Positions 1 through 64,000 of a stretch of 64,000 nt of DNA are shown here, piece after piece (within the stretch, counting starts at the first letter, position 1; each line of letters begins with the position of its first letter). Location of the stretch: positions 75,180 to 139,179 of the forward strand of contig JBBQTB010000008.1 in the NCBI GenBank assembly GCA_038213375.1, in the 5' to 3' direction. The notes below the pieces were generated by a model that saw only the letters and a list, made by a program, of their open reading frames with translations, had not been told where the DNA came from and searched no databases. The position numbers and the translations under genes were made by a program. Source of the stretch: Bacteroidales bacterium (GTDB taxonomy: Bacteria; Bacteroidota; Bacteroidia; Bacteroidales; JAAUTT01).

Positions 1-857
1 GTATCCACCTCGGTTTGTGCAAAATCGGTATTGATGGTTAGAGCACTTTTTATTCCCGGTGATATTTGGTAAAACAAATCTAATCCGCCATTGGCCTTAT
101 ATTTTGGATTATTTCCTTTTTTAGTTATCAATCCTAACAGGCCATAAGGTACAGCATCTAATCCAATGCCCTGTGTGATATTTTCCAAACCTTCAAGTAA
201 ACCTGCGTCAGAAATCTGGAAACGATAAGTATTCAAATTAGCAATCGGCCAATACGATGCTTCCTGTTTGCGCTTAATATTTCGAATAATTTTCATCCCC
301 CAGGTAGTTTGACCTTTTTTAAAGTTAAGAGTTTTAAATGGAATGGCAAGTTCTGCATCCCAGCCTTTATCATGAATCCGGGCACGGCCTTCCCATATAC
401 CATCCCAATTTTTGTTCAGTGTTCCTCCATTTTCACTTACAATGGCATCGCCTATCGATCCCCGTGGTCCAATTTGAAACCAGTAACCGTTTCGCTTGTC
501 CAGAAAAGTGTCGAAAATGACTTGTACACGGTCATCGTCTCCAAGACTGACATCACGCCCCATTTCTTTGGCAGTTATTCCTTTCGGATCGCCATAACAG
601 TGCATTCCAATATATATGAAATTTTCGTCGTATGCGACATAGACCTCGGTTGGTTCGGAAACAGGTTGATTGGTTTGTGGTTCGCGCTGAATAAATTCCG
701 TAATAGGGGTAATGTTTTTCCAAGCTTCATCGTTAAGTAATCCATCGATTTTTGGGGATATTGTAATGTGGGTTGCTTTCACCGATTTCTGACCAGACAC
801 CGATGCTGAAATGCTTGATATTAAGAAAATGGAGTATAAAATTCGAAAGTTAAACAT
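1..857 (-). CDS. DUF5916 / CBM9-like carbohydrate-binding protein, N-terminal part (gene runs off the left window edge)
   Basis: Absent from the ORF track because its stop lies outside the window. Reverse-strand translation from the ATG at 855-857 gives MFNFRILYSIFLISSISASVSGQKSVKATHITISPKIDGLLNDEAWKNITPITEFIQREPQ...YVAYDENFIYIGMHCY...DDDRVQVIFDTFLDKRNGYWFQIGP...TDFAQTEVD. It has a signal peptide and the IDGxLDExxW / DDxxxxxxDT / TDFxQxExD pattern I associate with DUF5916 proteins. Confidence 0.7.
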   Translation of the reverse strand, partial: MFNFRILYSIFLISSISASVSGQKSVKATHITISPKIDGLLNDEAWKNITPITEFIQREPQTNQPVSEPTEVYVAYDENFIYIGMHCYGDPKGITAKEMGRDVSLGDDDRVQVIFDTFLDKRNGYWFQIGPRGSIGDAIVSENGGTLNKNWDGIWEGRARIHDKGWDAELAIPFKTLNFKKGQTTWGMKIIRNIKRKQEASYWPIANLNTYRFQISDAGLLEGLENITQGIGLDAVPYGLLGLITKKGNNPKYKANGGLDLFYQISPGIKSALTINTDFAQTEVD

Positions 858-909
858 CAGATAATGTTAAAGTAAGCTTATTTAATGATATTAATCTATT
901 GCGTTATAA

Positions 910-1656
910 TTATTCGGGGATCAGCAAAAACAAATCATCGTCTATGATAAATGTTTCGCGGGACGCATTGTAGGTAATTCCTTTTCTGAAAGATTCAATC
1001 CACGGGTTGATGAGCTGAACCTGTTTTTGATATTTTATCTGTTTTTTGATGGAAAGCAACGCAAAACGGGGATTGATTTGAGTTAATATTTTTTCGAGTT
1101 GATTGTGAGTAGTCAGCATGAAGGCTTCATTATCTTGAACAGGTTGTGCACCCGTTTTTACCAGTTTGTACCTGTTGTAATTCTTGTGGAATGAATAAGC
1201 TAACTCATCAAATCGGAATGTTTTTTCATTTTCACGAATTTGTTGCAAATAGAAATTTTCCGAAATTTTAAGAAACGAGGGCGGTATGTTTTGCCGATTC
1301 AGATAATCGAGTATTTGGCAGATGTTATTGTAATTGCCAATGGCTGAATTATAAACTTCGGCTGAAAGAGGATACGGATTTTTTAAGGCTTGATCCCTTA
1401 AACCAAGAATCAGTTGGTGAAATTCCGTTCGTTCAGTATCGACATGAGGATTATTTTTACTGATGTATTGCTGTAATCGCTGTAAAATATCTGTGTCATT
1501 TATGTTTATTGCCCATATAACCTTCTTACCAATGGGTTTTAGACAAAAGAATTTTTGTGCCGGAGAAAAGGGCTTACTTGCAGATGCATGTTGTGCTTCC
1601 GCTAAATGAAAGGGAAAAAGAAGAAGCAGGAATAACAAATACTTTAAATGGTGCAT
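910..1656 (-). CDS. hypothetical secreted protein
   Basis: 248-aa ORF with an N-terminal signal peptide (MHHLKYLLFLLLLFPFHLAEAQ). I recognise no family motif. Confidence 0.6.
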   Translation of the reverse strand: MHHLKYLLFLLLLFPFHLAEAQHASASKPFSPAQKFFCLKPIGKKVIWAININDTDILQRLQQYISKNNPHVDTERTEFHQLILGLRDQALKNPYPLSAEVYNSAIGNYNNICQILDYLNRQNIPPSFLKISENFYLQQIRENEKTFRFDELAYSFHKNYNRYKLVKTGAQPVQDNEAFMLTTHNQLEKILTQINPRFALLSIKKQIKYQKQVQLINPWIESFRKGITYNASRETFIIDDDLFLLIPE

Positions 1657-1765
1657 GGTAACAAATCGTTTTGCGTTTTCAAACCTACTATGTTTTTATT
1701 GCAGATTTAATACCTGGCTGCATTTCAAATAAAAAAAGTTGCAGATTAGTCTGTTTTGCATGATT

Positions 1766-2653
1766 TTAATGAGAAGCAGGTTTCTCAGGGATTGTTATAT
1801 CGATTGGTTTAAGGAAGCCGCTGTCATTAAGCCAATCAGCCATTCTATACGGCCAATTTTTTACTGCCGCAAAAGTCGATCGGTCGCCCATATTGAACCC
1901 ATGTTTACCCTGGGCCAGAAAGATGGCTTCAACAGGCACTTTAGCTCTACGGAATTTTTGGAGAAGATCCATCGTCACTTCATCGCAGCCATACTCGTCG
2001 TCATTGGCACATATGAGGAAAGCTGGAGGTGTATCAGCAGGAATCTTCTCTGGCGGTTTGCCTCCCGGATAAACCATCATTTGAAAATTCGGCCGACCAT
2101 TGACGCGGTCTATCGGATCGGGTGCCTTGGGATCGCCATCGCCTTTGTCGAAAGAAACCATCATCACCACTGCTCCGCCTGCTGAAAATCCAAGCATACC
2201 AATGCGGTTTGGGTCGAAGTGAAATTCGCTTGACCGGTTTCGTACCAATCTAATGGCCCGGTAGGCATCCTGGCGAACATGATCCATATTGTAAGGCGAA
2301 TTCTCCTCGTTTGGCAGACGGTATTTCAAAACAAATACCGTAACACCGAGGGTATTGAGAAATTCAGCAGCCTGCTTGCCTTCAGCATTAAATACCAGAT
2401 CGCGAAATCCACCGCCAGGGGCTACCAACACAGCGCAACCAAGGATTTTTTCCTTAGGAGGCATGAATACGGTAATGGATGGATTATTAATACTATGCAC
2501 CCACCAATCCTTGGCAAGTTCCGGATAGTCTTTCCGGTTCTCAAAACCCGGGGCGCCATTTTTCCAGAGGTGAATCACCTCTGATTGTGTTTGTGCTAGA
2601 CCAAAAACTGGCAACATGAGGGTGAAAAGAAGACTTTGAAAAAACGTTCGCAT
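1766..2653 (-). CDS. secreted alpha/beta-hydrolase (esterase/lipase-like)
   Basis: Signal peptide, nucleophile elbow GFSAGG (GxSxG), and an LVAPGGGF oxyanion-type motif. Confidence 0.75.
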   Translation of the reverse strand: MRTFFQSLLFTLMLPVFGLAQTQSEVIHLWKNGAPGFENRKDYPELAKDWWVHSINNPSITVFMPPKEKILGCAVLVAPGGGFRDLVFNAEGKQAAEFLNTLGVTVFVLKYRLPNEENSPYNMDHVRQDAYRAIRLVRNRSSEFHFDPNRIGMLGFSAGGAVVMMVSFDKGDGDPKAPDPIDRVNGRPNFQMMVYPGGKPPEKIPADTPPAFLICANDDEYGCDEVTMDLLQKFRRAKVPVEAIFLAQGKHGFNMGDRSTFAAVKNWPYRMADWLNDSGFLKPIDITIPEKPASH

Positions 2654-2924
2654 GATGTTTTTGTTTCCTGTTAATTATTAAATTGGATCAAAACTGCAAA
2701 AGATTGTTTATTTAACATACTTTTTTTATCATTTTGCATATCAAAACCAGATTTTTGACTTTCCTTTATTAATCTGTAAAACCTTAACTTCTAAAAACTA
2801 TTTCAAAAGTAGAACAACTAAATCGACCAAATGGATGTATTAATATGCCATATGGGTAAATATTGTTCTAAATTAAACATAATTAAAGCAAGCTCTTGTT
2901 TAGATTGTGGAGGTAATTATGGAT

Positions 2925-3932
2925 TTAGAGCATTTCATTCCATCTCGTATTTATCCATTTATTCTGTTGTTCCAACGTGAGAAATGTCCATGCGACGATT
3001 CGGCTTGTTTTAGTTCCCTGACCCATTGGAATGGTTTTCACTTCCACAGCTTCCGCTTTTTTAAGTGCCTCGTAAATTGGTTTGAGATTGGATTGCTTTG
3101 AAATAAGTGAGGAGAACCAAAAGCAGGAATCGGAGAATGTCTTACTTTGTTGAATCATATCCCGTACAAACCTTTCTTCGCCTCCCTCGCACCACAATTC
3201 ACTGTTCTGACCTCCAAAGTTTTGGATTGGTCTGAATATTTTTTTATGAGTTAAATTGCTTAATTTACGAAGTGTGCTGGATTGTGCTTCCGCTAATGAA
3301 ACATGAAAAGGAGGATTACAAATACTCAAATCAATGAGTTCGTCCTTTTGAATGATTCCATAAAAAATGTGTTTGGGATTATTTTGCAGTTGTACTTCAA
3401 CCTTTCCTTTTAAAAAGGGATTCAATTCAACGATAGTGTTTGCCGATTCAATGGCAATTCGATCGATATCGGTACCAATAAACGACCAGCCGTATTCCTT
3501 GTTTCCAATAATTGGATAAACACAATTAGCGCCTACACCAATGTCCAAAACCCTTATTTTAGTACCTGTTGGTATTTTACCATGGTTACTGATGCCCAAT
3601 AAATCTGCTATGTGATGAATATAATCTGCTCTCCCGGGAATGGGTGGACATAAATAATTTGGAGGAATGTTCCATTGATCGATGTTGTAATAGTGCATTA
3701 ATAATGCTTTGTTTAGCATTTTCACCGCTTCAGGATTAAAAAAATCAATGGATTCGTCCTCATAACTATTCATTGCAACAAATGGAGCTAATTTCGGACA
3801 ACTATCAATCAATTGTTTAAAGTCATAACGCTCGCGATGTTTGTTTCGTGGGTGTAATCTGGACTTCTCTTTTGGATGTTCTTTTTTTTGATGAGGCATG
3901 AAAAATTGAATCAGTAGTGATTTTTTATGCAA
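2925..3932 (-). CDS. rlmF: 23S rRNA (adenine1618-N6)-methyltransferase RlmF
   Basis: LHPRNKHRERYDF...FNPEAVKMLNKALL N-terminus closely resembles E. coli RlmF. Has the SAM motif LDIGVGANCVYP and catalytic NPPFH. The true start may be the second Met at 3899. Confidence 0.85.
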   Translation of the reverse strand: MHKKSLLIQFFMPHQKKEHPKEKSRLHPRNKHRERYDFKQLIDSCPKLAPFVAMNSYEDESIDFFNPEAVKMLNKALLMHYYNIDQWNIPPNYLCPPIPGRADYIHHIADLLGISNHGKIPTGTKIRVLDIGVGANCVYPIIGNKEYGWSFIGTDIDRIAIESANTIVELNPFLKGKVEVQLQNNPKHIFYGIIQKDELIDLSICNPPFHVSLAEAQSSTLRKLSNLTHKKIFRPIQNFGGQNSELWCEGGEERFVRDMIQQSKTFSDSCFWFSSLISKQSNLKPIYEALKKAEAVEVKTIPMGQGTKTSRIVAWTFLTLEQQNKWINTRWNEML

Positions 3933-4023
3933 TTATTTTTATAAACGACTATTAAAATGAGTTAAATTGTTGCGTATGATGATACTAGTGAACCACGGAA
4001 TTTCTTAATTGCTATTTCAGGCG

Positions 4024-4887
4024 TTACACTTCGTTTTTTATTTTCTCTATTTGTTCTTTTGTTAAGCCAGAATAAATAATTATTTTATCCAATGGCTCCC
4101 CACTATTTATCATTTCTTTAACCATTTCAATTTTACCTTCAATCTTACCTTCTTCTCTTGCTGTATCAATAGAGTTTTTTAAATCCCTGTATGATTTCAA
4201 ACTATCCTCATACGAACGGACTTCTTCCGGCGTAAATTTGGCTATTTCTGCTACTTCAAATAATCTTTCGAATATACTTTCTTTCAATTCCTCCGGTATA
4301 CGGTCAAGCTTGTTAAGGTTACGAATAATATACATCCATTTATCAAATCGTGTATTCAGTTCCTTAATGGTTTTAGTAAACTTGGGCATTTCCAAGTACA
4401 CAAAAGTCAATTTGTCATAAAAAACTTTGTGAGTTTCAATATCGGAAAGCTTGACATTATATCGATACTTGTCCTTCTGATGCTTATCCTCGTCGAATGC
4501 GAAGTCTAATATGGCAATAGTATAAACCGCTTTTAACTCAAAATTCCAATCACTGCCTCGTTGTGCTTGTTCTCGAATTGGAAAAGTTGAATAATACACC
4601 GTCCTATCTTTGAAAAACTTTTGCTTAGTTTTTTGTAGCTCTACGATAAATTTCTCTCCTTTTTCATTTTCGCAATACAAATCAAAAATTGCTTTTCTAT
4701 CATCTTCGCTTGTGCCAAGTCTGTCACTTTTTAAATATGTCAACGTTTTAATTCGACCTTGTTCAGCTACCAAAAGCTCATTCAAAAAGTCAAGTAACAA
4801 TTCCTTACTTGGCTCCTCTCCAAAAAGTCTTTTAAAGCCATAATCCGTAAACGGATTGATATATTTTTCTTTAAAATCGTCTGACAT
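4024..4887 (-). CDS. Rpn-family recombination-promoting nuclease / PD-(D/E)XK putative transposase
   Basis: N-terminus YINPFTDYGFKRLFGEE...ELLLDFLNELL and the FDLYCENEKGEKFIVELQ nuclease core are typical of this Bacteroidota family. Confidence 0.75.
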   Translation of the reverse strand: MSDDFKEKYINPFTDYGFKRLFGEEPSKELLLDFLNELLVAEQGRIKTLTYLKSDRLGTSEDDRKAIFDLYCENEKGEKFIVELQKTKQKFFKDRTVYYSTFPIREQAQRGSDWNFELKAVYTIAILDFAFDEDKHQKDKYRYNVKLSDIETHKVFYDKLTFVYLEMPKFTKTIKELNTRFDKWMYIIRNLNKLDRIPEELKESIFERLFEVAEIAKFTPEEVRSYEDSLKSYRDLKNSIDTAREEGKIEGKIEMVKEMINSGEPLDKIIIYSGLTKEQIEKIKNEV

Positions 4888-5061
4888 TCTGTATCTTATT
4901 TATGCAAAAATACTCATTTTTAACAAAATAACAATTTAACATCAAATGCTTTTTTAAAATGAAGTGAAACAAATTTTTATATCCAATAGTGCGGATCTTC
5001 AAATTTTCTATTAAGGGGTTAAAAAAATAAGGGTTTACTGATCTATTTTTGAAAGATGGAT

Positions 5062-5526
5062 TTATTTAGATTGCTTATATGTTATGATCGCTTTACTTTT
5101 ATCTTCAACAAAATCAATTTCAATAAATGTACTCGGGAAATTCCATTTACATAAATAAGGATGTTCTACTTTAAAAATTGGGTTTCCATATTTTTCAATT
5201 AAAAGTGATTCTAATGAGGTTATCTCAGAAAATCCCAATTTTCTGGTCAAAGTAATTTGACTCAATTTGTATGTGTTCCCAGTAAAGAAAAAATTAACTT
5301 CATAATTATAACCACTAATGTTATATTCTTCAATTTTTAAAAGATTAAAAAGTTGTGCCACTTGTTTGGCTTTATTTTCTATTATATTTTCTTTGGCAAA
5401 CAAGATCTTAATTGTGTCTGCTGACATACCCCATTCTGCATCTCTCCATCCTTTTAAATCATTCATGGTTTGCGAATAAATACTACCAGCATTAAAAAGG
5501 GCTAAAAGAATCAATAAATTTTTCAT
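5062..5526 (-). CDS. hypothetical secreted protein
   Basis: The ORF track gives 5062..5574. The internal Met at 5526 starts a clean signal peptide, MKNLLILLALFNAGSIYSQ. Confidence 0.55.
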   Translation of the reverse strand: MKNLLILLALFNAGSIYSQTMNDLKGWRDAEWGMSADTIKILFAKENIIENKAKQVAQLFNLLKIEEYNISGYNYEVNFFFTGNTYKLSQITLTRKLGFSEITSLESLLIEKYGNPIFKVEHPYLCKWNFPSTFIEIDFVEDKSKAIITYKQSK

Positions 5527-5868
5527 AAAAGAATTATTAAACAAACATACTATGAAGGTAATAAAAAATACCAATAGTATTATTTCTCCAAATTTGCAAG
5601 GGAAATTGTTGGTGATTAAACTATGCGAACCAACAATTCCACTGGTTATTCTCTACGCTCAATATCGCCTCCGGCTAAGTTACGAGCATACGAAGTTAAA
5701 TGGTTGATTCAAAACATTTTTGTTTCTAAATGGTTATTGATGGAAATACTCGATTAGTAACTATTTATTAAAAAAACCATTTACAAAGAGCTAATAAATG
5801 GTGCACTACTTAATTTATAACTCCTTTTTAATGGGTTATTGTTGAGAAACACTTTTAATCTTATTCCA

Positions 5869-7227
5869 ATGCATTATCATATCATTACTTTAGGTTGTCA
5901 AATGAATCTGTCGGACAGCGAAAAGGTTATCACTGTGCTGAACGATATGGGTCTTTCCCGCACTGATAACGAAGACGAAGCTTCCATTCTGGGAATAGTT
6001 GCCTGTTCGGTTCGCCAGGGAGCCATCAATAAGGTATACTCGCGTATTCACAAATGGAATAAAATGAAAGCCCGAAAACCGGTGCTTACCTTTGTGTCGG
6101 GTTGTATTCTTCCTTCCGATAAGGAGAAATTCCTGAAGCTATTCGACATGGTTTTTCCGATGAGCGAGTTGGCTCAATTACCCGAACTTATTAGTCAGAA
6201 CGGCATTGTTACACCCATGGGATTACGAAATCAGCAATACTCTTTTAATACGGAGAACGGTGCACATCAGGTATGGAATGTTCAGCCACAGTATTCCTCA
6301 ACCTTCGAAGCTTTTGTTCCCATCCAAAACGGTTGCGACAAATTTTGTACCTTCTGTGCGGTACCATATACACGTGGCCGTGAAGTGTCACGCGACTCAA
6401 ACGAAATTATTGCTGAAGTTCGAGCTTTGGTGGAATGTGGTTATAAATCCATCACTCTGCTTGGACAAAATGTAAACTCGTATGGCTTGGACAAGAAAGG
6501 TTCCGAGATATCATTTCCTCAGTTGCTTCGGGAGATTGGCGAATTGGGTCGCAGCCATGGAGCCGGGTTTTTAACCTATTTCACATCGCCTCATCCCCGT
6601 GATATGACAATGGAAGTAATTGATGTGGTAGCCAATTATACCGTGTTAGCCAAGCAAATTCATTTGCCGTTACAAAGTGGTGATGATAAAGTGTTAATAC
6701 ACATGAACCGCAATCACAAAGTGGCAGAGTACCGCAATATTGTGCAATACATTCGTGCTAAGTTGCCTTCGGCCACGATATTTACTGATATCATTGTTGG
6801 CTTTACAGGCGAAACCGACGAGCAGTTTCAGCATACGGTTGAGGCATTTGAAGAGTTTCAATTCAATATGGCTTACATAGCTCAATATTCTCCCAGACCC
6901 GGGGCTGTGAGTTCCAGATGGATTGATAATATTCCGCATGACATTAAAAAACAACGGTTGCATATGCTTACAAAGGAACTCGAAAAGCATTCCGGCGCAT
7001 ATAACCAGCGCTTGGTAGGCAAAACAATTCGTGTTCTGGTTACCGGATTCGATCGCAAGGGTCTTTACCTTTCCGGTCTGTCAGAAGGAAAGATAAATGT
7101 TCGCATTACCTCGGGGGAGCAAGCGCTTGTAGGTACCTTTGTGGATGTTAAGATTGACGCCGGTACTGAGTTCTCGGTTGCGGGACAATATATTCCGGCA
7201 AATGTGTCAGAAAGGATTCGTGAATAA
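5869..7227 (+). CDS. miaB: tRNA methylthiotransferase MiaB (radical SAM, TRAM domain)
   Basis: ITLGCQMN N-terminal motif, radical-SAM CDKFCTFCAVPYTRGRE, and a C-terminal TRAM-like region. The track start at 5839 is a TTG; the ATG at 5869 (MHYHIITLGCQMN) is more likely. Confidence 0.8.
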   Translation: MHYHIITLGCQMNLSDSEKVITVLNDMGLSRTDNEDEASILGIVACSVRQGAINKVYSRIHKWNKMKARKPVLTFVSGCILPSDKEKFLKLFDMVFPMSELAQLPELISQNGIVTPMGLRNQQYSFNTENGAHQVWNVQPQYSSTFEAFVPIQNGCDKFCTFCAVPYTRGREVSRDSNEIIAEVRALVECGYKSITLLGQNVNSYGLDKKGSEISFPQLLREIGELGRSHGAGFLTYFTSPHPRDMTMEVIDVVANYTVLAKQIHLPLQSGDDKVLIHMNRNHKVAEYRNIVQYIRAKLPSATIFTDIIVGFTGETDEQFQHTVEAFEEFQFNMAYIAQYSPRPGAVSSRWIDNIPHDIKKQRLHMLTKELEKHSGAYNQRLVGKTIRVLVTGFDRKGLYLSGLSEGKINVRITSGEQALVGTFVDVKIDAGTEFSVAGQYIPANVSERIRE

Positions 7228-7309
7228 TACGAATAAGGAACCAGGAACCAGGATTCTAGTTTAGTATCAAAAAAATCTTGAATCATTTCCTTTTTCCTGA
7301 CGCTCTTAT

Positions 7310-10300
7310 TTATTTCTTATATGGTATGACCTGTGCTGTAAAATGATACACACGGGGCAATACGCGGTATTGGTTCAGTACCGAAATTGCTGTACATCCA
7401 ACGCCACTGGTAGCATAGTCGAAATTGAAGGTGGTGCCCTCAAATGGCAGGATCTGGTAATGATACCTGGCACGCGTCATGTTGTCGGTACTGAAGGGTT
7501 GGGCACTGAAATTAAATTGGTCGTTTCCTTTGAATTTGAGCCCTATCCCATCAACAGATTCTAGCTGAACCCAACGGTTGTCGGTGCGTAGTCCGTAATC
7601 CTGAGGAATAAGGTATTTCTCAGTCATCTCCTGAATTGAGAAATTGTAGACCCCTATTTTGGCTCCGGTTTTACGGTCAGGATAGTTTTCGTAAGGTCCA
7701 CGACCATACCACGAAACCTGACTCAGATCTTTGCTGATATTCCATTGAACCCCTATCCTTGGTAACCAGGCAGGCATTAATCCCTGAGGAATAATGGTGT
7801 GTTCCATTACGATTTCGCCATTTCCATCGATGGTATAGATAAACTCGTTGTCGAAAGCAGTGCCATAATTAATTCCTTCAGCATGGTCTTTCACAACCAG
7901 TTTTATTTTATTGTCGACAGTTTTCGAAACGGATAATTTGTCAAGGGTATACGTTAAATGGTCGAGCCCGAGTGATCGCCAATTGTTGGCAGGATCTTCG
8001 CCCATGCCCGGTTTGCGATAGGTTAAATGTGATTGCCATACCGCCCACTGGTCAAGCTCATTAGCTAACGGTGCACGCCAAACATTCAATTTGGGACCAT
8101 CATTAATCAACTCTTTTCCCATAAAAGTCATCGATGTCAATTTGCCGTTTGATTTGTCAAAAACATAGCTAAAAAGTTTTCCGGCAACAACGATGGTTTT
8201 AATGTCTTCAGCAAATGAAACTTCGGGGGATATTAGGTTTTGAGCAATCTCACCGGGTTTTTTCCAAGGCAGTTCCAACTGGTTCCACGCGACTTCAAAA
8301 CCTTCCGGAGCCCACGACTGCGGTTTCTTCAGGCTGAAACTTACCAACAGGCGATATTCTGTTTCAGCCTGAAGTTCCGGTTTCTGGAAAGGAATTGTTA
8401 TCGTTTGTTTTTGAAGTGGTTCGAGGGATAATTTTAAATCCCCCTGCTGTATGACTTTACCGTTGGCCTGTAATTGCCATATCGCTTTTAGTTCGTTGAT
8501 GTTTGTAAAATGATAACGGTTCCATATTTCAACGGATCCGGTTTCGGGATTTATTAACTTTACATCTACTGGCTGGGCGGATTTTTTTACCTGCCAAAGC
8601 TCTGGCTGAGGTGTTCTGTCGGGCCAGATGAGTCCATAAGTGCGCCCTCCGATGCCCATACTGAAAAATGTACCGTTATCCTTAACTTCATCGAAATCGA
8701 GCCATAGTTGTGCTTCTTTCCTGATTGTCGTCGAGGGATTCATCAGTTGTTCGATTGTCATTGCTTTATTGAAGATTCCAACTTGGTCGAAACGTGCATT
8801 GCTAGTTCTTCCGGCATATTCCTGACCCTCGATTTCGGCGTTTCTTCCAATATTTACAGGGAAAGGTTTGTTGGTGATGGTACCTGTAAATGGTTTACTG
8901 CCTGCAAGTTTCCCGTCCACATAGATAGAAAGCGTTTTGCTGTCATAAATCCCAGCCAGGTGATGCCAGTTGTTTTCCCAATTTTGGGGAACAGACACTG
9001 AGATAGATGTCCGGTTTGCATCGGTAACATAAAATTGAAGGGAATCTTTTACCTGCTGGCGAAGTCCAAACTGGTAGCTGCCTTTAGTGATAAAAGTGCC
9101 ATCTGTATTCCATTGGCGCGGATATACCCAAAGCGACAAAGTGAGTTCTTTTCCGGTAATGTCAAGCGCAGGATCGCGATATACGTCCACCCACTGATCG
9201 TATCCCGATAATTCGACAGCGTTGCCTGTTTTGCCAGGCACCAGCTTTCCGCGTCCTTTGATAGCAGTATTAATATGATGATTGGATGCATCGGTAAGCA
9301 GTTGAATTTTCTCGCGAATTCCGGGGCTGACCCAGTCCCACAATGCACCACCGATGCAGCGTGGGTAATTATAAATTACATCCCAGTATTCGTCGAGACC
9401 ACCACAACCATTGCCTTCGACAGAGATGTATTCATCCATGAATGAAGGACGGGGATCTTGGCTTTCAGGAACCTCGGCAATTCGTGTTTTTAATTCATAA
9501 GGAGTTGGATAGCGGGGGCCAATAATGTCTTCGCAGGGAACTTCATTTTTCCAGGCTACATCGTCGGTGTTGCCTCCATACATGAATATACGGGTTGGAT
9601 CGAGCCTTTTGCCTTCTTTGATTACTTCACAGATGTTGTTTCCAATGCCACTTTCGTTTCCGGCACTCCAGAAGATAATGGAAGGATGATTCCTGTCACG
9701 GAGCACCATTCCCTGAACGCGATCAACATAAGCATCACGCCACTCAGGACGCTCAGAAACATATTCTGTTGCATGAGATTCATCACCAGTTTCGTCAACA
9801 ATAAACATTCCCATTTCATCGGCCAGGTTAAGGTAATCGATGGTAGGTGGGTAGTGGCACGTCCGTACACAATTGATATTGAACTGCTTCATCAATGTAA
9901 AATCCTTTATTATGGTTTCAATATCCATGGCATGACCAAGGTCGGGGTGTTGCATGTGACTGTTGGTTCCGTTTAGTTTCACGGGAACTCCGTTAACATA
10001 GAGGGCTTGGTGTTTCACTTCCACTTTTTTAAAACCGATGCGGCTTGAAAGAATTTCTATGGTTTTTCCTTCAGTATTAATTAACTCAAGCGTCAGATGA
10101 TACAGATTTGGCTTTTCGCTGGACCATTTTGCAGGATTGGTTATTGCTGAGGAAATATTGACGGTTTGTGTTTTTTGACTATCCACTTTTACCGGTTTCG
10201 AAACCATGTTTTGAATTACCGGTTGATGGTTGCTGTCAAATAAGGTTCCACGAACCGAGTATCCGGATTGATTAGGGGTTGAATAATTTGCAATATCGGC

Positions 10301-11095
10301 AGCAATGGTGATGGTTGCATCACGGTAGTCTTTATCAAGGTCAGTAGTTACATAAAAATCACGCAAATGTACTTTTGGTGTGGCGAATAAATACACATCC
10401 CGAAAAATTCCAGCCAACCTCCAGAAATCCTGGTCTTCGAGATAGGTGCCAGCCGAATATTTATAAACATTTACGGCTATCAGATTTTTGCCGGGTTTCA
10501 GATATTTTGTAACATCATATTCAGCAGGTTCGTTGGCGCCCTCGTTAAAGCCAACTTCCTGACCATTTACCCAAATGAAGGATGCTGAAGTAGCTGCCTC
10601 TAAACGCAGGAATACTTCTTTTTCTTTCCATGCCGGTGGTATCATAACTGTCCTGCGGTAGGATCCTACAGGGTTATAATCGTGGGGTATGAAGGGTGGG
10701 TTGGCATGAAAAGGTTGAGAAACATTACGGAACACGGGATCTCCGTATCCTTGCATTTCCCAGTTACCCGGGACTTTAAGGCTGTCCCACTTGGAATCAT
10801 TAAATTTTTCAGTATAAAAATCTTTGGGTGATGCATCTGGATTTTCCGACCATTTAAATTTCCAAAGACCATTTAAAGAAAGGAATCCGTCCGATTTGCT
10901 CCAGTCATTATTTAGTGCATCAGATATTGATTTGAAGGGTACGAGTGGGACATGTCCTACTTCCTGATTCAAGGTAAATTTGCCGGGATCCTCAATATAT
11001 TGATAAACGTTTTCAAGAAAATTTAACTTTTGAGAATGTGCATTTTGGAGTAAGAAAATATAGCACAAAATGACAATGATTTGTTTGTAGTTCAT
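7310..11095 (-). CDS. GH2 beta-galactosidase with an inserted LamG/concanavalin-like domain and a C-terminal Bgal small-chain-like domain
   Basis: Signal peptide, acid/base motif NHPSIIFWSAGNES, nucleophile region FMDEYISVEGNG, then WDWV. The LamG-like insert reads GNAVELSG...LTLSLWVYP...WHHLAGIYD...LSIYVDGKL. Confidence 0.85.
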   Translation of the reverse strand: MNYKQIIVILCYIFLLQNAHSQKLNFLENVYQYIEDPGKFTLNQEVGHVPLVPFKSISDALNNDWSKSDGFLSLNGLWKFKWSENPDASPKDFYTEKFNDSKWDSLKVPGNWEMQGYGDPVFRNVSQPFHANPPFIPHDYNPVGSYRRTVMIPPAWKEKEVFLRLEAATSASFIWVNGQEVGFNEGANEPAEYDVTKYLKPGKNLIAVNVYKYSAGTYLEDQDFWRLAGIFRDVYLFATPKVHLRDFYVTTDLDKDYRDATITIAADIANYSTPNQSGYSVRGTLFDSNHQPVIQNMVSKPVKVDSQKTQTVNISSAITNPAKWSSEKPNLYHLTLELINTEGKTIEILSSRIGFKKVEVKHQALYVNGVPVKLNGTNSHMQHPDLGHAMDIETIIKDFTLMKQFNINCVRTCHYPPTIDYLNLADEMGMFIVDETGDESHATEYVSERPEWRDAYVDRVQGMVLRDRNHPSIIFWSAGNESGIGNNICEVIKEGKRLDPTRIFMYGGNTDDVAWKNEVPCEDIIGPRYPTPYELKTRIAEVPESQDPRPSFMDEYISVEGNGCGGLDEYWDVIYNYPRCIGGALWDWVSPGIREKIQLLTDASNHHINTAIKGRGKLVPGKTGNAVELSGYDQWVDVYRDPALDITGKELTLSLWVYPRQWNTDGTFITKGSYQFGLRQQVKDSLQFYVTDANRTSISVSVPQNWENNWHHLAGIYDSKTLSIYVDGKLAGSKPFTGTITNKPFPVNIGRNAEIEGQEYAGRTSNARFDQVGIFNKAMTIEQLMNPSTTIRKEAQLWLDFDEVKDNGTFFSMGIGGRTYGLIWPDRTPQPELWQVKKSAQPVDVKLINPETGSVEIWNRYHFTNINELKAIWQLQANGKVIQQGDLKLSLEPLQKQTITIPFQKPELQAETEYRLLVSFSLKKPQSWAPEGFEVAWNQLELPWKKPGEIAQNLISPEVSFAEDIKTIVVAGKLFSYVFDKSNGKLTSMTFMGKELINDGPKLNVWRAPLANELDQWAVWQSHLTYRKPGMGEDPANNWRSLGLDHLTYTLDKLSVSKTVDNKIKLVVKDHAEGINYGTAFDNEFIYTIDGNGEIVMEHTIIPQGLMPAWLPRIGVQWNISKDLSQVSWYGRGPYENYPDRKTGAKIGVYNFSIQEMTEKYLIPQDYGLRTDNRWVQLESVDGIGLKFKGNDQFNFSAQPFSTDNMTRARYHYQILPFEGTTFNFDYATSGVGCTAISVLNQYRVLPRVYHFTAQVIPYKK

Positions 11096-11247
11096 TGCAA
11101 TTAGAGGTTAGTTGTTTTGTCAAAGATAATAATAATAGTAGTTTCTACACTTAAAATCATATGGGTAATATACCTTTTATTTTTTAAATTTGTTAAAAAT
11201 CTGTCCCCATGCCCCATACCCAGATATAACTTTTAGGACACGCCACG

Positions 11248-11943
11248 TTGAAGATTACGACTCCCGAAAATCGCGTCATCCTGGTCGACCCATGGTTAAC
11301 CGGGAATGAATTTATCCCTGTACATTTGAGAACACAGAATGTAATCGACATGGTTGTCGCCACGCATGGTCATGAGGATCATTTTGATAAATTCATGCCT
11401 AAAATTATTGAAAAGTCCAGGGCTTCTGTGATAGCTAACAGTATTGTGCGCTTTTTTCTATATGAACATTTTATAAACAAAGAACTGATTGAGCCAATGA
11501 ATATTGGAGGAACCATTCTTGTTAAAGATGTTACCATTACCATGGTTCCGGCCCAGCATTTGGGTCATATCATGATAGACAATGATACCATAGGGTATAC
11601 ACATCCTTCGGTAGGTTTCGTGCTTCAGTTTTCCGATGGCGTGCGAGTATACCTTGCAGGGGATACTGGTATATTTTCGGATATGGCTTTAATTGGTGAA
11701 TTGTATCATCCTCAAATCGCAATACTTCCTATTGGTGGAAGATACACCATGGGACCCAAGGAGGCAGCATTTGCCATTCAATTATTAAAGGTTCAGCATG
11801 TTATTCCATATCATTATGGAACATTCGAATCACTTATTGGCACCCCGGAAGAATTAAAAGAGCAAACACTTCATATACAGCCGCTCACCATCCACGCATT
11901 GAAAGTAGGAGATACTCTCGATTGCGGTACCTTATTTTATTAG
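11248..11943 (+). CDS. UPF0173-type metallo-beta-lactamase-fold hydrolase (N-terminus interrupted by an in-frame TAA)
   Basis: HGHEDHFD metal motif and ILVDPWLTGN. The track start is a TTG. An in-frame ATG at 11209 is followed by a TAA at 11227-11229 (MPHTQI*LLGHATLKI). Confidence 0.75.
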   Translation: MKITTPENRVILVDPWLTGNEFIPVHLRTQNVIDMVVATHGHEDHFDKFMPKIIEKSRASVIANSIVRFFLYEHFINKELIEPMNIGGTILVKDVTITMVPAQHLGHIMIDNDTIGYTHPSVGFVLQFSDGVRVYLAGDTGIFSDMALIGELYHPQIAILPIGGRYTMGPKEAAFAIQLLKVQHVIPYHYGTFESLIGTPEELKEQTLHIQPLTIHALKVGDTLDCGTLFY

Positions 11944-11984
11944 AATCCTTCCTTATCTTTGAAATATTCAAAAAAAGTGAAGCT

Positions 11985-12485
11985 ATGTTTCAAATTCGAA
12001 AAGCATCTTTGGCAGATATTGATTTACTACGGAAACTTGCGCAAGACATCTGGATGGAATATTATCCCGGAATCATTACTGTAGAGCAGATTAATTATAT
12101 GCTTCATATGATGTATTCGCAACCTGTAATTGAAAAGGAAATATTGGGTGGTGTTAATTGGAACATTTTGGAAGAGGATCATGAACCGGTGGGTTTTCTA
12201 TCTTTTTCCGAAGATGATGAAAAAAATATCAAACTGAACAAATTATATGTTCTGTTGGGTAGACATGGAAAAGGTATAGGTCAAAAAGCATTGAAATTTG
12301 TTGTTGATTATGCCGAACAGAATGAATTCAAAAATGTTTATCTTACAGTGAATAAGAAAAACCTGCTAGCCATGAAGGCCTATGAACGAAATGGTTTTAT
12401 TCGTTCAGAAGATGTAGTCAATGATATTGGAAATGGCTATGTGATGGACGATTTTGTTTACACATATTCACTTGGTAATAAGTAA
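11985..12485 (+). CDS. GNAT-family N-acetyltransferase
   Basis: Acetyl-CoA motif LLGRHGKGIGQKAL and NLLAMKAYERNGF. The ATG at 11985 (MFQIRKASLADI) is preferred over the overlapping track start at 11922. Confidence 0.75.
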   Translation: MFQIRKASLADIDLLRKLAQDIWMEYYPGIITVEQINYMLHMMYSQPVIEKEILGGVNWNILEEDHEPVGFLSFSEDDEKNIKLNKLYVLLGRHGKGIGQKALKFVVDYAEQNEFKNVYLTVNKKNLLAMKAYERNGFIRSEDVVNDIGNGYVMDDFVYTYSLGNK

Positions 12486-12495
12486 CGAAAAGCAT

Positions 12496-13344
12496 ATGAA
12501 TTCAAACGAAGTTAACCTATCGCAACCTCCAATCTATATAGTCTCTGGTGGAAAAGGCCTTGCCGGGGATGCTGTTGTTCAATCCATTCTAATTCAATTT
12601 CCAAACAATAAAGTACCTGTTATTATCTCACCTAATGTTGTATCGTCTGAAAAAATAGATGAGGTGATAACGCAGGTATTGAGAACTAAAGGAGTTATCG
12701 TTCATACCATGGTCGATCCGGAGATGCGTAAATTGCTTATTAGTGCCTGCAACGAAAATGAAGTGACACATTTTGATCTTGCCGGTAATTTGTCCGATTA
12801 CCTTTCCGATTTACTTCAAATAAAACCAATTAGTAAACCTGGCCTTTATCGTTTGTCGCACATCGATTATTTTCAGCGGGTTGAAGCCATTGAATTCACT
12901 TTAAAGCATGACGACGGCCAGAATGCCGAACGTATTAACAATGCTGATATAGTGTTAACTGGCGTTTCCCGTACCGGAAAAACACCATTGAGTGTATACC
13001 TCGCCATGTTTGGCTGGAAGGTGGCTAATGTGCCCCTGATTCCAGGTATTCCTCCGCCCGAAACATTGTTTAAAATAGATAAAGAACGCGTTTTTGGTTT
13101 AACTATTTCCGTACAATATCTTATCGCACAACGTGGTAATCGAATGAAAAATCTTAAAATGGCTCTCGAAACTGACTATATCGAGCCTCGTAAGGTAAGG
13201 ATGGAGCTGGAATATGCCGAAACGATATTTGCCCGTGCCGGTTTTACCGTATTCGATATTACCAATAAGCCTATCGAATCGTCGGCCAATGAGATTTTAA
13301 CATTACTCACCGAACGTTTCGGCCGTGACAAATGGAAGAAATAA
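12496..13344 (+). CDS. pyruvate,phosphate dikinase / PEP synthase regulatory protein (kinase/pyrophosphorylase, PpsR/DUF299 family)
   Basis: P-loop GVSRTGKTPLSVYLA and the family-typical length. The ATG at 12496 is preferred over the track start at 12454. Confidence 0.75.
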   Translation: MNSNEVNLSQPPIYIVSGGKGLAGDAVVQSILIQFPNNKVPVIISPNVVSSEKIDEVITQVLRTKGVIVHTMVDPEMRKLLISACNENEVTHFDLAGNLSDYLSDLLQIKPISKPGLYRLSHIDYFQRVEAIEFTLKHDDGQNAERINNADIVLTGVSRTGKTPLSVYLAMFGWKVANVPLIPGIPPPETLFKIDKERVFGLTISVQYLIAQRGNRMKNLKMALETDYIEPRKVRMELEYAETIFARAGFTVFDITNKPIESSANEILTLLTERFGRDKWKK

Positions 13345-13348
13345 TCCT

Positions 13349-14608
13349 TCATCCCAAATCCTTAACTACCAACTGAATCGTTCGTTTGCTTTTCTGCTCA
13401 AGAACCAATTCTTTGTTCACCATTACGCGATCAATGGTTTGCGTATCGTAGTAGCGAATAGTAATCAACTCCAATCCAGATTCGAGACTTACATTATAAA
13501 GCTGTTCCAAATCCTTTACCAACTCGGCAATATGGTCAGGTTTGTTGTTGATGCATACCTGGAAACTGACTGCTGAATTCTGCATCAGGTTGATATTTAC
13601 AACATGCTTTGAGAAAATGGTAAAAATATCCTTCAGATTTGACTCAGCTATAAATGAAAAATCTTTTGGTGAAATACTGATCAGAGCCTGATCCATCTTA
13701 AAAATAAAAGACGGTATAAGAGATTCATATTGAACATCACCAATAATGGTTCCAGGATCGTTGGGATAAACAAACGATTTTACGAGAAGGTTGATGTTCT
13801 TATTCTGCAATGGCTTGATAGTTTTTGGGTGAATAACACTGGCGCCATAATATGTGAGTTCAATGGCATCGAGATACGACAATTGCCCAATCCGAACGGT
13901 ATTATCGAAATATTTTGGATCGGCGTTCAGAACCCCGGGTACATCTTTCCAAATAATTACCTTTTCGGCATCAAGTATATATGCCAGAATAGAAGCGGTA
14001 TAATCGGAGCCCTCACGTCCCAGGGTTGTGGTAAGGTTATTTTCATCAAAACCAATAAATCCCTGCGTGAGGTAAAATTTGGTGTTGGAAAACGTAAATG
14101 TTTTTCTAATAAGTTTAGTAGAAGTTTCCCAATCCACTTTGGCCTCGCGATAGGTAGAATCGGTCTTCAAATGTTTACGGATATCGACCCATTGGTTTTT
14201 AGTACCTCGCTCGTTAAGAAAAGCGCTGACAATTTTGGTCGACAATATCTCGCCTAAGGAAATTACCTGATCATATTCTCTGTCGTATGATCCGTTGTCT
14301 TCCTTTTGAAGCAAAGTATTGAGCTGATCAAACTCCTTGCGGACATCATCAAAAACCTGATGTCTGGTTTTTTGAAATAATTCACCCAGAATGCCTAAAT
14401 GATAATCCTTAAGTATAGCGAATTCTTCATCGTAGTTCTTCTTTTTTAAGGCCAAATGGAGGATTTCTTCCAAAGCATTAGTTGTTTTTCCAAATGCGGA
14501 AATCACAATGGCAATGTCTTCTTTTCCAAACGATTCAATTATATGTGCAAGGTTAAGAATGCCCCCTGAGCTTTTTACGGAAGCCCCCCCAAATTTAAAT
14601 ACCAACAT
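13349..14608 (-). CDS. lysC: aspartate kinase
   Basis: MLVFKFGGASV N-terminus, LGREGSDYTA motif, and C-terminal ACT-like repeats. Confidence 0.85.
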   Translation of the reverse strand: MLVFKFGGASVKSSGGILNLAHIIESFGKEDIAIVISAFGKTTNALEEILHLALKKKNYDEEFAILKDYHLGILGELFQKTRHQVFDDVRKEFDQLNTLLQKEDNGSYDREYDQVISLGEILSTKIVSAFLNERGTKNQWVDIRKHLKTDSTYREAKVDWETSTKLIRKTFTFSNTKFYLTQGFIGFDENNLTTTLGREGSDYTASILAYILDAEKVIIWKDVPGVLNADPKYFDNTVRIGQLSYLDAIELTYYGASVIHPKTIKPLQNKNINLLVKSFVYPNDPGTIIGDVQYESLIPSFIFKMDQALISISPKDFSFIAESNLKDIFTIFSKHVVNINLMQNSAVSFQVCINNKPDHIAELVKDLEQLYNVSLESGLELITIRYYDTQTIDRVMVNKELVLEQKSKRTIQLVVKDLG

Positions 14609-14714
14609 TCGTAATAGGATTAACAGTTACGTGGGTAAAGGTAAAAAACTATGAATGATGGTGAAATGATAATTGTTATATCAAAAACAAACTAAAAGTA
14701 GTAACTTTCGGGCT

Positions 14715-15974
14715 ATGATTTCATTCTGGTTATTTATCTTATGTTTATTGTTTGCTACCTTTTTTTCAGGGATGGAAATGGCCTTTGTTTCCAGCAACAA
14801 ACTTCGCATCGATCTGGAAACAAAAAGTGGTAATTTTTCATCACGAATTATACATCTCTTTGTGAAAAATAACCGTGTTTTTGGCGCTGCCCTGATGATT
14901 GGCTTCTATATTTCTCTTATTTTTGCAGTGGTTTGTCTATATAATTTTTACCATTTATATAATGAAGGATTATTACAAAACGTCTTTTTATCCTTAATAA
15001 TTATTCTTTGCATTGTTCTTTTTGTTATCGTGCTCATCACTGAACTTGCTGCCCAAACGATCTTTACGGTAAATCCAAATAAACAACTTAAAATATTCTA
15101 TTTCCCTCTTTTGATGTTTTATGTTCTTTTTTACCCATTTTCTCAAACGATTGTCGCCATAGCGGAACTGCCGAACATAATATGGCCTCCGAAAAAAAGC
15201 AAAGATCCAAATGCCAATGTTTTTATACGAAATATAGGCAAGCTTATATCTTCGGATTCGCAACAACAATTTGAATTGCAAAACAAACAGTTGCAAGAGC
15301 TAAAAATTTTTCAGAATGCACTTGTTTTTTCGAAAGTCCGCATCCGCGACTGCATGATTCCCCGCACAGAATTAGAATCTATTGATATTGATGGCAGCAT
15401 TGATGAATTGAAAAAAAAATTCATCGCTTCAGGCTATTCCAAAATAATTGTTTACCGCGATTCAATTGATAATATAGAAGGGTTTATAAGTTCAAATGAG
15501 CTGTTTAAGCAGCCTTTATCCATTCAGGAAAAGCTATCTCCCATAACTTTTGTTCCCGAAACAATGCCGGCAAATAAACTTCTTCATGATTTTATACATC
15601 ATCATCGGAGTATTGCCGTAGTGGTTGATGAGTATGGAGGGACTTCGGGTATGGTTACACTCGAAGATATTATGGAGAAGATATTTGGAGAAATTGAGGA
15701 CGAGCACGATACCGATAATTTGATTGAAAAACAAATCAAACCGAATGAATATGTATTTTCAAGTCGTCTGGAAATTGAGTACCTGAATGCAACATTCGGT
15801 TTAAAAATAGCTGAATCGGAAGACTATAGTACTCTTGCCGGATATATTCTGTTCCATTACCACAATATGCCCAAGCCCAACGAAATAATTAAAATTGACA
15901 GATTTACCATTAAAATTTTAAAAGTTTCACACACACGGATAGAACTTGTGTATCTTAAGGTAATTATTGATTAG
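14715..15974 (+). CDS. CNNM/DUF21 - CBS pair - CorC_HlyC hemolysin-family membrane protein
   Basis: N-terminal TM region with SGMEMAFVS, CBS region (IMIPRTELESIDID), and a C-terminal transporter-associated domain. The track start at 14673 is a TTG; the first ATG is at 14715. Confidence 0.75.
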   Translation: MISFWLFILCLLFATFFSGMEMAFVSSNKLRIDLETKSGNFSSRIIHLFVKNNRVFGAALMIGFYISLIFAVVCLYNFYHLYNEGLLQNVFLSLIIILCIVLFVIVLITELAAQTIFTVNPNKQLKIFYFPLLMFYVLFYPFSQTIVAIAELPNIIWPPKKSKDPNANVFIRNIGKLISSDSQQQFELQNKQLQELKIFQNALVFSKVRIRDCMIPRTELESIDIDGSIDELKKKFIASGYSKIIVYRDSIDNIEGFISSNELFKQPLSIQEKLSPITFVPETMPANKLLHDFIHHHRSIAVVVDEYGGTSGMVTLEDIMEKIFGEIEDEHDTDNLIEKQIKPNEYVFSSRLEIEYLNATFGLKIAESEDYSTLAGYILFHYHNMPKPNEIIKIDRFTIKILKVSHTRIELVYLKVIID

Positions 15975-16071
15975 AAAGCTTATTTCTTGCAAAAAAATAA
16001 GGTGTTGGAAAAACAAATAGTTTTAATTCTTATATTCGTGGCTTAATTTTTAAAGTAAAAACACATTATCA

Positions 16072-18180
16072 ATGGCAACATTACAGAAGATTAGAAGCAA
16101 AGGTATAATTATTGCCAGCGTAATTGGCCTGTCCTTATTAGCATTTATATTAGGCGATTTTCTTGATTCAAGAAAGTCAATATTTAGAAGCAATAAACAG
16201 GATGTTGGAGAAATAGCTGGCACAACCATACCAATCCAACAAATGGAACAAAAAATTAATGAGTTGACAGAAATACATAAAATGAATTCCGGACAGGGAA
16301 ACGTGGACGAAAAAACACTTGATGGTATACGCGAACAAGCCTGGCAGCAAATTTCCAACGACATGGTGATGGGAAAAGAATATGATAAACTTGGACTAAC
16401 GGTCACTTCCGACGAACTTTTTGATCTTGTTCAGGGAGCCAACCCTCATCAAATTGTTCGGCAGATTTTTACCAATCCACAAACAGGCGAGTTCAACAAA
16501 TCCAATTTATTAGCCTTTTTAAAAAATATGGATCAGGATCAGACAGGGAAACAGAAAATGTTTTGGTTATATATCGAAGAACAGATAAAAAACGATCGTA
16601 TCAATAACAAATATACTAATCTGATTCGTAAAGGATTATCTGCTCCTACCTTTCTGGCAAAAAATGATTTTATTGAAAATAATAAAAAGACGGATTTTAA
16701 TTATATTTCGCTTCGATACAACACTATATCCGATACTGCGGTAAAAATTACTTCATCAGACCTAAAAAAATATTACAACGATCACAAATTTCTTTTCGAC
16801 CAATCTGCTTCCCGGGATATAGAATATGTATCGTTTGATGTAATACCGTCTAAAACGGATATTAATGCTGCCCAAGACTGGATAACCAAGGTGAAACCTG
16901 ATTTTAATTCAACTACTGAAGTGGAGCAATTTGTAAACGGAAACTCAGATGTGCCTTACAATGATAAAAGCTATAAACCGGGTCAACTGCCCGATTCGCT
17001 TGATAATTTTATGTTTAGGTCGTCGATTGGCGAAGTTTACGGTCCATATTTGGACAATGGTTCATATAAATTAGCACGTCTTTACAAAGTGGTTAATTTG
17101 CCTGACTCAGTAAAAGCCCGTCATATCCTGATATCCGCAAAAGCTCAGACCAAAGAAGCTGCAACGAAAGCAAAGGTTACTGCCGACAGTATTAAAAATT
17201 TGCTGGATAAAGGTGCTGATTTTGCACTATTGGCCAGGAGTTTCTCTGATGACAAAAGCAATGCGGAAAAGGGCGGCGATTTAGGATGGTTTCAGGAAGG
17301 CCTCATGGTAAAACCATTTAGCGATGCTGCTTTTGAAGGAAAAAAAGGTGAAACAAAAGTGGTAGAAACCCGGTTTGGGTATCACATTCTTCAGGTTTTA
17401 GAAAAAGGTAAAGACATTAAAAAGGTAAAAGTTGCTATAATTGAACGTAAAATCGAACCAAGCCAGCCAACTTTCAACAAAGTGTATGCAGATGCCAATA
17501 AATTCGCTGCTTCAAACAGGACTTACGAACAATTTAATGCAGCAATCACCAAACAAAATCTTGCCAAAAAGCTTGCCACCAACATTGCGGAAACAGACAA
17601 AGCAATTCCCGGATTGGAGCAACCACGTGCGGTTCTTCGTTGGATGTATTCATCGGACAAGTTAACCGTTTCCGAACCAATTGATCTGGGTGATCGTTAC
17701 GTTGTTGCTGCCCTTACGGCTGTTCGCAAAAAAGGCGCTGCACCAATTGAACAAGTAAAAGCAGATGTTGAATTACAGGTTCGCAAAGAAAAAAAGGCCG
17801 AAAAGCTTGCTGAACAAATCAATAAAGCAAAATCCGGAGTGTCAAACATTCAGGATCTCGGTCTAAAATTAAACACTCCGGTTGAAGTGGCCAATGGCAT
17901 TTCTTTTTCAACTTACTCCCTGCCTAGTTCTGGCATAGAGCCTAAAGTTATTGCAGCTGGTACCTCTTTTGGTAAGAGCAAAATATCGGAACCTATAAAT
18001 GGCAACAATGGTGTTTATGTGGTGTATGTTTCAAATATAACCAATGCTCCTGCGAGCAAGAACTATGCAGAATCCAAACAACGTATGGGATATACTTTTC
18101 AAACCCGTGCCAGCTACGACAGTTATAATGCACTTCGTAAGCTCGCCAAAATCGTTGACAATCGCGCAAAGTTTTATTAG
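16072..18180 (+). CDS. PpiD-like periplasmic chaperone / parvulin-type peptidyl-prolyl isomerase
   Basis: N-terminal membrane anchor, SurA_N-like region, and parvulin core ARHILI...GGDLGWF...FGYHILQV. Confidence 0.8.
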   Translation: MATLQKIRSKGIIIASVIGLSLLAFILGDFLDSRKSIFRSNKQDVGEIAGTTIPIQQMEQKINELTEIHKMNSGQGNVDEKTLDGIREQAWQQISNDMVMGKEYDKLGLTVTSDELFDLVQGANPHQIVRQIFTNPQTGEFNKSNLLAFLKNMDQDQTGKQKMFWLYIEEQIKNDRINNKYTNLIRKGLSAPTFLAKNDFIENNKKTDFNYISLRYNTISDTAVKITSSDLKKYYNDHKFLFDQSASRDIEYVSFDVIPSKTDINAAQDWITKVKPDFNSTTEVEQFVNGNSDVPYNDKSYKPGQLPDSLDNFMFRSSIGEVYGPYLDNGSYKLARLYKVVNLPDSVKARHILISAKAQTKEAATKAKVTADSIKNLLDKGADFALLARSFSDDKSNAEKGGDLGWFQEGLMVKPFSDAAFEGKKGETKVVETRFGYHILQVLEKGKDIKKVKVAIIERKIEPSQPTFNKVYADANKFAASNRTYEQFNAAITKQNLAKKLATNIAETDKAIPGLEQPRAVLRWMYSSDKLTVSEPIDLGDRYVVAALTAVRKKGAAPIEQVKADVELQVRKEKKAEKLAEQINKAKSGVSNIQDLGLKLNTPVEVANGISFSTYSLPSSGIEPKVIAAGTSFGKSKISEPINGNNGVYVVYVSNITNAPASKNYAESKQRMGYTFQTRASYDSYNALRKLAKIVDNRAKFY

Positions 18181-18258
18181 GATAAAGAATCAATTATTAC
18201 GGAATTAAGTTATTAATAGCCCTGGCATTTATGCTGGGGCTATTCGCAAAAAAACACA

Positions 18259-18858
18259 ATGAAAATAATCAGATTTATTTTATTTGGAGCTATTTTACAA
18301 CTCAATTTAGGTCTTCTTATGGCTCAAACTGAAAAAGTCGCTTTAATTAAACCATTTGGAATAGGCTTACATATCGAACAATTTAAATTATATGACCTCA
18401 CCGATGTGAATTATGCACCAGCAAATAAATTGATTTTCACTATTAGTCCATGGAGTTCTTTCAGGTTTGAACCTGAGTTCGGATTTAGATTTAATAACGA
18501 TAAAACAAATAGTAAAAAAAACCATGGTGTATATTTTGGTTTAGGAGCCTTTAAAATGATTCAACATAATAAGTTAAACATTTATGGTGGAGTACGAATT
18601 GAATATGCTTCTATTAAATGGAATATTGGCGGTTCCAGTCTTATATATGGTGCAGCTGGAGGTAATCCAACTAGTTTCACTACTCGTTTTACAATAGGCC
18701 CTGCTTTAGGATGTGAATACTATTTGGGTGAAAATTTTGCTTTTGGTGGTGAACTTGGGTTGAAATATGCTTCACTAAAATCTACTATTTCTGATAAAGA
18801 ATTAAAAAGTAACTATTTTACAACCGATACCGGATTATTCATTCGATATTATTTTTGA
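18259..18858 (+). CDS. small outer-membrane beta-barrel protein
   Basis: Signal peptide, alternating hydrophobic beta-strand pattern, and C-terminal aromatic end ...GLFIRYYF. Confidence 0.65.
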   Translation: MKIIRFILFGAILQLNLGLLMAQTEKVALIKPFGIGLHIEQFKLYDLTDVNYAPANKLIFTISPWSSFRFEPEFGFRFNNDKTNSKKNHGVYFGLGAFKMIQHNKLNIYGGVRIEYASIKWNIGGSSLIYGAAGGNPTSFTTRFTIGPALGCEYYLGENFAFGGELGLKYASLKSTISDKELKSNYFTTDTGLFIRYYF

Positions 18859-18886
18859 GAAAACATCATTACAAGCAATTAAAAAA

Positions 18887-18917
18887 TTTGAACACTCAAT
18901 AATATTTTATAGTTTTG
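18887..18917 (+). promoter_or_regulatory. Bacteroidota-type promoter (TTTG-N19-TAgtTTTG)
   Basis: TTTG at 18887-18890 and TAGTTTTG at 18910-18917 are 19 nt apart. This matches the -33 TTTG / -7 TAnnTTTG consensus. It lies 22 nt upstream of the small ORF ATG. Confidence 0.55.
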
Positions 18918-18938
18918 TCCAATACAACAACAACAGAA

Positions 18939-19049
18939 ATGAAAATCAGTAGCAGTTTATACCAACCAACAGCAAACACGGCACCTCTCGCAGTGTCTAT
19001 GGTTATTGTTGGTTTTTTTGATTACTACCGGGTTTTTCTTATTTTATAA
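18939..19049 (+). CDS. 36-codon candidate leader peptide ORF (MKISSSLYQPTANTAPLAVSMVIVGFFDYYRVFLIL)
   Basis: ATG at 18939 and TAA at 19047-19049. Its 3' end overlaps segment 1 of a three-segment alternative-pairing structure. Not in the ORF track because it is too short. Confidence 0.4.
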   Translation: MKISSSLYQPTANTAPLAVSMVIVGFFDYYRVFLIL

Positions 19050-19072
19050 ACAGAGAGTTTTTCTCACCATAT

Positions 19073-19107
19073 AAACCCGGTTTGCATTAGCAAAACCGGG
19101 TTTTTTT
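19073..19107 (+). terminator. strong intrinsic terminator immediately upstream of the MATE gene
   Basis: Perfect 11-bp stem AAACCCGGTTT (19073-19083) / AAACCGGGTTT (19093-19103), a 9-nt loop, then a T-run at 19104-19107. Confidence 0.75.
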
Positions 19108-19125
19108 GTTTAATCACACTTTCAT

Positions 19126-20577
19126 ATGTTACGAAAATATTTAAAAAATAAGCTTTCAATTGCCGGATCAATTAAATTAACACAATCAAAGGCAATGAAT
19201 CTATTGGGCGAAATGTTTGCAGCCATAAAAGGCAGCGAACAGGACTACACCAAAATTGGCCTTAACAAATCGATATTTCTGCTTGCCGTTCCTATGGTTC
19301 TTGAGATGATGATGGAATCGCTTTTCGCTATTGTCGATATATTTTTTGTATCCCGGCTCGGTTCCGATGCAATCGCGACAGTTGGACTTACTGAATCGAT
19401 GATGACCATTATATACGCCATTGGCTTTGGGTTAAGCGCTGGTACTACTGCCATTATTTCAAGACGCATAGGCGAGAATAACAGAGAGGGAGCTTCTGTT
19501 GCCGCCTCGCAGGCAATAATAGCAGGTATATTTATAGCCTTGGTTTTAGCTATTCCAGGATTATTTTTTTCCGAACAATTGCTACGACTGATGGGAGCAT
19601 CGGAGAAGTTAATTATCGATAACCACATGTTTACGGCCATTATGCTTAGTGGAAACATCGTTATATTGCTGCTTTTCATCATTAATGCCGCTTTTCGCAG
19701 TGCCGGTGATGCAGCCATTGCCATGAGAGTGCTTTGGTATGCCAACATATTGAATATGATTCTTGACCCATGCCTCATCTTTGGTCTGGGGCCATTTCCT
19801 GCACTTGGCATAAAAGGCGCTGCCATCGCTACTAGCACTGGCAGGGGATTAGCGGTAATTTACCAAATATATCTTTTATTCTCAGGCAAAAGAGGGATAA
19901 AACTATTATTATCACATATAAAGATAAAATGGAAAGTGCTTCGGCAAATTTTTAAACTCTCACTTGGAGGAACGATGCAAAACCTTATAGCCACCACCAG
20001 CTGGGTATTTATGGTAAGAACGTTATCCGTCTTCGGGAGCGAAGTTGTGGCCGGTTACACTATAGCCATTCGAATTGTTATATTCTCACTTCTTCCATCG
20101 TGGGGTCTGAGCAACGCGGCATCAACACTTGTAGGACAGAATCTTGGTGCCGGAAAACCTGAGCGCGCCGAACGGGCCGCCTGGATTACAAGCATCGCAA
20201 ATATTATTGTTATGGGAATTGCCGGTGTTTTCCTTATCTCTTTCCCACACGTGTTTATAAAGCTATTTTCTACCAACGCCTTGGTTATCGAAAAGGGAGC
20301 GGTTTGTTTGCGAATGATCAGTTACGGATTTATATTTTACGGATTAGGAATGGTGATGGTACAATCTATTAACGGGGCTGGAGATACATATACTCCCACC
20401 TATATTAACCTATTCTGTTTTTGGGGGCTTGAAATTCCGCTGGCTTATTTGCTTGCAATTCATTTGGGTGTCGGTGAAAAAGGGGTTTACATCGCAATTG
20501 TTATTGCCGAAACCATGTTAGCAATTACCGGGTTCATTATTTTCCGCAAAGGAAAATGGAAGCTGAAAAAAGTGTAG
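19126..20577 (+). CDS. MATE-family multidrug/toxin efflux transporter
   Basis: 12-TM profile with LAVPMVLEMMMESLFAIVDIFFVSRLG and a second-half repeat ...LSLGGTMQNL.... The true start may be the ATG at 19195 (MNLLGEMF). Confidence 0.85.
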   Translation: MLRKYLKNKLSIAGSIKLTQSKAMNLLGEMFAAIKGSEQDYTKIGLNKSIFLLAVPMVLEMMMESLFAIVDIFFVSRLGSDAIATVGLTESMMTIIYAIGFGLSAGTTAIISRRIGENNREGASVAASQAIIAGIFIALVLAIPGLFFSEQLLRLMGASEKLIIDNHMFTAIMLSGNIVILLLFIINAAFRSAGDAAIAMRVLWYANILNMILDPCLIFGLGPFPALGIKGAAIATSTGRGLAVIYQIYLLFSGKRGIKLLLSHIKIKWKVLRQIFKLSLGGTMQNLIATTSWVFMVRTLSVFGSEVVAGYTIAIRIVIFSLLPSWGLSNAASTLVGQNLGAGKPERAERAAWITSIANIIVMGIAGVFLISFPHVFIKLFSTNALVIEKGAVCLRMISYGFIFYGLGMVMVQSINGAGDTYTPTYINLFCFWGLEIPLAYLLAIHLGVGEKGVYIAIVIAETMLAITGFIIFRKGKWKLKKV

Positions 20578-20600
20578 AATAAGTTGTAAATAATAGTTTA

Positions 20601-20733
20601 TCAACGTCGTTGACTTAATCAAAATTAACCCCAACCCCTTCAAAAGGGGCAACAACTTGTGACTAGCACGGCTCAAGTTAGCCCTCCTTTTTAAGGTGGG
20701 TTGGGCGGTTAAAACCTTAAGTCAACGACATTG
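20601..20733. repeat. structured inverted-repeat element (MITE-like or ncRNA-like)
   Basis: Arms GTCGTTGACTTAA..TTAACC..CCAACCC (from 20606) and GGGTTGG..GGTTAA..TTAAGTCAACGAC (to 20729) are imperfectly complementary over about 33 nt. They flank about 60 nt containing small hairpins such as CCCCTTCAAAAGGGG. Confidence 0.5.
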
Positions 20734-20862
20734 TATTAAGAATAGATTAATGAATGAGGATGTGCATTTGGAAGGTTAGATTTTTTCGATTATCCTTAAA
20801 CAAATTATTGTAACATTTACGTTTGTTAATCGTCCTAATGAAATAATATAGCAATTTACCCT

Positions 20863-23487
20863 ATGAGACACCTGTTATTTTTTTCAATCTTAGCAAATCT
20901 ATTTGTTGCAACTTATAGCCAGGGAATCAGGGGAATTATTACCGATGAAAAGAAAGAGCCGATTCCGTTTGCAACTATTTATATTGAAAACCTAAAAACG
21001 GGTGCCAGTTCGAATGCAAATGGCAGATTTGAGATCAATCTGAAATCAGGCACTTACACTATCCTTTTCCGATCGCTTGGTTACAAGCAGGTGAGAAAGG
21101 AAGTTTCTGTTGGTAGTTCATTGCAAACAATCGATATTGCGATGATTACCGAGAGTTATCAGATAAAAGAAGTAACTATTACACAAAATTCGGAAGATCC
21201 TGCTTATGCCATTATGCGACGGGTAATTGCATGGGCGCCCTATCACCTCAATCAGGTCAAACATTATCAATCGGAATTGTACATGAAAGGCACCATGATT
21301 CTGGATAAAATGCCACGATTGTTGGCGAAAAAGATGACATTTTCGGATAAAAACGGGAAAGAGATTAAAATTAAAACAGGTTATGCATATCTTGATGAAT
21401 CGATGAATGAAATAACTTTTGATGCACCGAATAAATACAAACAAAAAGTTAAATCGTTACGATCGACTTTCCCTGAAAACAGTAATCAACCCGTAACCCC
21501 TGTTGAGTTCATAAAAACAAGTTTTTATCAACCTGAAATACTTGAACAAATATCTCCTATTTCGCCAAAATCTTTTTCCCATTACCTATTCTCTTACGAA
21601 GGCTTTAGCAAGGAAGGCGACTATCTGGTGGATAAAATTAAAGTGATTCCCCGTCGCAAAAGCCAGAAGTTATTTTCCGGGTACATCTACATAGTTGAAC
21701 AATACTGGTGCTTGCATTCCGTTGATCTTCGTAACGAGCAATTCTGGGGCTCTATTGATATCAAACAAATTTATTCGCCGGTAATTGACAATGCCTGGCT
21801 ACCAATAAGTCATACTTTCCGTGTTGAAGCTTCAATGTTAGGTATTAAAGGACGATACAATTACATATCTACCGTTAAATTCACAAATCTGCAAATCAAT
21901 GAGCGGTTGAAAGGGCCTGTGGTTGCCAAATTGCCGGATCGGCCTTCTGGTGCAGAGGAAGAGAACAACAAAACGCAAAAATTGCTTACTAAGAAGGATT
22001 TTACAAAGCGCGATTTGCGAAAAGTGGTAAAAGCAACCCGTGAGGAAGAGAAGAAAAACAAACGAGATACTATAAAATCGCTCGAAATAAAAGATAGGCG
22101 TTCTGATGTTAAGATTGAAGTAGATTCATTAGCATCTAGGCGCGACACTTCCTTTTGGAATACTATGCGACCTGTTCCATTGACCGTCGAAGAGGTTAAA
22201 AGTTTCCACGTCAAGGATTCGGTGATCATCAATACTCAACCCAAGGCCAAAAACGATACTATAAAAAAATCAACAAAAAAGAAATTACCGGAGCCAATAA
22301 AGAACTTATTTTTTGGCTCATCGAAGTACTTGAAACATTTAAAAACAAACATAAGCTATAGCGGTTTGGTAGCTCCAAAATACCTTGCATTCAATACAGT
22401 GGACGGTTGGGTTTATGGGCAATCATTTAATTGTAACACACGCATCGATAGTATTCATAGTTTTTCAATTAAACCTGTCGGTTACTATGCCTTCAATCGT
22501 AAAACATTCATGGGAGTGGTTACGGGGAAATACCTTTATGCACCTTTTAAAAACGGTGAATTTTCAATTGATGGAGGCACTGTCAGTTCCGATTTTAATC
22601 AAACCTCAGGAATAAATGACAGGATAAATACTATTGCGTCGCTATTCTTAAGGTATAATTATATGAAACTATTCGAAAAACGACATGTTACTGTTGGCAA
22701 CCAAATTGACCTGGCAAACGGATTACAACTTTCAACATCGGCAACCTATATGCAAACCCGATTCCTGAAAAATACCAGCGATTATTCGTTTTTCTTCAGG
22801 AACAAAAGAGATTATACTTCAAATGTTCCGAACAACGACGTTTTCCTTCAGTCACAAAATTCGAATTATAAAAGTTTTTCGGTGAATGCCGGCTTAAGTT
22901 ACACACCGGAATATTACTATAAAATAGAAAATCATCGTAAAAAAATGATCCGGTCTAAATATCCAACCTTCAATGTGAACTACAAAGGCGGATTGATTGG
23001 GATCCTTGGCAGCAACTCATCCTATAATTTATTTTCAGGGAGTTTGAATCAACACATCGAAACTTCGAGTGGAAGTGCCTTACAATACCGACTGGAAAGT
23101 GGGGTTTTCATTAGTGTAAAAGATATTCAATTCTCTGAGTTCAAGCATTTCAATACACAGTTTATGGCGGTTCAGTTTACAGATTTTGAAAATTCCTTTC
23201 AACTACTTGATTTCTATAGATACAGCACTTCGAAAAATTATATTGAAGGACACATCCAATATCAAACCGATTTGCTGCTGCTGAAGCGACTTCCTTTAAT
23301 ATCAAACACGATATGGAACGAAAACCTGTATCTGAATTACCTTAACACACCAGCGTTAAAAAATTATGTTGAACTTGGTTATGGCGTCGGTCAGATTTAT
23401 CTCATTGGAAATATTAGTGTCTTTGGGTCGTTTGAAAATGGAAAGTATAAATCTGTAGGAGTGAGGTTAGGTTTGAAGTTTAATTAA
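20863..23487 (+). CDS. CarboxypepD_reg-like domain plus DUF5686 outer-membrane-associated protein
   Basis: Signal peptide followed by GIITDEKKEPIPFATIYIENLKTGASSNANGRFEINLKSGTYTILFRSLGYK, a carboxypeptidase-regulatory-like fold. The long C-terminal region has a beta-barrel-like ending. Confidence 0.7.
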   Translation: MRHLLFFSILANLFVATYSQGIRGIITDEKKEPIPFATIYIENLKTGASSNANGRFEINLKSGTYTILFRSLGYKQVRKEVSVGSSLQTIDIAMITESYQIKEVTITQNSEDPAYAIMRRVIAWAPYHLNQVKHYQSELYMKGTMILDKMPRLLAKKMTFSDKNGKEIKIKTGYAYLDESMNEITFDAPNKYKQKVKSLRSTFPENSNQPVTPVEFIKTSFYQPEILEQISPISPKSFSHYLFSYEGFSKEGDYLVDKIKVIPRRKSQKLFSGYIYIVEQYWCLHSVDLRNEQFWGSIDIKQIYSPVIDNAWLPISHTFRVEASMLGIKGRYNYISTVKFTNLQINERLKGPVVAKLPDRPSGAEEENNKTQKLLTKKDFTKRDLRKVVKATREEEKKNKRDTIKSLEIKDRRSDVKIEVDSLASRRDTSFWNTMRPVPLTVEEVKSFHVKDSVIINTQPKAKNDTIKKSTKKKLPEPIKNLFFGSSKYLKHLKTNISYSGLVAPKYLAFNTVDGWVYGQSFNCNTRIDSIHSFSIKPVGYYAFNRKTFMGVVTGKYLYAPFKNGEFSIDGGTVSSDFNQTSGINDRINTIASLFLRYNYMKLFEKRHVTVGNQIDLANGLQLSTSATYMQTRFLKNTSDYSFFFRNKRDYTSNVPNNDVFLQSQNSNYKSFSVNAGLSYTPEYYYKIENHRKKMIRSKYPTFNVNYKGGLIGILGSNSSYNLFSGSLNQHIETSSGSALQYRLESGVFISVKDIQFSEFKHFNTQFMAVQFTDFENSFQLLDFYRYSTSKNYIEGHIQYQTDLLLLKRLPLISNTIWNENLYLNYLNTPALKNYVELGYGVGQIYLIGNISVFGSFENGKYKSVGVRLGLKFN

Positions 23488-23766
23488 ATGAATACTTTCT
23501 GGCATTAAGTACTCACTTTTTAGATTTACATTAATGTTTACGCAAGGTTACAAAACCGCTCCGAACCATACTTTCACCTTGATTTGAAAAGGAAAAAGCT
23601 CTACTTGATAAACCCAACGCACATTGCAGCACATTTGCAAGCACATACGAGCCAACGCTCAAACCAAAGGCTCGCAAAAGAGCTGCAATTTTGCTGACAC
23701 ACCATTGCGATATTGATGATTATAACCTTAAATTAGCGACTTAATTAATTACTATACAGAAACAGA

Positions 23767-25431
23767 ATGAATTTATTTGACACAGGTATTGAAAAAGGTC
23801 TAATTCGGTTTGACGAAGACAGAAATTTCATAACATATATTCATCAAAACAAAAAGCGCAATTTCAACAACCCCGAAGAAAAAGTTCAGGCAGAAACGTT
23901 TTTGAGTTTAGTTTTAATTTATGGTTATCCTGCAAACAGGATTAAGCAATTTGTTTCTGTTCAGATGGGTTCTGAAACAAAGGAAGCCGATATTATTGTT
24001 CATTCTGATGATAATTGCGAAAGCCCTTTCATATTAGTCGAATGTAAAAAGGAAGAAATTACAGACCGTATCAAAAAGATTTATGCAATTGGCGAGAAGG
24101 AAGCTCCTGAAGTTTTCAAAGACGGCATTGCTCTTTCTTCACAAGAAACGCTAACTATTGTAAAGTATTTTCAAAGGATTAACCTCAATAAAACTGACCT
24201 CGATAGCAAAGGTAAAGCCTTTGAAACTTTCATGGGCAGTTACTTTCGTGGCGACTTCGGGCAGTATTTTACACCTCGTCCAATCGTAAAATTTATTGTC
24301 GATTGTGTTCCAATTAATCATAAATCAAGAGTACTCGACACAAGTTGCGGAAGTGGAGGCTTTTTGCTTTATGCGCTTGATAAAGTTCGTGAACAAGCCA
24401 ACGAGTTTTACGACCCAATCAAAAACGAAAAAGACCATTACAAACATTGGCACGATTTCGCCGAAAAGAATTTGTTTGGTATCGAGATTAACGAACAGAT
24501 TGCACGTACCGCCAAAATGAATATGATTATTCACGACGACGGACACACCAACGTAATTGCATCAGACGGACTTTTGAGCGACGAGGAAATGCAAGTTAAA
24601 TCACGAAACAAAGAATTTAAATACAATTCGTTCGATTTCATTATTACCAACCCATCTTTCGGAAGTAGTATTAAGCAAACAGAAAAAGCATATTTGCACC
24701 AATACCAATTAGGAAAGAAAGAAGAAGATTGGTTAGCTGTAAAAGCTTTAAAAGAATCTTTAAGAGATTCTCAATCTACTGAAGTTCTATTTTTGGAACA
24801 ATGTCACAAGTTCTTAACCGAAACTGGCTATTTGGCGGTTGTAATACCCGACGGTATTTTAACCAATAGCAGCATGCAATATGTGCGAGACAATTTAGAG
24901 GAAATGTATCGCATTGTTGCCGTTGTTTCAATGCCTCAAACCGCTTTTAGTGCTAATAGTGCGGGTGTTAAAAGCTCTGTTTTGTTCTTGCGTAAGCAGT
25001 CTGAAAAACAGACTGAAAAAATAGCAAACCAAAAAGCCAAATTAAAAGAGGATATAAAAACCGACAATAAATACATTCTCACAGTCGAGAAATGGGAAAA
25101 GGAAAAGGCAACTGCCATTAAAAAACTGGAAGACGACGCCAAAAAGCAAAACCCAAAGGCAAGCAAAAAAGAAATAACAGATGCCGTTCAAGTCGATAAA
25201 TCGGCAATACAATCTGCCTTTACCGACAAAGTGAATTTACTGAAAGAAGAACTGACCGAAAAGTATTTCTTAGCCAAACAAAATACTTTAGACGATTACC
25301 CTATTTTTATGGCAATTGCCGAGGATATTGGCTACGATGCAACAGGGCGCAGCACCAACAACAACGAGCTAATTGAAATAGGCAAAGAGCTTTCTAAGTT
25401 TATTGCCCACATAAATAAAACAGAAGTATAG
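23767..25431 (+). CDS. hsdM: N6-adenine DNA methyltransferase (HsdM-like) with an N-terminal HsdR_N-like domain
   Basis: Motif I LDTSCGSGGFL. Motif IV reads NPSFG instead of the canonical NPPF/Y. The N-terminal ...EADIIVHSDD...FILVECKK resembles the PD-(D/E)XK-like HSDR_N fold. Confidence 0.75.
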   Translation: MNLFDTGIEKGLIRFDEDRNFITYIHQNKKRNFNNPEEKVQAETFLSLVLIYGYPANRIKQFVSVQMGSETKEADIIVHSDDNCESPFILVECKKEEITDRIKKIYAIGEKEAPEVFKDGIALSSQETLTIVKYFQRINLNKTDLDSKGKAFETFMGSYFRGDFGQYFTPRPIVKFIVDCVPINHKSRVLDTSCGSGGFLLYALDKVREQANEFYDPIKNEKDHYKHWHDFAEKNLFGIEINEQIARTAKMNMIIHDDGHTNVIASDGLLSDEEMQVKSRNKEFKYNSFDFIITNPSFGSSIKQTEKAYLHQYQLGKKEEDWLAVKALKESLRDSQSTEVLFLEQCHKFLTETGYLAVVIPDGILTNSSMQYVRDNLEEMYRIVAVVSMPQTAFSANSAGVKSSVLFLRKQSEKQTEKIANQKAKLKEDIKTDNKYILTVEKWEKEKATAIKKLEDDAKKQNPKASKKEITDAVQVDKSAIQSAFTDKVNLLKEELTEKYFLAKQNTLDDYPIFMAIAEDIGYDATGRSTNNNELIEIGKELSKFIAHINKTEV

Positions 25432-25434
25432 GTT

Positions 25435-26430
25435 ATGGAAAATTCTACCATTATTATTTACCAAACCGAAAACGGCAATACTAAAATAGAAACCCGTTTA
25501 GAAAACGAAACTGTTTGGCTTACTCAGGCAAAAATGAGCGAACTTTTCGGGAAAGACCGAACGGTAATTACCAAGCATATAAATAATATTTTTGAAGAAC
25601 AGGAATTAGACGAAAAAAGTAATGTGCAAATATTGCACATTGCAAATTCCGACCGTCCAACCAAGTTTTATAATCTCGATGTTATTATTTCAGTTGGTTA
25701 CCGTGTAAAAAGCCATCAGGGAACCAAGTTTCGCCAATGGGCTACAGCCCGCCTTCGTGAATATATTGTAAAAGGGTTTGCAATGAACGACGAATTGCTC
25801 AAACAAGCAGGTGGAGGCAATTATTTCGAAGAATTATTGGCGCGTATTCGCGATATACGTTCGTCCGAAAAAATATTTTGGCGAAAAGTATTGGACATTT
25901 ACGCTACCAGTATCGATTACGACCCAAAATTAGAAATGTCTATCCTGTTTTTTCAAACAGTACAAAATAAAATGCATTGGGCGGCACACGGTCACACCGC
26001 TGCCGAAATTATATACCATCGAATTGATGCAAAAAAAGAAAATCTCGGGCTTACCCATATTAAGGGAAACAAACCCACCAAACAGGAAACAGAAATAGCA
26101 AAAAACTATTTAAACGAAGATGAGTTAAACCTACTCAACCGAATGGTAACAGCCTATTTAGAATTGGCCGAATTGCAAGCCCTTAACCGCCAACCAATGT
26201 ACATGAAAGACTGGATACAGCGTTTAGACGATTTTGTGAAAATGACCGGAAACAATATTCTGCAACATGCCGGAACCATAAGCCACCAGCAAGCACTTAA
26301 AAAAGCCAATGCCGAATACGAAAAATATAAAGAACTTACAAAAAATGAACTCTCCGAGGCAGAAAAACACTTTGTTAAACAAATAGAAACTACTGCTAAA
26401 AAGTTGAACCCCAAGAAGCCTAAGAAATAA
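25435..26430 (+). CDS. rhuM: RhuM-family virulence/DNA-binding protein
   Basis: IIYQTENGNTKIETRLENETVWLTQAKMSELFGKDRTVITKHINNIF...NLDVIISVGYRVKSHQGTKFRQWAT is the characteristic RhuM N-terminus. The gene is embedded between hsdM and hsdS, as is often seen. Confidence 0.8.
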   Translation: MENSTIIIYQTENGNTKIETRLENETVWLTQAKMSELFGKDRTVITKHINNIFEEQELDEKSNVQILHIANSDRPTKFYNLDVIISVGYRVKSHQGTKFRQWATARLREYIVKGFAMNDELLKQAGGGNYFEELLARIRDIRSSEKIFWRKVLDIYATSIDYDPKLEMSILFFQTVQNKMHWAAHGHTAAEIIYHRIDAKKENLGLTHIKGNKPTKQETEIAKNYLNEDELNLLNRMVTAYLELAELQALNRQPMYMKDWIQRLDDFVKMTGNNILQHAGTISHQQALKKANAEYEKYKELTKNELSEAEKHFVKQIETTAKKLNPKKPKK

Positions 26431-27532
26431 TGAGCAGCTTTACTATTTCACCAGCTCTAAATAAAAACCGTGTTTTCATTTTGCAACGAAGCAAAATTGA
26501 AAAACGGCTCGACCCATTTTATTACGTCCCCGAATTACTCGAACTCGAAAAAAAGGTCTTAGCAAAAGAACCCAAAAAGTTAAGAAATGGCGTTTTAGAG
26601 TTCGACGATTGCAAGTATATAAACGAGGAAACTCATAACGGAATGTTGAAACGTAGTCAGGTTTTAGCAGGCGATTTACTGATTAAAATTACAGGAGTTG
26701 GGCGTATGGCGGTTGCTTCGGTGGTACCCGAATGTTTTGAAGGAAATATAAATCAGCAAGTTTGTGTTGTTAAAACAGGAAGCAAAGAAATTAGCGAAAC
26801 ACTTGCAGCATTTCTAAATTCCGATATTGGTGAGAAACTTGCAAGCCGCAGAAGCACTGGCGGAACTCGCCCAGCATTAGATTATCCTGCTTTACTTTCT
26901 ATTCCAATTATTGAAGACAAACGTATTTTACTGATTACAGCCAAAGTAATTGAGCAAAAACAAAAAAATGAAGCCCAAGCCGAAAAACTATTGGCAAGCA
27001 TTGATGATTATTTGCTTAAAGAGTTGGGTATTACTTTGCCTGAATTAACAGAGAATACGTTAGCAAAAAGAATTTTTACATCGTCTTTGCGAGAGATATC
27101 AGGTGATAGATTTGACCCCCTATGGTTTTTATATCTGAAAACAATTAGCAATTCAAAATATCCTACAAAACCACTTAAAACGCTTTTAAGTGAAAGAACC
27201 AACCTTAGGGTATAAATAGTTTTTTTGTTGGATATATGATACGGTTCAAAATGGATTCAACTATCGCAGTGCCTGATTATGTTTTTGCTTTTACACAATC
27301 ATCAATTTACAAGCTTTGGACTAAAGCTATTCAGCGTTCCACCGGACAACCAAATATTAATAGTGAAGAGTACAAAAATCTCAATATTCCAGTTCCACCA
27401 CTCTAGAAGCAAAAAGAAATAGCCGACCATACTACAGCTATCAGGCAACAAGCCCAACAGCTAAAAGACAAGCAGCTGAACCTGCATATAGGTTGGCAAC
27501 CGATGCAAGAGACGTATCATTTAAACCATTAA
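26430..27532 (+). pseudogene. hsdS: type I restriction specificity subunit HsdS, disrupted
   Basis: 26430..27215 encodes TRD1, the central coiled coil and the start of TRD2, then stops. 27236..27532 in another frame encodes the end of TRD2 plus the conserved C-terminal helix, with an in-frame TAG at 27404-27406 (NIPVPPL*KQKEIADH). Confidence 0.75.
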
Positions 27533-27537
27533 GCCCC

Positions 27538-27850
27538 TTAGTGCATATAATTGCCTAATTTTAAATACGTAAGGATCTGAGCGGTATGTACCTCATTTAA
27601 AAATTCTACTGTTTTAATCTCAATTACAACTTTATTCTCAACTAGTAAATCAATTCTGTAACCATGATCAAGCTTAATATCCTTATATACTATAGGCATA
27701 GGTTTTTCGTTTTGAACTTCAAGCCCTGAAATCTTTAGTTCATAAAATAAACATTCCTGGTAAGCAGACTCTAATAAGTCTGGCCCCAAGTTGACTGTGT
27801 AATTCTATTGCACAACCTATAATTTTATTAGATAATTCGTTTTCAGTCAT
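27538..27850 (-). pseudogene. GxxExxY-family (PD-(D/E)XK-like) protein, frameshifted
   Basis: The ATG at 27850 gives MTENELSNKIIGCAIELHSQLG. The reading then shifts by 1 nt into the track ORF (L)GPDLLESAYQECLFYELK...; the two parts together form the normal family sequence. Confidence 0.7.
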
Positions 27851-27941
27851 TCGATTATTGAGTCCACTCCAAAAACGATGTTTTTGGTAATTCGTAGTAT
27901 TTATAGTTTCATATACTGCTGAATAATAACACGTTAAATTT

Positions 27942-28085
27942 GTGTAATTCGTGTAATTCGTGTCAAAAGGACTTTTTAGAGTTGACTCATTATTTTAATC
28001 TTTGTGAAACTTAGTGGTTCTTTGAGTCCTTTGTGAAATAGCTATAACACAAAGTTTCACAAAGCATGCACAAAGTTGCTCAAAG
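27942..28085. repeat. cluster of short repeats: GTGTAATTC x2.4 and CTTTGTGAAA / TTTCACAAAG / CACAAAG motifs
   Basis: GTGTAATTC tandem at 27942-27963. CTTTGTGAAA at 28010 and 28029. Inverted TTTCACAAAG at 28055-28064. CACAAAG at 28048 and 28069, and CTCAAAG at 28079. Confidence 0.6.
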
Positions 28086-28143
28086 ATAAATTAACAAATT
28101 TTCATTAGCACCTCAAAAAAAGAATTAACCAAAAAACCACTAA

Positions 28144-29063
28144 ATGAAAGTAATCGTACCACCCATAAAAAGCCAAGGTATAAAAGCCAAGTTAGTTCCT
28201 TGGATTATGGAACTTGCCCCGAAAGTTAATGGCAAATGGATAGAACCATTCTTGGGAACTGGTGTTGTGGCATTTAATTCAGGGTATAAAAATGCAATTC
28301 TTAACGATACAAATCCGCATATCATAAATTTTTATAAAGGTGTTTCAACAAAAAAAAATTACAGCACCTTTAATGAAACAGTATCTTGAACAAGAAGGAG
28401 AACTTTTAAGTAAAGCCGATAATAAAGGTTACGAACATTATTTAAAAGTTAGGTCAGGTTCAACAGTGGAGAATTTTCGCCGTATGATTTCATTTTTCTT
28501 TCCCGTGCAGGTTTTAATGGAATGATGAGATTTGGAAGCAAAGGAAATTGGAACATTCCATTTTGCAAAAAGCCCGATAGATTCCAACAAGCATATACTA
28601 CGAAAATTACAAATCAAGTTTCGACAGTTTCGCAAATCATACAGCCTGAACCAAACTGGATATTTCTTAATAAATCTTTTGCAGACATCATTCCACTTGC
28701 CACAGAGAACGACATTATTTATTGCGACACACCATACTACGGCAGATACGTTGACTATTATAATGGCTGGACAGAATAAGACGAAGAACTTTTATTCAAC
28801 TTGCTTTCGGAAACTAAAGCAAAATTTATTCTTTCTTCATGGCATCATGACGATTGGCGACAAAATGAAATGATAGGAAAGATTTGGAGCAAATTCAATA
28901 TAGTTACCAAGGATCACTTTTATCATAATGGCGGAAGTATTGAGAATAGGCGAACATTATAGAAGCTCTTGTTTGCAATTTTGATACTGGCAGTTTTAAC
29001 CAACATAATCATGGATTGAAAGAGAAGCATAAGGTTGAACAATTCGAGGTACATTTTGATTAA
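28144..29063 (+). pseudogene. Dam-family (D12 class) N6-adenine DNA methyltransferase, multiply disrupted
   Basis: Fragments in three frames read [14 protein letters not shown]...[12 protein letters not shown], then SRAGFNGMMRFGSKGNWNIPF, then CDTPYYG (a degenerate DPPY). Lesions are a +1 in the A9 run 28350-28358, a 5-nt duplication at 28451-28460, an in-frame TAA at 28777-28779, and a late frame change near 28945-28962. Confidence 0.75.
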
Positions 29064-29130
29064 TAAAAAAGTCCTTTTATTCGGCGTAGCCTCCTGACTA
29101 CGCTCCTTTTAAACACCTTCAACTTGAATG

Positions 29131-30618
29131 TCAGTTATATTTAGCCTCCCTTTCTTTAGCCTCTTGGTCCCATTTCGGTATGATGTTCTTTAGAAAATCC
29201 TGCTTAGCCTCGTTGAGCTTGGGTATATCCAATCCAATAAGTATTTGCGCTTTTTCTTTTGTGGAGATATCAGGATAAGGGACTTCGCCTTCAACCCCAT
29301 GTTTCACGAGGATGCGTGACAGAAGAACTCTTGCCTCTTGCACCTGATTTATTCCATTGGCAATATTTCGAGATGTTTCGGTAGGTGAATGGAAGGAAGC
29401 ACCATGGCTGGCTGCTGTGTAATCCCAACGCCATTGAGCATGACGAATGAGCATCAAAACAGGCTGCATTTCCATTTCGGAAGCGCCTTTGTCCCAAGCT
29501 GTTTTTGCTTCGTAATGTGCACGAACCAACGCTACTTCAAGTTTGTTTCTGATTTCAAACACTTTGTCCTGTCGGTCATATACATTCTTTCTCAAAACTT
29601 CTTCGCTTTGGCGATGACAAACCTGGCAAGAGTTAGCCATGTTGTTCAACGGACTTTGAATACGATGGTCTGTAAACTTCTGTCCGCCTTCGCTCATGTA
29701 AGGCATGTGGCAATCGGCACACGAAACACCGCGTTGCGAATGAATGCCGGTTGTAAAAACTTCGTAATCGGGATGCTGAGCCTTAAGCATGGGCGTTTTG
29801 CTCAGTTGATGTGTCCAATCGGAAAATCCAGTCTGATCGTAATATTTTTCGATACTATCAGCTGTGAGGCCTTTGTCCCATGGAAATGTAAGATACTTGC
29901 CCTCCCCTTTAAAATAATATTCCACATGGCACTGTGCACATACCAGTGAGCGCATTTCCTGATGAGAAGCCTGTGTGATGTCTTTGCCCATTCGGGTAAA
30001 AGCTTCCACAAGAGCCGGACGGGAAATGCGGAGATTCATAGTTTTCGGATCGTGACAATCAGCACAGCCTATGTGGTTCACAATTTCAGATCCACGGGCA
30101 GCCCATTTGCCTTTATAAAATTCTGCAGGACCCATCTGGCTCATTAATCGCGGCACATCCGGACTCTTGCATGTCCAGCAAGTTGCGGGCTGAGGGCCAT
30201 CATGTGCATCTTTCGGCGCACCGGTTCGTAATGTTTCACGAACATCCTTTACCGCATAATAATGCCCGCGGCCTTGTTTGTATTCTTTCGAGAATGCATA
30301 GCCGGCCCACAAAATCACCATTCTTGGATCTTCGACAAGCATATCGATAGTGCCATTTCCATTGTACTTACTTCGAAAAGTAGTGTCGGCAGTGCGAAGG
30401 TAGCTCTGGTATTCCACAGGGTAATTTTGTCCCCATACCTGATTGCGCGGCTCGTATTCAGCAATTTTCACTTTGGGTGTAGAAACAAAAACTGCTTCGG
30501 CACGTCTTTCAACAATAGATGATGCCAGCAGTCCCAATAAAAAAACTAAAAACACTGTTACAAGGAATAAAACCCATCCTAACCAAGGTTTGCTTTTAAT
30601 TGTTTTGGTGATGTTCAT
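29131..30618 (-). CDS. nrfA: pentaheme cytochrome c nitrite reductase (ammonia-forming) NrfA
   Basis: Active-site CWTCK (Lys-ligated heme) plus four CxxCH motifs (CADCH, CAQCH, CADCH, CQVCH). N-terminal membrane anchor/signal. Confidence 0.9.
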   Translation of the reverse strand: MNITKTIKSKPWLGWVLFLVTVFLVFLLGLLASSIVERRAEAVFVSTPKVKIAEYEPRNQVWGQNYPVEYQSYLRTADTTFRSKYNGNGTIDMLVEDPRMVILWAGYAFSKEYKQGRGHYYAVKDVRETLRTGAPKDAHDGPQPATCWTCKSPDVPRLMSQMGPAEFYKGKWAARGSEIVNHIGCADCHDPKTMNLRISRPALVEAFTRMGKDITQASHQEMRSLVCAQCHVEYYFKGEGKYLTFPWDKGLTADSIEKYYDQTGFSDWTHQLSKTPMLKAQHPDYEVFTTGIHSQRGVSCADCHMPYMSEGGQKFTDHRIQSPLNNMANSCQVCHRQSEEVLRKNVYDRQDKVFEIRNKLEVALVRAHYEAKTAWDKGASEMEMQPVLMLIRHAQWRWDYTAASHGASFHSPTETSRNIANGINQVQEARVLLSRILVKHGVEGEVPYPDISTKEKAQILIGLDIPKLNEAKQDFLKNIIPKWDQEAKEREAKYN

Positions 30619-30641
30619 GATTTTTGTTGTTTGTTAGTTGT

Positions 30642-31220
30642 TTAATGGCTACTATCCAATAATTTTTTAATCCAATCAGGCACAGGGCTTTCAGGCAAAG
30701 GTACTCGGGCAAAGGGAACGCTCGAAAGACTGGATACTCTTCCGTGAGGTGTTTCACGGTGACATTCCCAGCATAACCGTTCTTCAGCATGTTGAAATTC
30801 TCCGGCAATTTTCTTCTGAGGTTCAAATAGTTTATTATGGCAACGTACACAATTTGCCTGAACCACCTGTATTCCCGCAGTTTTTATGTGAATTACCTGA
30901 GGTTCAGAGTGAAGTGTGAAAATAGTGGCATGCCTAAGTCCATCCTTGGCTTTAAAACTCCAATGCCTGAAGAAATTGTCCTGTGGAACATGGCAATCGT
31001 TGCAATTTGTTACTTCGCGATGTGAGCTATGAAACCATGTTGCATATTGAGGTGTCATTACATGGCAGTTGAGGCATGTTTTGGGAGAGTCCGACAAATA
31101 TGACCATGCCTTTGAGATATAGAACGAATAGAGAAAAAGCCCGGTAAATATTCCAAGGATCAATATTGCAGGTATTTTCCATCGATCAGATGGTATAAAC
31201 GCCTCTAAAAGCTTTTTCAT
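30642..31220 (-). CDS. nrfH: tetraheme NapC/NirT-family quinol dehydrogenase NrfH
   Basis: One TM helix and four CxxCH motifs (CLNCH, CNDCH, CVRCH, CWECH), directly upstream of nrfA. The ATG at 31220 (MKKLLEAF) is preferred over the track start at 31277. Confidence 0.85.
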   Translation of the reverse strand: MKKLLEAFIPSDRWKIPAILILGIFTGLFLYSFYISKAWSYLSDSPKTCLNCHVMTPQYATWFHSSHREVTNCNDCHVPQDNFFRHWSFKAKDGLRHATIFTLHSEPQVIHIKTAGIQVVQANCVRCHNKLFEPQKKIAGEFQHAEERLCWECHRETPHGRVSSLSSVPFARVPLPESPVPDWIKKLLDSSH

Positions 31221-31331
31221 TACTACGATGAGTTTGGAATTATTCTCAATGATACAAAAAATATGCGTGCATATCAATACCGTTAATTAATTTTTGGTTA
31301 CCAGTATTTCAGAATGGACAGATTATTCACT

Positions 31332-31646
31332 TCAATTACTAAATATTGCACGATAAATATGCATAAGCGCATACAAAGGATGATGTAGCATCATTAAAGG
31401 CCCTGAAAAACACATAATTGAGCGAACTTGTTCGCGTTTATCAAGTTTGTAGCATTGCGAAGGACATTTGGCGCATACAGGCTTATCATTTGCAAATCTG
31501 CATTTGTCAAGTCGATGCAAAGCGTATTGTTGTATTTCAATGCAGGATGTGCATAAAACTTTATTGCCATGTTTTTTTAGGCAATAAAGTTTTATCATTT
31601 TTGATACTATTGTTTTTTCTTCCTCAATGCGGTTTTGAAAAAACAT
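31332..31646 (-). CDS. nitrous-oxide-stimulated-promoter (YgbA-like) Cys-rich protein
   Basis: 104 aa with the Cys pattern C..C...C....C..C..C and a hydrophobic C-terminus, resembling the YgbA/NosP family as I recall it. Confidence 0.55.
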   Translation of the reverse strand: MFFQNRIEEEKTIVSKMIKLYCLKKHGNKVLCTSCIEIQQYALHRLDKCRFANDKPVCAKCPSQCYKLDKREQVRSIMCFSGPLMMLHHPLYALMHIYRAIFSN

Positions 31647-31647
31647 C

Positions 31648-31977
31648 TTACTTTTCTTTGATCATAATTAACATCATTTTAAACCGCTCGATGGCTTTTA
31701 AAGCATGAGGTATATTGGCAGGCATAATAATAGCTTCCCCTGCAATAAGGACATGTAGCTTTCCACCAATTTTTATTTCTGAGGTTCCATCGAGGATATG
31801 AACCATGGCATCAAATGGAGCTGTATGCTCCGAAAGCCCTTCTCCCTTTTCAAAAGCAAACAGGGTAACATTTCCGGTCTCCTTTTTCAATACTGCTTTA
31901 CTTACTACAGCCTGAGCCGAATACGACACTGATTCAGCTACCTGAAATTTTTCGCCTTTGTTTATTACTTGTTCCAT
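31648..31977 (-). CDS. cupin-domain protein
   Basis: 109 aa with beta-barrel motifs HTAPFDAMVHILDG...GEAIIMPANIPHAL. Confidence 0.6.
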   Translation of the reverse strand: MEQVINKGEKFQVAESVSYSAQAVVSKAVLKKETGNVTLFAFEKGEGLSEHTAPFDAMVHILDGTSEIKIGGKLHVLIAGEAIIMPANIPHALKAIERFKMMLIMIKEK

Positions 31978-32082
31978 TATTTTGAAGTTTTAGTTGATAA
32001 GTCAGGAGTTAGAAGAAAATAATATTCCCTTATAACTGCTAACACATTTTGCATTATTAATTTCACCTTTATACATACATTT

Positions 32083-33009
32083 TTATTTCACCCACTCTTC
32101 CAACAATATATCGCCTTGAATGCCAACAGTGATAGCTTTTACAGGAACTTTTCGGCTGGCTGCTTTTGATGCATTCAATACTAGTTGCAGAAGTCCTCCG
32201 CAGCAAGGTACTTCCATAATCATTACCGTAATGGTGTTAACCTTCGAGTCGTCGATTAAGTGGATCATTTTATCAAGATAAATGTCCTTGTTCGAATCTA
32301 ATTTCGGACAAGCGATGGCAAGCTTTTTGCCTTGAAGGAATTTGTTGTGAAAATTACCCAGCGAAAAAGCGACACAATCGGCTGCGATTAATAAATCGGC
32401 TCCCTGAAAGTGTGTCGCCAAAGGGTTGATTAAATGCATTTGAACCGGCCATTGTGTTAGTGCTGAAGGTAAATCAGCGCCAGATGCTTGTTGCATAGCC
32501 ACAGGGGCAAATGACCTGGTTTGTGATCCAGGGCAACCACCTGCTGAATGATGCTGAGCAATAGGAATTCCAAGTGAATGAATCGGTTTTGTCTCAGCTT
32601 TTTTATGCTGTGATCCTGCCTGAGTTTGATGAACCTCATCAATCACAGACAAAACGTCGAATGAGGCTTTTTCTTTATGTTGATTCAGAAACGTCACACC
32701 TTCTTTCAAATATCCAAATTCTCCATGTTCTTTTAGATGTTTCAAATGGGCAGTAACCACATTTTTCCCTTTTTGAATCATTTCTTCCATTACTTTTAAT
32801 TCATCGTATGCTTCCGCTTCCCGTTCTATTATTTCCAATGCACCTTCGGGACAGTGTCCCAGACACGCTCCTAATCCATCACACATTAAATCGCTAATCA
32901 AAACAGCTTTTCCATCAATAATTTGCAATGCCCCCTCATGGCAATTTGGCACACAAGCACCGCATCCATTGCATTTGTCTTCGTCTATTTTAATAATTTC
33001 CCGCTTCAT
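32083..33009 (-). CDS. 4Fe-4S dicluster-domain protein with a C-terminal Cys-containing domain
   Basis: Two ferredoxin motifs, CNGCGACVPNC and CDGLGACLGHC, and a C-terminal ...MEVPCCGGL. Confidence 0.7.
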   Translation of the reverse strand: MKREIIKIDEDKCNGCGACVPNCHEGALQIIDGKAVLISDLMCDGLGACLGHCPEGALEIIEREAEAYDELKVMEEMIQKGKNVVTAHLKHLKEHGEFGYLKEGVTFLNQHKEKASFDVLSVIDEVHQTQAGSQHKKAETKPIHSLGIPIAQHHSAGGCPGSQTRSFAPVAMQQASGADLPSALTQWPVQMHLINPLATHFQGADLLIAADCVAFSLGNFHNKFLQGKKLAIACPKLDSNKDIYLDKMIHLIDDSKVNTITVMIMEVPCCGGLLQLVLNASKAASRKVPVKAITVGIQGDILLEEWVK

Positions 33010-33110
33010 ATTTTATATCCTTTTATTCAACTATTTAAGTATTTCATTGCTTAATATATATTTTAAATCAAACCTTATTTAAGTATTATTTACTTATCTT
33101 TCTTCTTTAT

Positions 33111-33509
33111 TTAAAGGTACATACTGAGGGTTTGTCCTTTGAGGTACTGAATAAATTCTTCCGACATCTTATTTGAGATATTATTCATAATGCACTTATC
33201 GAAAGGGCAAACAGGAGTCTTAAAAACGCATTTTTCAATCTCAACTTTACCTTCAATTGATTCGTAAATATCGAGAAAAGTAATTTCGCTGGCATTCTTT
33301 TTAAGGAAGAAACCACCGGTAGGACCGCGTTGAGATGATACAAAGTTATCCTTCCCCAAACGCTGCATTACCTTTGCCACATGATGTTTGGAGGTACTAG
33401 TTGCTTCGGCTATTTTAATGACGTTAATTGACGAGCCCGACTTAGCAACCAGAACCATCGCATGAATTGCAATGGATGCAGCATCAGACAAATTGAATAT
33501 TTTCGACAT
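33111..33509 (-). CDS. Rrf2-family transcriptional regulator (NsrR/IscR-like)
   Basis: N-terminal wHTH (AIHAMVLVAKS...IAEATSTSKHHVAKVMQRL) and three clustered Cys (CVFKTPVCPFDKC). Confidence 0.8.
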   Translation of the reverse strand: MSKIFNLSDAASIAIHAMVLVAKSGSSINVIKIAEATSTSKHHVAKVMQRLGKDNFVSSQRGPTGGFFLKKNASEITFLDIYESIEGKVEIEKCVFKTPVCPFDKCIMNNISNKMSEEFIQYLKGQTLSMYL

Positions 33510-33648
33510 ATACTTATTTCGGTATTTAATTACTGCAAATATAAATTAAATATTATTATTCTATCTTTTTTGGTGAAATATAATGCAACTATCCATTCGA
33601 AACATTGTTTATTAACAACTTCCATGTTAAACTCAATTTTCAAAGCTA

Positions 33649-34044
33649 ATGGAATCGACCAAATATCTTTTTATTTATGGCACGCTTTTGCCCGAAATAT
33701 CCGGCAGGATGTCAAAGTGGTTGGCCAAGAACTCTGAGGTTATTTGTCATGGTTCAATTCCCGGCTATCTTTACCTCATATCAGATTATCCAGCTGCTAT
33801 TTATGATAATGAGACATCTGATTATGTACAAGGTTTGATTGTAGAATTACAAAATAAAGAAGATTGTTTTTCACTACTTGATGCCTATGAAGGCAAAGAA
33901 TACCTAAGAACGATAAATAATGTAACCGGGAAAGATTCAATAGAAAGGACTTGCTGGATGTATTTGTATAATCGCCCTATAAATAATTTGCAACTTATTT
34001 TAACAGGTAATTATGTGGAATTTGTAAAAACAAGAAAAAGTTGA
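33649..34044 (+). CDS. gamma-glutamylcyclotransferase-like (AIG2/GGACT fold) protein
   Basis: YLFIYGTLL N-terminal motif and LDAYEG. Confidence 0.55.
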   Translation: MESTKYLFIYGTLLPEISGRMSKWLAKNSEVICHGSIPGYLYLISDYPAAIYDNETSDYVQGLIVELQNKEDCFSLLDAYEGKEYLRTINNVTGKDSIERTCWMYLYNRPINNLQLILTGNYVEFVKTRKS

Positions 34045-34149
34045 TTGCATCATAAAGCCCGTATTTCACATTTCCACTTCTTTATATCCTCAAATTCCTT
34101 CACTTCTTTTTCGTATCATTGCGGTTTAAAATAATCAGTTTGTTACAAA

Positions 34150-34716
34150 ATGTTAGACCAAGACTTACATATACATACGATTTTTTCGACCGGTGATGGA
34201 GCTGTGGTTCCGCAACAAACGGTTTCCCTGATTGCCGAAGTAAAACATGCTAAAATTATCGGAATAAGTGATCATTTCGACTATTTAACAGGCAGCCGAT
34301 TTGAAGATTATCGCAATGAAGTGATGAAATATGGATTTTTGCTTGGAACCGAGGTTGATGGAAGCAATTGGGTTGACCAGGCAATAGAATATCCTTTTGA
34401 TTATTTTGTTTATCATTGCTATAACCAAACTCGCGATTATCAGGGTGCAGAGAAGCTTTTGTCAACAGGTAAGCCTGTTATTATAGCTCACCCACAGGCT
34501 CTCGATACAGATCTAAACAAAATATCTGTAAACTGTTATATAGAAATAAACAACCGTTATGTGTGGCGGTTCGATTGGCGTAAATACTACAAACCTTTTG
34601 TTGGAATTCACAAATTTATACTTGGGTCCGATGCTCATCAACCTAATTGGTTAAATCATACCCTCGCTCAGCATGCTGCCCATGAGCTTGGAGTAAAAAA
34701 TACCATTATTTTTTAG
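34150..34716 (+). CDS. PHP-domain metal-dependent phosphoesterase
   Basis: DLHIHTIFSTGDG, GISDHFDY and GSDAH metal-ligand motifs. Confidence 0.65.
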   Translation: MLDQDLHIHTIFSTGDGAVVPQQTVSLIAEVKHAKIIGISDHFDYLTGSRFEDYRNEVMKYGFLLGTEVDGSNWVDQAIEYPFDYFVYHCYNQTRDYQGAEKLLSTGKPVIIAHPQALDTDLNKISVNCYIEINNRYVWRFDWRKYYKPFVGIHKFILGSDAHQPNWLNHTLAQHAAHELGVKNTIIF

Positions 34717-34726
34717 CAGGTATAAA

Positions 34727-36163
34727 TTAGCTTAATTTTCGTTTCAAAAGTTCCGGTTTCTCCTTATAAAGATGTAATATTAATTCTCCGAAAATAGTAT
34801 TCGCCCATGCAAACCAGCTTCTTGAAAAATCTTTTGGATTATCTATATGAAACGATTCATGAATAAAGCCCGTTCCGGCATGAGTGTTCTTAAGTGTTGT
34901 TAAACAATAGATGATTTCATCGTCATTGTTGCTTGTTAAAGCTTGCATTACAAGTCCAAGAGGCCATATTTTACCCTCCCCTACATGAGGACCCCCAATT
35001 CCTTTCGCAAACTTACCCTCATTAAACCATGGATTATTGTGGCTAAGCGAAAACTTGCGTGAGTTCTTATAAACAGAATCCTCTTTCGTGCAATAACCCA
35101 GATATGGCAATGACAGGATGTTAGGTACATTGGCATCGTCCATGCACAAAGCGTTTCCAAATCCATCAATTTCCAGAGGGTAAATCTTCCCGGCTAATGG
35201 GTGTTCTACCATTGCATAATGCTTCAAAGCACCATCCACTTCATCGGCTAAATTCGCACATTCAACAGAAAATGTTGCATCACTCAATGTCTTACCAAAT
35301 ATTTCGCTTAGATGGCGAAGTGAAACAACCGCAAACATATTCGACGAAACCAGGTAGGGATAAAATGTAGAATCGTCGGAAGGGCGGAACATGGAATGAA
35401 TCAAACCGTTCTTCACCGTAGGATTGCCATACCCTCCTCCAAACTGGGAATCAGTTGGGTTTGCCGCATCACGTTGAAATTTATACGGACCTTTATTGGT
35501 TTTTCGTTGTTGCTCTTTAAAGGTATTAACAATAAGCTTCATAGCCTGTTGCCAGCTGCTATCAAAGGCTGATGCATCGCCGGTATTTTTCCAATATCCG
35601 TAAGCCAACCGAATGACGTAACAAAGCGAGTCGATTTCCCATTTGCGTTCATGCACACCAGGTTTCATGGTGGTATGATCTCCGACCCATTCGCTTTTCT
35701 TTTCAGGATCGTTGTAAAAAGCGTTGGCATAGGGATCGAGCAATACAAATTCAGCCTGTTTATTTATTACCCCTTTCAATAGATTTTTCAATTTTATGTC
35801 GCTGTTAGCAAGAGTCAGATAAGGCCAAACCTGTGCCGACGAATCGCGCAACCACATGGCATCGATATCTCCGGTAATGACGTATGTATAAGGCTTACCA
35901 TTTTTCTCCTCGTAAGTTACCGTTGTATCCAGCGTATTAGGAAAACAATTCTCGAACATCCATGCCAACTCTTCGTCAGCCATCACTTTTTTTATTTCCA
36001 GAATAGTATCTTCAACAGCTTTACTATTAAATCTGCGTTTGCTTACAACCGGACGCATGGAGTTAAAAGTGGTGATTGAATGATTCCCGAGTGAAGGAAT
36101 GCCAAAACTAATAGCTGTTGAGGCTAAACCGGTGATTTTTATAAAATTTCTTCGTGTAGACAT
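34727..36163 (-). CDS. GH125 exo-alpha-1,6-mannosidase family protein (Tat-type signal)
   Basis: STRRNFIKITGLAS twin-arginine-like signal. ITGDIDAMWLRDS and NPTDS..GYGNP motifs are typical of the DUF1237/GH125 family. Confidence 0.8.
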   Translation of the reverse strand: MSTRRNFIKITGLASTAISFGIPSLGNHSITTFNSMRPVVSKRRFNSKAVEDTILEIKKVMADEELAWMFENCFPNTLDTTVTYEEKNGKPYTYVITGDIDAMWLRDSSAQVWPYLTLANSDIKLKNLLKGVINKQAEFVLLDPYANAFYNDPEKKSEWVGDHTTMKPGVHERKWEIDSLCYVIRLAYGYWKNTGDASAFDSSWQQAMKLIVNTFKEQQRKTNKGPYKFQRDAANPTDSQFGGGYGNPTVKNGLIHSMFRPSDDSTFYPYLVSSNMFAVVSLRHLSEIFGKTLSDATFSVECANLADEVDGALKHYAMVEHPLAGKIYPLEIDGFGNALCMDDANVPNILSLPYLGYCTKEDSVYKNSRKFSLSHNNPWFNEGKFAKGIGGPHVGEGKIWPLGLVMQALTSNNDDEIIYCLTTLKNTHAGTGFIHESFHIDNPKDFSRSWFAWANTIFGELILHLYKEKPELLKRKLS

Positions 36164-36570
36164 GGTATATTTTTAAACTATTTTTATTTTATTAATAACT
36201 AAGTAGCTACAAATGCGATCAATACGCGGCTATGTAATCCTTTGGTAATAATTGAAGGTGAAATTAATGATTTTACGATTACTTTTAAAAAATGAATAAC
36301 CAGAACATATCAAAATTAATCATTCATCGTTATCTTTGATAAAAACCAACAAATAAAAATGATACGAAGGAACTTCAACTCACCGTTATTGGAAGCGTAT
36401 GTTTTTTAAAATAAATGTATATAGCGGGTTGCGTTATACAAAGGATTCTGTAGTCTTTAAGCTGAAATAAAAAACACCAAGTGCCGTCAAGCAGATGAAT
36501 CAGGGTAAGCAAGGTGTCTTGATATGCTTAATTATTATGGCCTCCAGCCGCAATTGAATGAGTCGGAAAG

Positions 36571-36608
36571 TTCAAAAAGATAGGCGCAGCATCACGCTGT
36601 GCCTATCT
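36571..36608 (-). terminator. intrinsic terminator of the GH5-like gene
   Basis: 13-bp stem AGATAGGCGCAGC / GCTGTGCCTATCT with one G-U pair and a 5-nt loop. It is followed on the minus strand by TTTTTGAA, about 30 nt after the stop at 36640. Confidence 0.65.
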
Positions 36609-36639
36609 TGAAGTGTTTTTTCTTTTCTACTACCTTTTG

Positions 36640-37713
36640 TTATTTCTTCCCCGTCAAACTCTTAATCAAGTCAACTTCTTCCTGTTTGTATGGAGTTCCG
36701 TTGGTATGGAAAATCTCGTGAAACCATAGTTTTGGATCAGAACCATCAGGTGTTGGTTCGTCCCAGGCATATTTTGTGTTTGTTTTGCCGGACACCAATC
36801 CCCAGTTGATGGCAGCAATGTTTTCCTTTTTCAGCATTGGCATGATATTATCGAACCGGCTACGGTGTTTACGAGCCATATATTCGGTGCAAATCAGCGG
36901 CTTACCTATCCTTTTTAATGTATCAATACATTGTTGGTGCAGTGTGTCATTCTGATAATTATGATAGGTAATAACATCGGAATTCTCAACCTGAAATTTA
37001 TTTAATTCACCAAGATTTAAGCTCCAAACACCAGCAGAAAGTGGCTGAGATGGATTAACCTCACGACCCCATTGAAACACTTTCTTTAATAATGGCAACG
37101 ATTTGTTACCATAGTTTGAATTGCCTGGTTCGTTATACAAATCCCAAAGAACAATACGTTTGTCGGACGAAAATGTGGTAAGAACGTCTTTTACATAACG
37201 CTCCAGTACTGTAATAATGGCACTATCGGTATGAATCAGATCGCCCGGGTCGCGTACCCAACCTGAATTGTGAATGCCGATTTTAGGAGCGGGTTGTGTG
37301 CCTGCCTTATAGGTTGGATTCCAACAATCGTCGAAAATACAGAACACAGTAGAAATGCCATGTTTATTGGCAATGGTGAGGTATTGGTTCATACGGTTTT
37401 TAAAACCGGCTGTGTCGTTTTGCCATGCCAAATGATGAAGATAAACTCGCATGACATTCAAACCAATGGATTCGGCCCAACCGAGTTCGCGGTTGATGGT
37501 GACCGTATCGAAGGTTTCGGCTTGCCACATTTCCAATTGGTTAATGGCAGTACTAGGAATGAAATCGCAGCCACGCAGCCAACCCCATTGCGGATACCAT
37601 GCATTGGCCTGATCTTTTGTCCATACTTCGCGAACTTTAGTTTCATTTTTGGGACTGCAATTAACCAGAATTAATGCCGCCAAAAACAGTGACACATAGA
37701 AATTTTTTTTCAT
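36640..37713 (-). CDS. clan GH-A (GH5-like) glycoside hydrolase lipoprotein
   Basis: Lipoprotein signal MKKNFYVSLFLAALILVNCS, acid/base motif WDLYNEPGNS, and a TIM-barrel-like pattern. The ATG at 37713 is preferred over the track start at 37761. Confidence 0.7.
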   Translation of the reverse strand: MKKNFYVSLFLAALILVNCSPKNETKVREVWTKDQANAWYPQWGWLRGCDFIPSTAINQLEMWQAETFDTVTINRELGWAESIGLNVMRVYLHHLAWQNDTAGFKNRMNQYLTIANKHGISTVFCIFDDCWNPTYKAGTQPAPKIGIHNSGWVRDPGDLIHTDSAIITVLERYVKDVLTTFSSDKRIVLWDLYNEPGNSNYGNKSLPLLKKVFQWGREVNPSQPLSAGVWSLNLGELNKFQVENSDVITYHNYQNDTLHQQCIDTLKRIGKPLICTEYMARKHRSRFDNIMPMLKKENIAAINWGLVSGKTNTKYAWDEPTPDGSDPKLWFHEIFHTNGTPYKQEEVDLIKSLTGKK

Positions 37714-37972
37714 GATGTATTTATTTAATTTAGTTGAATGCACAAATGTAAAAAGATTCATAGGTTTTTAGAGGATGAAATCTAATTCATAACAATTGAT
37801 GAGAACGCAATTATTGGAAACTGAGCCAGCGTGTGAAACTTTTCCCAACTATGATAAGTAGCCTAAACTGGTAAGTCCAAAGATGCTGCCAGAGTTTAAA
37901 TTTCTAAAACTCCTTATTCCTTATTCTACTATCCCAACTTTTAGCTCCTACCTCCCCTTCCAACTTTTTTCC

Positions 37973-37980
37973 TATATTTG
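37973..37980 (+). promoter_or_regulatory. possible -7 promoter element TATATTTG for the trehalose cluster
   Basis: Matches TAnnTTTG, 22 nt upstream of the ATG at 38003. There is no clear -33 TTTG. Confidence 0.3.
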
Positions 37981-38002
37981 ATCATCATAAAAATAGCAAT
38001 TC

Positions 38003-38959
38003 ATGCAAATCAAAAAAGCAGTGATCACCGCCGCCGCCAGAGGAGAAAGACTTTACCCGGTTGCCGATACCGTTCAGAAGGCTATGTTACCTGTTCTGGA
38101 TACTGATGGAATTAACAAACCCATTATACAAATTATAGCCGAAGAAGCTTTTTCAAGTGGAATTGAAGAGATTTGCGTGATATGCGCTCCCGGCGATGCC
38201 GAACGATATGTGGAAAGCTTTCGATCCCTTCATAACACCTTGTTGAAAGCATATAAGTACAGCGATTGGGCACAATTTCAGGCAACCAGCATTAAAAATT
38301 TGCTTGATCGCATCAGCTTCAAAGTTCAGGAAAAACCACAAGGGTATGGCGATGCCGTATATCAGGCGAAAGAATTTGTCCATAACGAAACTTTTCTACT
38401 GCTTCTAGGTGATTATCTGTATGTTTCTGATTTGCCCGGCAAACGTTGTGCCCAGCAATTAATTGATTTGGCTAATCGCGAAGATTGCTCGGCTTCGGCC
38501 GTGAATCCTACCATTGAACACTTGATTAGCAGGTACGGAACCCTTACCGGGAAATCGGTGTTGAATTATAATGGTGTCTATCAAATAGAACGGATTATCG
38601 AAAAGCCATCGGTAAGTCAGGCAGAACTGGAGCTTCAAACTCCCGGCCTTCGGGCTGGTTATTACCTTTGTTTTTTTGGGATGCACATCTTTAAGCCTAC
38701 TATTTTTGATTTACTGGAAGAAAGAATTCGTGATAATCCTGATGGAAAAAGCATACTGTTAACACCTGTTCAGGAAGAACTGGCAAAAACAGACAAATAC
38801 CTTGCTTTGGAAATGAAAGGCAACCGTTACGATACAAGTAAAAAATTAGGATTGTTGCAAGCTCAGCTGGCACTTGGATTGGCTGGCAAAGTAAAGGATG
38901 AGGTGCTTTCTTCTATCATTCAAATAATGGCTGAATCTGATAAAAGAAATTTTAAATAG
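38003..38959 (+). CDS. GalU-like sugar-1-phosphate nucleotidyltransferase with a divergent signature motif
   Basis: AVITAAARGERLYPVADTVQKAMLPV aligns with the [26 protein letters not shown] signature, but the GxGTR core is replaced. QEKPQGYGDAV is present. Confidence 0.65.
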   Translation: MQIKKAVITAAARGERLYPVADTVQKAMLPVLDTDGINKPIIQIIAEEAFSSGIEEICVICAPGDAERYVESFRSLHNTLLKAYKYSDWAQFQATSIKNLLDRISFKVQEKPQGYGDAVYQAKEFVHNETFLLLLGDYLYVSDLPGKRCAQQLIDLANREDCSASAVNPTIEHLISRYGTLTGKSVLNYNGVYQIERIIEKPSVSQAELELQTPGLRAGYYLCFFGMHIFKPTIFDLLEERIRDNPDGKSILLTPVQEELAKTDKYLALEMKGNRYDTSKKLGLLQAQLALGLAGKVKDEVLSSIIQIMAESDKRNFK

Positions 38960-39021
38960 AGGCAAGAGGCAAGAGGCAAGAGGCATGTGACTTGTGACGT
39001 GAGGCAAGAGGCATGAGGACT
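38959..39021 (+). repeat. nine tandem heptamers (GAGGCAA x3, GAGGCAT, GTGACTT, GTGACGT, GAGGCAA, GAGGCAT, GAGGACT)
   Basis: Read directly. The array starts at the last base of the TAG stop of the GalU-like gene and ends about 40 nt before the ATG at 39062. Confidence 0.85.
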
Positions 39022-39061
39022 TTATGACAAATGATAATCAAATAACCCGTAACCTGTAATC

Positions 39062-42000
39062 ATGAACCATTTCATAAAAACCATCATATCGCATGAGCCC
39101 GAGATCCGGAATCGTTCATTTCATGAATTATGTAAAGGGTTACCGGCAAAGCAGCTTATCTCATCGTTTAAAGAACTCGACGAATTTCGAAAAACCACGC
39201 AAAACTTATATGAGCGTGTGCGAGCCAGCATATTCTTGTATGCTGGATATCGGTTCTTTTTAATGGAATCTCCATCTATTCCGGCTATCGGGCGAATCCC
39301 TGCCGATGGATTCGAAAACTTGTTAAAACGGAATTTCGAAAAAGCAATCAGTATTTTTCTCAATGAAATGCATGATCACGGGCCCAATTCAAATATTTTC
39401 AGTTGTCTGGCCGAGAGTTATCATCATCTTACATTTCAGATTCTGGCCGATCAGGTTCGGAAGAGCGTTCGTTTAAATCGCGGCAATCAATGGATGTTTC
39501 GTGTTGGTCATTATGATGAACATCCTCTGAAGATCCATCCAAAAATGCTTCACCGACCAGAGGGCTCGATGCTTTTTCCCGTTCTACAGGAAAAAACTTC
39601 GGTACGTATGGATTTGACGCACAGCTGTTGGTCGGATATTTTCTTTCTCGGAATGGATTATCCTGAAGGAGCCAGAGTAATTAATGTTTCAATTGATTTG
39701 GGTGTATATGGACGTGATAATGATATCAAACCTCCCCTTGAATCGTATGTGAGAGTGATCAATGAACCTGTTATACGGTTAACTTCCTTGGATTTAAAGG
39801 ATACAAAAGACATTACCGACTTGTCTGATCTATTTAATTTTGGCAACGATTATTTGGGTCTTTTAAAAGCCGCGATCGTTTCATCCGGATTTATTCCTTC
39901 CTCTTTCGAAGGGACAACTCATAAAATAGAAGACATTCTGGGTCGGATTATTTCTCCTGGCATGGGCATTGAGCTTGTTACAAAGGTGAACGATATACCA
40001 AAAGGCTCGCGTTTGGCGGTTTCAACTAATTTATTGGCATCAATGATTAGCGCATTGATGAGGGCTACACAGCAAACGCAATCCATTGAAGGCGCCCTCA
40101 CGGAGCAGGAACGAAGACTTATTGCTTCGCGTGCCATACTTGGCGAATGGCTGGGAGGTTCCGGTGGTGGATGGCAGGATTCAGGTGGTATCTGGACGGG
40201 CATCAAATCCATTGAAGGAGCTTTAGCAAGCGAAGGCGATCCTGAGTTTTCTATTAGCCGCGGATGCTTGTTGCCCAGACATCGGGTATTGGATGGAGAA
40301 AATCTTCATCCCGATTTCGAAAAAAAATTAACCTCATCGCTTGTGCTTATGCATGGAGGAATGGCCTCTAATGTTGGGCCGATCCTCGAAATGGTAACAG
40401 AGAAATACTTGTTGCGAAATCAAAAGGAATGTTACGCCCGGCAAAAAGCCAATTCCATTTATGACGAAATACTGGAATTATTAAAAGATAGCGACATTCA
40501 AAAACTCGCCTCATTTACGTCGCAAAATTTTACCGGTCCAATAAAAACAATCATACCTTGGGCAACTACCCATTTTACAGAAGTGCTGATCGATAAAGCG
40601 AAGAAAGCTTTTGGTGATAATTATTGGGGTTTTCTAATGCTTGGAGGTATGTCGGGTGGAGGTATGGGTATGTTTGTAAATCCTTCCATTCATGCCGAAG
40701 CCAAAGACAAGACTTTGCAAATACTTTGTAAAACTAAAAATGAGCTTTCCGATAGTCTTCCTTTCGCCATGACACCTGTGGTTTATAACTTCAACATTAA
40801 TCATCATGGTTCATTTGCAGCTTTGCTTACAAAAAATGAAGCGTTGATGCCCGACGAATATTATGCCATGCACATCCCTTTGCTGGTTCGGCAAAATCCT
40901 GAAAAGCTTCCCGAAATAAGGAAAATTGAAATTGACAAAATAACCGGTAAAACATCTGGTAGCGACGCTGCATTTCCTCTTTTGAGGTCGATTGTAGGTA
41001 ATTTGTTCAAGTTTTCTTCAACGGCAGAATCGGTTGAAAAATTACAACAAAACGAAGAGACTGAATTTATTAAGAAAGTAAATGGTTTCGATTTTATTCA
41101 GCATGAACAAATAAGGCAGGATCTTTTTAAAGGACGCATCGGTCTTTCACGAAATCGTCTCCCTGCTGAAACTATCATTGAAGACATTTCTTCAGATGAC
41201 ATTACTGTATTAAGCAATATCTCCGACGATGATGGCACCGGAGCATCTTCCATTGCTGCAGGCCATGTGGCAGTAATGTGTTTGGCAGCCGGAGTTGGCA
41301 GCCGATGGACGAAAGGCGCAGGTGTAATAAAGGCAATTAATCCTTTTGTGGAGATAAACGGCAAACATCGCTCTTTTCTTGAAATACATTTGTCGAAAAC
41401 ACAACTTACCAATAACAAGTATAACGGACACATCCCTTTTATCATTGCCACCAGCTATCTAACGCATCATCCCATTGAAAAGGAACTTAATGCAACATTA
41501 AATTACGGTTATCAGGAAAAAATTTACCTTTCACCCGGAAAGTCAATAGGACAGCGATTTATCCCAATGGAACGCGATTTACGATTTCTTTGGGAGGAGA
41601 TGCCTCAGGAACAACTCGATGAAAACAAACAAAAAGTTCGTGAATCTGTTCGTGCTTCTCTCATTAATTGGGCAAAAAGCAAAGGTGAGAGTACTGATTA
41701 TTTTGACAATACTTCAGCTCAACGACTTAGTCCGCTTGGTCACTGGTATGAAATTCCAAACATGCTGCGCAACGGATCATTGGTAAAACTGCTTAAAAAC
41801 AACCAGAAACTTGAGCATATTATGCTTCATAATATCGACACACTAGGAGCCGATGTTCTGCCCGAGGCATTAAACTACCACATCAAATCAGGCAATGCGC
41901 TAACTTTCGAAGTCCTACCCCGAAGAATTGATGATCGTGGGGGTGGACTGGCTCGTATCAATGGTAAAGTGCGATTGCTCGAAGGCCTGGCACAACCACA

Positions 42001-42397
42001 TGAGGAAGACGAATTAGGACTCAGTTATTACAGCACACTTACCTGCTGGATAAACATAGATAAGCTTCTCGAAATATTCGGCCTTACCCGTAAAAGCCTT
42101 GAAGTAGCCGGCGAAGATGAACTGGCAGAAGCTGTGCGACGGATCGCCCGCCGTATGCCGTCGTATGTTACAATAAAGGATGTTAAATATCGGTGGGGTC
42201 ATGGCCAGGAAGACATTTATCCTGTTGCCCAGATAGAAAAACTTTGGGGGGATATGAGCGGGCTTTCTGATGTCCAATGCGGATATATGGTGGTGCCACG
42301 GTTGCGCGGTCAGCAACTGAAAGATCCTTCCCAGCTGGATGCGTGGGTAAACGACGGAAGTAAAGAGTATATCGTATCGCTTTGCGAGTTTAAATAA
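39062..42397 (+). CDS. 1111-aa multidomain protein: N-terminal unknown region, GHMP-kinase-like (fucokinase-like) domain, C-terminal UDPGP-type NDP-sugar pyrophosphorylase-like domain
   Basis: GHMP-like elements PKGSRLAVSTNLLASMISAL, GGSGGGWQDSGG and GFLMLGGMSGGGMGMFV. C-terminal MCLAAGVGSRWTKGAGVIKAINPF and NIDTLGA resemble eukaryote-type UDP-sugar pyrophosphorylases. Confidence 0.55.
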   Translation: MNHFIKTIISHEPEIRNRSFHELCKGLPAKQLISSFKELDEFRKTTQNLYERVRASIFLYAGYRFFLMESPSIPAIGRIPADGFENLLKRNFEKAISIFLNEMHDHGPNSNIFSCLAESYHHLTFQILADQVRKSVRLNRGNQWMFRVGHYDEHPLKIHPKMLHRPEGSMLFPVLQEKTSVRMDLTHSCWSDIFFLGMDYPEGARVINVSIDLGVYGRDNDIKPPLESYVRVINEPVIRLTSLDLKDTKDITDLSDLFNFGNDYLGLLKAAIVSSGFIPSSFEGTTHKIEDILGRIISPGMGIELVTKVNDIPKGSRLAVSTNLLASMISALMRATQQTQSIEGALTEQERRLIASRAILGEWLGGSGGGWQDSGGIWTGIKSIEGALASEGDPEFSISRGCLLPRHRVLDGENLHPDFEKKLTSSLVLMHGGMASNVGPILEMVTEKYLLRNQKECYARQKANSIYDEILELLKDSDIQKLASFTSQNFTGPIKTIIPWATTHFTEVLIDKAKKAFGDNYWGFLMLGGMSGGGMGMFVNPSIHAEAKDKTLQILCKTKNELSDSLPFAMTPVVYNFNINHHGSFAALLTKNEALMPDEYYAMHIPLLVRQNPEKLPEIRKIEIDKITGKTSGSDAAFPLLRSIVGNLFKFSSTAESVEKLQQNEETEFIKKVNGFDFIQHEQIRQDLFKGRIGLSRNRLPAETIIEDISSDDITVLSNISDDDGTGASSIAAGHVAVMCLAAGVGSRWTKGAGVIKAINPFVEINGKHRSFLEIHLSKTQLTNNKYNGHIPFIIATSYLTHHPIEKELNATLNYGYQEKIYLSPGKSIGQRFIPMERDLRFLWEEMPQEQLDENKQKVRESVRASLINWAKSKGESTDYFDNTSAQRLSPLGHWYEIPNMLRNGSLVKLLKNNQKLEHIMLHNIDTLGADVLPEALNYHIKSGNALTFEVLPRRIDDRGGGLARINGKVRLLEGLAQPHEEDELGLSYYSTLTCWINIDKLLEIFGLTRKSLEVAGEDELAEAVRRIARRMPSYVTIKDVKYRWGHGQEDIYPVAQIEKLWGDMSGLSDVQCGYMVVPRLRGQQLKDPSQLDAWVNDGSKEYIVSLCEFK

Positions 42398-42589
42398 AAA
42401 TCTTAGTACTTGGTAATTGGTACTTTACAATTATTTGTGTTAAATTTACTCTTAATTCATGGGGCGGGATAATTGATAAATCAATCCCTGATAAGGCAAT
42501 ATTATATTACGTAATCAACTGATAGTTATACCAAAACAGATGGGGAAATTTATTTCCCTGCACAGAAGTTCACCTAAAAAACTAGTGCA

Positions 42590-44374
42590 ATGGTTACAAA
42601 AAAAGTTAATAAATACGATTTTGGAGTCATAGGAAATTGTTCTTATCTTGGTTATATTGATACAAAGGCAAACGTAAACTGGTTATGTTTACCAAGGTTT
42701 GACAGTAGTTTTTTATTTGGATCACTTCTTGATCATGAAAAGGGTGGAGAATTCAGTATTTCTCCTGCTACGGACGATTATAAATCCAAACAGTACTATA
42801 TCAAGAATACCAATATATTAGCCACTGAATTTGAGATGGCTGAAGGCAGGTTTCGAGTGGTTGATTTTGCACCTCGTTTTTATCAATACGAACGTTATTT
42901 TAAGCCGTTAATGCTATTCCGAAAAATAGAACTGCTCGAAGGCAATCCTTTTATCTCAGTAGTATGCCGTCCCGTGGGCGATTATGGCTCAATGATACCT
43001 GAAACTGTGGGGGGCAGCAATCATATTCGTTTTTTGAATTTTAATACGCAGGTTCGCCTTACCACCGACATACCTTTAGGTTATATTTTAAGTAAAAAAT
43101 CGTTTGTTCTAACCGAAACAAAATATGCTGTATTTAGTTATGGCGTACCTCTGGAAGCGCCGCTGGCTGAAACTACTGAGTCGTTTCTTACTAAAACTAA
43201 AAAGTATTGGACCGATTGGGTAAAGGCTACTTCCGTTCCTAATATTTATCAGGATGAGGTAATTCGTTCTGCATTAGTGTTAAAGCTTCATCAATACGAA
43301 GATACAGGAGCTGTGATAGCTTCCGGAACAACCAGTTTACCCGAATTTAACGGCTCGCAGCGTACTTGGGATTACCGTTACTGCTGGATGCGTGATACAT
43401 ATTATACTCTAAACGCTTTTAATAATATCGGGCACTTTGAAGAATTGGAGAGTTACTTTCAATTTATTCAAAATATTATAATGAATGAAAAGCAACAAAT
43501 AAAGCCCTTGTATACCATTCTTGGCGATAGGGTTCCTAACGAAAAAATATTGCTTCTTGACGGATATCAGCATAACAAGCCTGTTAGAACAGGAAATAAC
43601 GCCATTGATCAGGTTCAGAACGATGTATATGGTCAGATTCTGATTAGTTTATTGCCATTATTTATTGATAAACGTCTGAATTATATTGATCGGAAAAAAA
43701 CCGAATTCATTACCGAATGGCTTCTCGATCGTATAGAAGAATATATGGACATTCCTGACTCAGGACTTTGGGAATTCGGAACAACAAATCAATTTCATTG
43801 TTACACATATTTGTTTCATTGGGCAGGGTGCAGGGCTGCTGCCAAAATTGGCAGGTTTATTGATAGTGATAGATTAATAAGAAAGGCGGAATCACTAACC
43901 AGACAATCGATTCTATTTATCGAAAAATGCTACAGTCCAACAAAACTGGCTTATACTCAGGCAGTAGGTAATGAACATCTGGACGCAAGTAATTTGCAAC
44001 TGATACTTATGAGTTACCTTAACCCGGGAAGCGATATAGCTATGAACCATTTAAAAGCACACGAAAAGGAGTTGTTCAGAGACGATAATTTATTTTTTAG
44101 ATACACCCGTGACGATTTAGGAAAGGCTGAAACTTCATTTCTAATTTGCGGTTTTTGGTATGCCGAGACGCTTGCAGCCACAGGACGGCTAGACAAGGCA
44201 CAAGAAATAATTGAAAAACTTCTGAAGTGTTCCAATCATTTAGGCTTATTTAGTGAGGATGCCGACGAAAACTTCGGACAATGGGGTAATTTTCCACAAA
44301 CATATAGCCATGTGGGATTGGTAAACGCCATTTATAAATTATCCATGAAGATTGATAAACCCATTTTTTTGTAA
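42590..44374 (+). CDS. GH15 glycoside hydrolase (glucoamylase/trehalase-like)
   Basis: N-terminal GVIGNCSYLGYID...NWLCLPRFDS, WDYRYCWMRDTYYTL, and the C-terminal (alpha/alpha)6 motif FPQTYSHVGLVNA. Confidence 0.8.
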   Translation: MVTKKVNKYDFGVIGNCSYLGYIDTKANVNWLCLPRFDSSFLFGSLLDHEKGGEFSISPATDDYKSKQYYIKNTNILATEFEMAEGRFRVVDFAPRFYQYERYFKPLMLFRKIELLEGNPFISVVCRPVGDYGSMIPETVGGSNHIRFLNFNTQVRLTTDIPLGYILSKKSFVLTETKYAVFSYGVPLEAPLAETTESFLTKTKKYWTDWVKATSVPNIYQDEVIRSALVLKLHQYEDTGAVIASGTTSLPEFNGSQRTWDYRYCWMRDTYYTLNAFNNIGHFEELESYFQFIQNIIMNEKQQIKPLYTILGDRVPNEKILLLDGYQHNKPVRTGNNAIDQVQNDVYGQILISLLPLFIDKRLNYIDRKKTEFITEWLLDRIEEYMDIPDSGLWEFGTTNQFHCYTYLFHWAGCRAAAKIGRFIDSDRLIRKAESLTRQSILFIEKCYSPTKLAYTQAVGNEHLDASNLQLILMSYLNPGSDIAMNHLKAHEKELFRDDNLFFRYTRDDLGKAETSFLICGFWYAETLAATGRLDKAQEIIEKLLKCSNHLGLFSEDADENFGQWGNFPQTYSHVGLVNAIYKLSMKIDKPIFL

Positions 44375-44377
44375 ACC

Positions 44378-46585
44378 ATGAAAACTTTTAGCGAACTGAG
44401 TTATAACAGGCTGGTAATTATTGCCTACCGATTACCGTTTAAGCTTGTGAAAAAGGGAAATGTTAATATAGCGGTCCAAAATGCCGGAGGTTTAGTTTCG
44501 GCCATTCTTTCGCTATCAGAAAAGATGAATATTAGTTCTGGTAGTGACTCGAAAATACTTTGGATTGGTACTGGTGAAAAACAGCTTGGGAAGGAAAATA
44601 TCAACCCAAAATTTGATCTTCTTCCTGTGGAAATTCCCGATCAAATAAACGATGAGTATTATGGGGGATTTTGCAACGATACTATCTGGCCTCTGTTTCA
44701 TTATTTTCCATCGCTTACCGTCTACAATCCAACTTATTATGAGTCGTATGCTAAAGCGAATCAAATTTTTGCCGATACACTCAAAGATGTAATCAAACCA
44801 GGCGATTTCATTTGGGTACACGATTACCAATTGTTTCATTTACCTTCACTTATACGAAGTTATTTTCCTGATGCCAAGATTGGTTTTTTCCTTCATATTC
44901 CATTTCCTTCCTCGGAACTTTTCCGGCATCTGCCCCGTACATGGCGCGAGTCAATCCTGAAAGGAATTATAGGGGCCGACCTAATTGGATTTCATACCAA
45001 TGACTATACTCAGCATTTTATCAAATCTGTTAAAAGGACACTTGGTTGCGAAATAAATCAAAATTACATCTACGTAGAGGATAGGATATGTAAGGTAGAT
45101 GCATTCCCGATTGGTATCGATTTTGATAAGTTTCACGAGGCTTGTTCTTTACCAAAGGTGCTTAAAGAAAAGGAACGATTAAAGAAGCAATTAAAGGGTA
45201 AAAAGCTAATTTTTTCGGTAGATCGGTTGGATTACACCAAAGGTTTCTTATATCGGCTGCTCGCTTATGAGCGTTTTCTGGAAAAATACCCAAAATGGCA
45301 TCAAAAGTCTGTTTTTAATATGGTCGTGGTTCCGTCAAGAGACAATATTGATCGGTATCGGGATATAAAAAAGGAAATTGAAGCCACCGTTGGCCGGATA
45401 AATGGAAACTATAGTAACTTGGCCTGGAGACCATTAATATATCAGTATAAATCACTGTCATTTGAGGAACTTATAGCTCTTTATGATATAAGTGACGTAG
45501 GATTAATAACTCCGCTGCGCGATGGAATGAATCTGGTTGCAAAGGAATATGTGGCGTGTCAAAAAGAAAACAATGGAATGCTGGTTTTAAGCGAGATGGC
45601 TGGCGCCGCGGTGGAGCTTAACGAAGCTATTATAATTAATCCAACCGATGTGGAAGAAACAGCTGATGCTATAGACAAAGCGCTTGGCCTCCCTCAAAAG
45701 GAAAAGGAGCAAAAAATACATAAAATGCAGAACCGGCTAAGTCGTTACAATGTTTTTACATGGGCGACCGATTTTTTTAATCAGGCAGAAGATGTTACAG
45801 ACAAACAAAAACAAATGAAAGTGAATTTTTTAGAACCTCATGCTTTAACCGATATACGATCAACGTATTGTAAAACTGGTAAACGAGTGATATTTATTGA
45901 TTATGACGGCACCTTAATACCATTATCAAAATATCCGGATATGGCAATTTTGAACGAAAGGGCGGGAAACACCATTAAAAAACTGATTGACGACACAAGA
46001 AATAAAGTAATCATTATCAGTGGCAGGGAATGTGAATTTCTTGAAAGGCAGTTTGAAGGTCTTGATGTGACACTTGTTGCCGAGCATGGCTATTTTGTAA
46101 AAAATCCCAAAAAGGATTGGATAACAAAAAACTCCGTAGATCTGGCCTGGAAAGAAAAATTTTTACCTATTATGAATGAGTATGTTGACCGTTGCAATGG
46201 ATCGATGATTGAAGAAAAACATGCCTCAATAGCTTGGCATTACCGAAATGCCGATGAAGGAATTGCTTCCATACGTATTAATGAACTAAAGGACGATTTG
46301 ACGGAAATTTTAAAGACCGACTCAAAACTTCAGGTGCTGGAAGGGAATAAGGTGCTGGAAATTAAAAGTGTACTTTATGATAAGGGTACGGCAGCTCTCG
46401 AATTTCTAAATAAAAAAAAATACGATTTCATTATGGCTATTGGCGATGATAAAACGGACGAAGATTTATTCAATGTAATACCTGAATATGGATTCACCAT
46501 TAAAATTGGAACTAATCCATCCAAAGCCAAATTCAATTTAAAAAGGCAATCCCAAATTTATGAGATTTTGGAATTTTTATGCTAA
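44378..46585 (+). CDS. otsAB: bifunctional trehalose-6-phosphate synthase (GT20) / trehalose-6-phosphate phosphatase (HAD)
   Basis: GT20 motifs FCNDTIWPLFHYF, VHDYQLFHLP and RDGMNLVAKEY. The C-terminal HAD motifs are IFIDYDGTL and GDDKTDEDLF. Confidence 0.9.
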   Translation: MKTFSELSYNRLVIIAYRLPFKLVKKGNVNIAVQNAGGLVSAILSLSEKMNISSGSDSKILWIGTGEKQLGKENINPKFDLLPVEIPDQINDEYYGGFCNDTIWPLFHYFPSLTVYNPTYYESYAKANQIFADTLKDVIKPGDFIWVHDYQLFHLPSLIRSYFPDAKIGFFLHIPFPSSELFRHLPRTWRESILKGIIGADLIGFHTNDYTQHFIKSVKRTLGCEINQNYIYVEDRICKVDAFPIGIDFDKFHEACSLPKVLKEKERLKKQLKGKKLIFSVDRLDYTKGFLYRLLAYERFLEKYPKWHQKSVFNMVVVPSRDNIDRYRDIKKEIEATVGRINGNYSNLAWRPLIYQYKSLSFEELIALYDISDVGLITPLRDGMNLVAKEYVACQKENNGMLVLSEMAGAAVELNEAIIINPTDVEETADAIDKALGLPQKEKEQKIHKMQNRLSRYNVFTWATDFFNQAEDVTDKQKQMKVNFLEPHALTDIRSTYCKTGKRVIFIDYDGTLIPLSKYPDMAILNERAGNTIKKLIDDTRNKVIIISGRECEFLERQFEGLDVTLVAEHGYFVKNPKKDWITKNSVDLAWKEKFLPIMNEYVDRCNGSMIEEKHASIAWHYRNADEGIASIRINELKDDLTEILKTDSKLQVLEGNKVLEIKSVLYDKGTAALEFLNKKKYDFIMAIGDDKTDEDLFNVIPEYGFTIKIGTNPSKAKFNLKRQSQIYEILEFLC

Positions 46586-46764
46586 TAAATTCACTGGCAA
46601 AAAGATGATGGTGTGAGTCCACCTATAAATTCCTTGAAATATACCTAAAAAATGGTATGCAATATACCAATTGTATGGTATTTTCATTTCAAGTTATAAT
46701 ACCGAATTTTGACAAAGCGAAAATGTCAATATCAATTGAAAACCCAATTCCATTAAAAACCTAA

Positions 46765-48069
<1,305 letters not shown>

Positions 48070-48232
48070 AGTATTAAAAATATAGTAGTTTTTTACATTA
48101 GAAGAATATTCCATATTTGATTTATTCAACCTTATTACCTTATTTATTAACCAATTAAATGGGTAATAGGGTTATAAGGTTGTTCTTAGTTCAGCTATAA
48201 TTAAAAACATGATTGTTTCATATACTTTACCG

Positions 48233-50701
48233 CTACACCAATTGTATCTTAAGCGAATTAAATTCTTCTTTTAATTCTTCGCAAGCTTGATAGCAAACGT
48301 TTTCAAGCTTTAAAACCAATTCTTGTATTTGTTCAAGATGTTGCCGTGTGCGTGCATATTCCTGAACTTTTTTAGCCATATCTTCATAATCCTTGTGCAG
48401 TCCCACGATCGAAAATGAGGGGATCATTTTATGCACTGCCGAGGACAATAAATCCCAATCTTTATCGTGCAAACTTTTTTTCATTGTTAAAACCAGAGGT
48501 GGGGTTTGATCCAAATAAAGGGTAATTATCTCCATCATTAATGCCGGATTAGATTTTGTGCAATTGTTTAAATAAGTTAAATTAACACGTTTTGATTTGC
48601 CTGCCGGCGCAGCGGACAACATCTCTTTTTCCGCATTATTAGTTGTATCTTTTACTAGCAAAGGTTTTTTTAGCAATTCAATTATTTTACTATATAAAAT
48701 TTTTTCGTCAACAGGTTTTGAGATATAATCATTCATGCCAACAGCTTTGCATTTTGCTAAATCAACTGTGGTAACGTCGGCTGTTAAAGCGATGATGGGG
48801 ATTTTAGATTTCATTGTATTACGAATGTATTCTGTAGCTTCAAAACCATTCATTTCGGGCATCTGTAAGTCCATCAAAATAATATCATACTGATTATTTT
48901 GTAGCTTTTCGATAGCAATTTTTCCATTGTCGGCGATTTCACGTTCAAACCCAAAATCGTCCAACAGTGTTTTCATCAATAATTGATTGAGTGGAATGTC
49001 TTCGGCAACCAAAACTTTGATATTTTTAATATCCGTGATCAAGTTCTCAATTTCTGTTTCTAATACTGCTTCGTCGTTTGTTTTTGGGAAACTTAAAATG
49101 ATACTAAAAGTGGATCCCTCGTCTAATTTGCTTTTTACTCTAATGCTTCCACCTTGCTGTTCTACTAATTGTTTAACTATGGCAAGGCCTAATCCTGTTC
49201 CTCCAAACAATCTCGAGGTATCACTAGTTGCCTGCTGAAAGTTGTCAAAAATCTTTCCTATTTTAGTTTCGTCTATCCCAATTCCGGTATCGGTAACGGC
49301 AAATTCAATAGACACTTTCTCTTCATCTTCGCTTATTAAATGAACGCTTACTGTAATTTTTCCTTTAGAAGTAAACTTTACGGCATTACTCACTAAATTC
49401 AAAATAATTTGATGCAGTCGAACTGGATCTCCAATCAAAACCTCCGGAATTTCACAGTCATATTCTTTAACCAATTCTAAATTTTTTTCCTGGATTTTCG
49501 TCTCAAACAAATGGAGCATCGCAGATATGGATAAGGCCATTTTGAAAGGTGTTTTCTCAAATGTCATTTTCCCTGCATCTACTTTTGCCAAATCGAGGAT
49601 GTCGTTAATGAGCACGATTAAAGTATTGCCACTCATTTTTATAGCGGTTAAATATTCTTTTTGTTTAATCGATAAATCTGTTTTCAACACCACTTTTGTA
49701 AATCCGATAATCGCATTCATAGGTGTGCGAATTTCATGACTCATGTTCGACAAAAATTGCTGTTTTGCTTTCATTGCATTCTCTGCTATGAATGTAGCAC
49801 TTTCGGCTTTACTTTTTGCTTCTTCGGCAATTAAAGTGGCCAACTCGGCAAATACTTTTGCCTCAGTCAATTCTGTTGCAATTCTTTTTTGGGCAGTAAC
49901 ATCTCTGGCCACAATCACTACGCCCAACACATTTCTTTTGCCATCTTTATATACCGATCCGTTGAATAATACATCGGTCAACTTGCCTTCTATATGGCGA
50001 ATGGTAAGTGGTAAATCGGAAACAGATCCTTTTGCGAACACTTCCTGGTATACTTTCTGTGCCATTTCGGGTTCGGTGAAATAATCAAAGAAATCAGCTC
50101 CAATTAATTTCTCGCGTGATACTCCGGTTACTTTTATCGACGCATTATTAATATCAGTGATTTTTCCTTCAGGGCTAATGGCAAATAATGGGTCGTGGCT
50201 TGCTTCAATTAGACTAAGAGAATATTTGGTAAGTGATTTTTGGGCAGTAAGATCATTATTAAGAGCTTTCAGTTTTTCCTTTTGAACTAATAATTCATGG
50301 TTTTTCTTATACAGATCTACAAAAACAGCCACTTTTGCTTTCAATATTTCCGGAGAAAGTGGTTTAATCATATAGTCGACTCCACCTGCCTGATATCCTT
50401 TGAAAATATTTACAGAAGTGTCCATACTTGCAGTTAAAAAAATAATCGGAACATGTTTGAGTTTTTCAATTTGGCGAATTAATTCTACTGTTTCAAATCC
50501 ATCCATTACAGGCATTTGCACATCCATTAATATCATGGCAAAACCTTGTTCGCGGCGAAGAATTTTTAATGCTTCCATGCCTGAACTTGCTTTCACACAT
50601 AAATAATTTTCATTGGAAAGAATTACTTCTAAGGCAAACAAATTTTCTGCCCGATCGTCTACCATTAAAATTTTGACAAGACCATTCACGTCCATTTTCA
50701 A
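48233..50701 (-). CDS. hybrid sensor kinase: REC - PAS - HisKA - HATPase_c - REC - HPt
   Basis: REC 1 (ILMVDD...ILMDVQMPVMDG), PAS (SLIEASHDPLFAISPEGKITDIN), H-box SHEIRTPMN, G-boxes DTGIGI / GGTGLGL, REC 2 (ILMDLQMPEMNG), and HPt (AVHKMIPSFSIVG). Confidence 0.85.
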   Translation of the reverse strand: MKMDVNGLVKILMVDDRAENLFALEVILSNENYLCVKASSGMEALKILRREQGFAMILMDVQMPVMDGFETVELIRQIEKLKHVPIIFLTASMDTSVNIFKGYQAGGVDYMIKPLSPEILKAKVAVFVDLYKKNHELLVQKEKLKALNNDLTAQKSLTKYSLSLIEASHDPLFAISPEGKITDINNASIKVTGVSREKLIGADFFDYFTEPEMAQKVYQEVFAKGSVSDLPLTIRHIEGKLTDVLFNGSVYKDGKRNVLGVVIVARDVTAQKRIATELTEAKVFAELATLIAEEAKSKAESATFIAENAMKAKQQFLSNMSHEIRTPMNAIIGFTKVVLKTDLSIKQKEYLTAIKMSGNTLIVLINDILDLAKVDAGKMTFEKTPFKMALSISAMLHLFETKIQEKNLELVKEYDCEIPEVLIGDPVRLHQIILNLVSNAVKFTSKGKITVSVHLISEDEEKVSIEFAVTDTGIGIDETKIGKIFDNFQQATSDTSRLFGGTGLGLAIVKQLVEQQGGSIRVKSKLDEGSTFSIILSFPKTNDEAVLETEIENLITDIKNIKVLVAEDIPLNQLLMKTLLDDFGFEREIADNGKIAIEKLQNNQYDIILMDLQMPEMNGFEATEYIRNTMKSKIPIIALTADVTTVDLAKCKAVGMNDYISKPVDEKILYSKIIELLKKPLLVKDTTNNAEKEMLSAAPAGKSKRVNLTYLNNCTKSNPALMMEIITLYLDQTPPLVLTMKKSLHDKDWDLLSSAVHKMIPSFSIVGLHKDYEDMAKKVQEYARTRQHLEQIQELVLKLENVCYQACEELKEEFNSLKIQLV

Positions 50702-50720
50702 TATAAATTATAGTTGTTGT

Positions 50721-53651
50721 TTAATTACTTAACCATACACGCATCAATGATAGCAATCGATCAACATCAATAGGCTTAGTAATGTAATCATTGGCCCCCG
50801 CATCGATGCATTTTTGTTTATCATCTTTCATGGCTTTAGCTGTGAGGGCAATTACAGGCAGACTCTTGAACCTGCTCTGAGCGCGAATACGTTTCATTGC
50901 TTCGTAACCATCCATTTCCGGCATCATAATATCCATCAATACCAGATCAATGTCAGGATGCATATCCAGCATCTCTAATGCATTTTTTCCATTATCGGCT
51001 TTTATTATTTCCATTCCACGCTCTTTTAATATGGTGGACAATGCAAAAACATTCGGCACATTATCATCTACCAATAATATTTTTTTCGCCTCAAAAATAA
51101 CTTCATTACCGTAAGGATTACTTATCACTGGTTGTTTTGCTTTAGGTAAATTATTAATGGTTCGGTTAAAAAAAACAGCCGTTTCATCCAGCAATCTTTC
51201 TTCCGATTTTATACCTTTTATAATTATGCACTCCGCATATTTCTGAAGTACCTTATTTTCTTCTTTTGTAAGCTCCTTACCGGTGTAAACAATTATAGGC
51301 GGAATGTTATAACCTTTAATATTATCCAGTTTATTAATAAGTTCGAAACCGTTCATATCTGGCAAACCAATATCTAATATAATACAATCGATATGATTTT
51401 TCTGGCATATTGCCAGGGCATCATTGCCTGTTTCTGCTTCAAAACAATTTACATCACTATTTCCAATGAGGATGCGTATGGCTTTTCTGGAATTTTCATT
51501 GTCTTCTATGATAAGCAGGTTTTTTATTTTTCTGCTAACAAAATTTTCAATTCTGTTAAATACATCTTCCAGATCTTTTTTCTCAATCGGTTTCATCAGA
51601 TACTCTACCGCTCCTTCCCGGATTGTTCCAGACGAACTTTCATTTACCGAAATAATATGCACCGGTATATGCTTGATGGATGGATTTGCTTTTAATTCAA
51701 TCAATACCTGATGCCCTTTTATGCCTGGCAGACCCATATCAAGAATGATCGCTAGCGGTATATGTTTTGAAGCAAGCAATAAACCATCTTCTCCGGTGGC
51801 AGCCGACAAACATTTGAATCCTTTTTTGTTGGCTTGCTTTAAAAGTATTGAAGCAAATTTCAGATCGTCTTCAATAATGAGTACAACTTTATCATTCTTG
51901 ATTATGGTATCTCTGTCATCTTTAATAGAGGGATAATTAAGATATTGGGTATTGTTTACAGAGAGAGGTTTATATAAATCATGTTCTTTAATTGTGCTAA
52001 CAGTTTCCTGTTCCACTTGCAATTCAAGAGGTATAATTAGAGAAAATGTTGATCCTTCATTTAATTTACTTTTTAACTTAATTTGAGCTCCTAATAATTT
52101 TGCGAGTTCGCGTGAAATAGAAAGTCCTAAACCCGTACCGCCATATTTTCGCGAGGTTCCTCCATCAGCTTGTTGAAAAGCTTCAAATATGGCCATTTGT
52201 TTGTCTTCCGGTATTCCAATACCTGTATCGGTAACGGAAATATTCACCATACTATCTGTATATCGGTCGATACGTATACTTACACTTCCCTCTTCTGTAA
52301 ACTTTATGGCGTTAGATAAAAGATTTTTCATTATCTGATTCAAACGCTGTGGATCAGTGTGGATAAATCCGGGCAATTCTTTATCCAATTTGCAAGTTAG
52401 GGTCAATCCTTTTTGTTCAGCATGATGTTTAAAATCGCGAATGAGCTCGTATGTAAAATTGCTTAGTGATATGCTTTCAATATTTATTGACATTTTCCCT
52501 GCTTCAATCTTTGAAAGGTCAAGAACTTCATTAATTAATACAAGCAGGTCATGACCACTTTTATAAATTATTTCTGCGCTTTCTACCTGGATGCTGTCAA
52601 GGTTTTTCTTTCTGTTTTCAGATAAATCTTTTGACAGGATAAGCAAACTATTAAGTGGGGTTCTTAATTCATGCGACATGTTTGCAAGAAATTCCGACTT
52701 ATACTTGCTGCTTATTTCCAGTTGTTTTGTTTTCTGTTCAATGTCGTTTTTTGCAGCTTCAACTTCCTGGTTTTGAAATGCAAGTTCCTTGTTAGCGAGG
52801 CTTAACTCCGCTGCTCGTTTTTCCTTCTCTTCGTTTTGAAATGCAAGTTCCTTGTTAGCAAGGCTTAACTCCGCTGCCCGTTTTTCCTTCTCTTCGTTTT
52901 GAAAAGCAAGTTCTTTGTTAGCAAGGCTTAACTCCGCTGCCCGTTTTTCCTTCTCTGCATTTTGAAAAGCAAGTTCTTTGTTAGCAATACTTAATTCCGC
53001 TGCCCGTTTTTCCTTCTCATCGTTTTGAAAGACCAGTTCTTTATTAGCAATGCTTAACTCCGCTGCCCGTTTTTCCTTCTCATCATTTTGAAAAACCAGC
53101 TCTTTATTGGCAATGATTAACTCCGCTGCCCGTTTTTCCTTCTCATCGTTTTGAAAGACCAGTTCTTTGTTAGCAATGATTAATTCCGCTGCCCGTTTTT
53201 CTTTCTCTTCGTTCTGAAAAACAAGTTCTATATTAGCAATGCTTAATTCAGCGGCCCGTTTTTCCTTCTCTTCGTCTTGAAATGCCAGTTCTTTGTTAGC
53301 AATGATTAATTCGCCTGCCCGTTTTTCCTTCTCTTCGTCTTGAAAGACCAGTTCTTTGTTAGCAATGATTAATTCTCCTGCCCGTTTTTCTTTCTCTTCG
53401 TCTTGAAAAGCAAGTTCTACATTAGCAATGATTAATTCTCCTGCCCGTTTGCCTTTCTCTTTGTCCTGAAAAGCAAGTTCAATGTTAGCAATGCCTAATT
53501 CTGCTGCTCGTTTTCCTTTCTCTTCTTTTTGAAAAGCAAGTTCCTGACGAGCAATGATTAATTCCGCTGCCAGTTTTATATTCTCTTCTTTTTGAAAAGC
53601 AAGTTCTTTGCGGGTAATAAATAACTCATCCAATTTTTTTTTGTCAGGCAT
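50721..53651 (-). CDS. hybrid kinase with no TM or sensor domain: 13.5 x 21-aa tandem repeats - HisKA - HATPase_c - 3 REC
   Basis: Residues 16-288 are ELAFQ[KDN][EDA]EKEKRA[AG]EL[IS][IL]AN[KI] x13. These are followed by H-box SHELRTPLN, DTGIGI / GGTGLGL, and three REC domains (IILDMGLPG, IILDIGLPDMNG, VLMDIMMPEMDG). Confidence 0.85.
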   Translation of the reverse strand: MPDKKKLDELFITRKELAFQKEENIKLAAELIIARQELAFQKEEKGKRAAELGIANIELAFQDKEKGKRAGELIIANVELAFQDEEKEKRAGELIIANKELVFQDEEKEKRAGELIIANKELAFQDEEKEKRAAELSIANIELVFQNEEKEKRAAELIIANKELVFQNDEKEKRAAELIIANKELVFQNDEKEKRAAELSIANKELVFQNDEKEKRAAELSIANKELAFQNAEKEKRAAELSLANKELAFQNEEKEKRAAELSLANKELAFQNEEKEKRAAELSLANKELAFQNQEVEAAKNDIEQKTKQLEISSKYKSEFLANMSHELRTPLNSLLILSKDLSENRKKNLDSIQVESAEIIYKSGHDLLVLINEVLDLSKIEAGKMSINIESISLSNFTYELIRDFKHHAEQKGLTLTCKLDKELPGFIHTDPQRLNQIMKNLLSNAIKFTEEGSVSIRIDRYTDSMVNISVTDTGIGIPEDKQMAIFEAFQQADGGTSRKYGGTGLGLSISRELAKLLGAQIKLKSKLNEGSTFSLIIPLELQVEQETVSTIKEHDLYKPLSVNNTQYLNYPSIKDDRDTIIKNDKVVLIIEDDLKFASILLKQANKKGFKCLSAATGEDGLLLASKHIPLAIILDMGLPGIKGHQVLIELKANPSIKHIPVHIISVNESSSGTIREGAVEYLMKPIEKKDLEDVFNRIENFVSRKIKNLLIIEDNENSRKAIRILIGNSDVNCFEAETGNDALAICQKNHIDCIILDIGLPDMNGFELINKLDNIKGYNIPPIIVYTGKELTKEENKVLQKYAECIIIKGIKSEERLLDETAVFFNRTINNLPKAKQPVISNPYGNEVIFEAKKILLVDDNVPNVFALSTILKERGMEIIKADNGKNALEMLDMHPDIDLVLMDIMMPEMDGYEAMKRIRAQSRFKSLPVIALTAKAMKDDKQKCIDAGANDYITKPIDVDRLLSLMRVWLSN
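52788..53606 (-). repeat. in-frame 63-bp tandem repeat array (13 full units plus a partial 14th)
   Basis: Directly visible in DNA, for example near-identical units at about 52800-52990. The protein units number 13. The kinase-proximal copies are identical in triplets or pairs, and the N-terminal copies are more diverged. Confidence 0.9.
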
Positions 53652-53662
53652 TTCCTATTTTA

Positions 53663-56170
53663 TTAATTACTTAACCATACTCGCATCAAAGATAGCAAAC
53701 GTTCTATATCAATTGGCTTAGTGATATAATCGTTAGCGCCGGCATCGATGCAGTTTTGTTTATCGTCTTTCATGGCTTTTGCTGTGAGTGCAATTACAGG
53801 TAGGTCCTTTAACCTTCTCTGAGATCGTATTTTTCTCATTGCTTCGTAACCGTCCATTTCGGGCATCATAATATCCATCAATACCAGGTCAATATCGGAA
53901 TGCAGATCCAACATATCCAACGCATTTTTTCCATTATCTGCTTTTATTATTTCCATTCCGCGTTCATTTAATATTTTTGATAATGCAAATACGTTTCTCA
54001 TATCATCATCTACCAATAATATTTTTTTCATGTGGAATAAAGCTTCTTTATCGTACAAATTAGATATAATCAATTGTTTTGATTTCGGTAAATTACTTAT
54101 CGTTCTGTGCAGGAAAAGAGCGGTTTCATCCAGTAATCGTTCTTCCGATTTTACACCTTTTATTATAATGCTTTCTGCATAATTCTGAAGTTCATTGTTT
54201 TCTTCTTTCGTAAGCTCCTTGCCAGTGTAAACAATAATAGGAGGTATGTTAATGTCTTTTATATTCTTTAGCTTATGGATAAGTTCAAAACCATTCATGT
54301 CCGGCAAGCCAAGATCCAGTATCATACAATCAATATGATTTTCCCGGTATATTGTCAGTGCATCCTTGCCGTTACCTGCTTCAAAACATTTTACATCACC
54401 ATTGCCGATGAGTATACGCATTGCTTTTCTGGAAGTTTCATTATCTTCGATGATGAGCAGGTTTTTTATTTTTCTGCTTACAAAATTTTCAATTCTGTTA
54501 AATGCATCCTCCAGTTCTTTTTTATTTATAGGTTTCATCAGATACTCCACAGCTCCTTCTTTAATCGATTCCAGCGAACGTTCCTTTGCCGAAATAATAT
54601 GTACCGGAATATGTCTTATGGTTGGATTTGCTTTTAATTCGGTCAATACCTGATGTCCCTTAATACCTGGCAGCCCCATATCAAGAATGATCGCTTGCGG
54701 TTTGTGTTTTGAAGCAAGAAATAAACAATCTTCTCCGGTGGCAGCCGACAAACATTTGAATCCTTTTTTGTTGGCTTGTTTTAAAAGTATTGAAGCAAAT
54801 TTCAGATCGTCTTCAACAATAAGAACAACTTTATCATCCTTGGTAATAGTATTTCTGTCATCTTCAATGGTGGGATAATTAAGATATTTGGCAGCATTTA
54901 CCGAAAGAGGTTTATAAACAGATGATTCTTTAGTATCGGTTCTGGTAGATTCCTGCTCATATTCTATTTCAATTGGAATAATCACTGAAAAAGTGGAACC
55001 TTCATTTATCGTACTGTTCACTTTAATTTCAGCTCCTAATAATTTTGCAAGTTGACGTGATATAGAGAGACCTAAACCCGTGCCCCCATACTTTCGTGAA
55101 GTTCCGCCATCAGCCTGTTGAAAAGCTTCAAATATTGACATTTGTTTTTCCTGAAGTATTCCAAGGCCTGTATCGGTAACGGAAATAACCAATGTGCTTT
55201 CTGTAAAGCGGTCAATAAGTATACTTACACTTCCTTTTTCGGTGAATTTTATGGCATTGGATAAAAGATTTTTCAATATCTGATTTAAACGTTGTAAATC
55301 GGTACGGATAGATTCGGGCAATTCTTTGTTTAATTTGCAAGTCAATATCAACCCTTTTTGTTCGGCGTGATGTTTAAAATTGCGAATGAGCTCATCTGCA
55401 AATTTTCTCAATGATATGCTTTCAATATTTATTGACATTTTACCTGCTTCAATTTTGGAGAGGTCAAGAACTTCGTTAATTAATACAAGCAGATCGTTCC
55501 CACTTTTATAAATAATTTCTGCACTTTCTATCTGTATGCTATCCAGGTTTTTCTTTCTGTTCTCAGCTAAATCTTTTGATAGGATAAGCAAACTATTAAG
55601 CGGTGTTCTTAGCTCATGTGACATGTTTGAAAGAAATTCCGATTTATACCTGCTGCTTATTTCCAGTTGTTTTGTCTTCTTTTCAATGTCGTTTTTTGCG
55701 GTTTCTACTTCTTCATTTTTCATTTTCAATGCCTGAGTTTGTTCTTCCAGTTCCTCATTGGACATTTGTAATTCCTCCTGCTGTTGTTTCAGATTTTGGG
55801 TCTGTTCTTCCAGTTCTTCATTCATATGCTTCAACTCTTCCTGCTGAGTTTGAAGTTCTTCGGCTTGAGAGGCAAGTTCGTTATTGGCAATGCCCAACTC
55901 CGTTGCTCGTTTTTCTTTCTCAGCGTTTTGAAAGGCCAGTTCTTTGTTGGCTATTCTTAGTTCTGCTGCGCGGTTTTCTTTCTCATCATTTTGATAAGCT
56001 AATTCTTTATTCGCAATACCCAACTCCGATGCTCGTCTTTCTTTTTCATCGTTTTGAAAGGCAAGCTCTTTGTTGGCTACTTTTAATTCTGCTGCCCGGT
56101 TTTCTTTCTCATCATTTTGATATGCTAGTTCTTTATTGGCAATACCCAACTCCGATGCTCGTTTTTCTTT
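53663..56170 (-). CDS. kinase module of an interrupted sensor kinase: 21-aa repeats - Q/E-rich heptad segment - HisKA - HATPase_c - 3 REC
   Basis: Same frame as 56171..57481 and contiguous with it. There is no ATG near the 5' end: the track start at 56149 is the TTG inside ...SELGIANK, and the first in-frame ATG is about 105 codons in. H-box SHELRTPLN and three REC domains. Close paralog of 50721..53651. Confidence 0.75.
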   Translation of the reverse strand, partial: KEKRASELGIANKELAYQNDEKENRAAELKVANKELAFQNDEKERRASELGIANKELAYQNDEKENRAAELRIANKELAFQNAEKEKRATELGIANNELASQAEELQTQQEELKHMNEELEEQTQNLKQQQEELQMSNEELEEQTQALKMKNEEVETAKNDIEKKTKQLEISSRYKSEFLSNMSHELRTPLNSLLILSKDLAENRKKNLDSIQIESAEIIYKSGNDLLVLINEVLDLSKIEAGKMSINIESISLRKFADELIRNFKHHAEQKGLILTCKLNKELPESIRTDLQRLNQILKNLLSNAIKFTEKGSVSILIDRFTESTLVISVTDTGLGILQEKQMSIFEAFQQADGGTSRKYGGTGLGLSISRQLAKLLGAEIKVNSTINEGSTFSVIIPIEIEYEQESTRTDTKESSVYKPLSVNAAKYLNYPTIEDDRNTITKDDKVVLIVEDDLKFASILLKQANKKGFKCLSAATGEDCLFLASKHKPQAIILDMGLPGIKGHQVLTELKANPTIRHIPVHIISAKERSLESIKEGAVEYLMKPINKKELEDAFNRIENFVSRKIKNLLIIEDNETSRKAMRILIGNGDVKCFEAGNGKDALTIYRENHIDCMILDLGLPDMNGFELIHKLKNIKDINIPPIIVYTGKELTKEENNELQNYAESIIIKGVKSEERLLDETALFLHRTISNLPKSKQLIISNLYDKEALFHMKKILLVDDDMRNVFALSKILNERGMEIIKADNGKNALDMLDLHSDIDLVLMDIMMPEMDGYEAMRKIRSQRRLKDLPVIALTAKAMKDDKQNCIDAGANDYITKPIDIERLLSLMRVWLSN
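55703..55879 (-). other. Q/E-rich heptad (coiled-coil) segment ELASQAEELQTQQEELKHMNEELEEQTQNLKQQQEELQMSNEELEEQTQALKMKNEEVE
   Basis: Read from the translation. Present only in this paralog and absent from 50721..53651. Confidence 0.8.
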
Positions 56171-56305
56171 CTAATCGTTTTGAAAGGCTAGCTCTTTGAT
56201 CGCTATTCTCAACTCTGCCGCCCGTTTTTCCTTCTCGTCGTTTTGGTATGCTAGTTCATTGTTCGCAATGGCTAACTCTGCAGCTCGTTTTTCTTTCTCT
56301 TCACT
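55880..56305 (-). repeat. 63-bp / 21-aa repeat array spanning the in-frame TAG (about 6.8 units, alternating ELAYQ..R/K-I/V-ANK and ELAFQ..GIANK)
   Basis: SEEKEKRAAELAIANN ELAYQNDEKEKRAAELRIAIK ELAFQND*KEKRASELGIANK ELAYQNDEKENRAAELKVANK ELAFQNDEKERRASELGIANK ELAYQNDEKENRAAELRIANK ELAFQNAEKEKRATELGIANN. Confidence 0.9.
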
Positions 56306-57481
56306 CTGAATTTGTGTTTCTTCAAGCAATTCCAATATCTGTTTTCTGTCAATAGCTGAGTTTACGCTAATGGCAATAATGTCCATAGAAACATTGATAA
56401 ATTCCGTTTGTGTTTTGCTGAAGTTAGTTAGACTGCCAATTTCTATTACACCCAATGTTTTACCTTCAAACAAAAAAGGAGTAATAAGCAAATGTTTTGG
56501 TTTGGCATTCAGAACAGATGAGGTTATTCGTATGTGTTCTTCGGTTATATCTGTTAAAGAAATTGGTTTCTGTTCTCGCGCCGCTTGTCCTATTAACCCT
56601 TCATTTATTGTAAATTTTTCTTTCACTTCTTTAGGAGACGCAAAGGCATATTGACCGCGAAGCACCAGTGTATTGTCTTTATCATTAAAGATGTAAACAG
56701 CACCTATATTTGCTTTTAGGTATGTGCATAAAAAACTAATTGAATTGGTTGCCAGCTCTTCTATTCGCTGTACTCCTATTAATTTTTCGCTAAGCTTCGA
56801 GTTACCGGTAAGTAGCCAGTTTTTACTTACGGTTTCCGCTTCGGCTCTTTCCAGTGCTCTTAAATTTGTAGTAACTATATTGTATACAATAATAAGAATA
56901 ACAACAATGATCAATAATAGGATGGCAAAAACAACATTAAAAGTTCCGGCATCGCTATCACTGGTTTTTTTTCGTTCGGCAATTAATGGATGTTCTATTC
57001 CCTGTGCCCTATCAATTATTTCTCTTATCCTATCTTCTATTCGTTTTCCTTCACCCGAAGCTACAAATTCTTTGGCTATTGCAAAATCCTTTTTTCGAAG
57101 TTCTATGCATCTGTTAAAAAAACTATTTTGCTTTTTAAATTCCTTCTGAAGTTCCTCAATATTCTTTTGCTGATTAAGATTATCTTTTGTTAATTCCTTT
57201 ACTTTATTAAGATGTTCAAATCCTTTTGCATTGGCATTTAAATAGGGTTCCAGAAAATTATCATCGCCTGTTATAACAAACCCCCGTATGCCTGTTTCAC
57301 CATCAATGGAAGCAACTAATATTTGCTCAAATTCATACAATACCTGGTTGGTATGATTTATCAACGCATTTGAAGCTACAAATTTCTCGCTATTTTTAAA
57401 AGTAAAAATTGCAACTCCGAAAAGGATCAAAACACAAGCAATAAATCCTAATAATATTTTTCTACTAAATGTAATTTCCAT
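56171..57481 (-). CDS. sensor module: TM - CHASE3 - TM - GAF - 21-aa repeats, ended by in-frame TAG 56171-56173
   Basis: The CHASE3-like region (HTNQVLYEFEQIL...ETGIRGFVITGDDNFLEPY) is flanked by two TM helices. GAF-like region (ISFLCTYLKANIGAVYIF...GLIGQAA...GVIEIGS). C-terminal repeats. Confidence 0.8.
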   Translation of the reverse strand: MEITFSRKILLGFIACVLILFGVAIFTFKNSEKFVASNALINHTNQVLYEFEQILVASIDGETGIRGFVITGDDNFLEPYLNANAKGFEHLNKVKELTKDNLNQQKNIEELQKEFKKQNSFFNRCIELRKKDFAIAKEFVASGEGKRIEDRIREIIDRAQGIEHPLIAERKKTSDSDAGTFNVVFAILLLIIVVILIIVYNIVTTNLRALERAEAETVSKNWLLTGNSKLSEKLIGVQRIEELATNSISFLCTYLKANIGAVYIFNDKDNTLVLRGQYAFASPKEVKEKFTINEGLIGQAAREQKPISLTDITEEHIRITSSVLNAKPKHLLITPFLFEGKTLGVIEIGSLTNFSKTQTEFINVSMDIIAISVNSAIDRKQILELLEETQIQSEEKEKRAAELAIANNELAYQNDEKEKRAAELRIAIKELAFQND

Positions 57482-57485
57482 TTTA

Positions 57486-58064
57486 TTATTTGTAAAGTTG
57501 GAGTTGTGTTAATTTTATTAATAAATCGATTATTCCTTCAAGGGATAAAATATAATCCACCTGCATAGCTGCAATTGCTGAAGCTGGCATGCAGCTGGAT
57601 TCTGCGGTGGACGGATCCTGAACAATTGTTAAACCACCGTATTCTTTTATTAGTTTCAAGCCCTTTGTCCCATCACTATTTGAGCCCGTTAGTATCACTC
57701 CAATCAATTTGTTTTTATAGGCTTCGGCAGCCGATTCAAAAAGAACATCAATGGATGGTCTTGCAAAATTTACACGTTCATCTATGGATAGAGAAAATGT
57801 TTTATTTTTTTCGAGAAGCAAATGATAATTAGGTGGAGCAATGTAAATTTTTCCATGTTCAATTTTTTCCTTTTCATCGGCTTCTTTTATTTCGAGATTG
57901 CTTTTATCATTTAAAAGTCTTATCCAAAGGTTTTCAGAATTCGCACTTAAATGTTGCACAATAATAATTGGAATGTTAAATTCCTTTGGTAAAAGAGAAA
58001 ACATGGTTTTCATCGCATTCATTCCGCCGGAAGAAACCCCTATTACAATTGCTTCATAATCCAT
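57486..58064 (-). CDS. cheB: CheB-type protein-glutamate methylesterase/glutaminase, catalytic domain only (no REC)
   Basis: 192 aa. Catalytic-triad contexts GVSSGG (Ser), IIVQHL (His) and TGSNSDGT (Asp). Confidence 0.85.
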   Translation of the reverse strand: MDYEAIVIGVSSGGMNAMKTMFSLLPKEFNIPIIIVQHLSANSENLWIRLLNDKSNLEIKEADEKEKIEHGKIYIAPPNYHLLLEKNKTFSLSIDERVNFARPSIDVLFESAAEAYKNKLIGVILTGSNSDGTKGLKLIKEYGGLTIVQDPSTAESSCMPASAIAAMQVDYILSLEGIIDLLIKLTQLQLYK

Positions 58065-58204
58065 TGTCTTTATTATTATTCTGGTAAGGGTATTAGTTTT
58101 AATAACTCATCTTAGTGAAGGCGATGTACCATTATTGATTCATTTATAATGCGAATTAAGAGGGAGGTAAACCTTAATTGCCATCCGTTTTAGACGTTAC
58201 ATTT

Positions 58205-59029
58205 TTAATATTTTTTTTTAAATATTCGTTGTTGTTTATCCAACTCAGTGTATTCATCATGAAAATTAGAAAACCGTAAACCCTCTTTTGAACCCAAACA
58301 TAAAATTCCACCATCAATCAAGCTGTCATAAAAAAGTTTTTGTACTTCATTTTGTAAATTTCTATCAAAATAAATAAGCACATTTCTGCATAATATCAAA
58401 TGTACCTCGGCAAATACACTATCAGTTACCAAATTATGATTTGCCCAAACAATATTTTTTTTTAGTGATTGATTCATGATAACGTTATCATCATCGGAAA
58501 TATAATAATTCGAAAAAGATTCCTTACCTCCCGACAATTGATAATTGGAAGTGTATTCTTTCATCATTTTGTTGGAAAAAATTCCTTGTTTCGCGTAGTT
58601 CAGCGCTTGTTGATTAAAATCTGTGGCATATATCGTAGTTCTGTCATACAAGCCCTCCTCCTGTAAAATAATCGACATTGAATACGCTTCTTCGCCTGTG
58701 GAACAGCCAGCGTGCCATATTTTTATAAAAGAATAAGTTTTTAAAACGGGTATAACTTTTGCCCTCACTGATCTGTAAAAGCCCGGGTCACGAAACATTT
58801 CGGTAACCGTTATTGAAAGATCTTGTAATAGACTGAAAGTGAATGTTTCATCATACAGAACCTTCGATTGCATTTGAGAAATATTCTCTAGTCCCGACAT
58901 CCTCATTTTGTTCATAATCCTTCGTCTGATGTGGGATTCGGAATACTGCCTGAAATCGTAACCGTATTTCTGATAAATAACTTCTAATAAGGATGAAATT
59001 TCCAGTTCCGTTGTATCTTTATATTTCAA
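58205..59029 (-). CDS. cheR: CheR-type protein-glutamate O-methyltransferase
   Basis: TEMFRD, IWHAGCSTGEEAYS and CRNVLIYF motifs. The track start is a TTG and there is no in-frame ATG upstream. Confidence 0.85.
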   Translation of the reverse strand: MKYKDTTELEISSLLEVIYQKYGYDFRQYSESHIRRRIMNKMRMSGLENISQMQSKVLYDETFTFSLLQDLSITVTEMFRDPGFYRSVRAKVIPVLKTYSFIKIWHAGCSTGEEAYSMSIILQEEGLYDRTTIYATDFNQQALNYAKQGIFSNKMMKEYTSNYQLSGGKESFSNYYISDDDNVIMNQSLKKNIVWANHNLVTDSVFAEVHLILCRNVLIYFDRNLQNEVQKLFYDSLIDGGILCLGSKEGLRFSNFHDEYTELDKQQRIFKKKY

Positions 59030-59255
59030 TTTTATAAAGTAATTTTTCTCATTGTGTTCCGTCGTTTATAATCTGTTATTAAGTTCAGGTTTAAGTGAAT
59101 AAATGGTATAAAGTTTCAATTAAATTTACCTGTTTTTAATGATTAATTTTTGGCGGCAAGTAAAGTTAAATTGTATTTAAAGAGTTACACAATTCTTAAT
59201 AAAGATTACAATATTCACACATTATTATGTGCGTGTTAATTTTATTTCTTTCTTA

Positions 59256-59483
59256 GTTCTACTTTACGAAGTTGTTTATGATTTATTTTCAATTTATAAG
59301 CCCTGTAAGGGCAAAATATATCAGCCCAGCCTAACGGGCTGGGTAAAATAACCGATAATAAATTTAGGCCTGAAAGGTCGAAATATTATTAACTTTAAGT
59401 GCTTGATCCAATTAACCCGACGCTTCGCAGCTGGCTGGTCTATATCGCACTTTCAGTGCTTATTTAAGTTCGTAAAGTAGAAC
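59256..59483. repeat. 228-bp MITE-like element with 18-bp terminal inverted repeats and internal hairpin modules
   Basis: GTTCTACTTTACGAAGTT (59256-59273) against AAGTTCGTAAAGTAGAAC (59466-59483), 17 of 18 complementary. Internal modules are GCCCTGTAAGGGC + A/T spacer + CCCAGCC-TAACG-GGCTGGG in forward orientation, and a diverged copy (GCACTGAAAGTGC...) in inverted orientation. Confidence 0.6.
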
Positions 59484-59513
59484 CTAATTTAAACTAATAA
59501 TTGTTTTTACATC

Positions 59514-59942
59514 ATGGAATTATCAATAAATACATACGAGTTTGGCGAACGACCGGAAGTAAAAATGCCAAATCCGGAAATTCTCATTTTTTTAAAGGAA
59601 GAAGGAATGCGCAAACTGGTTAGTGATCATTATGATTTAATGCGGGAAAGTACGATTCGAAATCTATTCCCCGCCAATAATGAAGCTTTTGAAGCTATAA
59701 AACAACATTCGGCGGATTTTTTTATTCAAATCTGCGGAGGGCCGGCTTATTTTAATCAAAACCGCGGTAAACCTATGCTAATAAATAGACACGCCCCTTT
59801 TAAAATAACCTATGAAGCAAGATTGACATGGCTCGACTGTTACCGGACTGCACTTCTGCGCCTTGAGATTCCGGAAGAATACATACTTTCCTTCTGGAAT
59901 TACATCAATGTCTTTTCTATTTGGATGGTAAATACAGATTAA
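59514..59942 (+). CDS. truncated-hemoglobin-like (bacterial globin family) protein
   Basis: 142 aa. FFIQICGGPAYF...RHAPFKIT...W pattern resembles group II/III truncated globins, with a candidate proximal His in RHAPF. Confidence 0.5.
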   Translation: MELSINTYEFGERPEVKMPNPEILIFLKEEGMRKLVSDHYDLMRESTIRNLFPANNEAFEAIKQHSADFFIQICGGPAYFNQNRGKPMLINRHAPFKITYEARLTWLDCYRTALLRLEIPEEYILSFWNYINVFSIWMVNTD

Positions 59943-60122
59943 GAAAACCCTTTAAATTATTTTATTTTGCACCATCGTACCTCAGATTAATAAAATAAAC
60001 TATGATTCAAAAAACATATCAAAATCTATTTAAGTTTTATTTATCCTTACTATTGTTTTTCGGTGTAAATCTGGAAGTTAAATATTACCTTAAGGTTAAG
60101 TGAAAAATAATTAGTAAAATAT

Positions 60123-60170
60123 TTTGTTACTTTAAAATTATACTCTACATTTGTAGAGTATAATTTTAAA
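60123..60170 (+). promoter_or_regulatory. promoter (TTTG-N19-TACATTTG) overlapped by a perfect 19-bp-arm palindrome, the candidate BlaI operator
   Basis: TTTAAAATTATACTCTACA (60131-60149), tt, TGTAGAGTATAATTTTAAA (60152-70). The TACA/TGTA core is as in BlaI/MecI operators. The -7 element TACATTTG at 60146-60153 lies at the dyad centre, and the -33 TTTG is at 60123-60126. Confidence 0.7.
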
Positions 60171-60179
60171 GTATAGAGC

Positions 60180-60548
60180 ATGAAATTGACAAACGCCGAG
60201 GAACAAGTAATGAAGTACCTTTGGAAACTTGAGAAGGGTTACATGAAGAACATACTCGATGAATATACCCGGCCCAAACCAGCTACAACCACCATAGCAA
60301 CGCTTTTAAAGCGAATGATTGATAAACGATTTGTTGGATATAATCAGCATGGGAGCAATCGGGAGTATTTTCCTTTAGTTAAGAAAACAGAATATTTCTC
60401 GAAGCAGGTTAATTCAATGATTAAAGAATTCTTTAATAACTCTGCGTCTCAATTTGCATCTTTTTTTACAACTGAAACTCATTTAAGTGAGAAGGATCTT
60501 AAGGATTTACAACAACTAATTGATAAGCAAATACAAAACAAAAAATAG
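60180..60548 (+). CDS. BlaI/MecI/CopY-family transcriptional repressor
   Basis: 122 aa. The wHTH N-terminus MKLTNAEEQVMKYLW...TTIATLLKRMIDKRFV is typical of the family. Confidence 0.85.
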   Translation: MKLTNAEEQVMKYLWKLEKGYMKNILDEYTRPKPATTTIATLLKRMIDKRFVGYNQHGSNREYFPLVKKTEYFSKQVNSMIKEFFNNSASQFASFFTTETHLSEKDLKDLQQLIDKQIQNKK

Positions 60549-60553
60549 GCAAA

Positions 60554-61705
60554 ATGATTGAATTTGTAGCCAAATCATCCATATGTTTGATTGTATTGTT
60601 TGGTTTTTATCATATATTACTTCGAAACATAAAATCGTTTAATTTCAATAGGTACTATTTGCTCTTCTCGTTGCTATTTAGCATGATAATTCCGTTCATA
60701 AACATTCGAATAGGATTATGTTTGTCTGTTAATACTAGTATTCATGGGTTTACAGCTGAATCAACACGTTTTATTCATGAAGAAATGGCTACTATTAAGT
60801 CTTCTCACTTTTTGACAATTCATAATACACTGATAATTTTTTATACTATAATTTCATCCATTTTATTATTCCGATTTGTTGGCAATATTTATAAAATCCT
60901 AAGACTTATAAGAACAAGTACGAAAGTGGATAATAAAACTGTTCAATTGGTTCTAATTGATAATCAGACACTACCTTATTCTTTTTTTAGAAACATATTC
61001 ATAAATCGCATGGATTATGAAAATGGCAGAATAGAGAAAGAATTAATTATTCATGAAAAAACTCATTGTATTCAATATCATTCAGTCGATATACTTATAG
61101 TTGAGTTGGTTAAGATCATTCTCTGGTTTAACCCTTTCATTTGGTTTTTCAGAAATGCAATTCAATTAAATCATGAGTATTTAGCAGATGATAATGTGCT
61201 GGCATCTCATGATTTAATTGATTATCAACAAGTATTAATAAATTATGTATTCCGGAATAATTCTACATACCTGGCCAGTAATTTTGATTATTCATTAACT
61301 AAAAAACGATTAATTATGATGAAAAATAATAAAAGTACTAAAGCAGGATTTTTAAGAAAGATTGCTGTCATTCCTTTGTTTTTGATCTTAGTGATTCCTC
61401 TGGCTTTTTCTCAAGCGAAGCAAGTTGTCGAACCAAAAGCAAGTGTTAAGAGTCAAAAGACAACATTAGAACGTAAAGAAGAAAAGACAAAGCCACCAAT
61501 GAGCTTTTCTAATGAACAAGAGGCAGGAGAAAAAGATATTAAAGCTGCTAAAGAAGAAAAAAGAATTTTGGCTGAACACCGAAAAAAACTTGCCGATGAA
61601 CAAAAAGCTAGTGCGGAAGAGCAACAGATACTTGTCGAGAAGCAGAAAAAACTTGCTGATGAACAAAAAGCAATAACTGAAGAAGAAAAATTAAAGAATA
61701 ATTAA
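60554..61705 (+). CDS. BlaR1/MecR1-like M56 peptidase-family membrane protein with a K/E-rich repeat tail instead of a sensor domain
   Basis: TM helices, zinc motif HEKTHCIQYH (HExxH), and C-terminal ...RKKLADEQKASAEEQQILVEKQKKLADEQKAITEEEK. Confidence 0.8.
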   Translation: MIEFVAKSSICLIVLFGFYHILLRNIKSFNFNRYYLLFSLLFSMIIPFINIRIGLCLSVNTSIHGFTAESTRFIHEEMATIKSSHFLTIHNTLIIFYTIISSILLFRFVGNIYKILRLIRTSTKVDNKTVQLVLIDNQTLPYSFFRNIFINRMDYENGRIEKELIIHEKTHCIQYHSVDILIVELVKIILWFNPFIWFFRNAIQLNHEYLADDNVLASHDLIDYQQVLINYVFRNNSTYLASNFDYSLTKKRLIMMKNNKSTKAGFLRKIAVIPLFLILVIPLAFSQAKQVVEPKASVKSQKTTLERKEEKTKPPMSFSNEQEAGEKDIKAAKEEKRILAEHRKKLADEQKASAEEQQILVEKQKKLADEQKAITEEEKLKNN

Positions 61706-61780
61706 CTTGGTTAACAGGTGTATGCAAGTAGAACTTTACCTCACTTAATGTAATGGTGTGGAGTCTCTCACACTATTAGA

Positions 61781-61839
61781 CTGCTTGCTGAAAGCAAGCG
61801 GAGGAGCTAAAAATATCATTGGTAATATATAGCTCCTCC
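61781..61839. terminator. two adjacent hairpins between convergent genes (possible bidirectional terminator)
   Basis: CTGCTTGCT-GAA-AGCAAGCGG (61781-61801) and GGAGGAGCTA-N20-TAGCTCCTCC (61800-61839). There is no strong T-run on either side. Confidence 0.4.
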
Positions 61840-61879
61840 GTTATTCTAATAATTCCTTTGTCTTACCGGGTTGAGATAT

Positions 61880-62290
61880 TTATATTACCGCTTCCAGCTC
61901 TTTTCCAATAAGATGAAGCCATTTAATGATTGTATCAAATTGTTTCTCTCCAGAAAAAGCCAGTCCTTTTTTATATTGTCTTAGCAGCGATAGGTTAATA
62001 CGAATTTTCTTTGCAAATTCCGAAAGATAAAAGTAACTATAATGCTCAAAATAATACCGTAAATCAAAGCTGAATTTGAATTTGAGCTCATTGAAGTGCA
62101 CCCTTTGCAAGGCTTCTTTCAAGGATTCGTTTTTTTCAGCATATACTTCAACCATTTCTGCGAGCACCCCACTAACGTTATTCTTTACTTCATTGAGAGT
62201 AAAGCCAAAGCTGGTAATCCCTTCCAGAGAGGCTGTATTAAAATACAAACCATATCCGTCTTTTGAAGGCTAAATTACAGCCTGTACCAT
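61880..62290 (-). pseudogene. hicB: HicB-family antitoxin with a C-terminal HTH, interrupted by an in-frame TAG; no hicA partner
   Basis: The ATG at 62290 gives MVQAVI*PSKDGYGLYFNTASLEGITSFGFTLNEV..., with the TAG at 62270-62272. The C-terminus LSEFAKKIRINLSLLRQYKKG...IGKELEAV parallels the E. coli HicB HTH tail. The track ORF starts at a TTG at 62248. Confidence 0.6.
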
Positions 62291-62346
62291 GTTCTCAGAT
62301 TATTGAAAATAAGTAAAATAATTAAACATTTAAATAAATACTCCCA

Positions 62347-63999
62347 TTACTGCCCCACCAAACCAATGATAGGTTTCCCTACAGCTGCATTCGGACTGGA
62401 TATATTTAGAAAATAACTGATGGTAGGTGCAATATCTGTCATATCCACAATTTCGTTAATAGTGGCACGTTTAACTTTCCACCCATACCAGATAAGAGGC
62501 ACCTGTGCATCGTAAGCATAGGATGAATTGTGGGATGTAGTGGTGCCATTTTTTTCAATCCATCCCGGATCAAGGTTAATCAACACATCACCTGAACGTT
62601 TCTGATTATAGCTTTTTTGGATTTTCGAGTAAACACCATCAGGGAAATAGGCGGTTTGCAAGGTTGTAGCTGTTACAGTATTTGCAACACCGGTAAATTG
62701 CAAGAGAAATTGTGCTACTTTTTGCTGAAAATCGGCTAGGTTAAGCTTCGAATCCTCAATTAAATCGCGGTTAAGGAATAGTTGCTGTGCATAATAGCTT
62801 TTCACCCAGTCGCCACGTCCATAAATTGCATTTAGATAGCTCTTTAACAAGGATAGCGCTGCGTTCTGGCTAAAATACCCCACCGGAATGCCTTTGTCAG
62901 CTAAATAATCAGGATTCTGGGCTGCACCATGATCCGATGTCAGGTAAACTAAAATGTTTTGTTTGCCAATCTCCTGATCGAGAAAATTTAGAAAATGCTC
63001 GAGATCCTCATCTAATTTAATAAATGCATCCATCATCTCTACGGATTCGGGACCGAAATTTTGACCAATAAATTCGGTCGCTGAAAAAGAAACCATTAAC
63101 ATATCCGTATAATCATCCTTACCCAAACTATCGCTCACAATCGCTTGAATTGCAAAATCCTTGGTGTAAGTATTCCCAAAGGGAGTATATCGTAACAAGC
63201 TGAATTTCTTTTTATTTTTATCGATGCTTCCCATTTGAGCCAGGTTGTATGGGAATGTTCTTTTCCCTTCAATTCCTATTTCATACTTATTATCATCGGG
63301 CAAACAGCGATTGACGTACTCCGCCAAAGGAAATTTTGTTTCCCAGCTACGTGTCATATAAATATCGGCAAATTTCTTCTCATTAAAACTGGTAGCCCAA
63401 GTGGGTAATTCTTTCATGTAATATGAACTAGAAACCCATTTTCCACTTTCGTCATCGAACCAGTAGGCAGCGTTTGCAGTTTGTCCCGCAGACAATATCG
63501 CCGACTTTCCCTGAAGCGAAATGGCGATCACTTTCGATTTACCAAAACTTGCAAGACGGATTTCGTCGCCAATGGTGGTGGTGAGCAACTGTCTGGGCGA
63601 CATTCGTCCGGCCTCGTATGAGCCTCCGATAGTTTTTTCTTTGTCGTCGAGAACACAGTTTATTACTTTGTCTTTTAACCGAACGTACCATTCTTCGGAA
63701 ACAATGCCATGATATGAAGGGGTTGTGCCGGTTACGATGGTCGCGTGTCCCACGGCTGTTTGAGTAAACAAATAGTTGAAATTGGCATTTTTACAATAGG
63801 TACCCTCATTCAGAAGACGTTTAAATCCTCCTTCACCAAATTTGTCCCAATAGCGATTAATATAATCGTGGCGCATTTGTTCGATAATAATTCCTACAAT
63901 GAGTTTTGGTTTTTCCGGAGGTATACGTGTACTCGACTGCGAAAGAATTATGTTAGTCGAAAGCATAATAATTAACAGTATAATCGATGTTTTTTTCAT
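62347..63999 (-). CDS. alkaline-phosphatase-superfamily (nucleotide pyrophosphatase/phosphodiesterase-like) secreted protein
   Basis: Signal peptide MKKTSIILLIIMLSTNIILS. Metal-site contexts IIIEQMRHD, GHATIVTG and YLTSDHGA. Confidence 0.7.
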   Translation of the reverse strand: MKKTSIILLIIMLSTNIILSQSSTRIPPEKPKLIVGIIIEQMRHDYINRYWDKFGEGGFKRLLNEGTYCKNANFNYLFTQTAVGHATIVTGTTPSYHGIVSEEWYVRLKDKVINCVLDDKEKTIGGSYEAGRMSPRQLLTTTIGDEIRLASFGKSKVIAISLQGKSAILSAGQTANAAYWFDDESGKWVSSSYYMKELPTWATSFNEKKFADIYMTRSWETKFPLAEYVNRCLPDDNKYEIGIEGKRTFPYNLAQMGSIDKNKKKFSLLRYTPFGNTYTKDFAIQAIVSDSLGKDDYTDMLMVSFSATEFIGQNFGPESVEMMDAFIKLDEDLEHFLNFLDQEIGKQNILVYLTSDHGAAQNPDYLADKGIPVGYFSQNAALSLLKSYLNAIYGRGDWVKSYYAQQLFLNRDLIEDSKLNLADFQQKVAQFLLQFTGVANTVTATTLQTAYFPDGVYSKIQKSYNQKRSGDVLINLDPGWIEKNGTTTSHNSSYAYDAQVPLIWYGWKVKRATINEIVDMTDIAPTISYFLNISSPNAAVGKPIIGLVGQ

Positions 64000-64000
64000 T

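Follow-up and report, generated by a model that had tools for sequence, protein, structure and literature searches.

The gene for a MATE family efflux transporter (483 aa; 19126..20577 on the + strand; Pfam MatE 2e-61, TIGR00797 8e-76) in the 64,000-nt stretch of Bacteroidales DNA analyzed here, hereafter the window, is preceded by a leader with a promoter-like sequence, a short open reading frame (ORF), and a terminator-like hairpin. This raises the question whether, and by which means, the leader controls the pump gene. The leader element lies on the + strand between a gene for a 199-aa OMP β-barrel protein (18259-18858) and the MATE gene. All the genes flanking it in the window are on the + strand, including those for a SurA-like PPIase (16072-18180) and a DUF5686 protein (20863-23487). 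A first-pass annotation of the same DNA had interpreted the region as a three-segment attenuator, in which segments 1 and 3 compete for segment 2 under the control of a ribosome translating the ORF. When we re-checked the sequence, the promoter, ORF, segments 1-3, a stem inside the ORF, and the MATE ATG were all found at the coordinates that it had listed. As detailed below, our analysis suggests that the leader is probably a ribosome-dependent (leader-peptide) transcription attenuator controlling the MATE exporter.

Relatives were found by MATE protein scans of genome contigs, metagenome contigs, and a protein database combined with contig look-ups. MATE orthologues are present in uncultured Bacteroidales, with lower-identity ones in many other phyla, and the orthologues have in common an N terminus of the form ML.K... 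and a length of 483 aa. The same leader element is found upstream of 16 MATE orthologues on Bacteroidales metagenome contigs, with 62-93% protein identity. The leader set analyzed below consists of 16 distinct sequences including that of the window, all of which are metagenomic and belong to one clade. The carriers are uncultured Bacteroidales, with metagenomes of wetlands or sediments as their source. Listed by MATE identity to the window, the loci are L161-163 (90%, three loci with identical upstream sequence), L096 and L166 (∼80%, two near-identical copies), L081, L082, L083, L085, and L167 (80%, with the 5′ end cut in L083), L002 and L168 (79%, with the same leader sequence in both), L164 and L165 (79%), L084 (78%), L173 (76%), L169 (75%), L170 (74%), and L099 (62%), the leader of which is much diverged. 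The element is absent upstream of the orthologues L001 (86%), L086 (75%), and L171/L172 (72%). The first-pass annotation had named a lack of conservation in relatives as an argument against its reading; instead, the promoter, ORF, segments 1-3, and U-tract are kept before 16 MATE orthologues with differing upstream neighbors. These neighbors are unrelated between loci (SurA-like PPIase, OMP, pirin, NUDIX, DUF3788, SiaC, and TonB-dependent receptor) and some are on the opposite strand, which indicates that the element travels with the MATE gene. Together with the leader's own conserved promoter, the unrelated and sometimes opposite-strand upstream genes also rule out that the hairpin simply terminates transcription of the OMP gene that precedes it.

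A covariance model (R1) built from 14 members recovers these same 14 members at 97-177 bits and scores two members outside its training at 77 bits (the 5′-cut L083) and 33.6 bits (the distant L099). It finds exactly one copy in the window, at 154 bits, and, run over 172 loci, gives no false positives above 24 bits (L099 at 33.6 bits aside). When region 18000-20000 was scanned against Rfam by E-value, nothing above E 0.04 significance was found near the locus, and the families that appeared are unrelated and far below their gathering scores. An Rfam search at gathering thresholds gave no match at the leader in a scan of the whole window, and none in 20 orthologue loci.

Other candidate elements upstream of MATE orthologues were considered and set aside. 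Terminators of the form AAAACCCTTCC...GGAAGGGTTTT before Flavobacteriaceae MATE orthologues were rejected as a second family; they are ordinary terminators, which directly follow a conserved gene ending in ...EEEMNH* and have neither a leader ORF nor a segment 1 repeat. Similarly, a motif ACAGAGAG past the leader stop codon was dropped, since the window has it in common only with L007 and L010 and it is absent from the true homologues. Separately, distant orthologues display at least four other conserved classes of short-ORF leaders with unrelated RNA designs (L004/L090, L005/L087, L007/L010, and L003/L088/L089).

The putative promoter consists of a −33 element, TTTG (18887..18890, + strand), and, after a 19-nt spacer, a −7 box, TAGTTTTG (18910..18917, + strand), of the Bacteroidota TAnnTTTG type. 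In 13 of 15 homologous leaders, TTTG is found ∼19-21 nt upstream of the −7 box. The end of a TAnnTTT(G/A) box, a sequence with a background frequency of ∼0.65 per kb when both strands are counted, lies 16-23 nt upstream of the leader ATG in all but one of the 15 homologues (35 nt in L099); in the window, the ORF begins ∼21 nt past the box. Transcription from this conserved Bacteroidota promoter would start ∼15 nt upstream of the leader ORF. At the other end of the leader, the MATE ATG is 18 nt past the U-tract in the window, and in most members no more than 15-26 nt separate the end of the U-tract from the MATE ATG. Because such a gap has no room for a separate MATE promoter, the pump gene in most members can be reached only by read-through of the terminator.

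As assessed by folding predictions, the RNA between the promoter and the pump gene is strongly structured. The RNA spanning 18925-19125 folds at −49.5 kcal/mol vs −31.6 ± 3.4 kcal/mol for 200 dinucleotide shuffles (z −5.2), none of which is as good. Full leaders of the homologues have z values from −0.8 to −7.3, mostly ∼−4, the leader of L164 being weakly structured (z −0.8). When each member is folded alone, the result is one long imperfect hairpin that spans the ORF, followed by a terminator 24-58 nt downstream of the leader stop codon. In the window, the terminator (19073-19107) is formed by segment 2, i.e. its 5′ arm AAACCCGGUUUGC (19073..19085, + strand), and by segment 3, i.e. its 3′ arm GCAAAACCGGGUUU plus U-tract (19090..19107, + strand; T7 at 19101-19107). 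The 11-bp stem proposed in the first-pass annotation, in which the segment 2 stretch AAACCCGGTTT (19073-19083) pairs with the segment 3 stretch AAACCGGGTTT (19093-19103), is present but too short, since the two arms form 13 bp with one bulge, closed by an AUUA loop and followed by U7. Segment 1, ACCGGGTTT/ACCGGGUUU (19027..19035, + strand), corresponds to codons Arg31-Val32 of the leader ORF and has an alternative partner in segment 2. Its CGGG core is invariant (16/16).

Segments 1-3 are thus where they had been placed, but a fourth one, located where the ORF begins and pairing with segment 1, had been overlooked. This segment 0 (18936..18957, + strand) comprises the start-codon region and first codons and pairs with 19020-19045, which includes segment 1. 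The MFE helices involved in the window are GAAAUGA:UUAUUUU, AAAUC:GGUUU, GUAG:CUAC, and AGUU:GAUU. A closing helix equivalent to 0:1 is predicted independently in every full-length homologue, with segment 0 typically AAAACCCG and segment 1 CGGGUUU. Enclosed by this helix is a central hairpin, P1 (18964..19014, + strand), which is formed by AACCAACAG (18964-72) and UUGUUGGUU (19006-14) and contains an apical stem, GGCAC (18980-84) with GUGUC (18993-97). The stem AACCAACA (18964-18971)/TGTTGGTT (19007-19014), previously listed as a separate feature of 8 bp plus T5, is part of P1 and hence the middle of the single long hairpin that spans the ORF. A U-run (19013-19019) is found directly 3′ of P1. 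The sequence GGTTTTTTTGATT in P1 repeats GGTTTTTTTGTTT on the 3′ side of the terminator, and P1 followed by GGUUUU(UUU) mirrors this 3′ side. CCGGGTTT occurs eight times in the 64-kb window vs 2.0 expected, with three occurrences within 76 nt at the leader. The remaining five sites have no hairpin partner or U-tract nearby and are therefore neither terminators nor copies of the element. Since segment 0 is similar to segment 2, as segment 1 is to segment 3, there are two alternative folds, either 0:1 together with 2:3, or 1:2. A nested form, 0:3 + 1:2, is also possible in L161, L170, L084, and L167.

Covariation was assessed in a model-fitted alignment (A3) of 15 sequences, and an independent MAFFT alignment gives a similar picture. 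RNAalifold applied to the MAFFT alignment recovered the terminator only, because of a slight misalignment of the 5′ helices; the MFE pairs of each sequence were then mapped onto the alignment. For the structure made of 0:1, P1, and the terminator, 84.6% of the cells are paired vs 21-50% in slid registers. Changes on both sides of a pair are seen in 19 cells vs 9.1 ± 2.9 (0/500 shuffles), and the covariation score is 0.170 vs 0.133 (1/500 shuffles). The compensatory changes are mostly in the P1 helices (CG↔UA and AU↔GC), and 93-99% pairing is maintained in the terminator helix of the homologues. For the 1:2 antiterminator, pairing is 88-91% in register vs 10-49% when slid, with no statistical excess of covariation in the alignment because the antiterminator core is invariant. 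Support for the antiterminator therefore comes from its conserved register and from two or three compensatory cases, with covariation for 1:2 confined to L083 and L099. In L083, segment 1 GGGUCA pairs with segment 2 UGACCC. In L099, segments 1 (GAUCGGG), 2 (CCCGAUC), and 3 (GAUCGGG) are altered together, and segment 0 is re-matched as well, AAACUUAUCC pairing with GGGUAGGUUU. In L173, CGAUUA in segment 0 pairs with UAAUCG, the flank of segment 1.

A strongly structured RNA with covariation in its long hairpin could also be explained by a riboswitch-like device, in which a small molecule or a protein binds this hairpin and sets the choice between 0:1 and 1:2, the ORF being an untranslated by-product. 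What decides against this explanation is the ORF itself. In the window, the leader ORF MKISSSLYQPTANTAPLAVSMVIVGFFDYYRVFLIL (18939..19049, + strand; ATG at 18939, stop codon at 19047-19049) has 36 codons plus the stop, and its length across the 16 loci is 29-36 codons. In the 15 ORFs tested, there are no internal stops in frame 0, as opposed to 56 in frame +1 and 29 in frame +2, and the chance of an open frame in mononucleotide shuffles is 0.06-0.23 per sequence. ATG is invariant as the start codon, being present in all 15 members with an intact 5′ end. Gaps in the MAFFT alignment are multiples of three only within the ORF, whereas those 3′ of the stop codon are not so restricted. Of the 15 members measured, 14 have 12-19 nt between the CGGG core and the stop codon (27 nt in L099); in the window, segment 1 lies 18 nt upstream of the stop codon. 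This spacing is kept even where the frame differs: in L169 and L173, segment 1 lies in a different frame (read as T-G-C and I-G-F), and the stop codon is still 19 nt past the CGGG core. In addition, the invariant columns are helices and the ATG, with none of the junctions or unpaired conserved nucleotides that characterize a ligand pocket, and the element has no Rfam match. We therefore consider a riboswitch-like device unlikely, despite the properties of the peptide described next, which would suit it.

The leader peptides show just 17-44% pairwise identity. The only invariant residues are Met1 and one Arg, which is encoded by segment 1 except in L169, and the better-conserved residues (N-terminal K-T-R, V-P-V, G-F, and R-V-Y) are exactly those encoded by base-paired RNA. 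The Arg codon at segment 1 is CGG in 13/13 cases; CGG makes up 12% of the Arg codons in the long ORFs of the window. An MKTR start (+x+ pattern) is found in some members and is absent from the window leader. We found no common arrest motif among the leader peptides, and no peptide motif that could be separated from RNA constraints. Because the conserved residues map to paired RNA and two members shift frame at segment 1, selection probably acts on the ORF and on the position of its stop codon rather than on the peptide sequence.

The same peptide data bear on two further explanations that retain a translated ORF. One is an amino acid-supply attenuator of the trp/his/leu type, which would sense a single charged tRNA. 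The architecture (leader ORF, four segments, and terminator) is that of classical biosynthetic attenuators, and leader-peptide attenuation has been inferred for amino acid operons in Bacteroidota, as reported for leaders of Flavobacterium psychrophilum (PMC9723704). However, no codon runs or codon enrichment are common to the 14 aligned peptides, and the downstream gene encodes an exporter rather than a biosynthetic operon, which makes this the least plausible of the explanations weighed here. The other is an independent small gene, for an sRNA, a peptide resembling type I toxins, or a small hydrophobic protein, in which case the MATE gene would be expressed by constitutive leak-through. Such a gene would have its own promoter and a strong terminator, as seen here. 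The leader peptides are moderately hydrophobic, the ORF is called as a hypothetical protein by gene callers in a few contigs, an exact peptide look-up returned two peptide clusters only (both hypothetical proteins), and a long fold-back buries the start codon, much as it does in some toxin mRNAs. Nevertheless, the element always directly precedes a MATE orthologue in the same orientation, whatever the wider context, and is present as a single copy in the window, and in most members the stretch past the terminator is too short for a MATE promoter. Moreover, segment 1 duplicates the 3′ arm of the terminator, which such a gene would not need, and the peptide is not conserved, its C terminus being read in another frame in L169 and L173. 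An independent small gene is thus improbable, and a ribosome-dependent attenuator remains the preferred reading.

Next, we considered how translation of the leader could set the choice between the two folds. The predicted energy of the 1:2 hairpin is −14.6 kcal/mol in the window and −9 to −25 kcal/mol in the homologues, compared with −17.9 and −12 to −19 kcal/mol, respectively, for the 2:3 terminator. In naked RNA, the terminator state is favored over the antiterminator state by a difference of −8.5 kcal/mol in the window (homologue median ∼−5 kcal/mol). When a ribosome footprint covers segment 0 (P-site at codon 5), this difference is −3.7 kcal/mol in the window and ∼−3 kcal/mol in most homologues. 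The terminator therefore wins at equilibrium in most members, even with a ribosome present, which implies that read-through must be a kinetic effect. In folds of transcripts ending before segment 3, in which the RNA under a ribosome was masked, the probability of 1:2 is ∼1 for ribosome positions up to ∼codon 26 of 36, and 0 once the footprint reaches segment 1, including for a ribosome near the stop codon. The masking logic of the first-pass annotation is thus borne out by these predicted folds, which give 1:2 unless a ribosome occupies roughly the last 9-10 codons. In naked transcripts ending before segment 3, 1:2 is thermodynamically favored over 0:1, and termination of untranslated RNA would therefore depend on folding kinetics.

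These findings suggest the following mechanism. Naked RNA is predicted to prefer 0:1, i.e. the long hairpin over the ORF, together with the 2:3 terminator. During brisk translation, a ribosome would occupy segment 1 or the stop codon as segments 2 and 3 are being transcribed, so that the terminator would form and the pump would be off. Untranslated RNA may lead to termination too: 0:1 would form first, and segment 0 would hold or recapture segment 1, helping segment 3 to displace it. By contrast, a ribosome held back near the start of the ORF, and especially over segment 0, would leave segment 1 free to pair with the emerging segment 2, which would pre-empt the terminator and allow read-through into the MATE gene. 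P1 and its U-run may pause RNA polymerase and keep ribosome and polymerase synchronized, as in the trp leader and yxjB (PMC6851288). Because the start codon sits in the base of the finished hairpin, ribosome loading is probably limited to a co-transcriptional window. The signal would be slowed or stalled translation of the leader, most likely caused by ribosome-targeting compounds or general translation stress. This is the most economical guess, because the downstream gene encodes an exporter and the peptides have no conserved motif or codon run. Induction of the pump by an antibiotic or a substrate is, at this point, speculation.

The leader thus combines a short same-strand ORF that is under selection, an intrinsic terminator before the gene, and a mutually exclusive antiterminator with a 5′ strand that can be covered by a ribosome, features that define this class of attenuators. 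The original attenuation reading is therefore supported by the conservation of the element, the ORF kept open, indels restricted to multiples of three, and the masking folds. It has to be refined in that there are four segments, naked RNA is predicted to default to the terminator state, and the peptide itself is probably not the sensor.

Classical attenuators of trp, his, and leu operons operate by a four-segment logic and contain a run of regulatory codons. Their choice between 1:2 + 3:4 and 2:3 corresponds to that between 0:1 + 2:3 and 1:2 in the MATE leader. In both, polymerase may pause at the first hairpin and, owing to the position of the stop codon, the second segment is covered by a ribosome that terminates there. 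Unlike classical attenuators, the MATE leader has no regulatory codon run, is followed by a transporter gene, and includes the start codon in its segment 0. In Bacteroidota, leader-peptide-based control is also known for tetQ of Bacteroides CTnDOT, a ribosome-protection gene with a 3-codon leader, which is antibiotic-responsive and relies on translational attenuation, not on an intrinsic terminator.

The closest parallels in logic are with exporter and resistance genes. In Bacillus subtilis, bmrB-bmrCD is a case of ribosome-mediated transcriptional attenuation of a multidrug ABC exporter, which requires translation of the leader and is induced by ribosome-targeting antibiotics (PMC4191407). 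As in the MATE leader, a short ORF is co-transcribed with an efflux pump and there are alternative stem-loops, including an intrinsic terminator. The two have no sequence relationship, and bmrB-bmrCD is a Firmicutes system with an ABC rather than a MATE pump. Leader-peptide attenuators also include mef(E)/mel (PMC4335068) and yxjB, which responds to tylosin (PMC6851288). Both involve a leader peptide, a choice between terminator and antiterminator, and a resistance or efflux gene downstream, and the pausing of RNA polymerase in the yxjB leader is comparable to the role suggested above for P1 and its U-run. The MATE leader has no sequence in common with either of them and differs in two further respects. 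In mef(E)/mel and yxjB, drug-specific arrest occurs at defined peptide motifs, whereas the MATE leader has no motif separable from RNA constraints. Both systems are Gram-positive with Shine-Dalgarno-dependent initiation, whereas the MATE leader ATGs examined sit behind short, A-rich 5′ UTRs. A looser likeness in logic, with no sequence in common, is seen with toiL (PMC12121999). Finally, the bmrB terminator is located inside the leader coding region, whereas that of the MATE leader is 24-58 nt past the stop codon.

Resistance and efflux genes controlled by ribosome-mediated attenuation have been documented chiefly in Firmicutes and some Proteobacteria. Bacteroidota have different promoters, and their translation starts are generally described as not reliant on Shine-Dalgarno sequences. 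In our full-text searches of the literature, we found no description of ribosome-mediated attenuation for MATE pumps or for efflux in Bacteroidota. Taken together, the comparative evidence indicates that the element is most likely a real, conserved, and uncatalogued leader-peptide transcription attenuator, of a familiar design for which the literature searched gives no precedent among MATE pumps or in Bacteroidota efflux. A more ambitious interpretation, which we put forward tentatively and consider rather doubtful, is that it would be the first ribosome-stalling sensor for drug or metabolite efflux in Bacteroidota, with the MATE gene induced by inhibitors of translation or by the substrate of the pump itself, and that control by upstream ORFs would have been reinvented repeatedly across the MATE subfamily. 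The element could be deposited as a new RNA family, for which the covariance model R1 was built here. With a size of ∼180 nt and a four-segment logic, it offers a compact, testable model of the coupling between translation and termination in Bacteroidota and a candidate inducible regulatory part for engineering Bacteroides. It may also help to identify the physiological substrate or inducer of a MATE subfamily that is otherwise uncharacterized.

The leader is wholly absent upstream of three close orthologues of the MATE gene, in loci L001 (86% protein identity to the window's MATE; region 2780-3000), L086 (75%; 1-143), and L171 (72%; 1172-1514), which indicates that the putative attenuator has repeatedly been lost or replaced. 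In L001, the PPIase gene is followed by two ordinary terminators, and in L171 an upstream glycosyltransferase gene overlaps the MATE gene. The closest relative sharing the window's synteny (PPIase, leader, MATE, DUF5686) is L161, with 90% MATE identity. Because no gene is called between its PPIase gene and leader (L161:983-1200), where the window has a 199-aa OMP β-barrel gene (18259-18858), this OMP gene seems to have been inserted or lost in a lineage-specific manner.

Within the window's leader, the central hairpin's 3' arm and U-run duplicate the 3' side of the terminator, forming a direct repeat (GGTTTTTTTGATT at 19011-19023 and GGTTTTTTTGTTT at 19099-19111). Inside the leader ORF, the hairpin copy may serve to pause RNA polymerase or act as a first, weak terminator. 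Elsewhere in the window, positions 59299-59343 (minus strand) give a borderline Rfam match to the Acido-Lenti-1 sRNA (37.3 bits, E = 7e-5, gathering threshold 37).

Several leaders start with MKTR or MKTRxR (L081:866-877, L167:294-311, L096:401-412, and L170:1375-1386), a +x+ (Lys/Arg-x-Lys/Arg) pattern; the window's own leader, starting MKISSS, lacks it. Such patterns can arrest macrolide-bound ribosomes once a very short nascent chain has been made. A ribosome stalled there would cover segment 0, the start-codon region and first codons. However, the nucleotides encoding the MKTR start (AAAACCCG) are also under pairing constraint.

Short ORFs downstream of TAnnTTTG boxes also precede the MATE gene in less closely related orthologues (about 60% identity). 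These ORFs differ from the window's leader and are conserved inside each pair or trio of loci: L004:2730-2925 and L090:2255-2450 (peptides MKILFPTFLFEVTVTNAGDIFSC and MKFKLSTYLMNVTVPNTGDFISC), L005:2790-2975 and L087:1170-1360 (MKIISITPSFCFTQPSV and MKLIVLPPAYCFVCTIV), L007:2770-2925 and L010:190-350 (MKISVNFTVNFNLPF and MMISIYITVTNCLQS), and L003:2695-2950, L088:1165-1400, and L089:300-590 (MKTFDLVVAG, MKKFVFVF, and MKKIVFVAVV). In L004/L090 and L007/L010, a small hairpin holds the upstream ORF's stop codon in its loop, with no U-tract terminator after it. These ORFs suggest that this MATE pump subfamily is under upstream ORF-based control via differing RNA designs.

What the first reader, a model, noticed from the sequence alone, without database searches (positions are those of the whole stretch)
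38003..46585. Trehalose cluster with two atypical nucleotidyltransferases, including an 1111-aa kinase-like/pyrophosphorylase-like fusion
Seen, in one co-directional block:
- A GalU-like gene whose GxGTRxLPxTK signature is replaced (AARGERLYPVADTVQK).
- An 1111-aa protein with a roughly 300-aa unknown N-terminal region. This is followed by a GHMP/fucokinase-like core with a degenerate phosphate-binding motif (PKGSRLAVSTNLLAS where GSGLGSS is expected, plus GGGWQDSGG and GGMSGGGMG). It ends in a eukaryote-type UDPGP-like domain.
- A GH15 enzyme.
- A fused OtsA-OtsB.

Established: OtsA needs an NDP-glucose donor. Some GH15 enzymes are trehalases. Bacteroides FKP couples an anomeric sugar kinase to a pyrophosphorylase in one polypeptide, in the opposite domain order.

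Inference: the large protein could be a salvage enzyme running sugar to sugar-1-P to NDP-sugar. That would close a trehalose cycle: GH15 releases glucose, the fusion re-activates it, and OtsAB rebuilds trehalose. Alternatively it is a regulatory pseudo-enzyme. The specificity of both nucleotidyltransferases is unknown.
Basis: partly seen in the sequence, partly recalled or inferred. Interest (0 to 1): 0.6.

Follow-up and report, generated by a model that had tools for sequence, protein, structure and literature searches.

The report
Kinase-pyrophosphorylase unit beside trehalose genes
The block is two separate conserved gene pairs that lie side by side only in this lineage: an ordinary trehalose make-and-break pair, and a widespread, unstudied pair that probably turns a still-unknown free sugar into a UDP-sugar.

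Summary
The block splits into two independent modules.

- **Trehalose pair.** A GH15 trehalase-like gene and a fused OtsA-OtsB gene. GH15 lay within 6 kb of OtsAB in 16 of 20 sampled Bacteroidota loci.
- **Two-gene unit.** A GalU-like gene followed by the 1111-aa fucokinase-type GHMP/UDPGP fusion. The GalU-like gene sat directly upstream in 90 of 93 loci from at least eight phyla.

The two modules touch only here and in one 95%-identical relative: 1 of 92 other loci. About half of the carrier genomes have no OtsA.

The fusion does not look like a decayed pseudo-enzyme. The equivalents of the three B. fragilis FKP kinase residues (R182, D192, D373) and the UDPGP nucleotide loop are invariant. 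Folds match fucokinase and eukaryote-type UDP-glucose pyrophosphorylases.

The GalU-like partner keeps the GalU fold and its base and sugar-phosphate positions. It has lost P-loop and metal residues, so it is probably a regulatory or altered subunit.

The sugar is unknown. This scan had already met the two-gene unit on other genomes.

The parts
38003..38959 (+). GalU-like nucleotidyltransferase-fold partner protein (318 aa). This is the first gene of the conserved two-gene unit.
   Evidence: It matches PF00483 (E 1.5e-21) and scores 136.7 bits on TIGR01099, below the 326.8 cut-off. The AF2 model has pLDDT 92.9 and a GalU fold, with TM 0.84 to B. subtilis YngB 7b1r. A homologue lies directly upstream of the fusion gene in 90 of 93 loci.
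38033..38080 (+). Altered nucleotide-phosphate loop, AARGERLYPVADTVQK, which replaces the GalU sequence [16 protein letters not shown].
   Evidence: The alignment to YngB shows G to A, T to E and K to D. Most family members lack this 8-residue segment altogether. It contains the model's only stretch with pLDDT below 50, residues 14-20.
38960..39061 (+). Spacer of 102 bp containing a run of GAGGCAA heptamers.
   Evidence: Read directly. The 95%-identical relative has a spacer 29 nt shorter with fewer heptamers. The median distance from the end of the GalU-like alignment to the fusion start in other loci is about 39 nt. Rfam gave no match.
39062..42397 (+). The 1111-aa fusion protein: helical N-domain, fucokinase-type GHMP kinase, linker and UDPGP-type pyrophosphorylase.
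   Evidence: The AF2 model has pLDDT 85.7 and pTM 0.85. More than 8000 relatives were found, in 2409 representative clusters.
39062..39571 (+). N-terminal all-helical domain of about 170 aa, function unknown.
   Evidence: Residues 1-175 gave no Pfam match. The model shows helices H3-H146 at pLDDT 84-96. The domain is conserved across the family, for example R16, L39, R43, L49, V53 and R54 are invariant.
39587..40861 (+). Fucokinase-type GHMP sugar kinase domain (aa about 176-600).
   Evidence: A family profile matches B. fragilis FKP residues 583-940 at E 1e-20. Foldseek gives TM 0.82 to the FKP fucokinase part 9iip and 0.81 to the heptose kinase WcbL. R182, D192 and D373 align with FKP R592, D601 and D762 (PMC12732313) and are invariant. 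Only the fucokinase NCBIfam model matches.
41222..42394 (+). UDPGP-family (eukaryote-type) sugar-1-phosphate uridylyltransferase domain (aa about 721-1111).
   Evidence: PF01704 scores 47.5 bits, above the cut-off of 22. Profile matches to UDP-glucose pyrophosphorylases reach E 1e-26 to 1e-21, against 1e-9 for UAP and 7e-5 for USP. Foldseek hits include human UGP 4r7p and plant and fungal UGP and UAP. The loop LAAGVGSRW (741-749), H894, N924, D926 and K1039 are invariant or nearly so.
42590..44374 (+). GH15 glycoside hydrolase, trehalase-like (594 aa).
   Evidence: It matches PF00723 (E 2e-45) and TREH_N, and TreH1 at 314.6 bits. It is the only GH15 in the genome. A GH15 homologue lies within 6 kb of OtsAB in 16 of 20 sampled Bacteroidota loci.
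44378..46585 (+). Bifunctional trehalose-6-phosphate synthase/phosphatase, a fused OtsA-OtsB (735 aa). It starts 3 nt after the GH15 stop codon.
   Evidence: PRK14501 scores 920.4 bits (cut-off 634). GT20 covers aa 11-471 and Trehalose_PPase covers aa 506-721. It is the only OtsA in the genome. Open frames of about 740-760 aa, the fused size, are the commonest form among the phylum's OtsA matches.

Best explanation
**Two independent operon-like modules lie in tandem here.**

**Module A (38003-42397).** This is a widespread, uncharacterised two-gene unit.
- The 1111-aa protein most likely phosphorylates the anomeric hydroxyl of a free sugar with ATP, using its fucokinase-type GHMP domain. It then converts the sugar-1-phosphate with UTP into a UDP-sugar, using its UGPase-like UDPGP domain. 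That makes it a one-chain salvage enzyme.
- The GalU-like partner keeps the GalU fold, the uracil-binding Gln and the EKP sugar-phosphate lysine.
- The partner has lost the P-loop Thr and Lys and one metal-binding Asp.
- The partner therefore most likely acts as a non-catalytic or weakly catalytic subunit that binds a UDP-sugar. I recall GalF relative to GalU, and GMPPA relative to GMPPB, as analogies.
- The sugar is not identified.

**Module B (42590-46585).** This is the usual Bacteroidota pair of a GH15 trehalase-like hydrolase and a fused OtsA-OtsB trehalose synthase/phosphatase.

**The adjacency.** The side-by-side placement is confined to this lineage. It may let module A supply UDP-glucose to OtsAB in this organism, but module A's general function does not depend on trehalose.

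**Shown versus inferred.** Shown: domain identities, folds, residue conservation and gene-linkage statistics. Inferred: both enzyme activities, the partner's role, and any coupling to trehalose.
For: **Domains and folds.**

**Kinase residues.** R182, D192 and D373 align with FKP R592, D601 and D762. Those FKP residues are reported as needed for fucokinase activity in PMC12732313. All three are invariant in 39 sequences from many phyla.

**UDPGP domain.** The nucleotide loop and the N924/D926/K1039 positions are invariant or nearly so. The closest solved relatives are UDP-glucose pyrophosphorylases.

**Two-gene unit.**
- The GalU-like gene is directly upstream in 90 of 93 loci.
- No third gene is conserved in the neighbourhood.
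- Partner and fusion identities co-vary, r = 0.91.

**Partner.**
- It has the GalU fold, TM 0.84.
- Q109, D137, E200-K201-P202 and R275 are invariant, as are the G215, R217 and C223-G226 positions of a family-specific PGLRAG.YLCFFG insert.
- The P-loop is altered or deleted.

**Trehalose pair.**
- PRK14501 scores 920 bits.
- GH15 lies beside OtsAB in 16 of 20 loci.

**Independence of the modules.**
- GH15/OtsAB lie beside the unit in 1 of 92 other loci.
- OtsA was not found in 5 of 10 Bacteroidota carriers, 4 of 8 Planctomycetota carriers and 4 of the 4 carriers tested from other phyla.
Against: - No activity has been measured for any member that I could find.
- GHMP motif II carries Arg where a Gly is usual (GSRLAVST), so ATP binding could be altered.
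- The kinase domain is closest to L-fucokinase while the pyrophosphorylase is closest to UDP-glucose enzymes. The two halves therefore do not point to the same sugar.
- Why a second nucleotidyltransferase-fold protein is always present is unexplained. The regulatory-subunit role rests on analogy only.
- Genome-level co-occurrence with OtsA is enriched: 5 of 10 carriers against 50 of 390 non-carriers in Bacteroidota (Fisher p = 0.006), and 4 of 8 against 33 of 173 in Planctomycetota. Some physiological link to trehalose therefore cannot be excluded. Relatedness among genomes confounds these counts, and genome size may too: among the Bacteroidota carriers, those with OtsA are mostly the larger genomes.
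- No transcript data were available.
Confidence: 0.6

Rival explanations
1. **The first reader's trehalose cycle.** GH15 splits trehalose to glucose. The fusion phosphorylates glucose at C1 and makes UDP-glucose. OtsAB rebuilds trehalose. The four genes are one dedicated operon.
For: - The genes are co-directional, and the arrangement is kept in the 95%-identical relative.
- The UDPGP domain is closest to UDP-glucose pyrophosphorylases.
- The genome has no canonical GalU, and the fusion is its only UDPGP-family protein.
- OtsA is enriched among carrier genomes.
- A distant clade fuses the core to ROK-type sugar kinase domains.
Against: - The linkage is absent in 91 of 92 other loci, including relatives at 77-78% identity.
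- About half of the carriers tested lack OtsA.
- 50 of 55 OtsA-bearing Bacteroidota genomes lack the unit, and canonical GalU is rare in the phylum (8 of 401). OtsAB there gets its donor from elsewhere.
- A 192-bp gap separates the fusion gene from GH15.
- The kinase domain matches only the fucokinase model, with no match to any glucose or galactose kinase model.
- Running hydrolysis and resynthesis together would be a futile, ATP- and UTP-consuming cycle.
Confidence: 0.12
2. **Housekeeping UGPase with a regulatory kinase-like domain.** The UDPGP domain is the organism's UDP-glucose pyrophosphorylase, working on Glc-1-P from phosphoglucomutase. The GHMP-like half and the GalU-like partner are sensor or regulatory modules rather than enzymes.
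For: - The genome has no canonical GalU.
- It has three phosphohexomutase-family genes.
- NCBI names the family UTP--glucose-1-phosphate uridylyltransferase.
- Motif II departs from the consensus.
Against: - The kinase Arg/Asp/Asp set, the GGGWQD motif and motif III are invariant across phyla. Such conservation is not expected of a mere scaffold.
- The unit is patchy: 11 of 401 Bacteroidota genomes and 8 of 181 Planctomycetota genomes. Most relatives have neither GalU nor the unit, so it is not the general solution for making UDP-glucose.
- Two carriers also have a true GalU.
Confidence: 0.12
3. **Sugar-phosphate route, like GDP-heptose synthesis.** The GHMP domain phosphorylates C1 of a sugar-6-phosphate, as HddA/WcbL do on heptose-7-P. 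A phosphatase removes the distal phosphate. The UDPGP domain then makes the UDP-sugar, bypassing phosphoglucomutase.
For: - Foldseek places the heptose-7-P kinase WcbL (TM 0.81) almost level with the FKP kinase (0.82).
- The giant relative P0145 joins a ROK kinase domain, the kinase/UDPGP core and an inositol-monophosphatase-family domain in one chain. P0157 joins the core to a ROK domain.
Against: - At sequence level only the fucokinase model matches.
- No ROK or IMPase homologue was found near the unit in the 93 loci or in the window.
- The two giant proteins are 52% identical in the core, so they represent one lineage.
Confidence: 0.06
4. **The whole unit is a non-enzymatic pseudo-enzyme pair**, for example a sugar or nucleotide sensor.
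For: Both the GalU-like P-loop and GHMP motif II depart from their consensus sequences.
Against: Catalytic positions of the kinase and the UDPGP halves are invariant. The family shows 65% mean column identity across the 39 aligned sequences, which come from many phyla.
Confidence: 0.05

Closest known systems
Bacteroides fragilis FKP, the bifunctional L-fucokinase / GDP-L-fucose pyrophosphorylase (PDB 5yys, 9iit, 9iip)
   Same: - One chain joins an anomeric GHMP sugar kinase to a sugar-1-phosphate nucleotidyltransferase.
- The kinase domains are homologous (profile E 1e-20, TM 0.82).
- They share the R/D/D catalytic set, the GGGWQD motif and the RxDL...WSD motif.
   Different: - The domain order is reversed.
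- The pyrophosphorylase here is a UDPGP (PF01704, eukaryote-type UGPase-like), not the FKP GDP-fucose type.
- There is an extra helical N-domain of about 170 aa.
- A GalU-like partner gene is nearly always present.
- Motif II is GSRLAVST, where FKP has GSGLGTSS.
- Sugar and nucleotide specificity are untested.
Eukaryote-type UDP-glucose pyrophosphorylases (UGP: A. thaliana 1z90/2icy, human 4r7p/3r2w, fungal 8c0b/7ppr)
   Same: - These are the best sequence and fold matches for the C-terminal 390 aa.
- The nucleotide loop is G-x-G-[ST]-R/S type.
- The PxGH and N-x-D-x-L-G motifs are present.
   Different: - Identity is only 15-20%.
- The domain is fused behind a kinase.
- There is no evidence that glucose-1-P is the substrate.
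Zebrafish glucuronokinase / putative UDP-GlcA pyrophosphorylase (DrGKUP, PMC3938481), and plant sugar-1-kinases working with USP
   Same: They follow the same salvage logic: a GHMP sugar-1-kinase followed by a UDP-sugar pyrophosphorylase. In DrGKUP the two are fused in one chain.
   Different: DrGKUP has a short bacterial-type nucleotidyltransferase at the N-terminus and the kinase at the C-terminus. Plants use separate proteins.
GalF (paralogue of GalU) and GMPPA (paralogue of GMPPB), recalled as catalytically impaired nucleotidyltransferase paralogues that modulate the active enzyme
   Same: The GalU-like partner keeps the fold and the base and sugar-phosphate binding positions, but has lost P-loop catalytic residues.
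   Different: No interaction or regulation has been shown here. The partner's substitutions differ from those recalled for GalF. The analogy rests on my own knowledge and was not tested.
[quoted passage not shown]
   Same: The OtsA-OtsB gene passes the PRK14501 equivalog cut-off. The GH15 has the trehalase-type N-domain and the usual position next to OtsAB.
   Different: Here the pair is co-directional with a 3-nt gap, and it lies downstream of the kinase-pyrophosphorylase unit. The GH15 scores below the archaeal equivalog cut-off, so trehalase activity is inferred.

Membership tests
GHMP kinase superfamily, fucokinase branch | GHMP two-lobed kinase fold | tested here: met
   The AF2 model (pLDDT 85.7) gives Foldseek TM 0.82 to the FKP fucokinase part 9iip and 0.81 to WcbL 4usk.
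GHMP kinase superfamily, fucokinase branch | Catalytic Arg and two Asp, equivalent to B. fragilis FKP R592, D601 and D762 | tested here: met
   R182, D192 and D373 align to these residues and are invariant in 39 sequences. Their roles are described in PMC12732313.
GHMP kinase superfamily, fucokinase branch | Motif II phosphate-binding loop, P-x-G-S-G-L-G-S-S | tested here: inconclusive
   The loop reads PKGSRLAVST, with Arg for the second Gly and Ala-Val for Gly-Ser/Thr. It is invariant in the main clade and reads GSGLAVST in the distant clade. Pfam GHMP models give no match.
GHMP kinase superfamily, fucokinase branch | ATP-dependent phosphorylation of a sugar at C1 | not testable with these tools
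   This needs an enzyme assay.
UDPGP family (PF01704) | Pfam score above the gathering cut-off | tested here: met
   The score is 47.5 bits against a cut-off of 22.
UDPGP family (PF01704) | Fold, nucleotide-binding loop and conserved motif positions | tested here: met
   Foldseek hits to UGP and UAP have probability 1.0. LAAGVGSRW, PLGH and NIDTLGA are present, and G744, R748, H894, K1039 (invariant), N924 and D926 (nearly invariant) are conserved.
UDPGP family (PF01704) | UTP plus sugar-1-P giving UDP-sugar plus PPi | not testable with these tools
   This needs an enzyme assay.
FKP-type bifunctional fucokinase/GDP-fucose pyrophosphorylase (NF009948) | N-terminal GDP-fucose pyrophosphorylase followed by a C-terminal fucokinase, with a score above the equivalog cut-off | tested here: not met
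   The score is 53.5 bits against a cut-off of 721. Only the kinase part matches, the order is reversed, and the pyrophosphorylase belongs to another family.
GalU (TIGR01099), for the 318-aa protein | Equivalog score and the G-x-G-T-R-x-L-P-A-T-K loop | tested here: not met
   The score is 136.7 bits against 326.8. The loop reads A-R-G-E-R-L-Y-P-V-A-D. The Asp of the GalU QLTD motif is Pro in P0001 and in most family members.
GalU (TIGR01099), for the 318-aa protein | GalU fold with uracil-binding Gln and EKP lysine | tested here: met
   TM is 0.84 to YngB. Q109 and E200-K201-P202 are invariant.
Bifunctional OtsA/OtsB (NF011071, PRK14501) | Equivalog score, with a GT20 domain plus a trehalose-phosphatase domain | tested here: met
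   The score is 920.4 bits against a cut-off of 634. PF00982 covers aa 11-471 and PF02358 covers aa 506-721.
GH15 trehalase | GH15 catalytic domain plus the trehalase-type N-domain | tested here: met
   PF00723 at E 2e-45 and PF19291 at E 2.5e-10.
GH15 trehalase | Equivalog-level match to a characterised trehalase, and trehalose hydrolysis | tested here: inconclusive
   TreH1 scores 314.6 bits, below the 820 cut-off. The conserved position next to OtsAB (16 of 20 loci) supports the role. Activity was not tested.
A four-gene 'trehalose operon' that includes the fusion | Conserved linkage of the fusion unit to otsAB/GH15 across genomes | tested here: not met
   Only 1 of 92 other loci has GH15/OtsAB within 10 kb (within 8-9 kb for the 12 loci fetched). 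Where a genome has both, they are about 0.4-2.3 Mb apart or on different contigs.

The most novel reading that the evidence does not exclude
The GalU-like protein and the kinase-UDPGP fusion form one regulated complex. It would be a widespread, undescribed bacterial route from a free sugar to a UDP-sugar. The catalytically crippled GalU paralogue would sense the UDP-sugar product, as a bacterial counterpart of GMPPA/GMPPB. In this lineage the complex would have been recruited beside GH15/OtsAB to recycle glucose from trehalose into UDP-glucose.
Probability: 0.15. Interest if true: 0.65.

Novelty: new variant of a known kind. Interest (0 to 1): 0.42.

Why it matters
**The two-gene unit.**
- It is large: more than 8000 proteins, in 2409 representative clusters (E up to 0.001).
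- It occurs in at least eight bacterial phyla and in an oxymonad eukaryote.
- It is highly conserved.
- Databases label it simply as UDP-glucose pyrophosphorylase, and I found no paper that assays it.

If the unit is a kinase-pyrophosphorylase with a dedicated pseudo-GalU subunit, three things follow:
- It would add a new architecture to nucleotide-sugar salvage.
- It would correct a mass annotation.
- It could give a one-pot enzyme for UDP-sugar synthesis.

**This window specifically.** The lesson is negative but useful. The adjacency to trehalose genes is local, so it cannot be used to assign glucose as the substrate for the family.

Tried and rejected
- **A third conserved neighbour to reveal the sugar.** I clustered 1277 neighbouring ORFs from 92 loci. 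Nothing recurs beyond the two genes. The one 14-locus cluster appears to be an antisense shadow ORF over the GalU-like gene.
- **The unit as a replacement for a missing GalU.** Rejected. Canonical GalU was found in only 8 of 401 phylum genomes, with or without the unit, and two carriers have both.
- **The genome's other GalU-like hit as the hidden UGPase.** It is RmlA, in an rmlA-rmlC cluster.
- **Promoter, terminator and Rfam scans of the spacers.** Promoter-like sites were at the shuffle mean (31 against 32.4). Terminator-like sites were less than 2 sd above it (14 against 8.9, sd 3.0). Rfam gave no match.
- **A GalU-like domain hidden in the giant relatives.** None was found.
- **ROK or IMPase homologues near the bacterial units.** None was found.
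- **Other GHMP families for the kinase half.** At E up to 10, only the fucokinase model matched it.
- **Literature searches for a characterised member.** Nothing was found.
- I corrected it by first obtaining a genome handle.

Full report
**1. What is there**

The + strand between 38003 and 46585 carries four ORFs. The gaps between them are 102, 192 and 3 nt.

| Gene | Size | Main matches |
|---|---|---|
| Gene 1 | 318 aa | NTP_transferase fold. Best NCBIfam model is GalU, at 136.7 bits against a cut-off of 326.8 |
| Gene 2 | 1111 aa | Fucokinase half of PRK13412 over residues 178-387, and PF01704 UDPGP near the C-terminus |
| Gene 3 | 594 aa | GH15 with the trehalase-type N-domain. Best model is archaeal trehalase TreH1 |
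| Gene 4 | 735 aa | Passes the equivalog cut-off for bifunctional OtsA/OtsB (920 bits against 634) |

The flanking genes are unrelated to trehalose:
- a GH125 alpha-mannosidase and a glycosidase-like lipoprotein upstream, on the minus strand;
- an O-acetylhomoserine sulfhydrylase-like PLP enzyme downstream.

**2. The large protein**

A profile of the family matches B. fragilis FKP residues 583-940, the whole fucokinase domain, at E 1e-20. The same profile matches eukaryote-type UDP-glucose pyrophosphorylases at E 1e-26 to 1e-21. UDP-GlcNAc pyrophosphorylases (1e-9) and USP (7e-5) match more weakly.

An AlphaFold2 model built on 39 sequences is confident, with pLDDT 85.7 and pTM 0.85. Its features:
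- Residues 1-170 form an all-helical domain with no Pfam match.
- The kinase part superposes on the FKP fucokinase domain (TM 0.82) and on the heptose-7-P kinase WcbL (0.81).
- The C-terminal part superposes on human, plant and fungal UGP and UAP.
- Most segments with pLDDT below 50 are the glycine-rich active-site loops: 314-316, 368-370, 530-532 and 745-753.

The pairwise alignment puts R182, D192 and D373 on FKP R592, D601 and D762. The FKP paper reports those residues as needed for fucokinase activity and as nearly 100% invariant (PMC12732313). All three are invariant in my 39-sequence alignment. So are GSRLAVST (motif II), SGGGWQDSGG, motif III and the UDPGP loop positions G744 and R748.

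In the distant clade motif II reads GSGLAVST. The 'degenerate' motif is therefore a fixed variant, not decay. At sequence level only the fucokinase model matches the kinase half, even at E up to 10.

**3. The GalU-like protein**

Against the active B. subtilis UGPase YngB, the P-loop [12 protein letters not shown] reads AARGERLYPVAD. The Asp of the GalU QLTD motif is Pro.

Across 67 family members:
- the 8-residue ATKxxPKE segment is deleted in the majority;
- D137, E200-K201-P202 and R275 are invariant or nearly so;
- an 11-residue insert, PGLRAG.YLCFFG, is strongly conserved.

In the 37-sequence alignment Q109, the uracil-binding Gln of GalU, and G114/G116 are also invariant.

The model has pLDDT 92.9 and a GalU fold (TM 0.84). 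Only the altered loop, residues 14-20, is disordered.

So this is a selected, divergent GalU paralogue. It keeps the base and sugar-phosphate positions but lacks several residues that GalU/RmlA enzymes use for catalysis. That last point is from established knowledge of the family. I infer a regulatory or altered-function subunit. This is not shown.

**4. Linkage**

The fusion family is large:
- more than 8000 hits in the word-indexed search;
- 2409 representative clusters;
- at least 559 loci in the species-level genome collection.

The phyla named include Bacteroidota, Nitrospirota, Hydrogenedentota, Acidobacteriota, Planctomycetota, Verrucomicrobiota, Chloroflexota and Armatimonadota. There is also an oxymonad eukaryote.

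Within a phylum the unit is patchy: 11 of 401 Bacteroidota genomes and 8 of 181 Planctomycetota genomes.

In 93 loci the GalU-like gene is directly upstream in 90. Two of the three exceptions are cut by contig ends. The two proteins' identities to the window's copies co-vary, r = 0.91. No third gene recurs.

GH15 and OtsAB lie within 10 kb only in one metagenome contig whose fusion is 95% identical. Relatives at 77-78% identity have an ECF sigma/FecR pair downstream in one case and a TMEM260-like gene in the other.

Conversely, GH15 lies within 6 kb of OtsAB in 16 of 20 sampled Bacteroidota OtsAB loci, in various orientations. None of those loci carries the unit.

The block is therefore two conserved pairs placed in tandem in this lineage.

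**5. Co-occurrence at genome level**

| Phylum sample | OtsA in carriers | OtsA in non-carriers |
|---|---|---|
| Bacteroidota | 5 of 10 | 50 of 390 (Fisher p = 0.006) |
| Planctomycetota | 4 of 8 | 33 of 173 |

Where a genome has both, they are about 0.4-2.3 Mb apart or on different contigs. Five carriers from five phyla were tested directly. Four of them, all outside Planctomycetota, lack OtsA.

The enrichment is real in these samples. In the Bacteroidota sample the OtsA-positive carriers are mostly the larger genomes.

The counts show that the unit does not need OtsA, and that OtsAB does not need the unit. They leave room for a loose physiological link.

**6. Is the unit this genome's UDP-glucose source?**

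The genome is 99.3% complete. It has:
- no protein over the GalU cut-off, and no other UDPGP;
- RmlA in an rml cluster;
- three phosphohexomutase-family genes.

That would make a local supply role for OtsAB sensible. But canonical GalU is rare throughout the phylum (8 of 401). Of 55 OtsA-bearing genomes, 50 lack the unit. So another, unidentified donor route must serve OtsAB in most relatives.

**7. Leads not resolved**

- Two giant relatives fuse the kinase/UDPGP core to other domains. P0145 (2318 aa) adds ROK sugar-kinase and inositol-monophosphatase-family domains. P0157 (2939 aa) adds a ROK domain. They are 52% identical to each other in the core, so they count as one lineage. They hint at hexose metabolism, or at a route through a sugar bisphosphate like GDP-heptose synthesis. 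No ROK or IMPase gene lies near the bacterial units.
- The kinase half points to L-fucose-like sugars and the pyrophosphorylase half to UDP-glucose-like products. The substrate cannot be named from sequence.

**8. Regulation**

Rfam gave no match. Promoter-like sites were at the shuffle mean and terminator-like sites less than 2 sd above it. The heptamer run in the first spacer is shorter in the 95% relative. It is therefore a variable short repeat, not a conserved element.

**9. Comparison with what is known, and novelty**

The closest known systems are:
- FKP: the same kinase family, but the opposite domain order and a different pyrophosphorylase family;
- zebrafish GKUP and the plant sugar-1-kinase/USP salvage route (PMC3938481);
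- eukaryote-type UGPases.

The unit fails membership of FKP and of GalU on tested features. It passes for the GHMP fold and catalytic set, and for UDPGP.

I found no paper that characterises a member. This scan had already noted and followed up the same two-gene unit on other genomes. My independent tests agree with those notes.

What this window adds is the test of the trehalose link, which is negative. The trehalose pair itself is ordinary.

**Verdict.** The trehalose-cycle interpretation is not supported. The kinase-pyrophosphorylase unit with its GalU-like partner is a real, unstudied variant of a known kind of salvage enzyme.

Noticed in passing
window 38960-39061; L020 3638-3710: The spacer between the GalU-like gene and the fusion gene holds a run of GAGGCAA heptamers. 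The 95%-identical relative has a spacer 29 nt shorter with fewer copies, so the repeat number varies between close relatives.
   Followed up: partly
proteins P0145 (2318 aa) and P0157 (2939 aa), from metagenome contigs: These giant relatives fuse the kinase/UDPGP core to other domains: P0145 to ROK sugar-kinase and inositol-monophosphatase-family domains, P0157 to a ROK domain. They are 52% identical to each other in the core. P0152 (1292 aa) comes from the oxymonad Blattamonas, so the family also occurs in a eukaryote.
   Followed up: partly
own genome, contig C7 about 67.1-71.0 kb (L002): An rmlC-rmlA cluster with a dehydratase-like gene lies next to a 582-aa phosphohexomutase. The genome has no canonical GalU and no PF02685 glucokinase. 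How it and most of its phylum make UDP-glucose is unclear: GalU was found in only 8 of 401 genomes.
   Followed up: partly
window 42398-42589: The 192-bp spacer before GH15 contains two short hairpins: GGGAT...ATCCC, and GGGAAAT-TTA-TTTCCC. The first is unchanged and the second differs by one loop base in the 95% relative. They are too close in sequence to tell whether this reflects selection.
   Followed up: no
window 34727-36163 (-) and 36640-37761 (-): Upstream on the other strand lie a GH125 alpha-mannosidase and a 373-aa protein with a lipoprotein-like N-terminus and a weak GH2 TIM-barrel match. Of the two, the 373-aa gene was looked for in relatives and recurs only in the 95% relative.
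   Followed up: no
L101-L120 (Bacteroidota OtsAB loci): GH15 and fused OtsA-OtsB are neighbours in 16 of 20 sampled genomes, in divergent, convergent and co-directional arrangements. A hydrolase paired with the synthase appears to be the rule in this phylum.
   Followed up: partly

What the first reader, a model, noticed from the sequence alone, without database searches (positions are those of the whole stretch)
48233..59029. CheR/CheB-linked phosphorelay operon with no receptor, CheA or CheW: candidate methylation-adapted kinase system
Seen in sequence:
- Six co-directional minus-strand reading frames are packed with tiny gaps of 4, 0 (an in-frame TAG), 11 and 19 bp. A 140-bp gap follows cheR.
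- Gene order is CheR, then CheB (192 aa, catalytic domain only, no REC), then TM-CHASE3-TM-GAF-repeats, then repeats-Q/E segment-HisKA-HATPase-3xREC, then repeats-HisKA-HATPase-3xREC, then REC-PAS-HisKA-HATPase-REC-HPt.
- That gives 3 kinase cores, 8 receiver domains and 1 HPt. There is no DNA-binding output domain and no MCP, CheA or CheW in the window.

Established knowledge: CheR methylates, and CheB demethylates or deamidates, Glu/Gln pairs on long antiparallel coiled coils of chemoreceptors. Bacteroidota are generally non-flagellated.

Inference: the substrates here are the kinases themselves (the E/Q-rich helical repeats). This would give a sensory-adaptation layer acting directly on a multi-step phosphorelay. 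I recall CheB-CheR-PAS-HK fusion proteins in other genomes. This locus would be the same logic split into separate genes, which makes each step experimentally separable.
Basis: partly seen in the sequence, partly recalled or inferred. Interest (0 to 1): 0.85.

Follow-up and report, generated by a model that had tools for sequence, protein, structure and literature searches.

The report
CheR/CheB-linked hybrid kinase operon
This is a Bacteroidota copy of a widespread gene cassette, known in Pseudomonas as cfcABCD, in which chemotaxis-type methylation enzymes sit next to a sensor kinase instead of a chemoreceptor; what those enzymes modify is still unproven.

Summary
Six co-directional minus-strand frames have the stated gaps and domains. 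There is no MCP, CheA or CheW in the 64 kb.

Two corrections:
- Frames 3 and 4 are one gene (TM-CHASE3-TM-GAF-coil-HisKA-HATPase-3xREC) cut by a TAG. That gene is intact in all six relatives read.
- The 21-residue repeats are not Glu/Gln-rich. They hold no Glx pairs, are missing from close relatives, and occur on many unrelated signalling proteins.

The conserved feature is a Glu/Gln-rich heptad coiled coil between GAF and the phospho-acceptor His.

In 80 loci from more than 10 phyla that encode this CheR clade (42-80% identical, against 26% to E. coli CheR):
- such a kinase ends just upstream of cheR in 61 of 67 loci with enough DNA;
- a REC-less cheB follows in 63 of 80;
- an MCP appears in 1 of 80, and CheW or a true CheA in none.

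The Pseudomonas putida member matches the published cfcABCD cluster.

Kinase methylation is plausible but untested. The canonical MCP methylation consensus is absent, and homologous coil-bearing kinases exist without CheR/CheB.

Verdict: a new member of a known but mechanistically unresolved cassette, of moderate interest.

The parts
58205..59029 (-). cheR: protein-glutamate O-methyltransferase of the kinase-linked clade (274 aa, TTG start aligned with Met1 of orthologues)
   Evidence: Pfam CheR_N + CheR. R98, E129, D154 and Y235 (E. coli numbering) are conserved. It is 80-100% identical to 120 Bacteroidota clusters, 42-58% to kinase-linked CheRs of other phyla, and 26% to E. coli CheR. It has a clade-specific insertion N[YH]Q.[SA]G[GA] before the beta-subdomain.
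58065..58204 (-). 140-bp non-coding gap between cheR and cheB (about 0-60 bp or overlapping in most relatives; about 540 bp in two Alcanivorax-type loci)
   Evidence: No terminator-like site on this strand.
57486..58064 (-). cheB: methylesterase/deamidase catalytic domain only, no receiver domain (192 aa)
   Evidence: Pfam CheB_methylest spans residues 6-181. The Ser164/His190/Asp286 triad is conserved.
56171..57481 (-). 5' part of the sensor kinase gene: TM-CHASE3-TM-GAF plus the first 1.7 repeats, ending at the in-frame TAG (56171-56173)
   Evidence: Pfam CHASE3 and GAF. The TAG sits where the repeat consensus has GAG. Orthologues are single ORFs. TAG is an ordinary stop in 7 other genes of the window.
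53663..56170 (-). 3' part of the same gene: repeats, Q/E coil, HisKA (His = residue 622 of the read-through product), HATPase_c, 3 REC
   Evidence: It is in frame with the 5' part. The kinase and REC part is 79-83% identical to orthologues, as they are to each other, so there is no sign of decay.
55898..56278 (-). Six 21-aa (63-nt) repeats, consensus ELxIANKELAFQNDEKEKRAA, with a two-unit higher-order pattern
   Evidence: No Pfam family. No Glx pairs. Lineage-specific: present in L001, absent in L004, L005 and L090.
55619..55897 (-). Glu/Gln-rich heptad coiled coil running without a break into the H-box; candidate methylation region
   Evidence: 19 Glu and 12 Gln in 72 aa, with 15 Glx pairs. 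Leu falls every 7 residues in register with the His. EE precedes Leu in 6 of 10 heptads, near the top of the range in the family (7 in two of 55 loci).
50721..53651 (-). Paralogous sensor-less hybrid kinase: 13 x 21-aa repeats (nt 52746-53564), no Q/E segment, HisKA-HATPase_c-3 REC
   Evidence: It is 80.6% nt and 81% aa identical to the 3' part of the split gene. It is absent from L001, L004, L005 and L090.
48233..50701 (-). REC-PAS-HisKA-HATPase_c-REC-(HPt) hybrid kinase, counterpart of the REC-kinase gene that follows cheB in other phyla (CfcD position)
   Evidence: The HPt is sub-threshold. A REC/kinase gene follows cheR-cheB in 52 of 68 loci.

Best explanation
The locus is the Bacteroidota form of a conserved cassette that works without a chemoreceptor. 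The cassette has four parts: a membrane sensor hybrid kinase of the CfcA/BmsA type, a dedicated CheR, a CheB without a receiver domain, and a second REC-(PAS)-kinase.

Shown: the gene content, the intact catalytic residues, the clade identity of the CheR, and the deep conservation of the linkage.

Inferred mechanism:
1. A periplasmic signal at CHASE3 and a cytoplasmic signal at GAF travel down one long dimeric coiled coil into the phospho-acceptor helix.
2. CheR methylates, and CheB demethylates or deamidates, the Glu/Gln pairs that sit just before each core Leu of that coil (f/g positions).
3. This changes the charge and stability of the coil, and so resets kinase output.
4. Feedback comes from the conformation of the substrate rather than from CheB phosphorylation, because CheB has no receiver domain.
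5. Phosphate then passes through the receiver domains to the REC-PAS-kinase-HPt protein, and on to an unlinked response regulator. In Pseudomonas that regulator is the diguanylate cyclase CfcR.

In this genome the primary sensor kinase gene is interrupted by a TAG. A sensor-less paralogue carrying the same 21-aa repeats is also present.
For: Anatomy and enzymes:
- Domains.
- CheR and CheB catalytic residues conserved.
- No MCP, CheW or CheA in the window.

Linkage in 80 loci with this CheR clade, from more than 10 phyla:
- A GAF-coil kinase ORF ends within 500 nt upstream of cheR in 61 of 67 loci with enough DNA.
- cheB follows in 63 of 80.
- An MCP is present in 1 of 80, CheW in none, a true CheA in none.

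The coil:
- The CheR-adjacent kinases have Leu at 9.56 of 10 heptad positions and 39% Glx upstream of the His. Other kinases in the same loci score 4.2 and 3.9 of 10, with 19% and 17% Glx.
- The [NSTQ]EEL motif is in one fixed heptad register with the His in 217 of 228 cases.
- Nearly all coil lengths, and every motif-to-His distance outside one locus with an inserted PAS domain, differ by whole heptads.

Clade and homology:
- CheR identity is bimodal: at least 42% for kinase-linked copies, then 34% or less.
- The same cassette sits on plasmids of R. wittichii and A. vitis, and without cheB in D. deserti.
- The P. putida locus L064 shows HK-cheR-cheB-REC/HK with overlapping genes. This matches the published cfcABCD, where CfcB/CfcC are said to have no role in chemotaxis (PMC4951495).
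- Independent CheB-CheR-PAS-kinase fusions also carry a NEEL heptad coil.
- One CheR of the clade is fused to REC-GGDEF-EAL.
Against: - No experiment shows a kinase being methylated.
- The canonical MCP site consensus is absent from the window kinases and from all 65 coils.
- Homologous GAF-coil kinases occur with no CheR/CheB nearby, in Streptomyces, Novosphingobium, Mesorhizobium and Azospirillum. The coil is therefore not made only to be methylated.
- EE-heptad counts in linked (mean 2.6) and unlinked (mean 1.25, n=4) kinases overlap.
- Gln usage at the EE positions does not differ clearly between loci with and without cheB.
- Bacillota and Deinococcus versions have no cheB.
- In P. putida, mutants in the other cfc genes keep the crinkly colony phenotype (unpublished statement in PMC4951495).
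- The absence of MCPs from the whole genome could not be checked.
Confidence: 0.5

Rival explanations
1. CheR/CheB of this cassette modify another partner, not the sensor kinase coil. Candidates are the downstream REC-(PAS)-kinase, a receiver domain, or the output response regulator.
For: - A REC/kinase gene follows cheR-cheB in 52 of 68 loci.
- One CheR of the clade is fused to REC-GGDEF-EAL.
- The coil lacks the canonical CheR site consensus and exists without CheR/CheB.
Against: - The downstream kinases have no Glx-rich coil: Glx 0.19, Leu-heptad 4.2 of 10. Window frame 6 has 0 EE heptads.
- The most constant neighbour of cheR is the GAF-coil kinase (61 of 67 loci).
- All known CheR substrates are Glu on long coiled coils (established knowledge).
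Confidence: 0.2
2. This is classical adaptation. The CheR/CheB pair acts on chemoreceptors encoded elsewhere in the genome, and its position next to kinases reflects co-regulation only.
For: - Many hosts of the cassette (Pseudomonas, Paenibacillus, rhizobia) do have MCPs.
- The whole genome of the window's organism could not be searched.
Against: - MCP in 1 of 80 loci, CheW and CheA in none.
- The clade is only 26% identical to E. coli CheR, with a clear identity gap to canonical CheRs.
- The cassette occurs in Deinococcus and in gliding Bacteroidota. The window has GldE- and SusC-like genes. These groups generally lack chemotaxis genes (own knowledge).
- PMC4951495 states that a chemotaxis role of P. 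putida CfcB/CfcC has been ruled out.
- From memory of Garcia-Fontana 2013, which I could not open, CheR3 did not methylate the MCPs tested.
Confidence: 0.08
3. In this particular genome the system is damaged. The TAG is a real nonsense mutation that removes the kinase half from the sensor, so the operon is partly or wholly non-functional. Alternatively it works as a split sensor plus a sensor-less paralogue.
For: - A single G-to-T change sits in a conserved repeat codon.
- All six relatives read have an intact ORF.
- TAG is a normal stop in this window.
- A sensor-less paralogue with the same repeats and its own ATG exists only here.
Against: - The downstream 836 codons are open and as conserved as the orthologues. 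The change is therefore very recent, a sequencing error, or tolerated.
- No read data are available.
- This rival is compatible with the main explanation for the family as a whole.
Confidence: 0.4

Closest known systems
Pseudomonas putida cfcABCDE cluster (CfcA = PP_3761, a CHASE3/GAF hybrid kinase; CfcB/CfcC = CheR/CheB; CfcD = a REC-containing protein), which signals to the diguanylate cyclase CfcR
   Same: - CHASE3-GAF-coil-HisKA-HATPase-REC kinase.
- CheR of the same clade (49-52% identity to Pseudomonas copies).
- A 191-aa CheB without REC.
- A following REC-kinase gene.
- The same Q/E heptad coil in register with the His.
- No MCP, CheA or CheW nearby.
- Literature: PMC4951495, PMC6849547.
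   Different: - Gene order: cheR-cheB-HK-HK here, HK-cheR-cheB-HK there.
- Six extra 21-aa repeats inserted before the coil.
- An extra sensor-less paralogous kinase.
- The last kinase has PAS and a probable HPt.
- The sensor kinase gene is split by a TAG.
- No GGDEF response regulator was identified in the window.
- Different phylum.
Pseudomonas alkylphenolica bmsA cluster (BmsA, a CHASE3/GAF hybrid kinase next to CheR, CheB and a hybrid kinase)
   Same: The same four-gene content, as described in PMC8175716 (citing Lee et al. 2016). It is linked to biofilm and motility, not chemotaxis.
   Different: Known to me only from that description. The sequence was not compared directly. The differences are the same as for cfc.
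Canonical chemotaxis adaptation system (MCP + CheR + CheB-REC with CheA/CheW)
   Same: - CheR and CheB folds and catalytic residues.
- The candidate substrate is a long, acidic, heptad-periodic coiled coil with Glx pairs spaced 7 residues apart.
   Different: - No MCP, CheA or CheW.
- CheB lacks the receiver domain.
- The MCP methylation consensus is absent.
- CheR is only 26% identical to E. coli CheR.
CheB-CheR-PAS-histidine kinase fusion proteins (for example S. meliloti pSymA, Nitrobacter hamburgensis plasmid 3, Nostoc flagelliforme plasmid)
   Same: - Methylation enzymes are tied to a histidine kinase without an MCP.
- A NEEL-type heptad coil lies in the same polypeptide.
   Different: - The enzymes are fused to the kinase.
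- The CheR is of another clade (25-31% identity).
- The coil precedes a PAS_10 domain rather than the H-box.
- Two of the three carry HWE-type kinase cores.

Membership tests
cfc/bms-type CheR-CheB-hybrid kinase cassette | [quoted passage not shown] | tested here: met
   Pfam CHASE3 9.4e-32 and GAF_2 5.6e-13, then HisKA, HATPase_c and 3 REC in the read-through product.
cfc/bms-type CheR-CheB-hybrid kinase cassette | cheR and cheB adjacent to the kinase on the same strand, with a further REC-containing kinase | tested here: met
   The pattern recurs in 61 of 67, 63 of 80 and 52 of 68 related loci.
cfc/bms-type CheR-CheB-hybrid kinase cassette | CheR belongs to the same clade as the Pseudomonas cluster CheR (CfcB) | tested here: met
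   48-52% identity to the CheR of six Pseudomonas loci, including P. putida L064. Identity to other CheRs drops to 34% or less and is 26% to E. coli CheR.
cfc/bms-type CheR-CheB-hybrid kinase cassette | Kinase activates a REC-GGDEF-EAL regulator (CfcR) and so controls c-di-GMP | not testable with these tools
   cfcR is unlinked in P. putida (PMC4951495). No GGDEF gene was seen among the 26 window ORFs scanned. One clade member is a CheR-REC-GGDEF-EAL fusion.
Canonical chemosensory pathway | MCP signalling domain, CheA and CheW present | tested here: not met
   tblastn with E. coli Tar, Tap, CheW and CheA against the window gives no hits beyond REC and HATPase similarity. This covers the window only, not the whole genome.
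Canonical chemosensory pathway | CheB carries an N-terminal receiver domain for CheA feedback | tested here: not met
   192 aa, aligns only to E. coli CheB residues 159-319.
Canonical chemosensory pathway | Substrate carries the methylation consensus [ASTG][ASTG]xx[EQ][EQ]xx[ASTG][ASTG] (consensus quoted from memory of Alexander and Zhulin 2007) | tested here: not met
   The pattern recovers Tar sites 295, 302, 309 and 491. It gives 0 matches in the three window kinases and 0 in the 65 coils.
Canonical chemosensory pathway | Catalytically competent CheR and CheB | tested here: met
   CheR R98, E129, D154 and Y235, and CheB S164, H190 and D286, are conserved. The closest solved structure is B. 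subtilis CheR 5FTW, E=9e-31.
CheB-CheR-PAS-kinase fusion proteins | CheB, CheR and kinase in one polypeptide | tested here: not met
   Separate genes here. The fusions were verified elsewhere.

The most novel reading that the evidence does not exclude
A receptor-free sensory adaptation system. A dedicated CheR/CheB pair reversibly methylates Glu pairs on the signalling coiled coil of a transmembrane hybrid histidine kinase. This gives two-component phosphorelays in more than ten phyla, including non-chemotactic ones, the memory and adaptation so far known only for chemoreceptors. The 21-aa repeats may additionally let the split sensor and the sensor-less kinase pair up.
Probability: 0.4. Interest if true: 0.8.

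Novelty: new member of a known kind. Interest (0 to 1): 0.5.

Why it matters
If CheR/CheB really methylate the kinase coil, adaptation by reversible methylation would not be confined to chemoreceptors. It would be a general control layer on two-component signalling. In Pseudomonas it would bear on biofilm and c-di-GMP control.

The comparative data gathered here define where to look:
- a discrete CheR clade;
- near-obligate linkage to one kinase family;
- Glu pairs in a fixed heptad register with the phospho-acceptor His.

The experiment is more practical in P. putida (cfcABCD) than in this organism, where the sensor kinase gene carries a stop codon.

As a finding in this window it is one more copy of a cassette present in very many genomes. 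The CheR search of the 50%-identity representatives gave 1,325 clusters at E<=1e-30; the best 150 are 35-57% identical to the query.

Tried and rejected
- **21-aa repeats as CheR substrate: rejected.** They have no Glx pairs, are lineage-specific, and are widespread on unrelated proteins.
- **TAG reassignment or read-through: rejected.** TAG ends 7 other genes in the window.
- **Canonical methylation consensus in the kinases:** absent.
- **Lower Gln at the EE positions in loci without cheB:** 0.08 against 0.10-0.14, not informative.
- **More EE heptads in CheR-linked than in unlinked kinases:** 2.6 against 1.25, but only 4 unlinked kinases and overlapping ranges. Inconclusive.
- **Exact look-up of the frame-3 product, to identify the source genome:** not on record.
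- **Literature:** Garcia-Fontana 2013 and Tagua 2022 could not be opened. Ten searches found no paper reporting methylation of a histidine kinase by CheR. That is absence within this library only.
- **Sigma-70 promoter scan:** not above shuffles, and not suited to Bacteroidota.
- **Docking of CheR on the coil by structure prediction:** not attempted. The tool returns no contacts and refuses chimeric sequences.


Full report
**Observation**

The six minus-strand reading frames, their coordinates and their gaps (140, 4, 0, 11 and 19 bp) are as reported. Pfam gives:
- CheR_N + CheR for 58205-59029;
- CheB_methylest alone for 57486-58064;
- CHASE3 + GAF for 56171-57481;
- HisKA-HATPase_c-3 REC for each of the next two frames;
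- REC-PAS-HisKA-HATPase_c-REC for 48233-50701.

The C-terminal HPt is a sub-threshold match: E=5.4e-4, 20.6 bits against a 24.6 cutoff. tblastn with E. coli Tar, Tap, CheW and CheA finds no chemoreceptor, CheW or true CheA anywhere in the 64 kb. There is no terminator-like site on the coding strand inside the operon. Other genes in the window are GldE-like, SusC-like and NrfA, which fits a Bacteroidota chromosome.

**Two corrections to the anatomy**

First, frames 3 and 4 are one gene.
- The TAG at 56171-56173 replaces the GAG of a repeat unit (FQND*KEKRA).
- TAG is an ordinary stop in seven other genes of the window.
- All six relatives read encode a single 1,157-1,278-aa sensor kinase.
- The part downstream of the TAG is as similar to orthologues (79-83%) as they are to each other.
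- The change is therefore very recent, an error, or tolerated.

Second, the repeats have a 21-residue period, three heptads, with consensus ELxIANKELAFQNDEKEKRAA. There are six copies in the split gene and 13 in frame 5.
- They contain no Glu/Gln pair.
- They are absent from relatives whose CheR is 81-90% identical.
- They occur at the N-terminus of at least 1,863 PAS, GGDEF, HD-GYP and kinase proteins. None of the 120 listed has a CheR or CheB domain.
- They are a generic coiled-coil module, not a CheR-specific feature.

Frame 5 is a diverged paralogue of the kinase half (80.6% nt, 81% aa identity). It has no sensor and no Q/E segment.

**The conserved core**

Between GAF and the H-box lies a Glu/Gln-rich coil (SQAEELQTQQEELKHMNEELEEQTQNLKQQQEELQMSNEELEEQTQAL...). 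I aligned 70 kinases from CheR-linked loci, anchored on the phospho-acceptor His.
- Leu occupies every seventh position (91-100%) for at least 11 heptads.
- The two residues before each Leu are mostly Glu.
- The other core position is mostly Gln.
- The [NSTQ]EEL motif sits in one register in 217 of 228 cases.
- Nearly all coil lengths (81, 88, 95, 102, 109, 116 aa) differ by whole heptads, and every motif-to-His distance is a multiple of 7 outside one locus with an inserted PAS domain.

The coil is therefore continuous with the DHp helix.

**Linkage**

The window CheR is 80-100% identical to 120 clusters from Flavobacterium, Paludibacter, Ferruginibacter and others. Neighbourhoods in Bacteroidota show cheR-cheB-sensor/GAF/kinase-REC/PAS/kinase, with either CHASE3 or 4HB_MCP(+HAMP) as sensor.

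A scan of one genome per species with a CheR alignment returned 80 loci at 42-80% identity. They come from Pseudomonas, Stutzerimonas, Alcanivorax, Sphingomonas, Gemmatimonadota, cyanobacteria, Paenibacillus and Neobacillus, Deinococcus, Desulfobacterota, Acidobacteriota, Planctomycetota, Verrucomicrobiota, Myxococcota and Bacteroidota. In these loci:
- a GAF-coil kinase ORF ends within 500 nt upstream of cheR in 61 of 67 with enough DNA;
- a REC-less cheB follows in 63 of 80 (missing in Bacillota and Deinococcus);
- a REC/kinase gene follows in 52 of 68;
- an MCP-like hit occurs in 1 of 80, CheW in none, a true CheA in none.

As an internal control, I compared kinases within the same loci. 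Those next to cheR have a Leu-heptad score of 9.56 of 10 and 39% Glx. The others score 4.2 and 3.9 of 10, with 19% and 17% Glx.

In the plasmid collection CheR identity is bimodal: at least 42% for kinase-linked copies, then 34% or less. Annotated examples are:
- R. wittichii pSWIT01 (Swit_5353-5356);
- A. vitis pAtS4c;
- D. deserti plasmid 2.

CheR and CheB keep their catalytic residues throughout.

**Comparison with what is known**

The P. putida locus L064 has HK-cheR(273 aa)-cheB(191 aa)-REC/HK with overlapping genes, and the same coil. This is the published cfcABCD arrangement.
[quoted passage not shown] - CfcD carries a receiver domain (PMC4951495, PMC6849547).
- The bmsA cluster of P. 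alkylphenolica has the same content (PMC8175716).

The cassette is therefore known genetically. I found no paper in the library that identifies the substrate of its CheR/CheB, and two key papers could not be opened.

**Does CheR methylate the kinase?**

For:
- the near-obligate, often translationally coupled linkage;
- the absence of chemoreceptor genes nearby;
- occurrence in lineages that generally lack chemotaxis (own knowledge);
- a substrate-like acidic heptad coil with Glx pairs every seven residues;
- independent CheB-CheR-PAS-kinase fusions that also carry a NEEL heptad coil.

Against:
- the canonical MCP consensus recovers all four Tar sites but has no match in the window kinases or in 6,993 aa of coils;
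- homologous GAF-coil kinases exist with no CheR/CheB nearby, in Streptomyces fungicidicus p1, N. aromaticivorans pNL2, Mesorhizobium and Azospirillum;
- two sequence tests for a methylation signature were inconclusive.

I rate kinase methylation at about 0.4-0.5.

**Verdict**

The locus is a new member of a known, mechanistically unresolved cassette, with local peculiarities: gene order, repeat insertion, an extra paralogue and a nonsense codon.

Noticed in passing
window 59299-59343 (-), within the 484-nt intergenic region 59030-59513: Rfam Acido-Lenti-1 (RF01687) hit just at threshold: 37.3 bits against 37, E=7e-5. It overlaps a terminator-like GC-rich hairpin (59341-59322) about 270 nt upstream of cheR on the same strand. 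It could be a leader element or chance.
   Followed up: no
window 53663-53700 and 50721-50760 (C-termini of frames 4 and 5); 63 related loci: All 63 GAF-coil kinases whose C-termini were read (all but one next to cheR) end with a motif at or within 9 residues of the C-terminus. Its core RVW is conserved in about 59 of them, within SL[ML]RVW[LM] (here LLSLMRVWLSN). It may simply be the last helix of the final REC domain, or a docking site analogous to the NWETF pentapeptide of MCPs.
   Followed up: partly
window 52746-53564 and 55898-56278: The 21-aa repeat (ELxIANKELAFQNxEKEKRAA) has no real Pfam family; the only match is a sub-threshold, evidently spurious PH_SLA1 hit. It is found at the N-terminus of many short PAS, GGDEF, HD-GYP and kinase proteins, mostly in Bacteroidota (1,863 hits at E<=1e-5). 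It appears to be an undescribed signalling coiled-coil module, and might mediate pairing between proteins that carry it.
   Followed up: partly
protein P0139 (representative library): A CheR of this clade is fused to REC-GGDEF-EAL, the CfcR-type output. Several others are CheR-CheB or CheB-CheR fusions (P0126, P0128, P0153, P0164).
   Followed up: partly
L036, L041, L043, L044, L048, L049, L051-L053, L069, L070, L073, L080, L089; L006: The Bacillota and Deinococcus versions of the cassette have cheR next to the coil kinase but no cheB. This implies methylation without a dedicated esterase, or an esterase encoded elsewhere.
   Followed up: no
window 58500-58560 (CheR residues ~158-170): There is a clade-specific 8-residue insertion with a conserved N[YH]Q.[SA]G[GA] motif, and a 4-residue deletion, around the beta-subdomain relative to E. 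coli CheR. It may determine a different substrate specificity.
   Followed up: no
window 42590-46585 (+): Trehalose genes (a GH15 trehalase-like gene and a fused trehalose-6-P synthase/phosphatase) lie convergent to the end of the operon. P. putida CfcA is reported to respond to salts (title of Tagua 2022, cited in PMC12125118). The neighbourhood is not conserved in L001 or L004, so this is probably coincidence.
   Followed up: no
window 23767-25431 (+): A DNA methyltransferase matches the MADS2 (methylation-associated defence system) model at 256 bits, below its 720-bit cutoff. It is followed by two more co-directional ORFs, which suggests a possible defence island.
   Followed up: no
L092 (Streptomyces fungicidicus p1) 4853-14396: A homologous HAMP/GAF-coil kinase without CheR/CheB is followed by a SpoIIE phosphatase, three STAS proteins and an anti-sigma regulatory factor. 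The same coil-kinase core is therefore wired to a partner-switching cascade.
   Followed up: no

Follow-up and report, generated by a model that had tools for sequence, protein, structure and literature searches.

A single in-frame TAG interrupts the gene of an RsbK-like CHASE3-GAF hybrid histidine kinase in the window (the whole 64,000-nucleotide stretch of DNA that was analysed), and this TAG is probably a young, ordinary nonsense allele. The stop (56171..56173, minus strand) is codon 437 of a 1273-codon frame and takes the place of the glutamate of the QN-D-E-K-E-K-R-A motif in unit 2 of a repeat array. As an earlier note on this DNA had stated, both parts share one frame, which extends from 57481 to 53663 on the minus strand (3819 nt). 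The TAG is the sole internal stop of this frame and no other lesion was found. The minus-strand reading given in that note was also reproduced (GAG CTA GCC TTT CAA AAC GAT TAG AAA GAA AAA CGA GCA TCG GAG TTG GGT, translated as ELAFQND*KEKRASELG), and all six other repeat units do have Glu at this position, encoded by GAG in five units and by GAA in one. The GAG-to-TAG change that it proposed is the parsimonious one-step path; it is, however, a reconstructed and not an observed change, and unit 4, the sister unit closest to it in sequence, reads GAA.

The complete frame encodes a transmembrane segment, a CHASE3 domain, a second transmembrane segment and a GAF domain, followed by seven 21-residue repeats, a Q/E-rich coiled coil, a HisKA-HATPase module and three receivers. 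The upstream ORF (56171..57481, minus strand; 436 aa) contains TM1, CHASE3 (aa 38-172), TM2, GAF (aa 240-372), repeat units 0 and 1 and the first residue of unit 2; in this part Pfam matched CHASE3 with an E-value of 9.4e-32 and GAF_2 with an E-value of 5.6e-13. The repeat array (units 0-6; 55862..56302, minus strand) consists of seven signaling-helix-like repeats of 63 nt (21 aa), arranged as a 126-nt super-repeat in which units of the ELAYQN and ELAFQN types alternate. Between the repeats and HisKA there is a Q/E-rich heptad segment (EELQTQQEELKHMNEELEEQ...; 55658..55861, minus strand), with in-frame ATGs at codons 553, 573 and 587. The downstream part (53663..56170, minus strand) comprises five repeat units, the Q/E coiled coil, HisKA, HATPase_c and three REC domains (Response_reg by Pfam). 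It is free of further stops and frameshifts and has kept its H, N, G1 and G2 boxes and its receiver Asp motifs intact. NCBIfam assigned no specific family to either half.

In this organism TAG is an ordinary, genuine stop codon. In fact, it ends 347 of the 2057 ORFs of at least 300 codons (17%), and the analysis of this genome with ARAGORN revealed no tRNA with a CUA, UUA or UCA anticodon and no tRNA-Pyl. An alternative genetic code or a suppressor was ruled out, since TAG is a regular terminator and no tRNA with a CUA anticodon was found.

Both orthologs from the same genus are intact single ORFs, one of 1189 aa with 92-94% identity (G003) and one of 1210 aa with 73-79% identity (G001). The two halves are one gene, which is a single intact ORF in orthologs, so the TAG is not just the kind of stop that any random frame contains by chance. 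The earlier note had suggested reading this codon in orthologous loci; both orthologs proved to be uninterrupted, but neither has these particular units. The array is four units longer than that of the closest ortholog, and the TAG lies in unit 2 of this expanded array. Among orthologs, which have 0-11 repeat units, the length of the linker differs by multiples of 7 residues, and helical phase is therefore kept. The part of the linker that carries the TAG is dispensable and varies in copy number. A 15-nt exact match lies just upstream of the TAG, and an in-register 126-nt contraction that used it would remove the stop-bearing unit and give a 1230-aa fused kinase.

When loci spanning the junction were surveyed in about 70 relatives, in two sets not selected for length (about 38 species-representative loci and about 31 metagenome loci), no in-frame stop was found across the junction. 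One relative (P0130) has a protein of 1273 aa with seven intact units and Glu at the position equivalent to the TAG in each of them, and 1113 full-length fused homologs were retrieved at E<=1e-150. No stand-alone CHASE3-GAF gene family was found among the complete genes surveyed, and an exact-protein look-up of the 436-aa product returned no record. A metagenome scan with the 41-mer around the TAG, carrying N at the mutated base, gave no match and hence no conspecific allele; likewise, no conspecific genome or contig with an intact allele was found.

In a pairwise comparison with the 93%-identical ortholog, at a dS of about 0.2, dN/dS was 0.14 in the kinase half and 0.21 in the sensor half. 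The value of the kinase half indicates that it has not drifted as a pseudogene would for any appreciable part of that time, and this lack of decay points to a young lesion. The low dN/dS and the intact kinase motifs are equally compatible with a lesion of very recent date and with a kinase half that went on functioning after a split. Considering that about 70 relatives are unbroken, the TAG most likely arose by a recent nonsense mutation of an ordinary kind and not as a split by design; it is neither a recoding signal nor a conserved gene split. Among the options listed in the earlier note, a recent nonsense mutation is thus the best supported, with orthologs and about 70 relatives intact and the downstream half undecayed. 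In-frame stops within bacterial genes are a known and widespread class (Belinky et al., 2021, PMC7918605). The present case resembles it in having one premature stop in place of a sense codon, intact orthologs, one frame, no other lesion and low dN/dS, whereas it differs in that the stop lies in an array of variable copy number, could be deleted by the 126-nt contraction and adjoins a near-identical paralog.

Breaks in the same linker were observed elsewhere. At least three other lineages (L015, L016 and L099) carry in-frame TAA stops in the equivalent Q/E segment; the frames behind these stops are intact in L015 and L016 (688-689 aa) and still open in L099. The stop allele of L015 was assembled from two metagenomes independently. 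In L016 there are three TAA in 14 codons, and this allele differs from an intact one only there and at four scattered sites in 11 kb; its contig has a coverage of 8x, and the three changes are clustered and of the G:C-to-T:A type. In two more alleles the equivalent linker is disrupted by a frameshift or a deletion. The split alleles of L015, L016 and L099 are isolated tips, with stops at differing positions of the linker. Recurrent linker breaks followed by an intact downstream ORF could mean that a gene break at this place is tolerated or even favoured.

These examples were drawn from a length-filtered search (240-763 aa), and the E/Q/K-rich linker accounts for 11-22% of all one-step nonsense paths. 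For both reasons the clustering of breaks in the linker is only weakly significant, and the argument that breaks confined to the linker reveal selection for fission is a weak one. The triple TAA of L016 is also weakened as proof of selection: given one clustered mutational event, three stops out of three have a p of about 0.07, and in the 39-nt stretch concerned 7 of the 17 G/C sites are converted into a stop by a G:C-to-T:A change (hand count on the L073 sequence).

The same alleles bear on the question of whether the TAG is real. A base-call or consensus error in a metagenome-assembled genome, or a minority haplotype, would mean that the real codon is GAG and that the gene is intact; we consider this quite unlikely. 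The assembly consists of 73 contigs without a 16S rRNA gene and has the appearance of a metagenome-assembled genome, which its closest relatives are, so that a base error is possible, and the protein is on record from one contig only. Moreover, a G-to-T change belongs to the class that arises from oxidative damage during library preparation, and the three clustered changes of L016, at 8x, could be an artefact. On the other hand, consensus errors are rare at normal coverage, and the array is unique at k>=31, so that no collapse or chimera is expected there. In fact, no stretch of the array of 31 nt or more recurs exactly, either within the array or at another place in the genome, which makes repeat mis-assembly unlikely, and repeat collapse or a chimeric assembly was ruled out as the cause. 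The independent double assembly of the L015 stop indicates that such alleles exist in nature.

Programmed or leaky read-through of the TAG, which would yield a little full-length kinase and set the ratio of sensor fragment to full-length protein, appears most improbable. The base directly after the TAG is an A, a context in which termination is comparatively weak in E. coli, and a tRNA-Gln with a CUG anticodon, near-cognate to UAG, is present in the genome. It has also been argued that in-frame stops are often read through in bacteria (Belinky et al., PMC7918605). However, the stop is conserved in no relative, P0130 included, no suppressor tRNA or tRNA-Pyl was found in a genome where TAG is a regular stop, and the other lineages use TAA; the three TAA of L016 defy efficient read-through. 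For these reasons the suggestion of the earlier note that read-through sets a ratio of products finds no support.

If the TAG is a young nonsense allele, as we favour, its consequences can be outlined as follows. A G-to-T change would have made a TAG out of a Glu codon (in the simplest case GAG) in the third of seven 21-residue units, within an array that forms the helical linker (signaling helix) joining the GAF sensor module to the kinase core. Translation would end at the TAG, and its product would be a CHASE3-GAF fragment that is anchored in the membrane and carries a tail of two repeats. With the covalent link between sensor and kinase lost, the fused kinase should be null or strongly reduced, and protein from the kinase half would be made only through inefficient restart or trace read-through. 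The first in-frame start-type codon past the stop is a TTG (56147..56149, minus strand), 21 nt downstream and eight codons past the TAG, and is the start that the ORF track had used, as the earlier note pointed out; it encodes the Leu of SELG, recurs in sister unit 4 and is preceded by a G at -3. The same note was right that an ATG is distant, although the first in-frame one is codon 553, at 116 and not about 105 codons past the TAG. The region behind the TAG is A-rich and weakly structured, and its start candidates are this TTG and the ATGs at codons 553, 573 and 587. Judging from the sequence, no new start codon has evolved behind the TAG, and the Leu-TTG codons there are ancestral.

In this genome, which belongs to an uncultured member of the Bacteroidota, the gene lies in an operon whose first gene encodes a CheR-type methyltransferase (58205..59029, minus strand). 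A CheB methylesterase reduced to its catalytic domain (57486..58064, minus strand) is directly upstream of the interrupted kinase, and the CheR-CheB-kinase order was also found in L015, L016 and L101. The next gene of the operon encodes the paralog P0001 (50721..53651, minus strand; 976 aa), which has an ATG start, at least 13 repeat units, HisKA, HATPase and three REC domains but lacks a sensor domain; it shares 78% identity with the downstream fragment, and the closest relative has retained it. The third kinase of the operon (48233..50701, minus strand) contains PAS, HisKA, HATPase and two REC domains. Loss of the fused kinase may be tolerated because the adjacent paralog, at 78% identity, has the same architecture of repeats, kinase and three receivers.

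The TAG might also represent a tolerated or functional fission, in which it parts a membrane sensor from a cytoplasmic, repeat-headed kinase restarted at the TTG or at one of the ATGs at codons 553-587. Such a kinase would behave as the many naturally sensorless, repeat-headed kinases do, and its coiled-coil repeats might bind it to the sensor tail or to the paralog. This explanation, which we regard as possible but unlikely, is consistent with the fully intact downstream half and its low dN/dS, and with the fact that kinases starting inside the equivalent repeat array are common in isolates (Flavobacterium frigidarium, Arenibacter, Mucilaginibacter). It also agrees with the start of the adjoining paralog within the repeats and its retention in the closest relative, with the TAA stops of at least three other lineages, whose downstream frames are intact or open, and with the two alleles broken by frameshift or deletion. 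Against it, none of the about 70 relatives is split in the surveys not selected for length, and a stand-alone CHASE3-GAF family was not found among complete genes. All split alleles look fresh and none has an evolved start codon, a freshness which suggests that such alleles arise but do not persist. Furthermore, the split examples come from the length-filtered search, and their clustering in the linker is only weakly significant. Initiation in Bacteroidetes favours A at -3 and low mRNA structure (PMC6847099), and a TTG with G at -3 is not a favoured initiation context. The functional split with restart at the TTG, which the earlier note found attractive, is not borne out by conservation: a split is missing from all surveyed relatives, and as a Leu codon the TTG is ancestral. 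A broader proposal, which we hold to be improbable, is that the TAG exemplifies a recurrent tolerated fission of RsbK-like kinases at the expandable array, the halves being made separately by restart; this would be how the widespread sensorless repeat-headed kinases of Bacteroidota originate, and the 126-nt contraction would act as a population-level switch. Literature searches on split histidine kinases with reinitiation and on CHASE3/CheR/CheB hybrid kinases in Bacteroidetes returned nothing on this system.

The sensorless kinases of F. frigidarium, Arenibacter and Mucilaginibacter antarcticus, annotated as 'sensor histidine kinase', are the closest parallel for the fragment, which, if translated, would share with them an N-terminus built solely from repeats of the type ...ANKELAFQNxEKExRAAEL..., followed by the kinase core. 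However, theirs are stable isolate genes with their own ATG starts, whereas the fragment has only the ancestral Leu-TTG and distant ATGs.

The uninterrupted kinase is comparable to RsbK of Bacillus cereus, a CHASE3-HAMP-GAF-S-helix-HK-REC protein with a signaling helix that the CheR-type methyltransferase RsbM methylates (PMC4574943). Common to both systems are CHASE3 and GAF, a helical linker before HisKA, one or more C-terminal receivers and a CheR-type gene in the operon. In contrast to RsbK, Pfam gave no HAMP match at E<=0.01, and TM2 and GAF are only about 35 residues apart; the linker has been expanded into seven 21-aa repeats and a Q/E coiled coil, and the kinase carries three receivers where RsbK has a single one. 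The operon also encodes a CheB methylesterase, in contrast to the orphan RsbM; a sigma-B/RsbY context was not observed here, and the kinase gene is interrupted. The classical S-helix of sensor kinases and cyclases has about 40 residues (Anantharaman, Balaji & Aravind, 2006, PMC1592074). The linker resembles it as a heptad-periodic helix between a sensor domain and HisKA, with phase-preserving lengths among orthologs, but is unlike it in its tandem amplification (0-11 units among orthologs) and in the stop inside the amplified part.

As regards annotation, the two adjacent ORFs are best described as one nonsense-interrupted RsbK-like hybrid kinase, and not as a CHASE3-GAF sensor followed by a TTG-started kinase. 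Were the split functional, it would offer a natural case of sensor and kinase uncoupled within the signaling helix, and a concrete origin for many sensorless repeat-headed kinases. The surroundings of the stop may outweigh the stop itself: CheR and CheB linked to kinases, a linker of 0-11 phase-preserving units and recurrent fresh breaks in the wild. A genome-wide scan for pairs of ORFs in the same frame, with one stop between them and a distant ATG, gave about a dozen candidates.

The interrupted kinase gene is the third of a compact minus-strand operon. It runs from an ATG at 57481 to a TAA at 53663 (3819 nt, 1273 codons), and its sole internal stop is a TAG at 56171-56173, codon 437. The minus-strand reading around the stop is ...GAG CTA GCC TTT CAA AAC GAT TAG AAA GAA AAA CGA GCA TCG GAG TTG GGT.... 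The 436 residues upstream comprise two hydrophobic segments flanking a CHASE3 domain (E 9.4e-32), followed by a GAF domain (E 5.6e-13), and the part downstream contains HisKA, HATPase_c and three receiver domains. After GAF come seven 21-residue units of 63 nt each (55862-56302, minus strand), which a Q/E-rich heptad segment separates from HisKA. Unit 2 has the TAG as its second codon; since all other units have Glu at this position (GAG five times, GAA once), the one-step route to it is a G-to-T change of GAG. The minus-strand reading and the domain search bear out the earlier note's description of the stop, the frame and the domains, except for the stretch lacking an ATG behind the stop, which had been put at about 105 codons: no in-frame ATG occurs before codon 553, 116 codons on. 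In the ORF track, the downstream ORF starts at a TTG 21 nt past the TAG. A GTG-started ORF of 198 codons on the plus strand (55603-56199) crosses both the repeat array and the TAG; rather than a gene, it is probably an antisense shadow cast by the E/K-rich repeats.

In this genome TAG is a stop codon. It terminates 347 of the 2057 ORFs of at least 300 codons, CUA, UUA and UCA anticodons are all absent from the 40 tRNAs that ARAGORN found, and the genome shows no sign of a reassigned genetic code. The assembly (4.95 Mb, 73 contigs, 37% G+C) is probably metagenome-derived; its nearest relatives are metagenome-assembled genomes labelled Bacteroidales or Bacteroidetes. It is 99% complete by marker genes despite having only 40 tRNA genes, among which there is none for Asn and no Ala-TGC, and a 16S rRNA gene was not found in it. 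In such an assembly the TAG might be a base error in the consensus or come from a minority haplotype that entered the assembly, which we regard as quite unlikely. Repeat collapse or chimerism was also considered as its source and is unlikely, because exact repeats of at least 31 nt are absent both within the array and between it and the rest of the genome, and all k-mers covering the TAG are unique in the genome.

Orthologous loci, whose comparison the earlier note had proposed, were sought in 40 related genomes, which gave two same-genus orthologs. That of the closest relative (G003) is a single ORF of 1189 aa, with 92% identity in the sensor half and 94% overall; that of the second (G001) is a single ORF of 1210 aa, with 73% and 79%. 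Two surveys by a CHASE3-GAF-only profile, and hence free of length selection, yielded about 38 junction-spanning loci from species-representative genomes and about 31 from metagenomes; sensor and kinase share one frame in all of them, and none has an internal stop. Full-length homologs of the read-through protein number 1113 at E<=1e-150, many of them in Flavobacterium isolates, and one homolog of 1273 aa (P0130, 80% identity) carries seven intact units, every one of them with Glu at the TAG-equivalent position. The fused gene is thus the conserved state and the stop a derived one.

Measured against the closest relative, the sensor half has a dN/dS of 0.21 and the kinase half one of 0.14 (dS about 0.17-0.22), and the kinase half retains intact H, N, G1 and G2 boxes and receiver Asp motifs. 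Pseudogene drift of the kinase half can therefore not have lasted for a substantial part of the period since the two species diverged; this half must still be in use unless the stop arose only very recently. Continued use would mean a tolerated or functional split with restart, the main rival, which we judge unlikely; it gains plausibility from the fact that the exact architecture of the downstream fragment is common among stable genes. Initiation in Bacteroidetes proceeds without a Shine-Dalgarno sequence and depends on weak mRNA structure and on adenines upstream, especially an A at -3 (PMC6847099). The TTG behind the TAG is the ancestral Leu codon of SELG, the same in sister unit 4, and has G at -3; judging from these features, the sequence behind the TAG appears to hold no adaptation to the stop. 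Read-through as a device is without support and very improbable. Among the interpretations in the earlier note, the nonsense mutation is the best supported, and the designed split and the read-through ratio are unsupported.

We consider it fairly probable that the TAG is a real, young nonsense allele. It belongs to a known class, that of in-frame stops within otherwise intact bacterial genes (PMC7918605). Termination at such an allele would leave a membrane-bound CHASE3-GAF fragment that ends in two repeats and cut the covalent signal-carrying helix to the kinase; the kinase half would be produced poorly or not at all, and the loss may be buffered by the neighbouring paralog.

This paralog (50721-53651, minus strand) is a sensorless protein of 976 aa with at least 13 repeats followed by HisKA, HATPase and three REC domains, and shares 78% identity with the fragment that follows the TAG. 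It begins MPDKKKLDELFITRKELAFQ... within a degenerate repeat, and this N-terminus is kept in the closest relative (L013:2-634), whose contig stops within the paralog's repeat array. The operon also encodes, all on the minus strand, CheR (58205-59029), a CheB consisting of the catalytic domain only (57486-58064) and a PAS-HK-2xREC kinase (48233-50701), and no MCP, CheA or CheW genes are present within it (48233-59029) or in its immediate flanks. The gene order recalls the methylatable signaling helix of RsbK/RsbM, with a methylesterase in addition. In Bacillus cereus, RsbK is a CHASE3-HAMP-GAF-S-helix-HK-REC protein, and the CheR-type RsbM methylates its signaling helix (PMC4574943). The window kinase shares with it CHASE3, GAF, a helical linker, the hybrid kinase architecture and an adjoining CheR gene, but it lacks HAMP, its linker is amplified, it has three receivers and a CheB partner, no sigma-B context accompanies it, and it is not classed as an RsbK member.

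The window gene has four more units than the ortholog of the closest relative, in the form of two 126-nt super-repeats, and three more than that of G001; the TAG falls within this expansion. Among orthologs (loci L017-L094), the GAF-to-HisKA distances are 101, 129, 150, 164, 185, 213, 234, 248, 255, 276, 297 and 332 residues; they share one remainder modulo 7, and most steps between them are of 21 (roughly 0-11 units of 21 aa). Unit copy number thus varies freely with helical phase preserved, and the array is a dispensable, phase-preserving amplification of a signaling helix as Anantharaman et al. 2006 (PMC1592074) use the term. A 15-nt exact match directly upstream of the TAG would serve an in-register deletion of 126 nt. 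Speculatively, such a deletion would drop the stop-bearing unit and restore an intact 1230-aa kinase, so that repeat contraction could revert the allele.

Truncated relatives were sought by a protein search limited to 240-763 aa, and inspection of the contigs showed that several are true interruptions and not contig ends. In metagenome locus L015 a TAA (created by a change at L015:6963, NEELE-stop-QTQ) ends a 458-aa product, assembled identically from two JGI samples, ahead of an intact 688-aa ORF. L016, from an ENA metagenome contig, has three TAA codons within 14 codons (created by changes at L016:7247, 7279 and 7285; NLK-stop-QQEELQITNE-stop-L-stop-EQ) and an intact 689-aa downstream ORF. 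L099 has a TAA at codon 437 (QITNE-stop-LEEQ), the same codon as the second L016 stop. In two further metagenome alleles, a frameshift in the Q/E segment of L100 (L100:5265-5272) and a deletion plus frameshift at the GAF end of L101 (L101:5091-5137) leave the downstream kinase ORF open. All of these breaks lie between GAF and HisKA. The order CheR, catalytic-only CheB and CHASE3-GAF kinase recurs in the distant metagenome relatives L015, L016 and L101; in L099, CheR only.

Aligned with the intact locus L073, L016 shows 99.94% identity across 11,152 nt; its population is also represented by two JGI contigs, from which L016 differs at 7 of 11,152 nt. The seven differences from L073 are four scattered transitions outside the gene and three transversions (L016:7246-7287 vs L073:6252-6293), C-to-A and G-to-T, each creating TAA. 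Mutations arising together in one clustered event could explain them, as could selection for truncation or an artefact of low coverage. All six stop-creating changes in the linker (window 56173, L015, L099 and three in L016), reading that of the window as GAG-to-TAG, are G:C-to-T:A transversions, the class of oxidative damage; the C-to-T transition, open to many Gln codons of the linker, accounts for none of the six. The recurrence of linker breaks is suggestive but weak, because the relatives were ascertained by length, the E/Q/K-rich linker contains 11-22% of all one-step nonsense paths, 7 of the 17 G/C sites in the 39-nt stretch of L016 give stops under G:C-to-T:A change (our own count from the sequence), and the broken alleles are fresh tips, none with an evolved start codon and none present in the two surveys free of length selection. 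The pattern fits alleles that arise repeatedly without lasting.

About a dozen further same-frame ORF pairs (at least 150 codons each) in the genome are parted by a single stop and lack an ATG in the 50 codons that follow it. These pairs, which include C14 offsets 82454-82913 of the reverse-complemented contig (minus strand), C44:32735-34193, C9:3977-6302 and about 10 others from the same-frame ORF scan, are possibly further nonsense-split genes.
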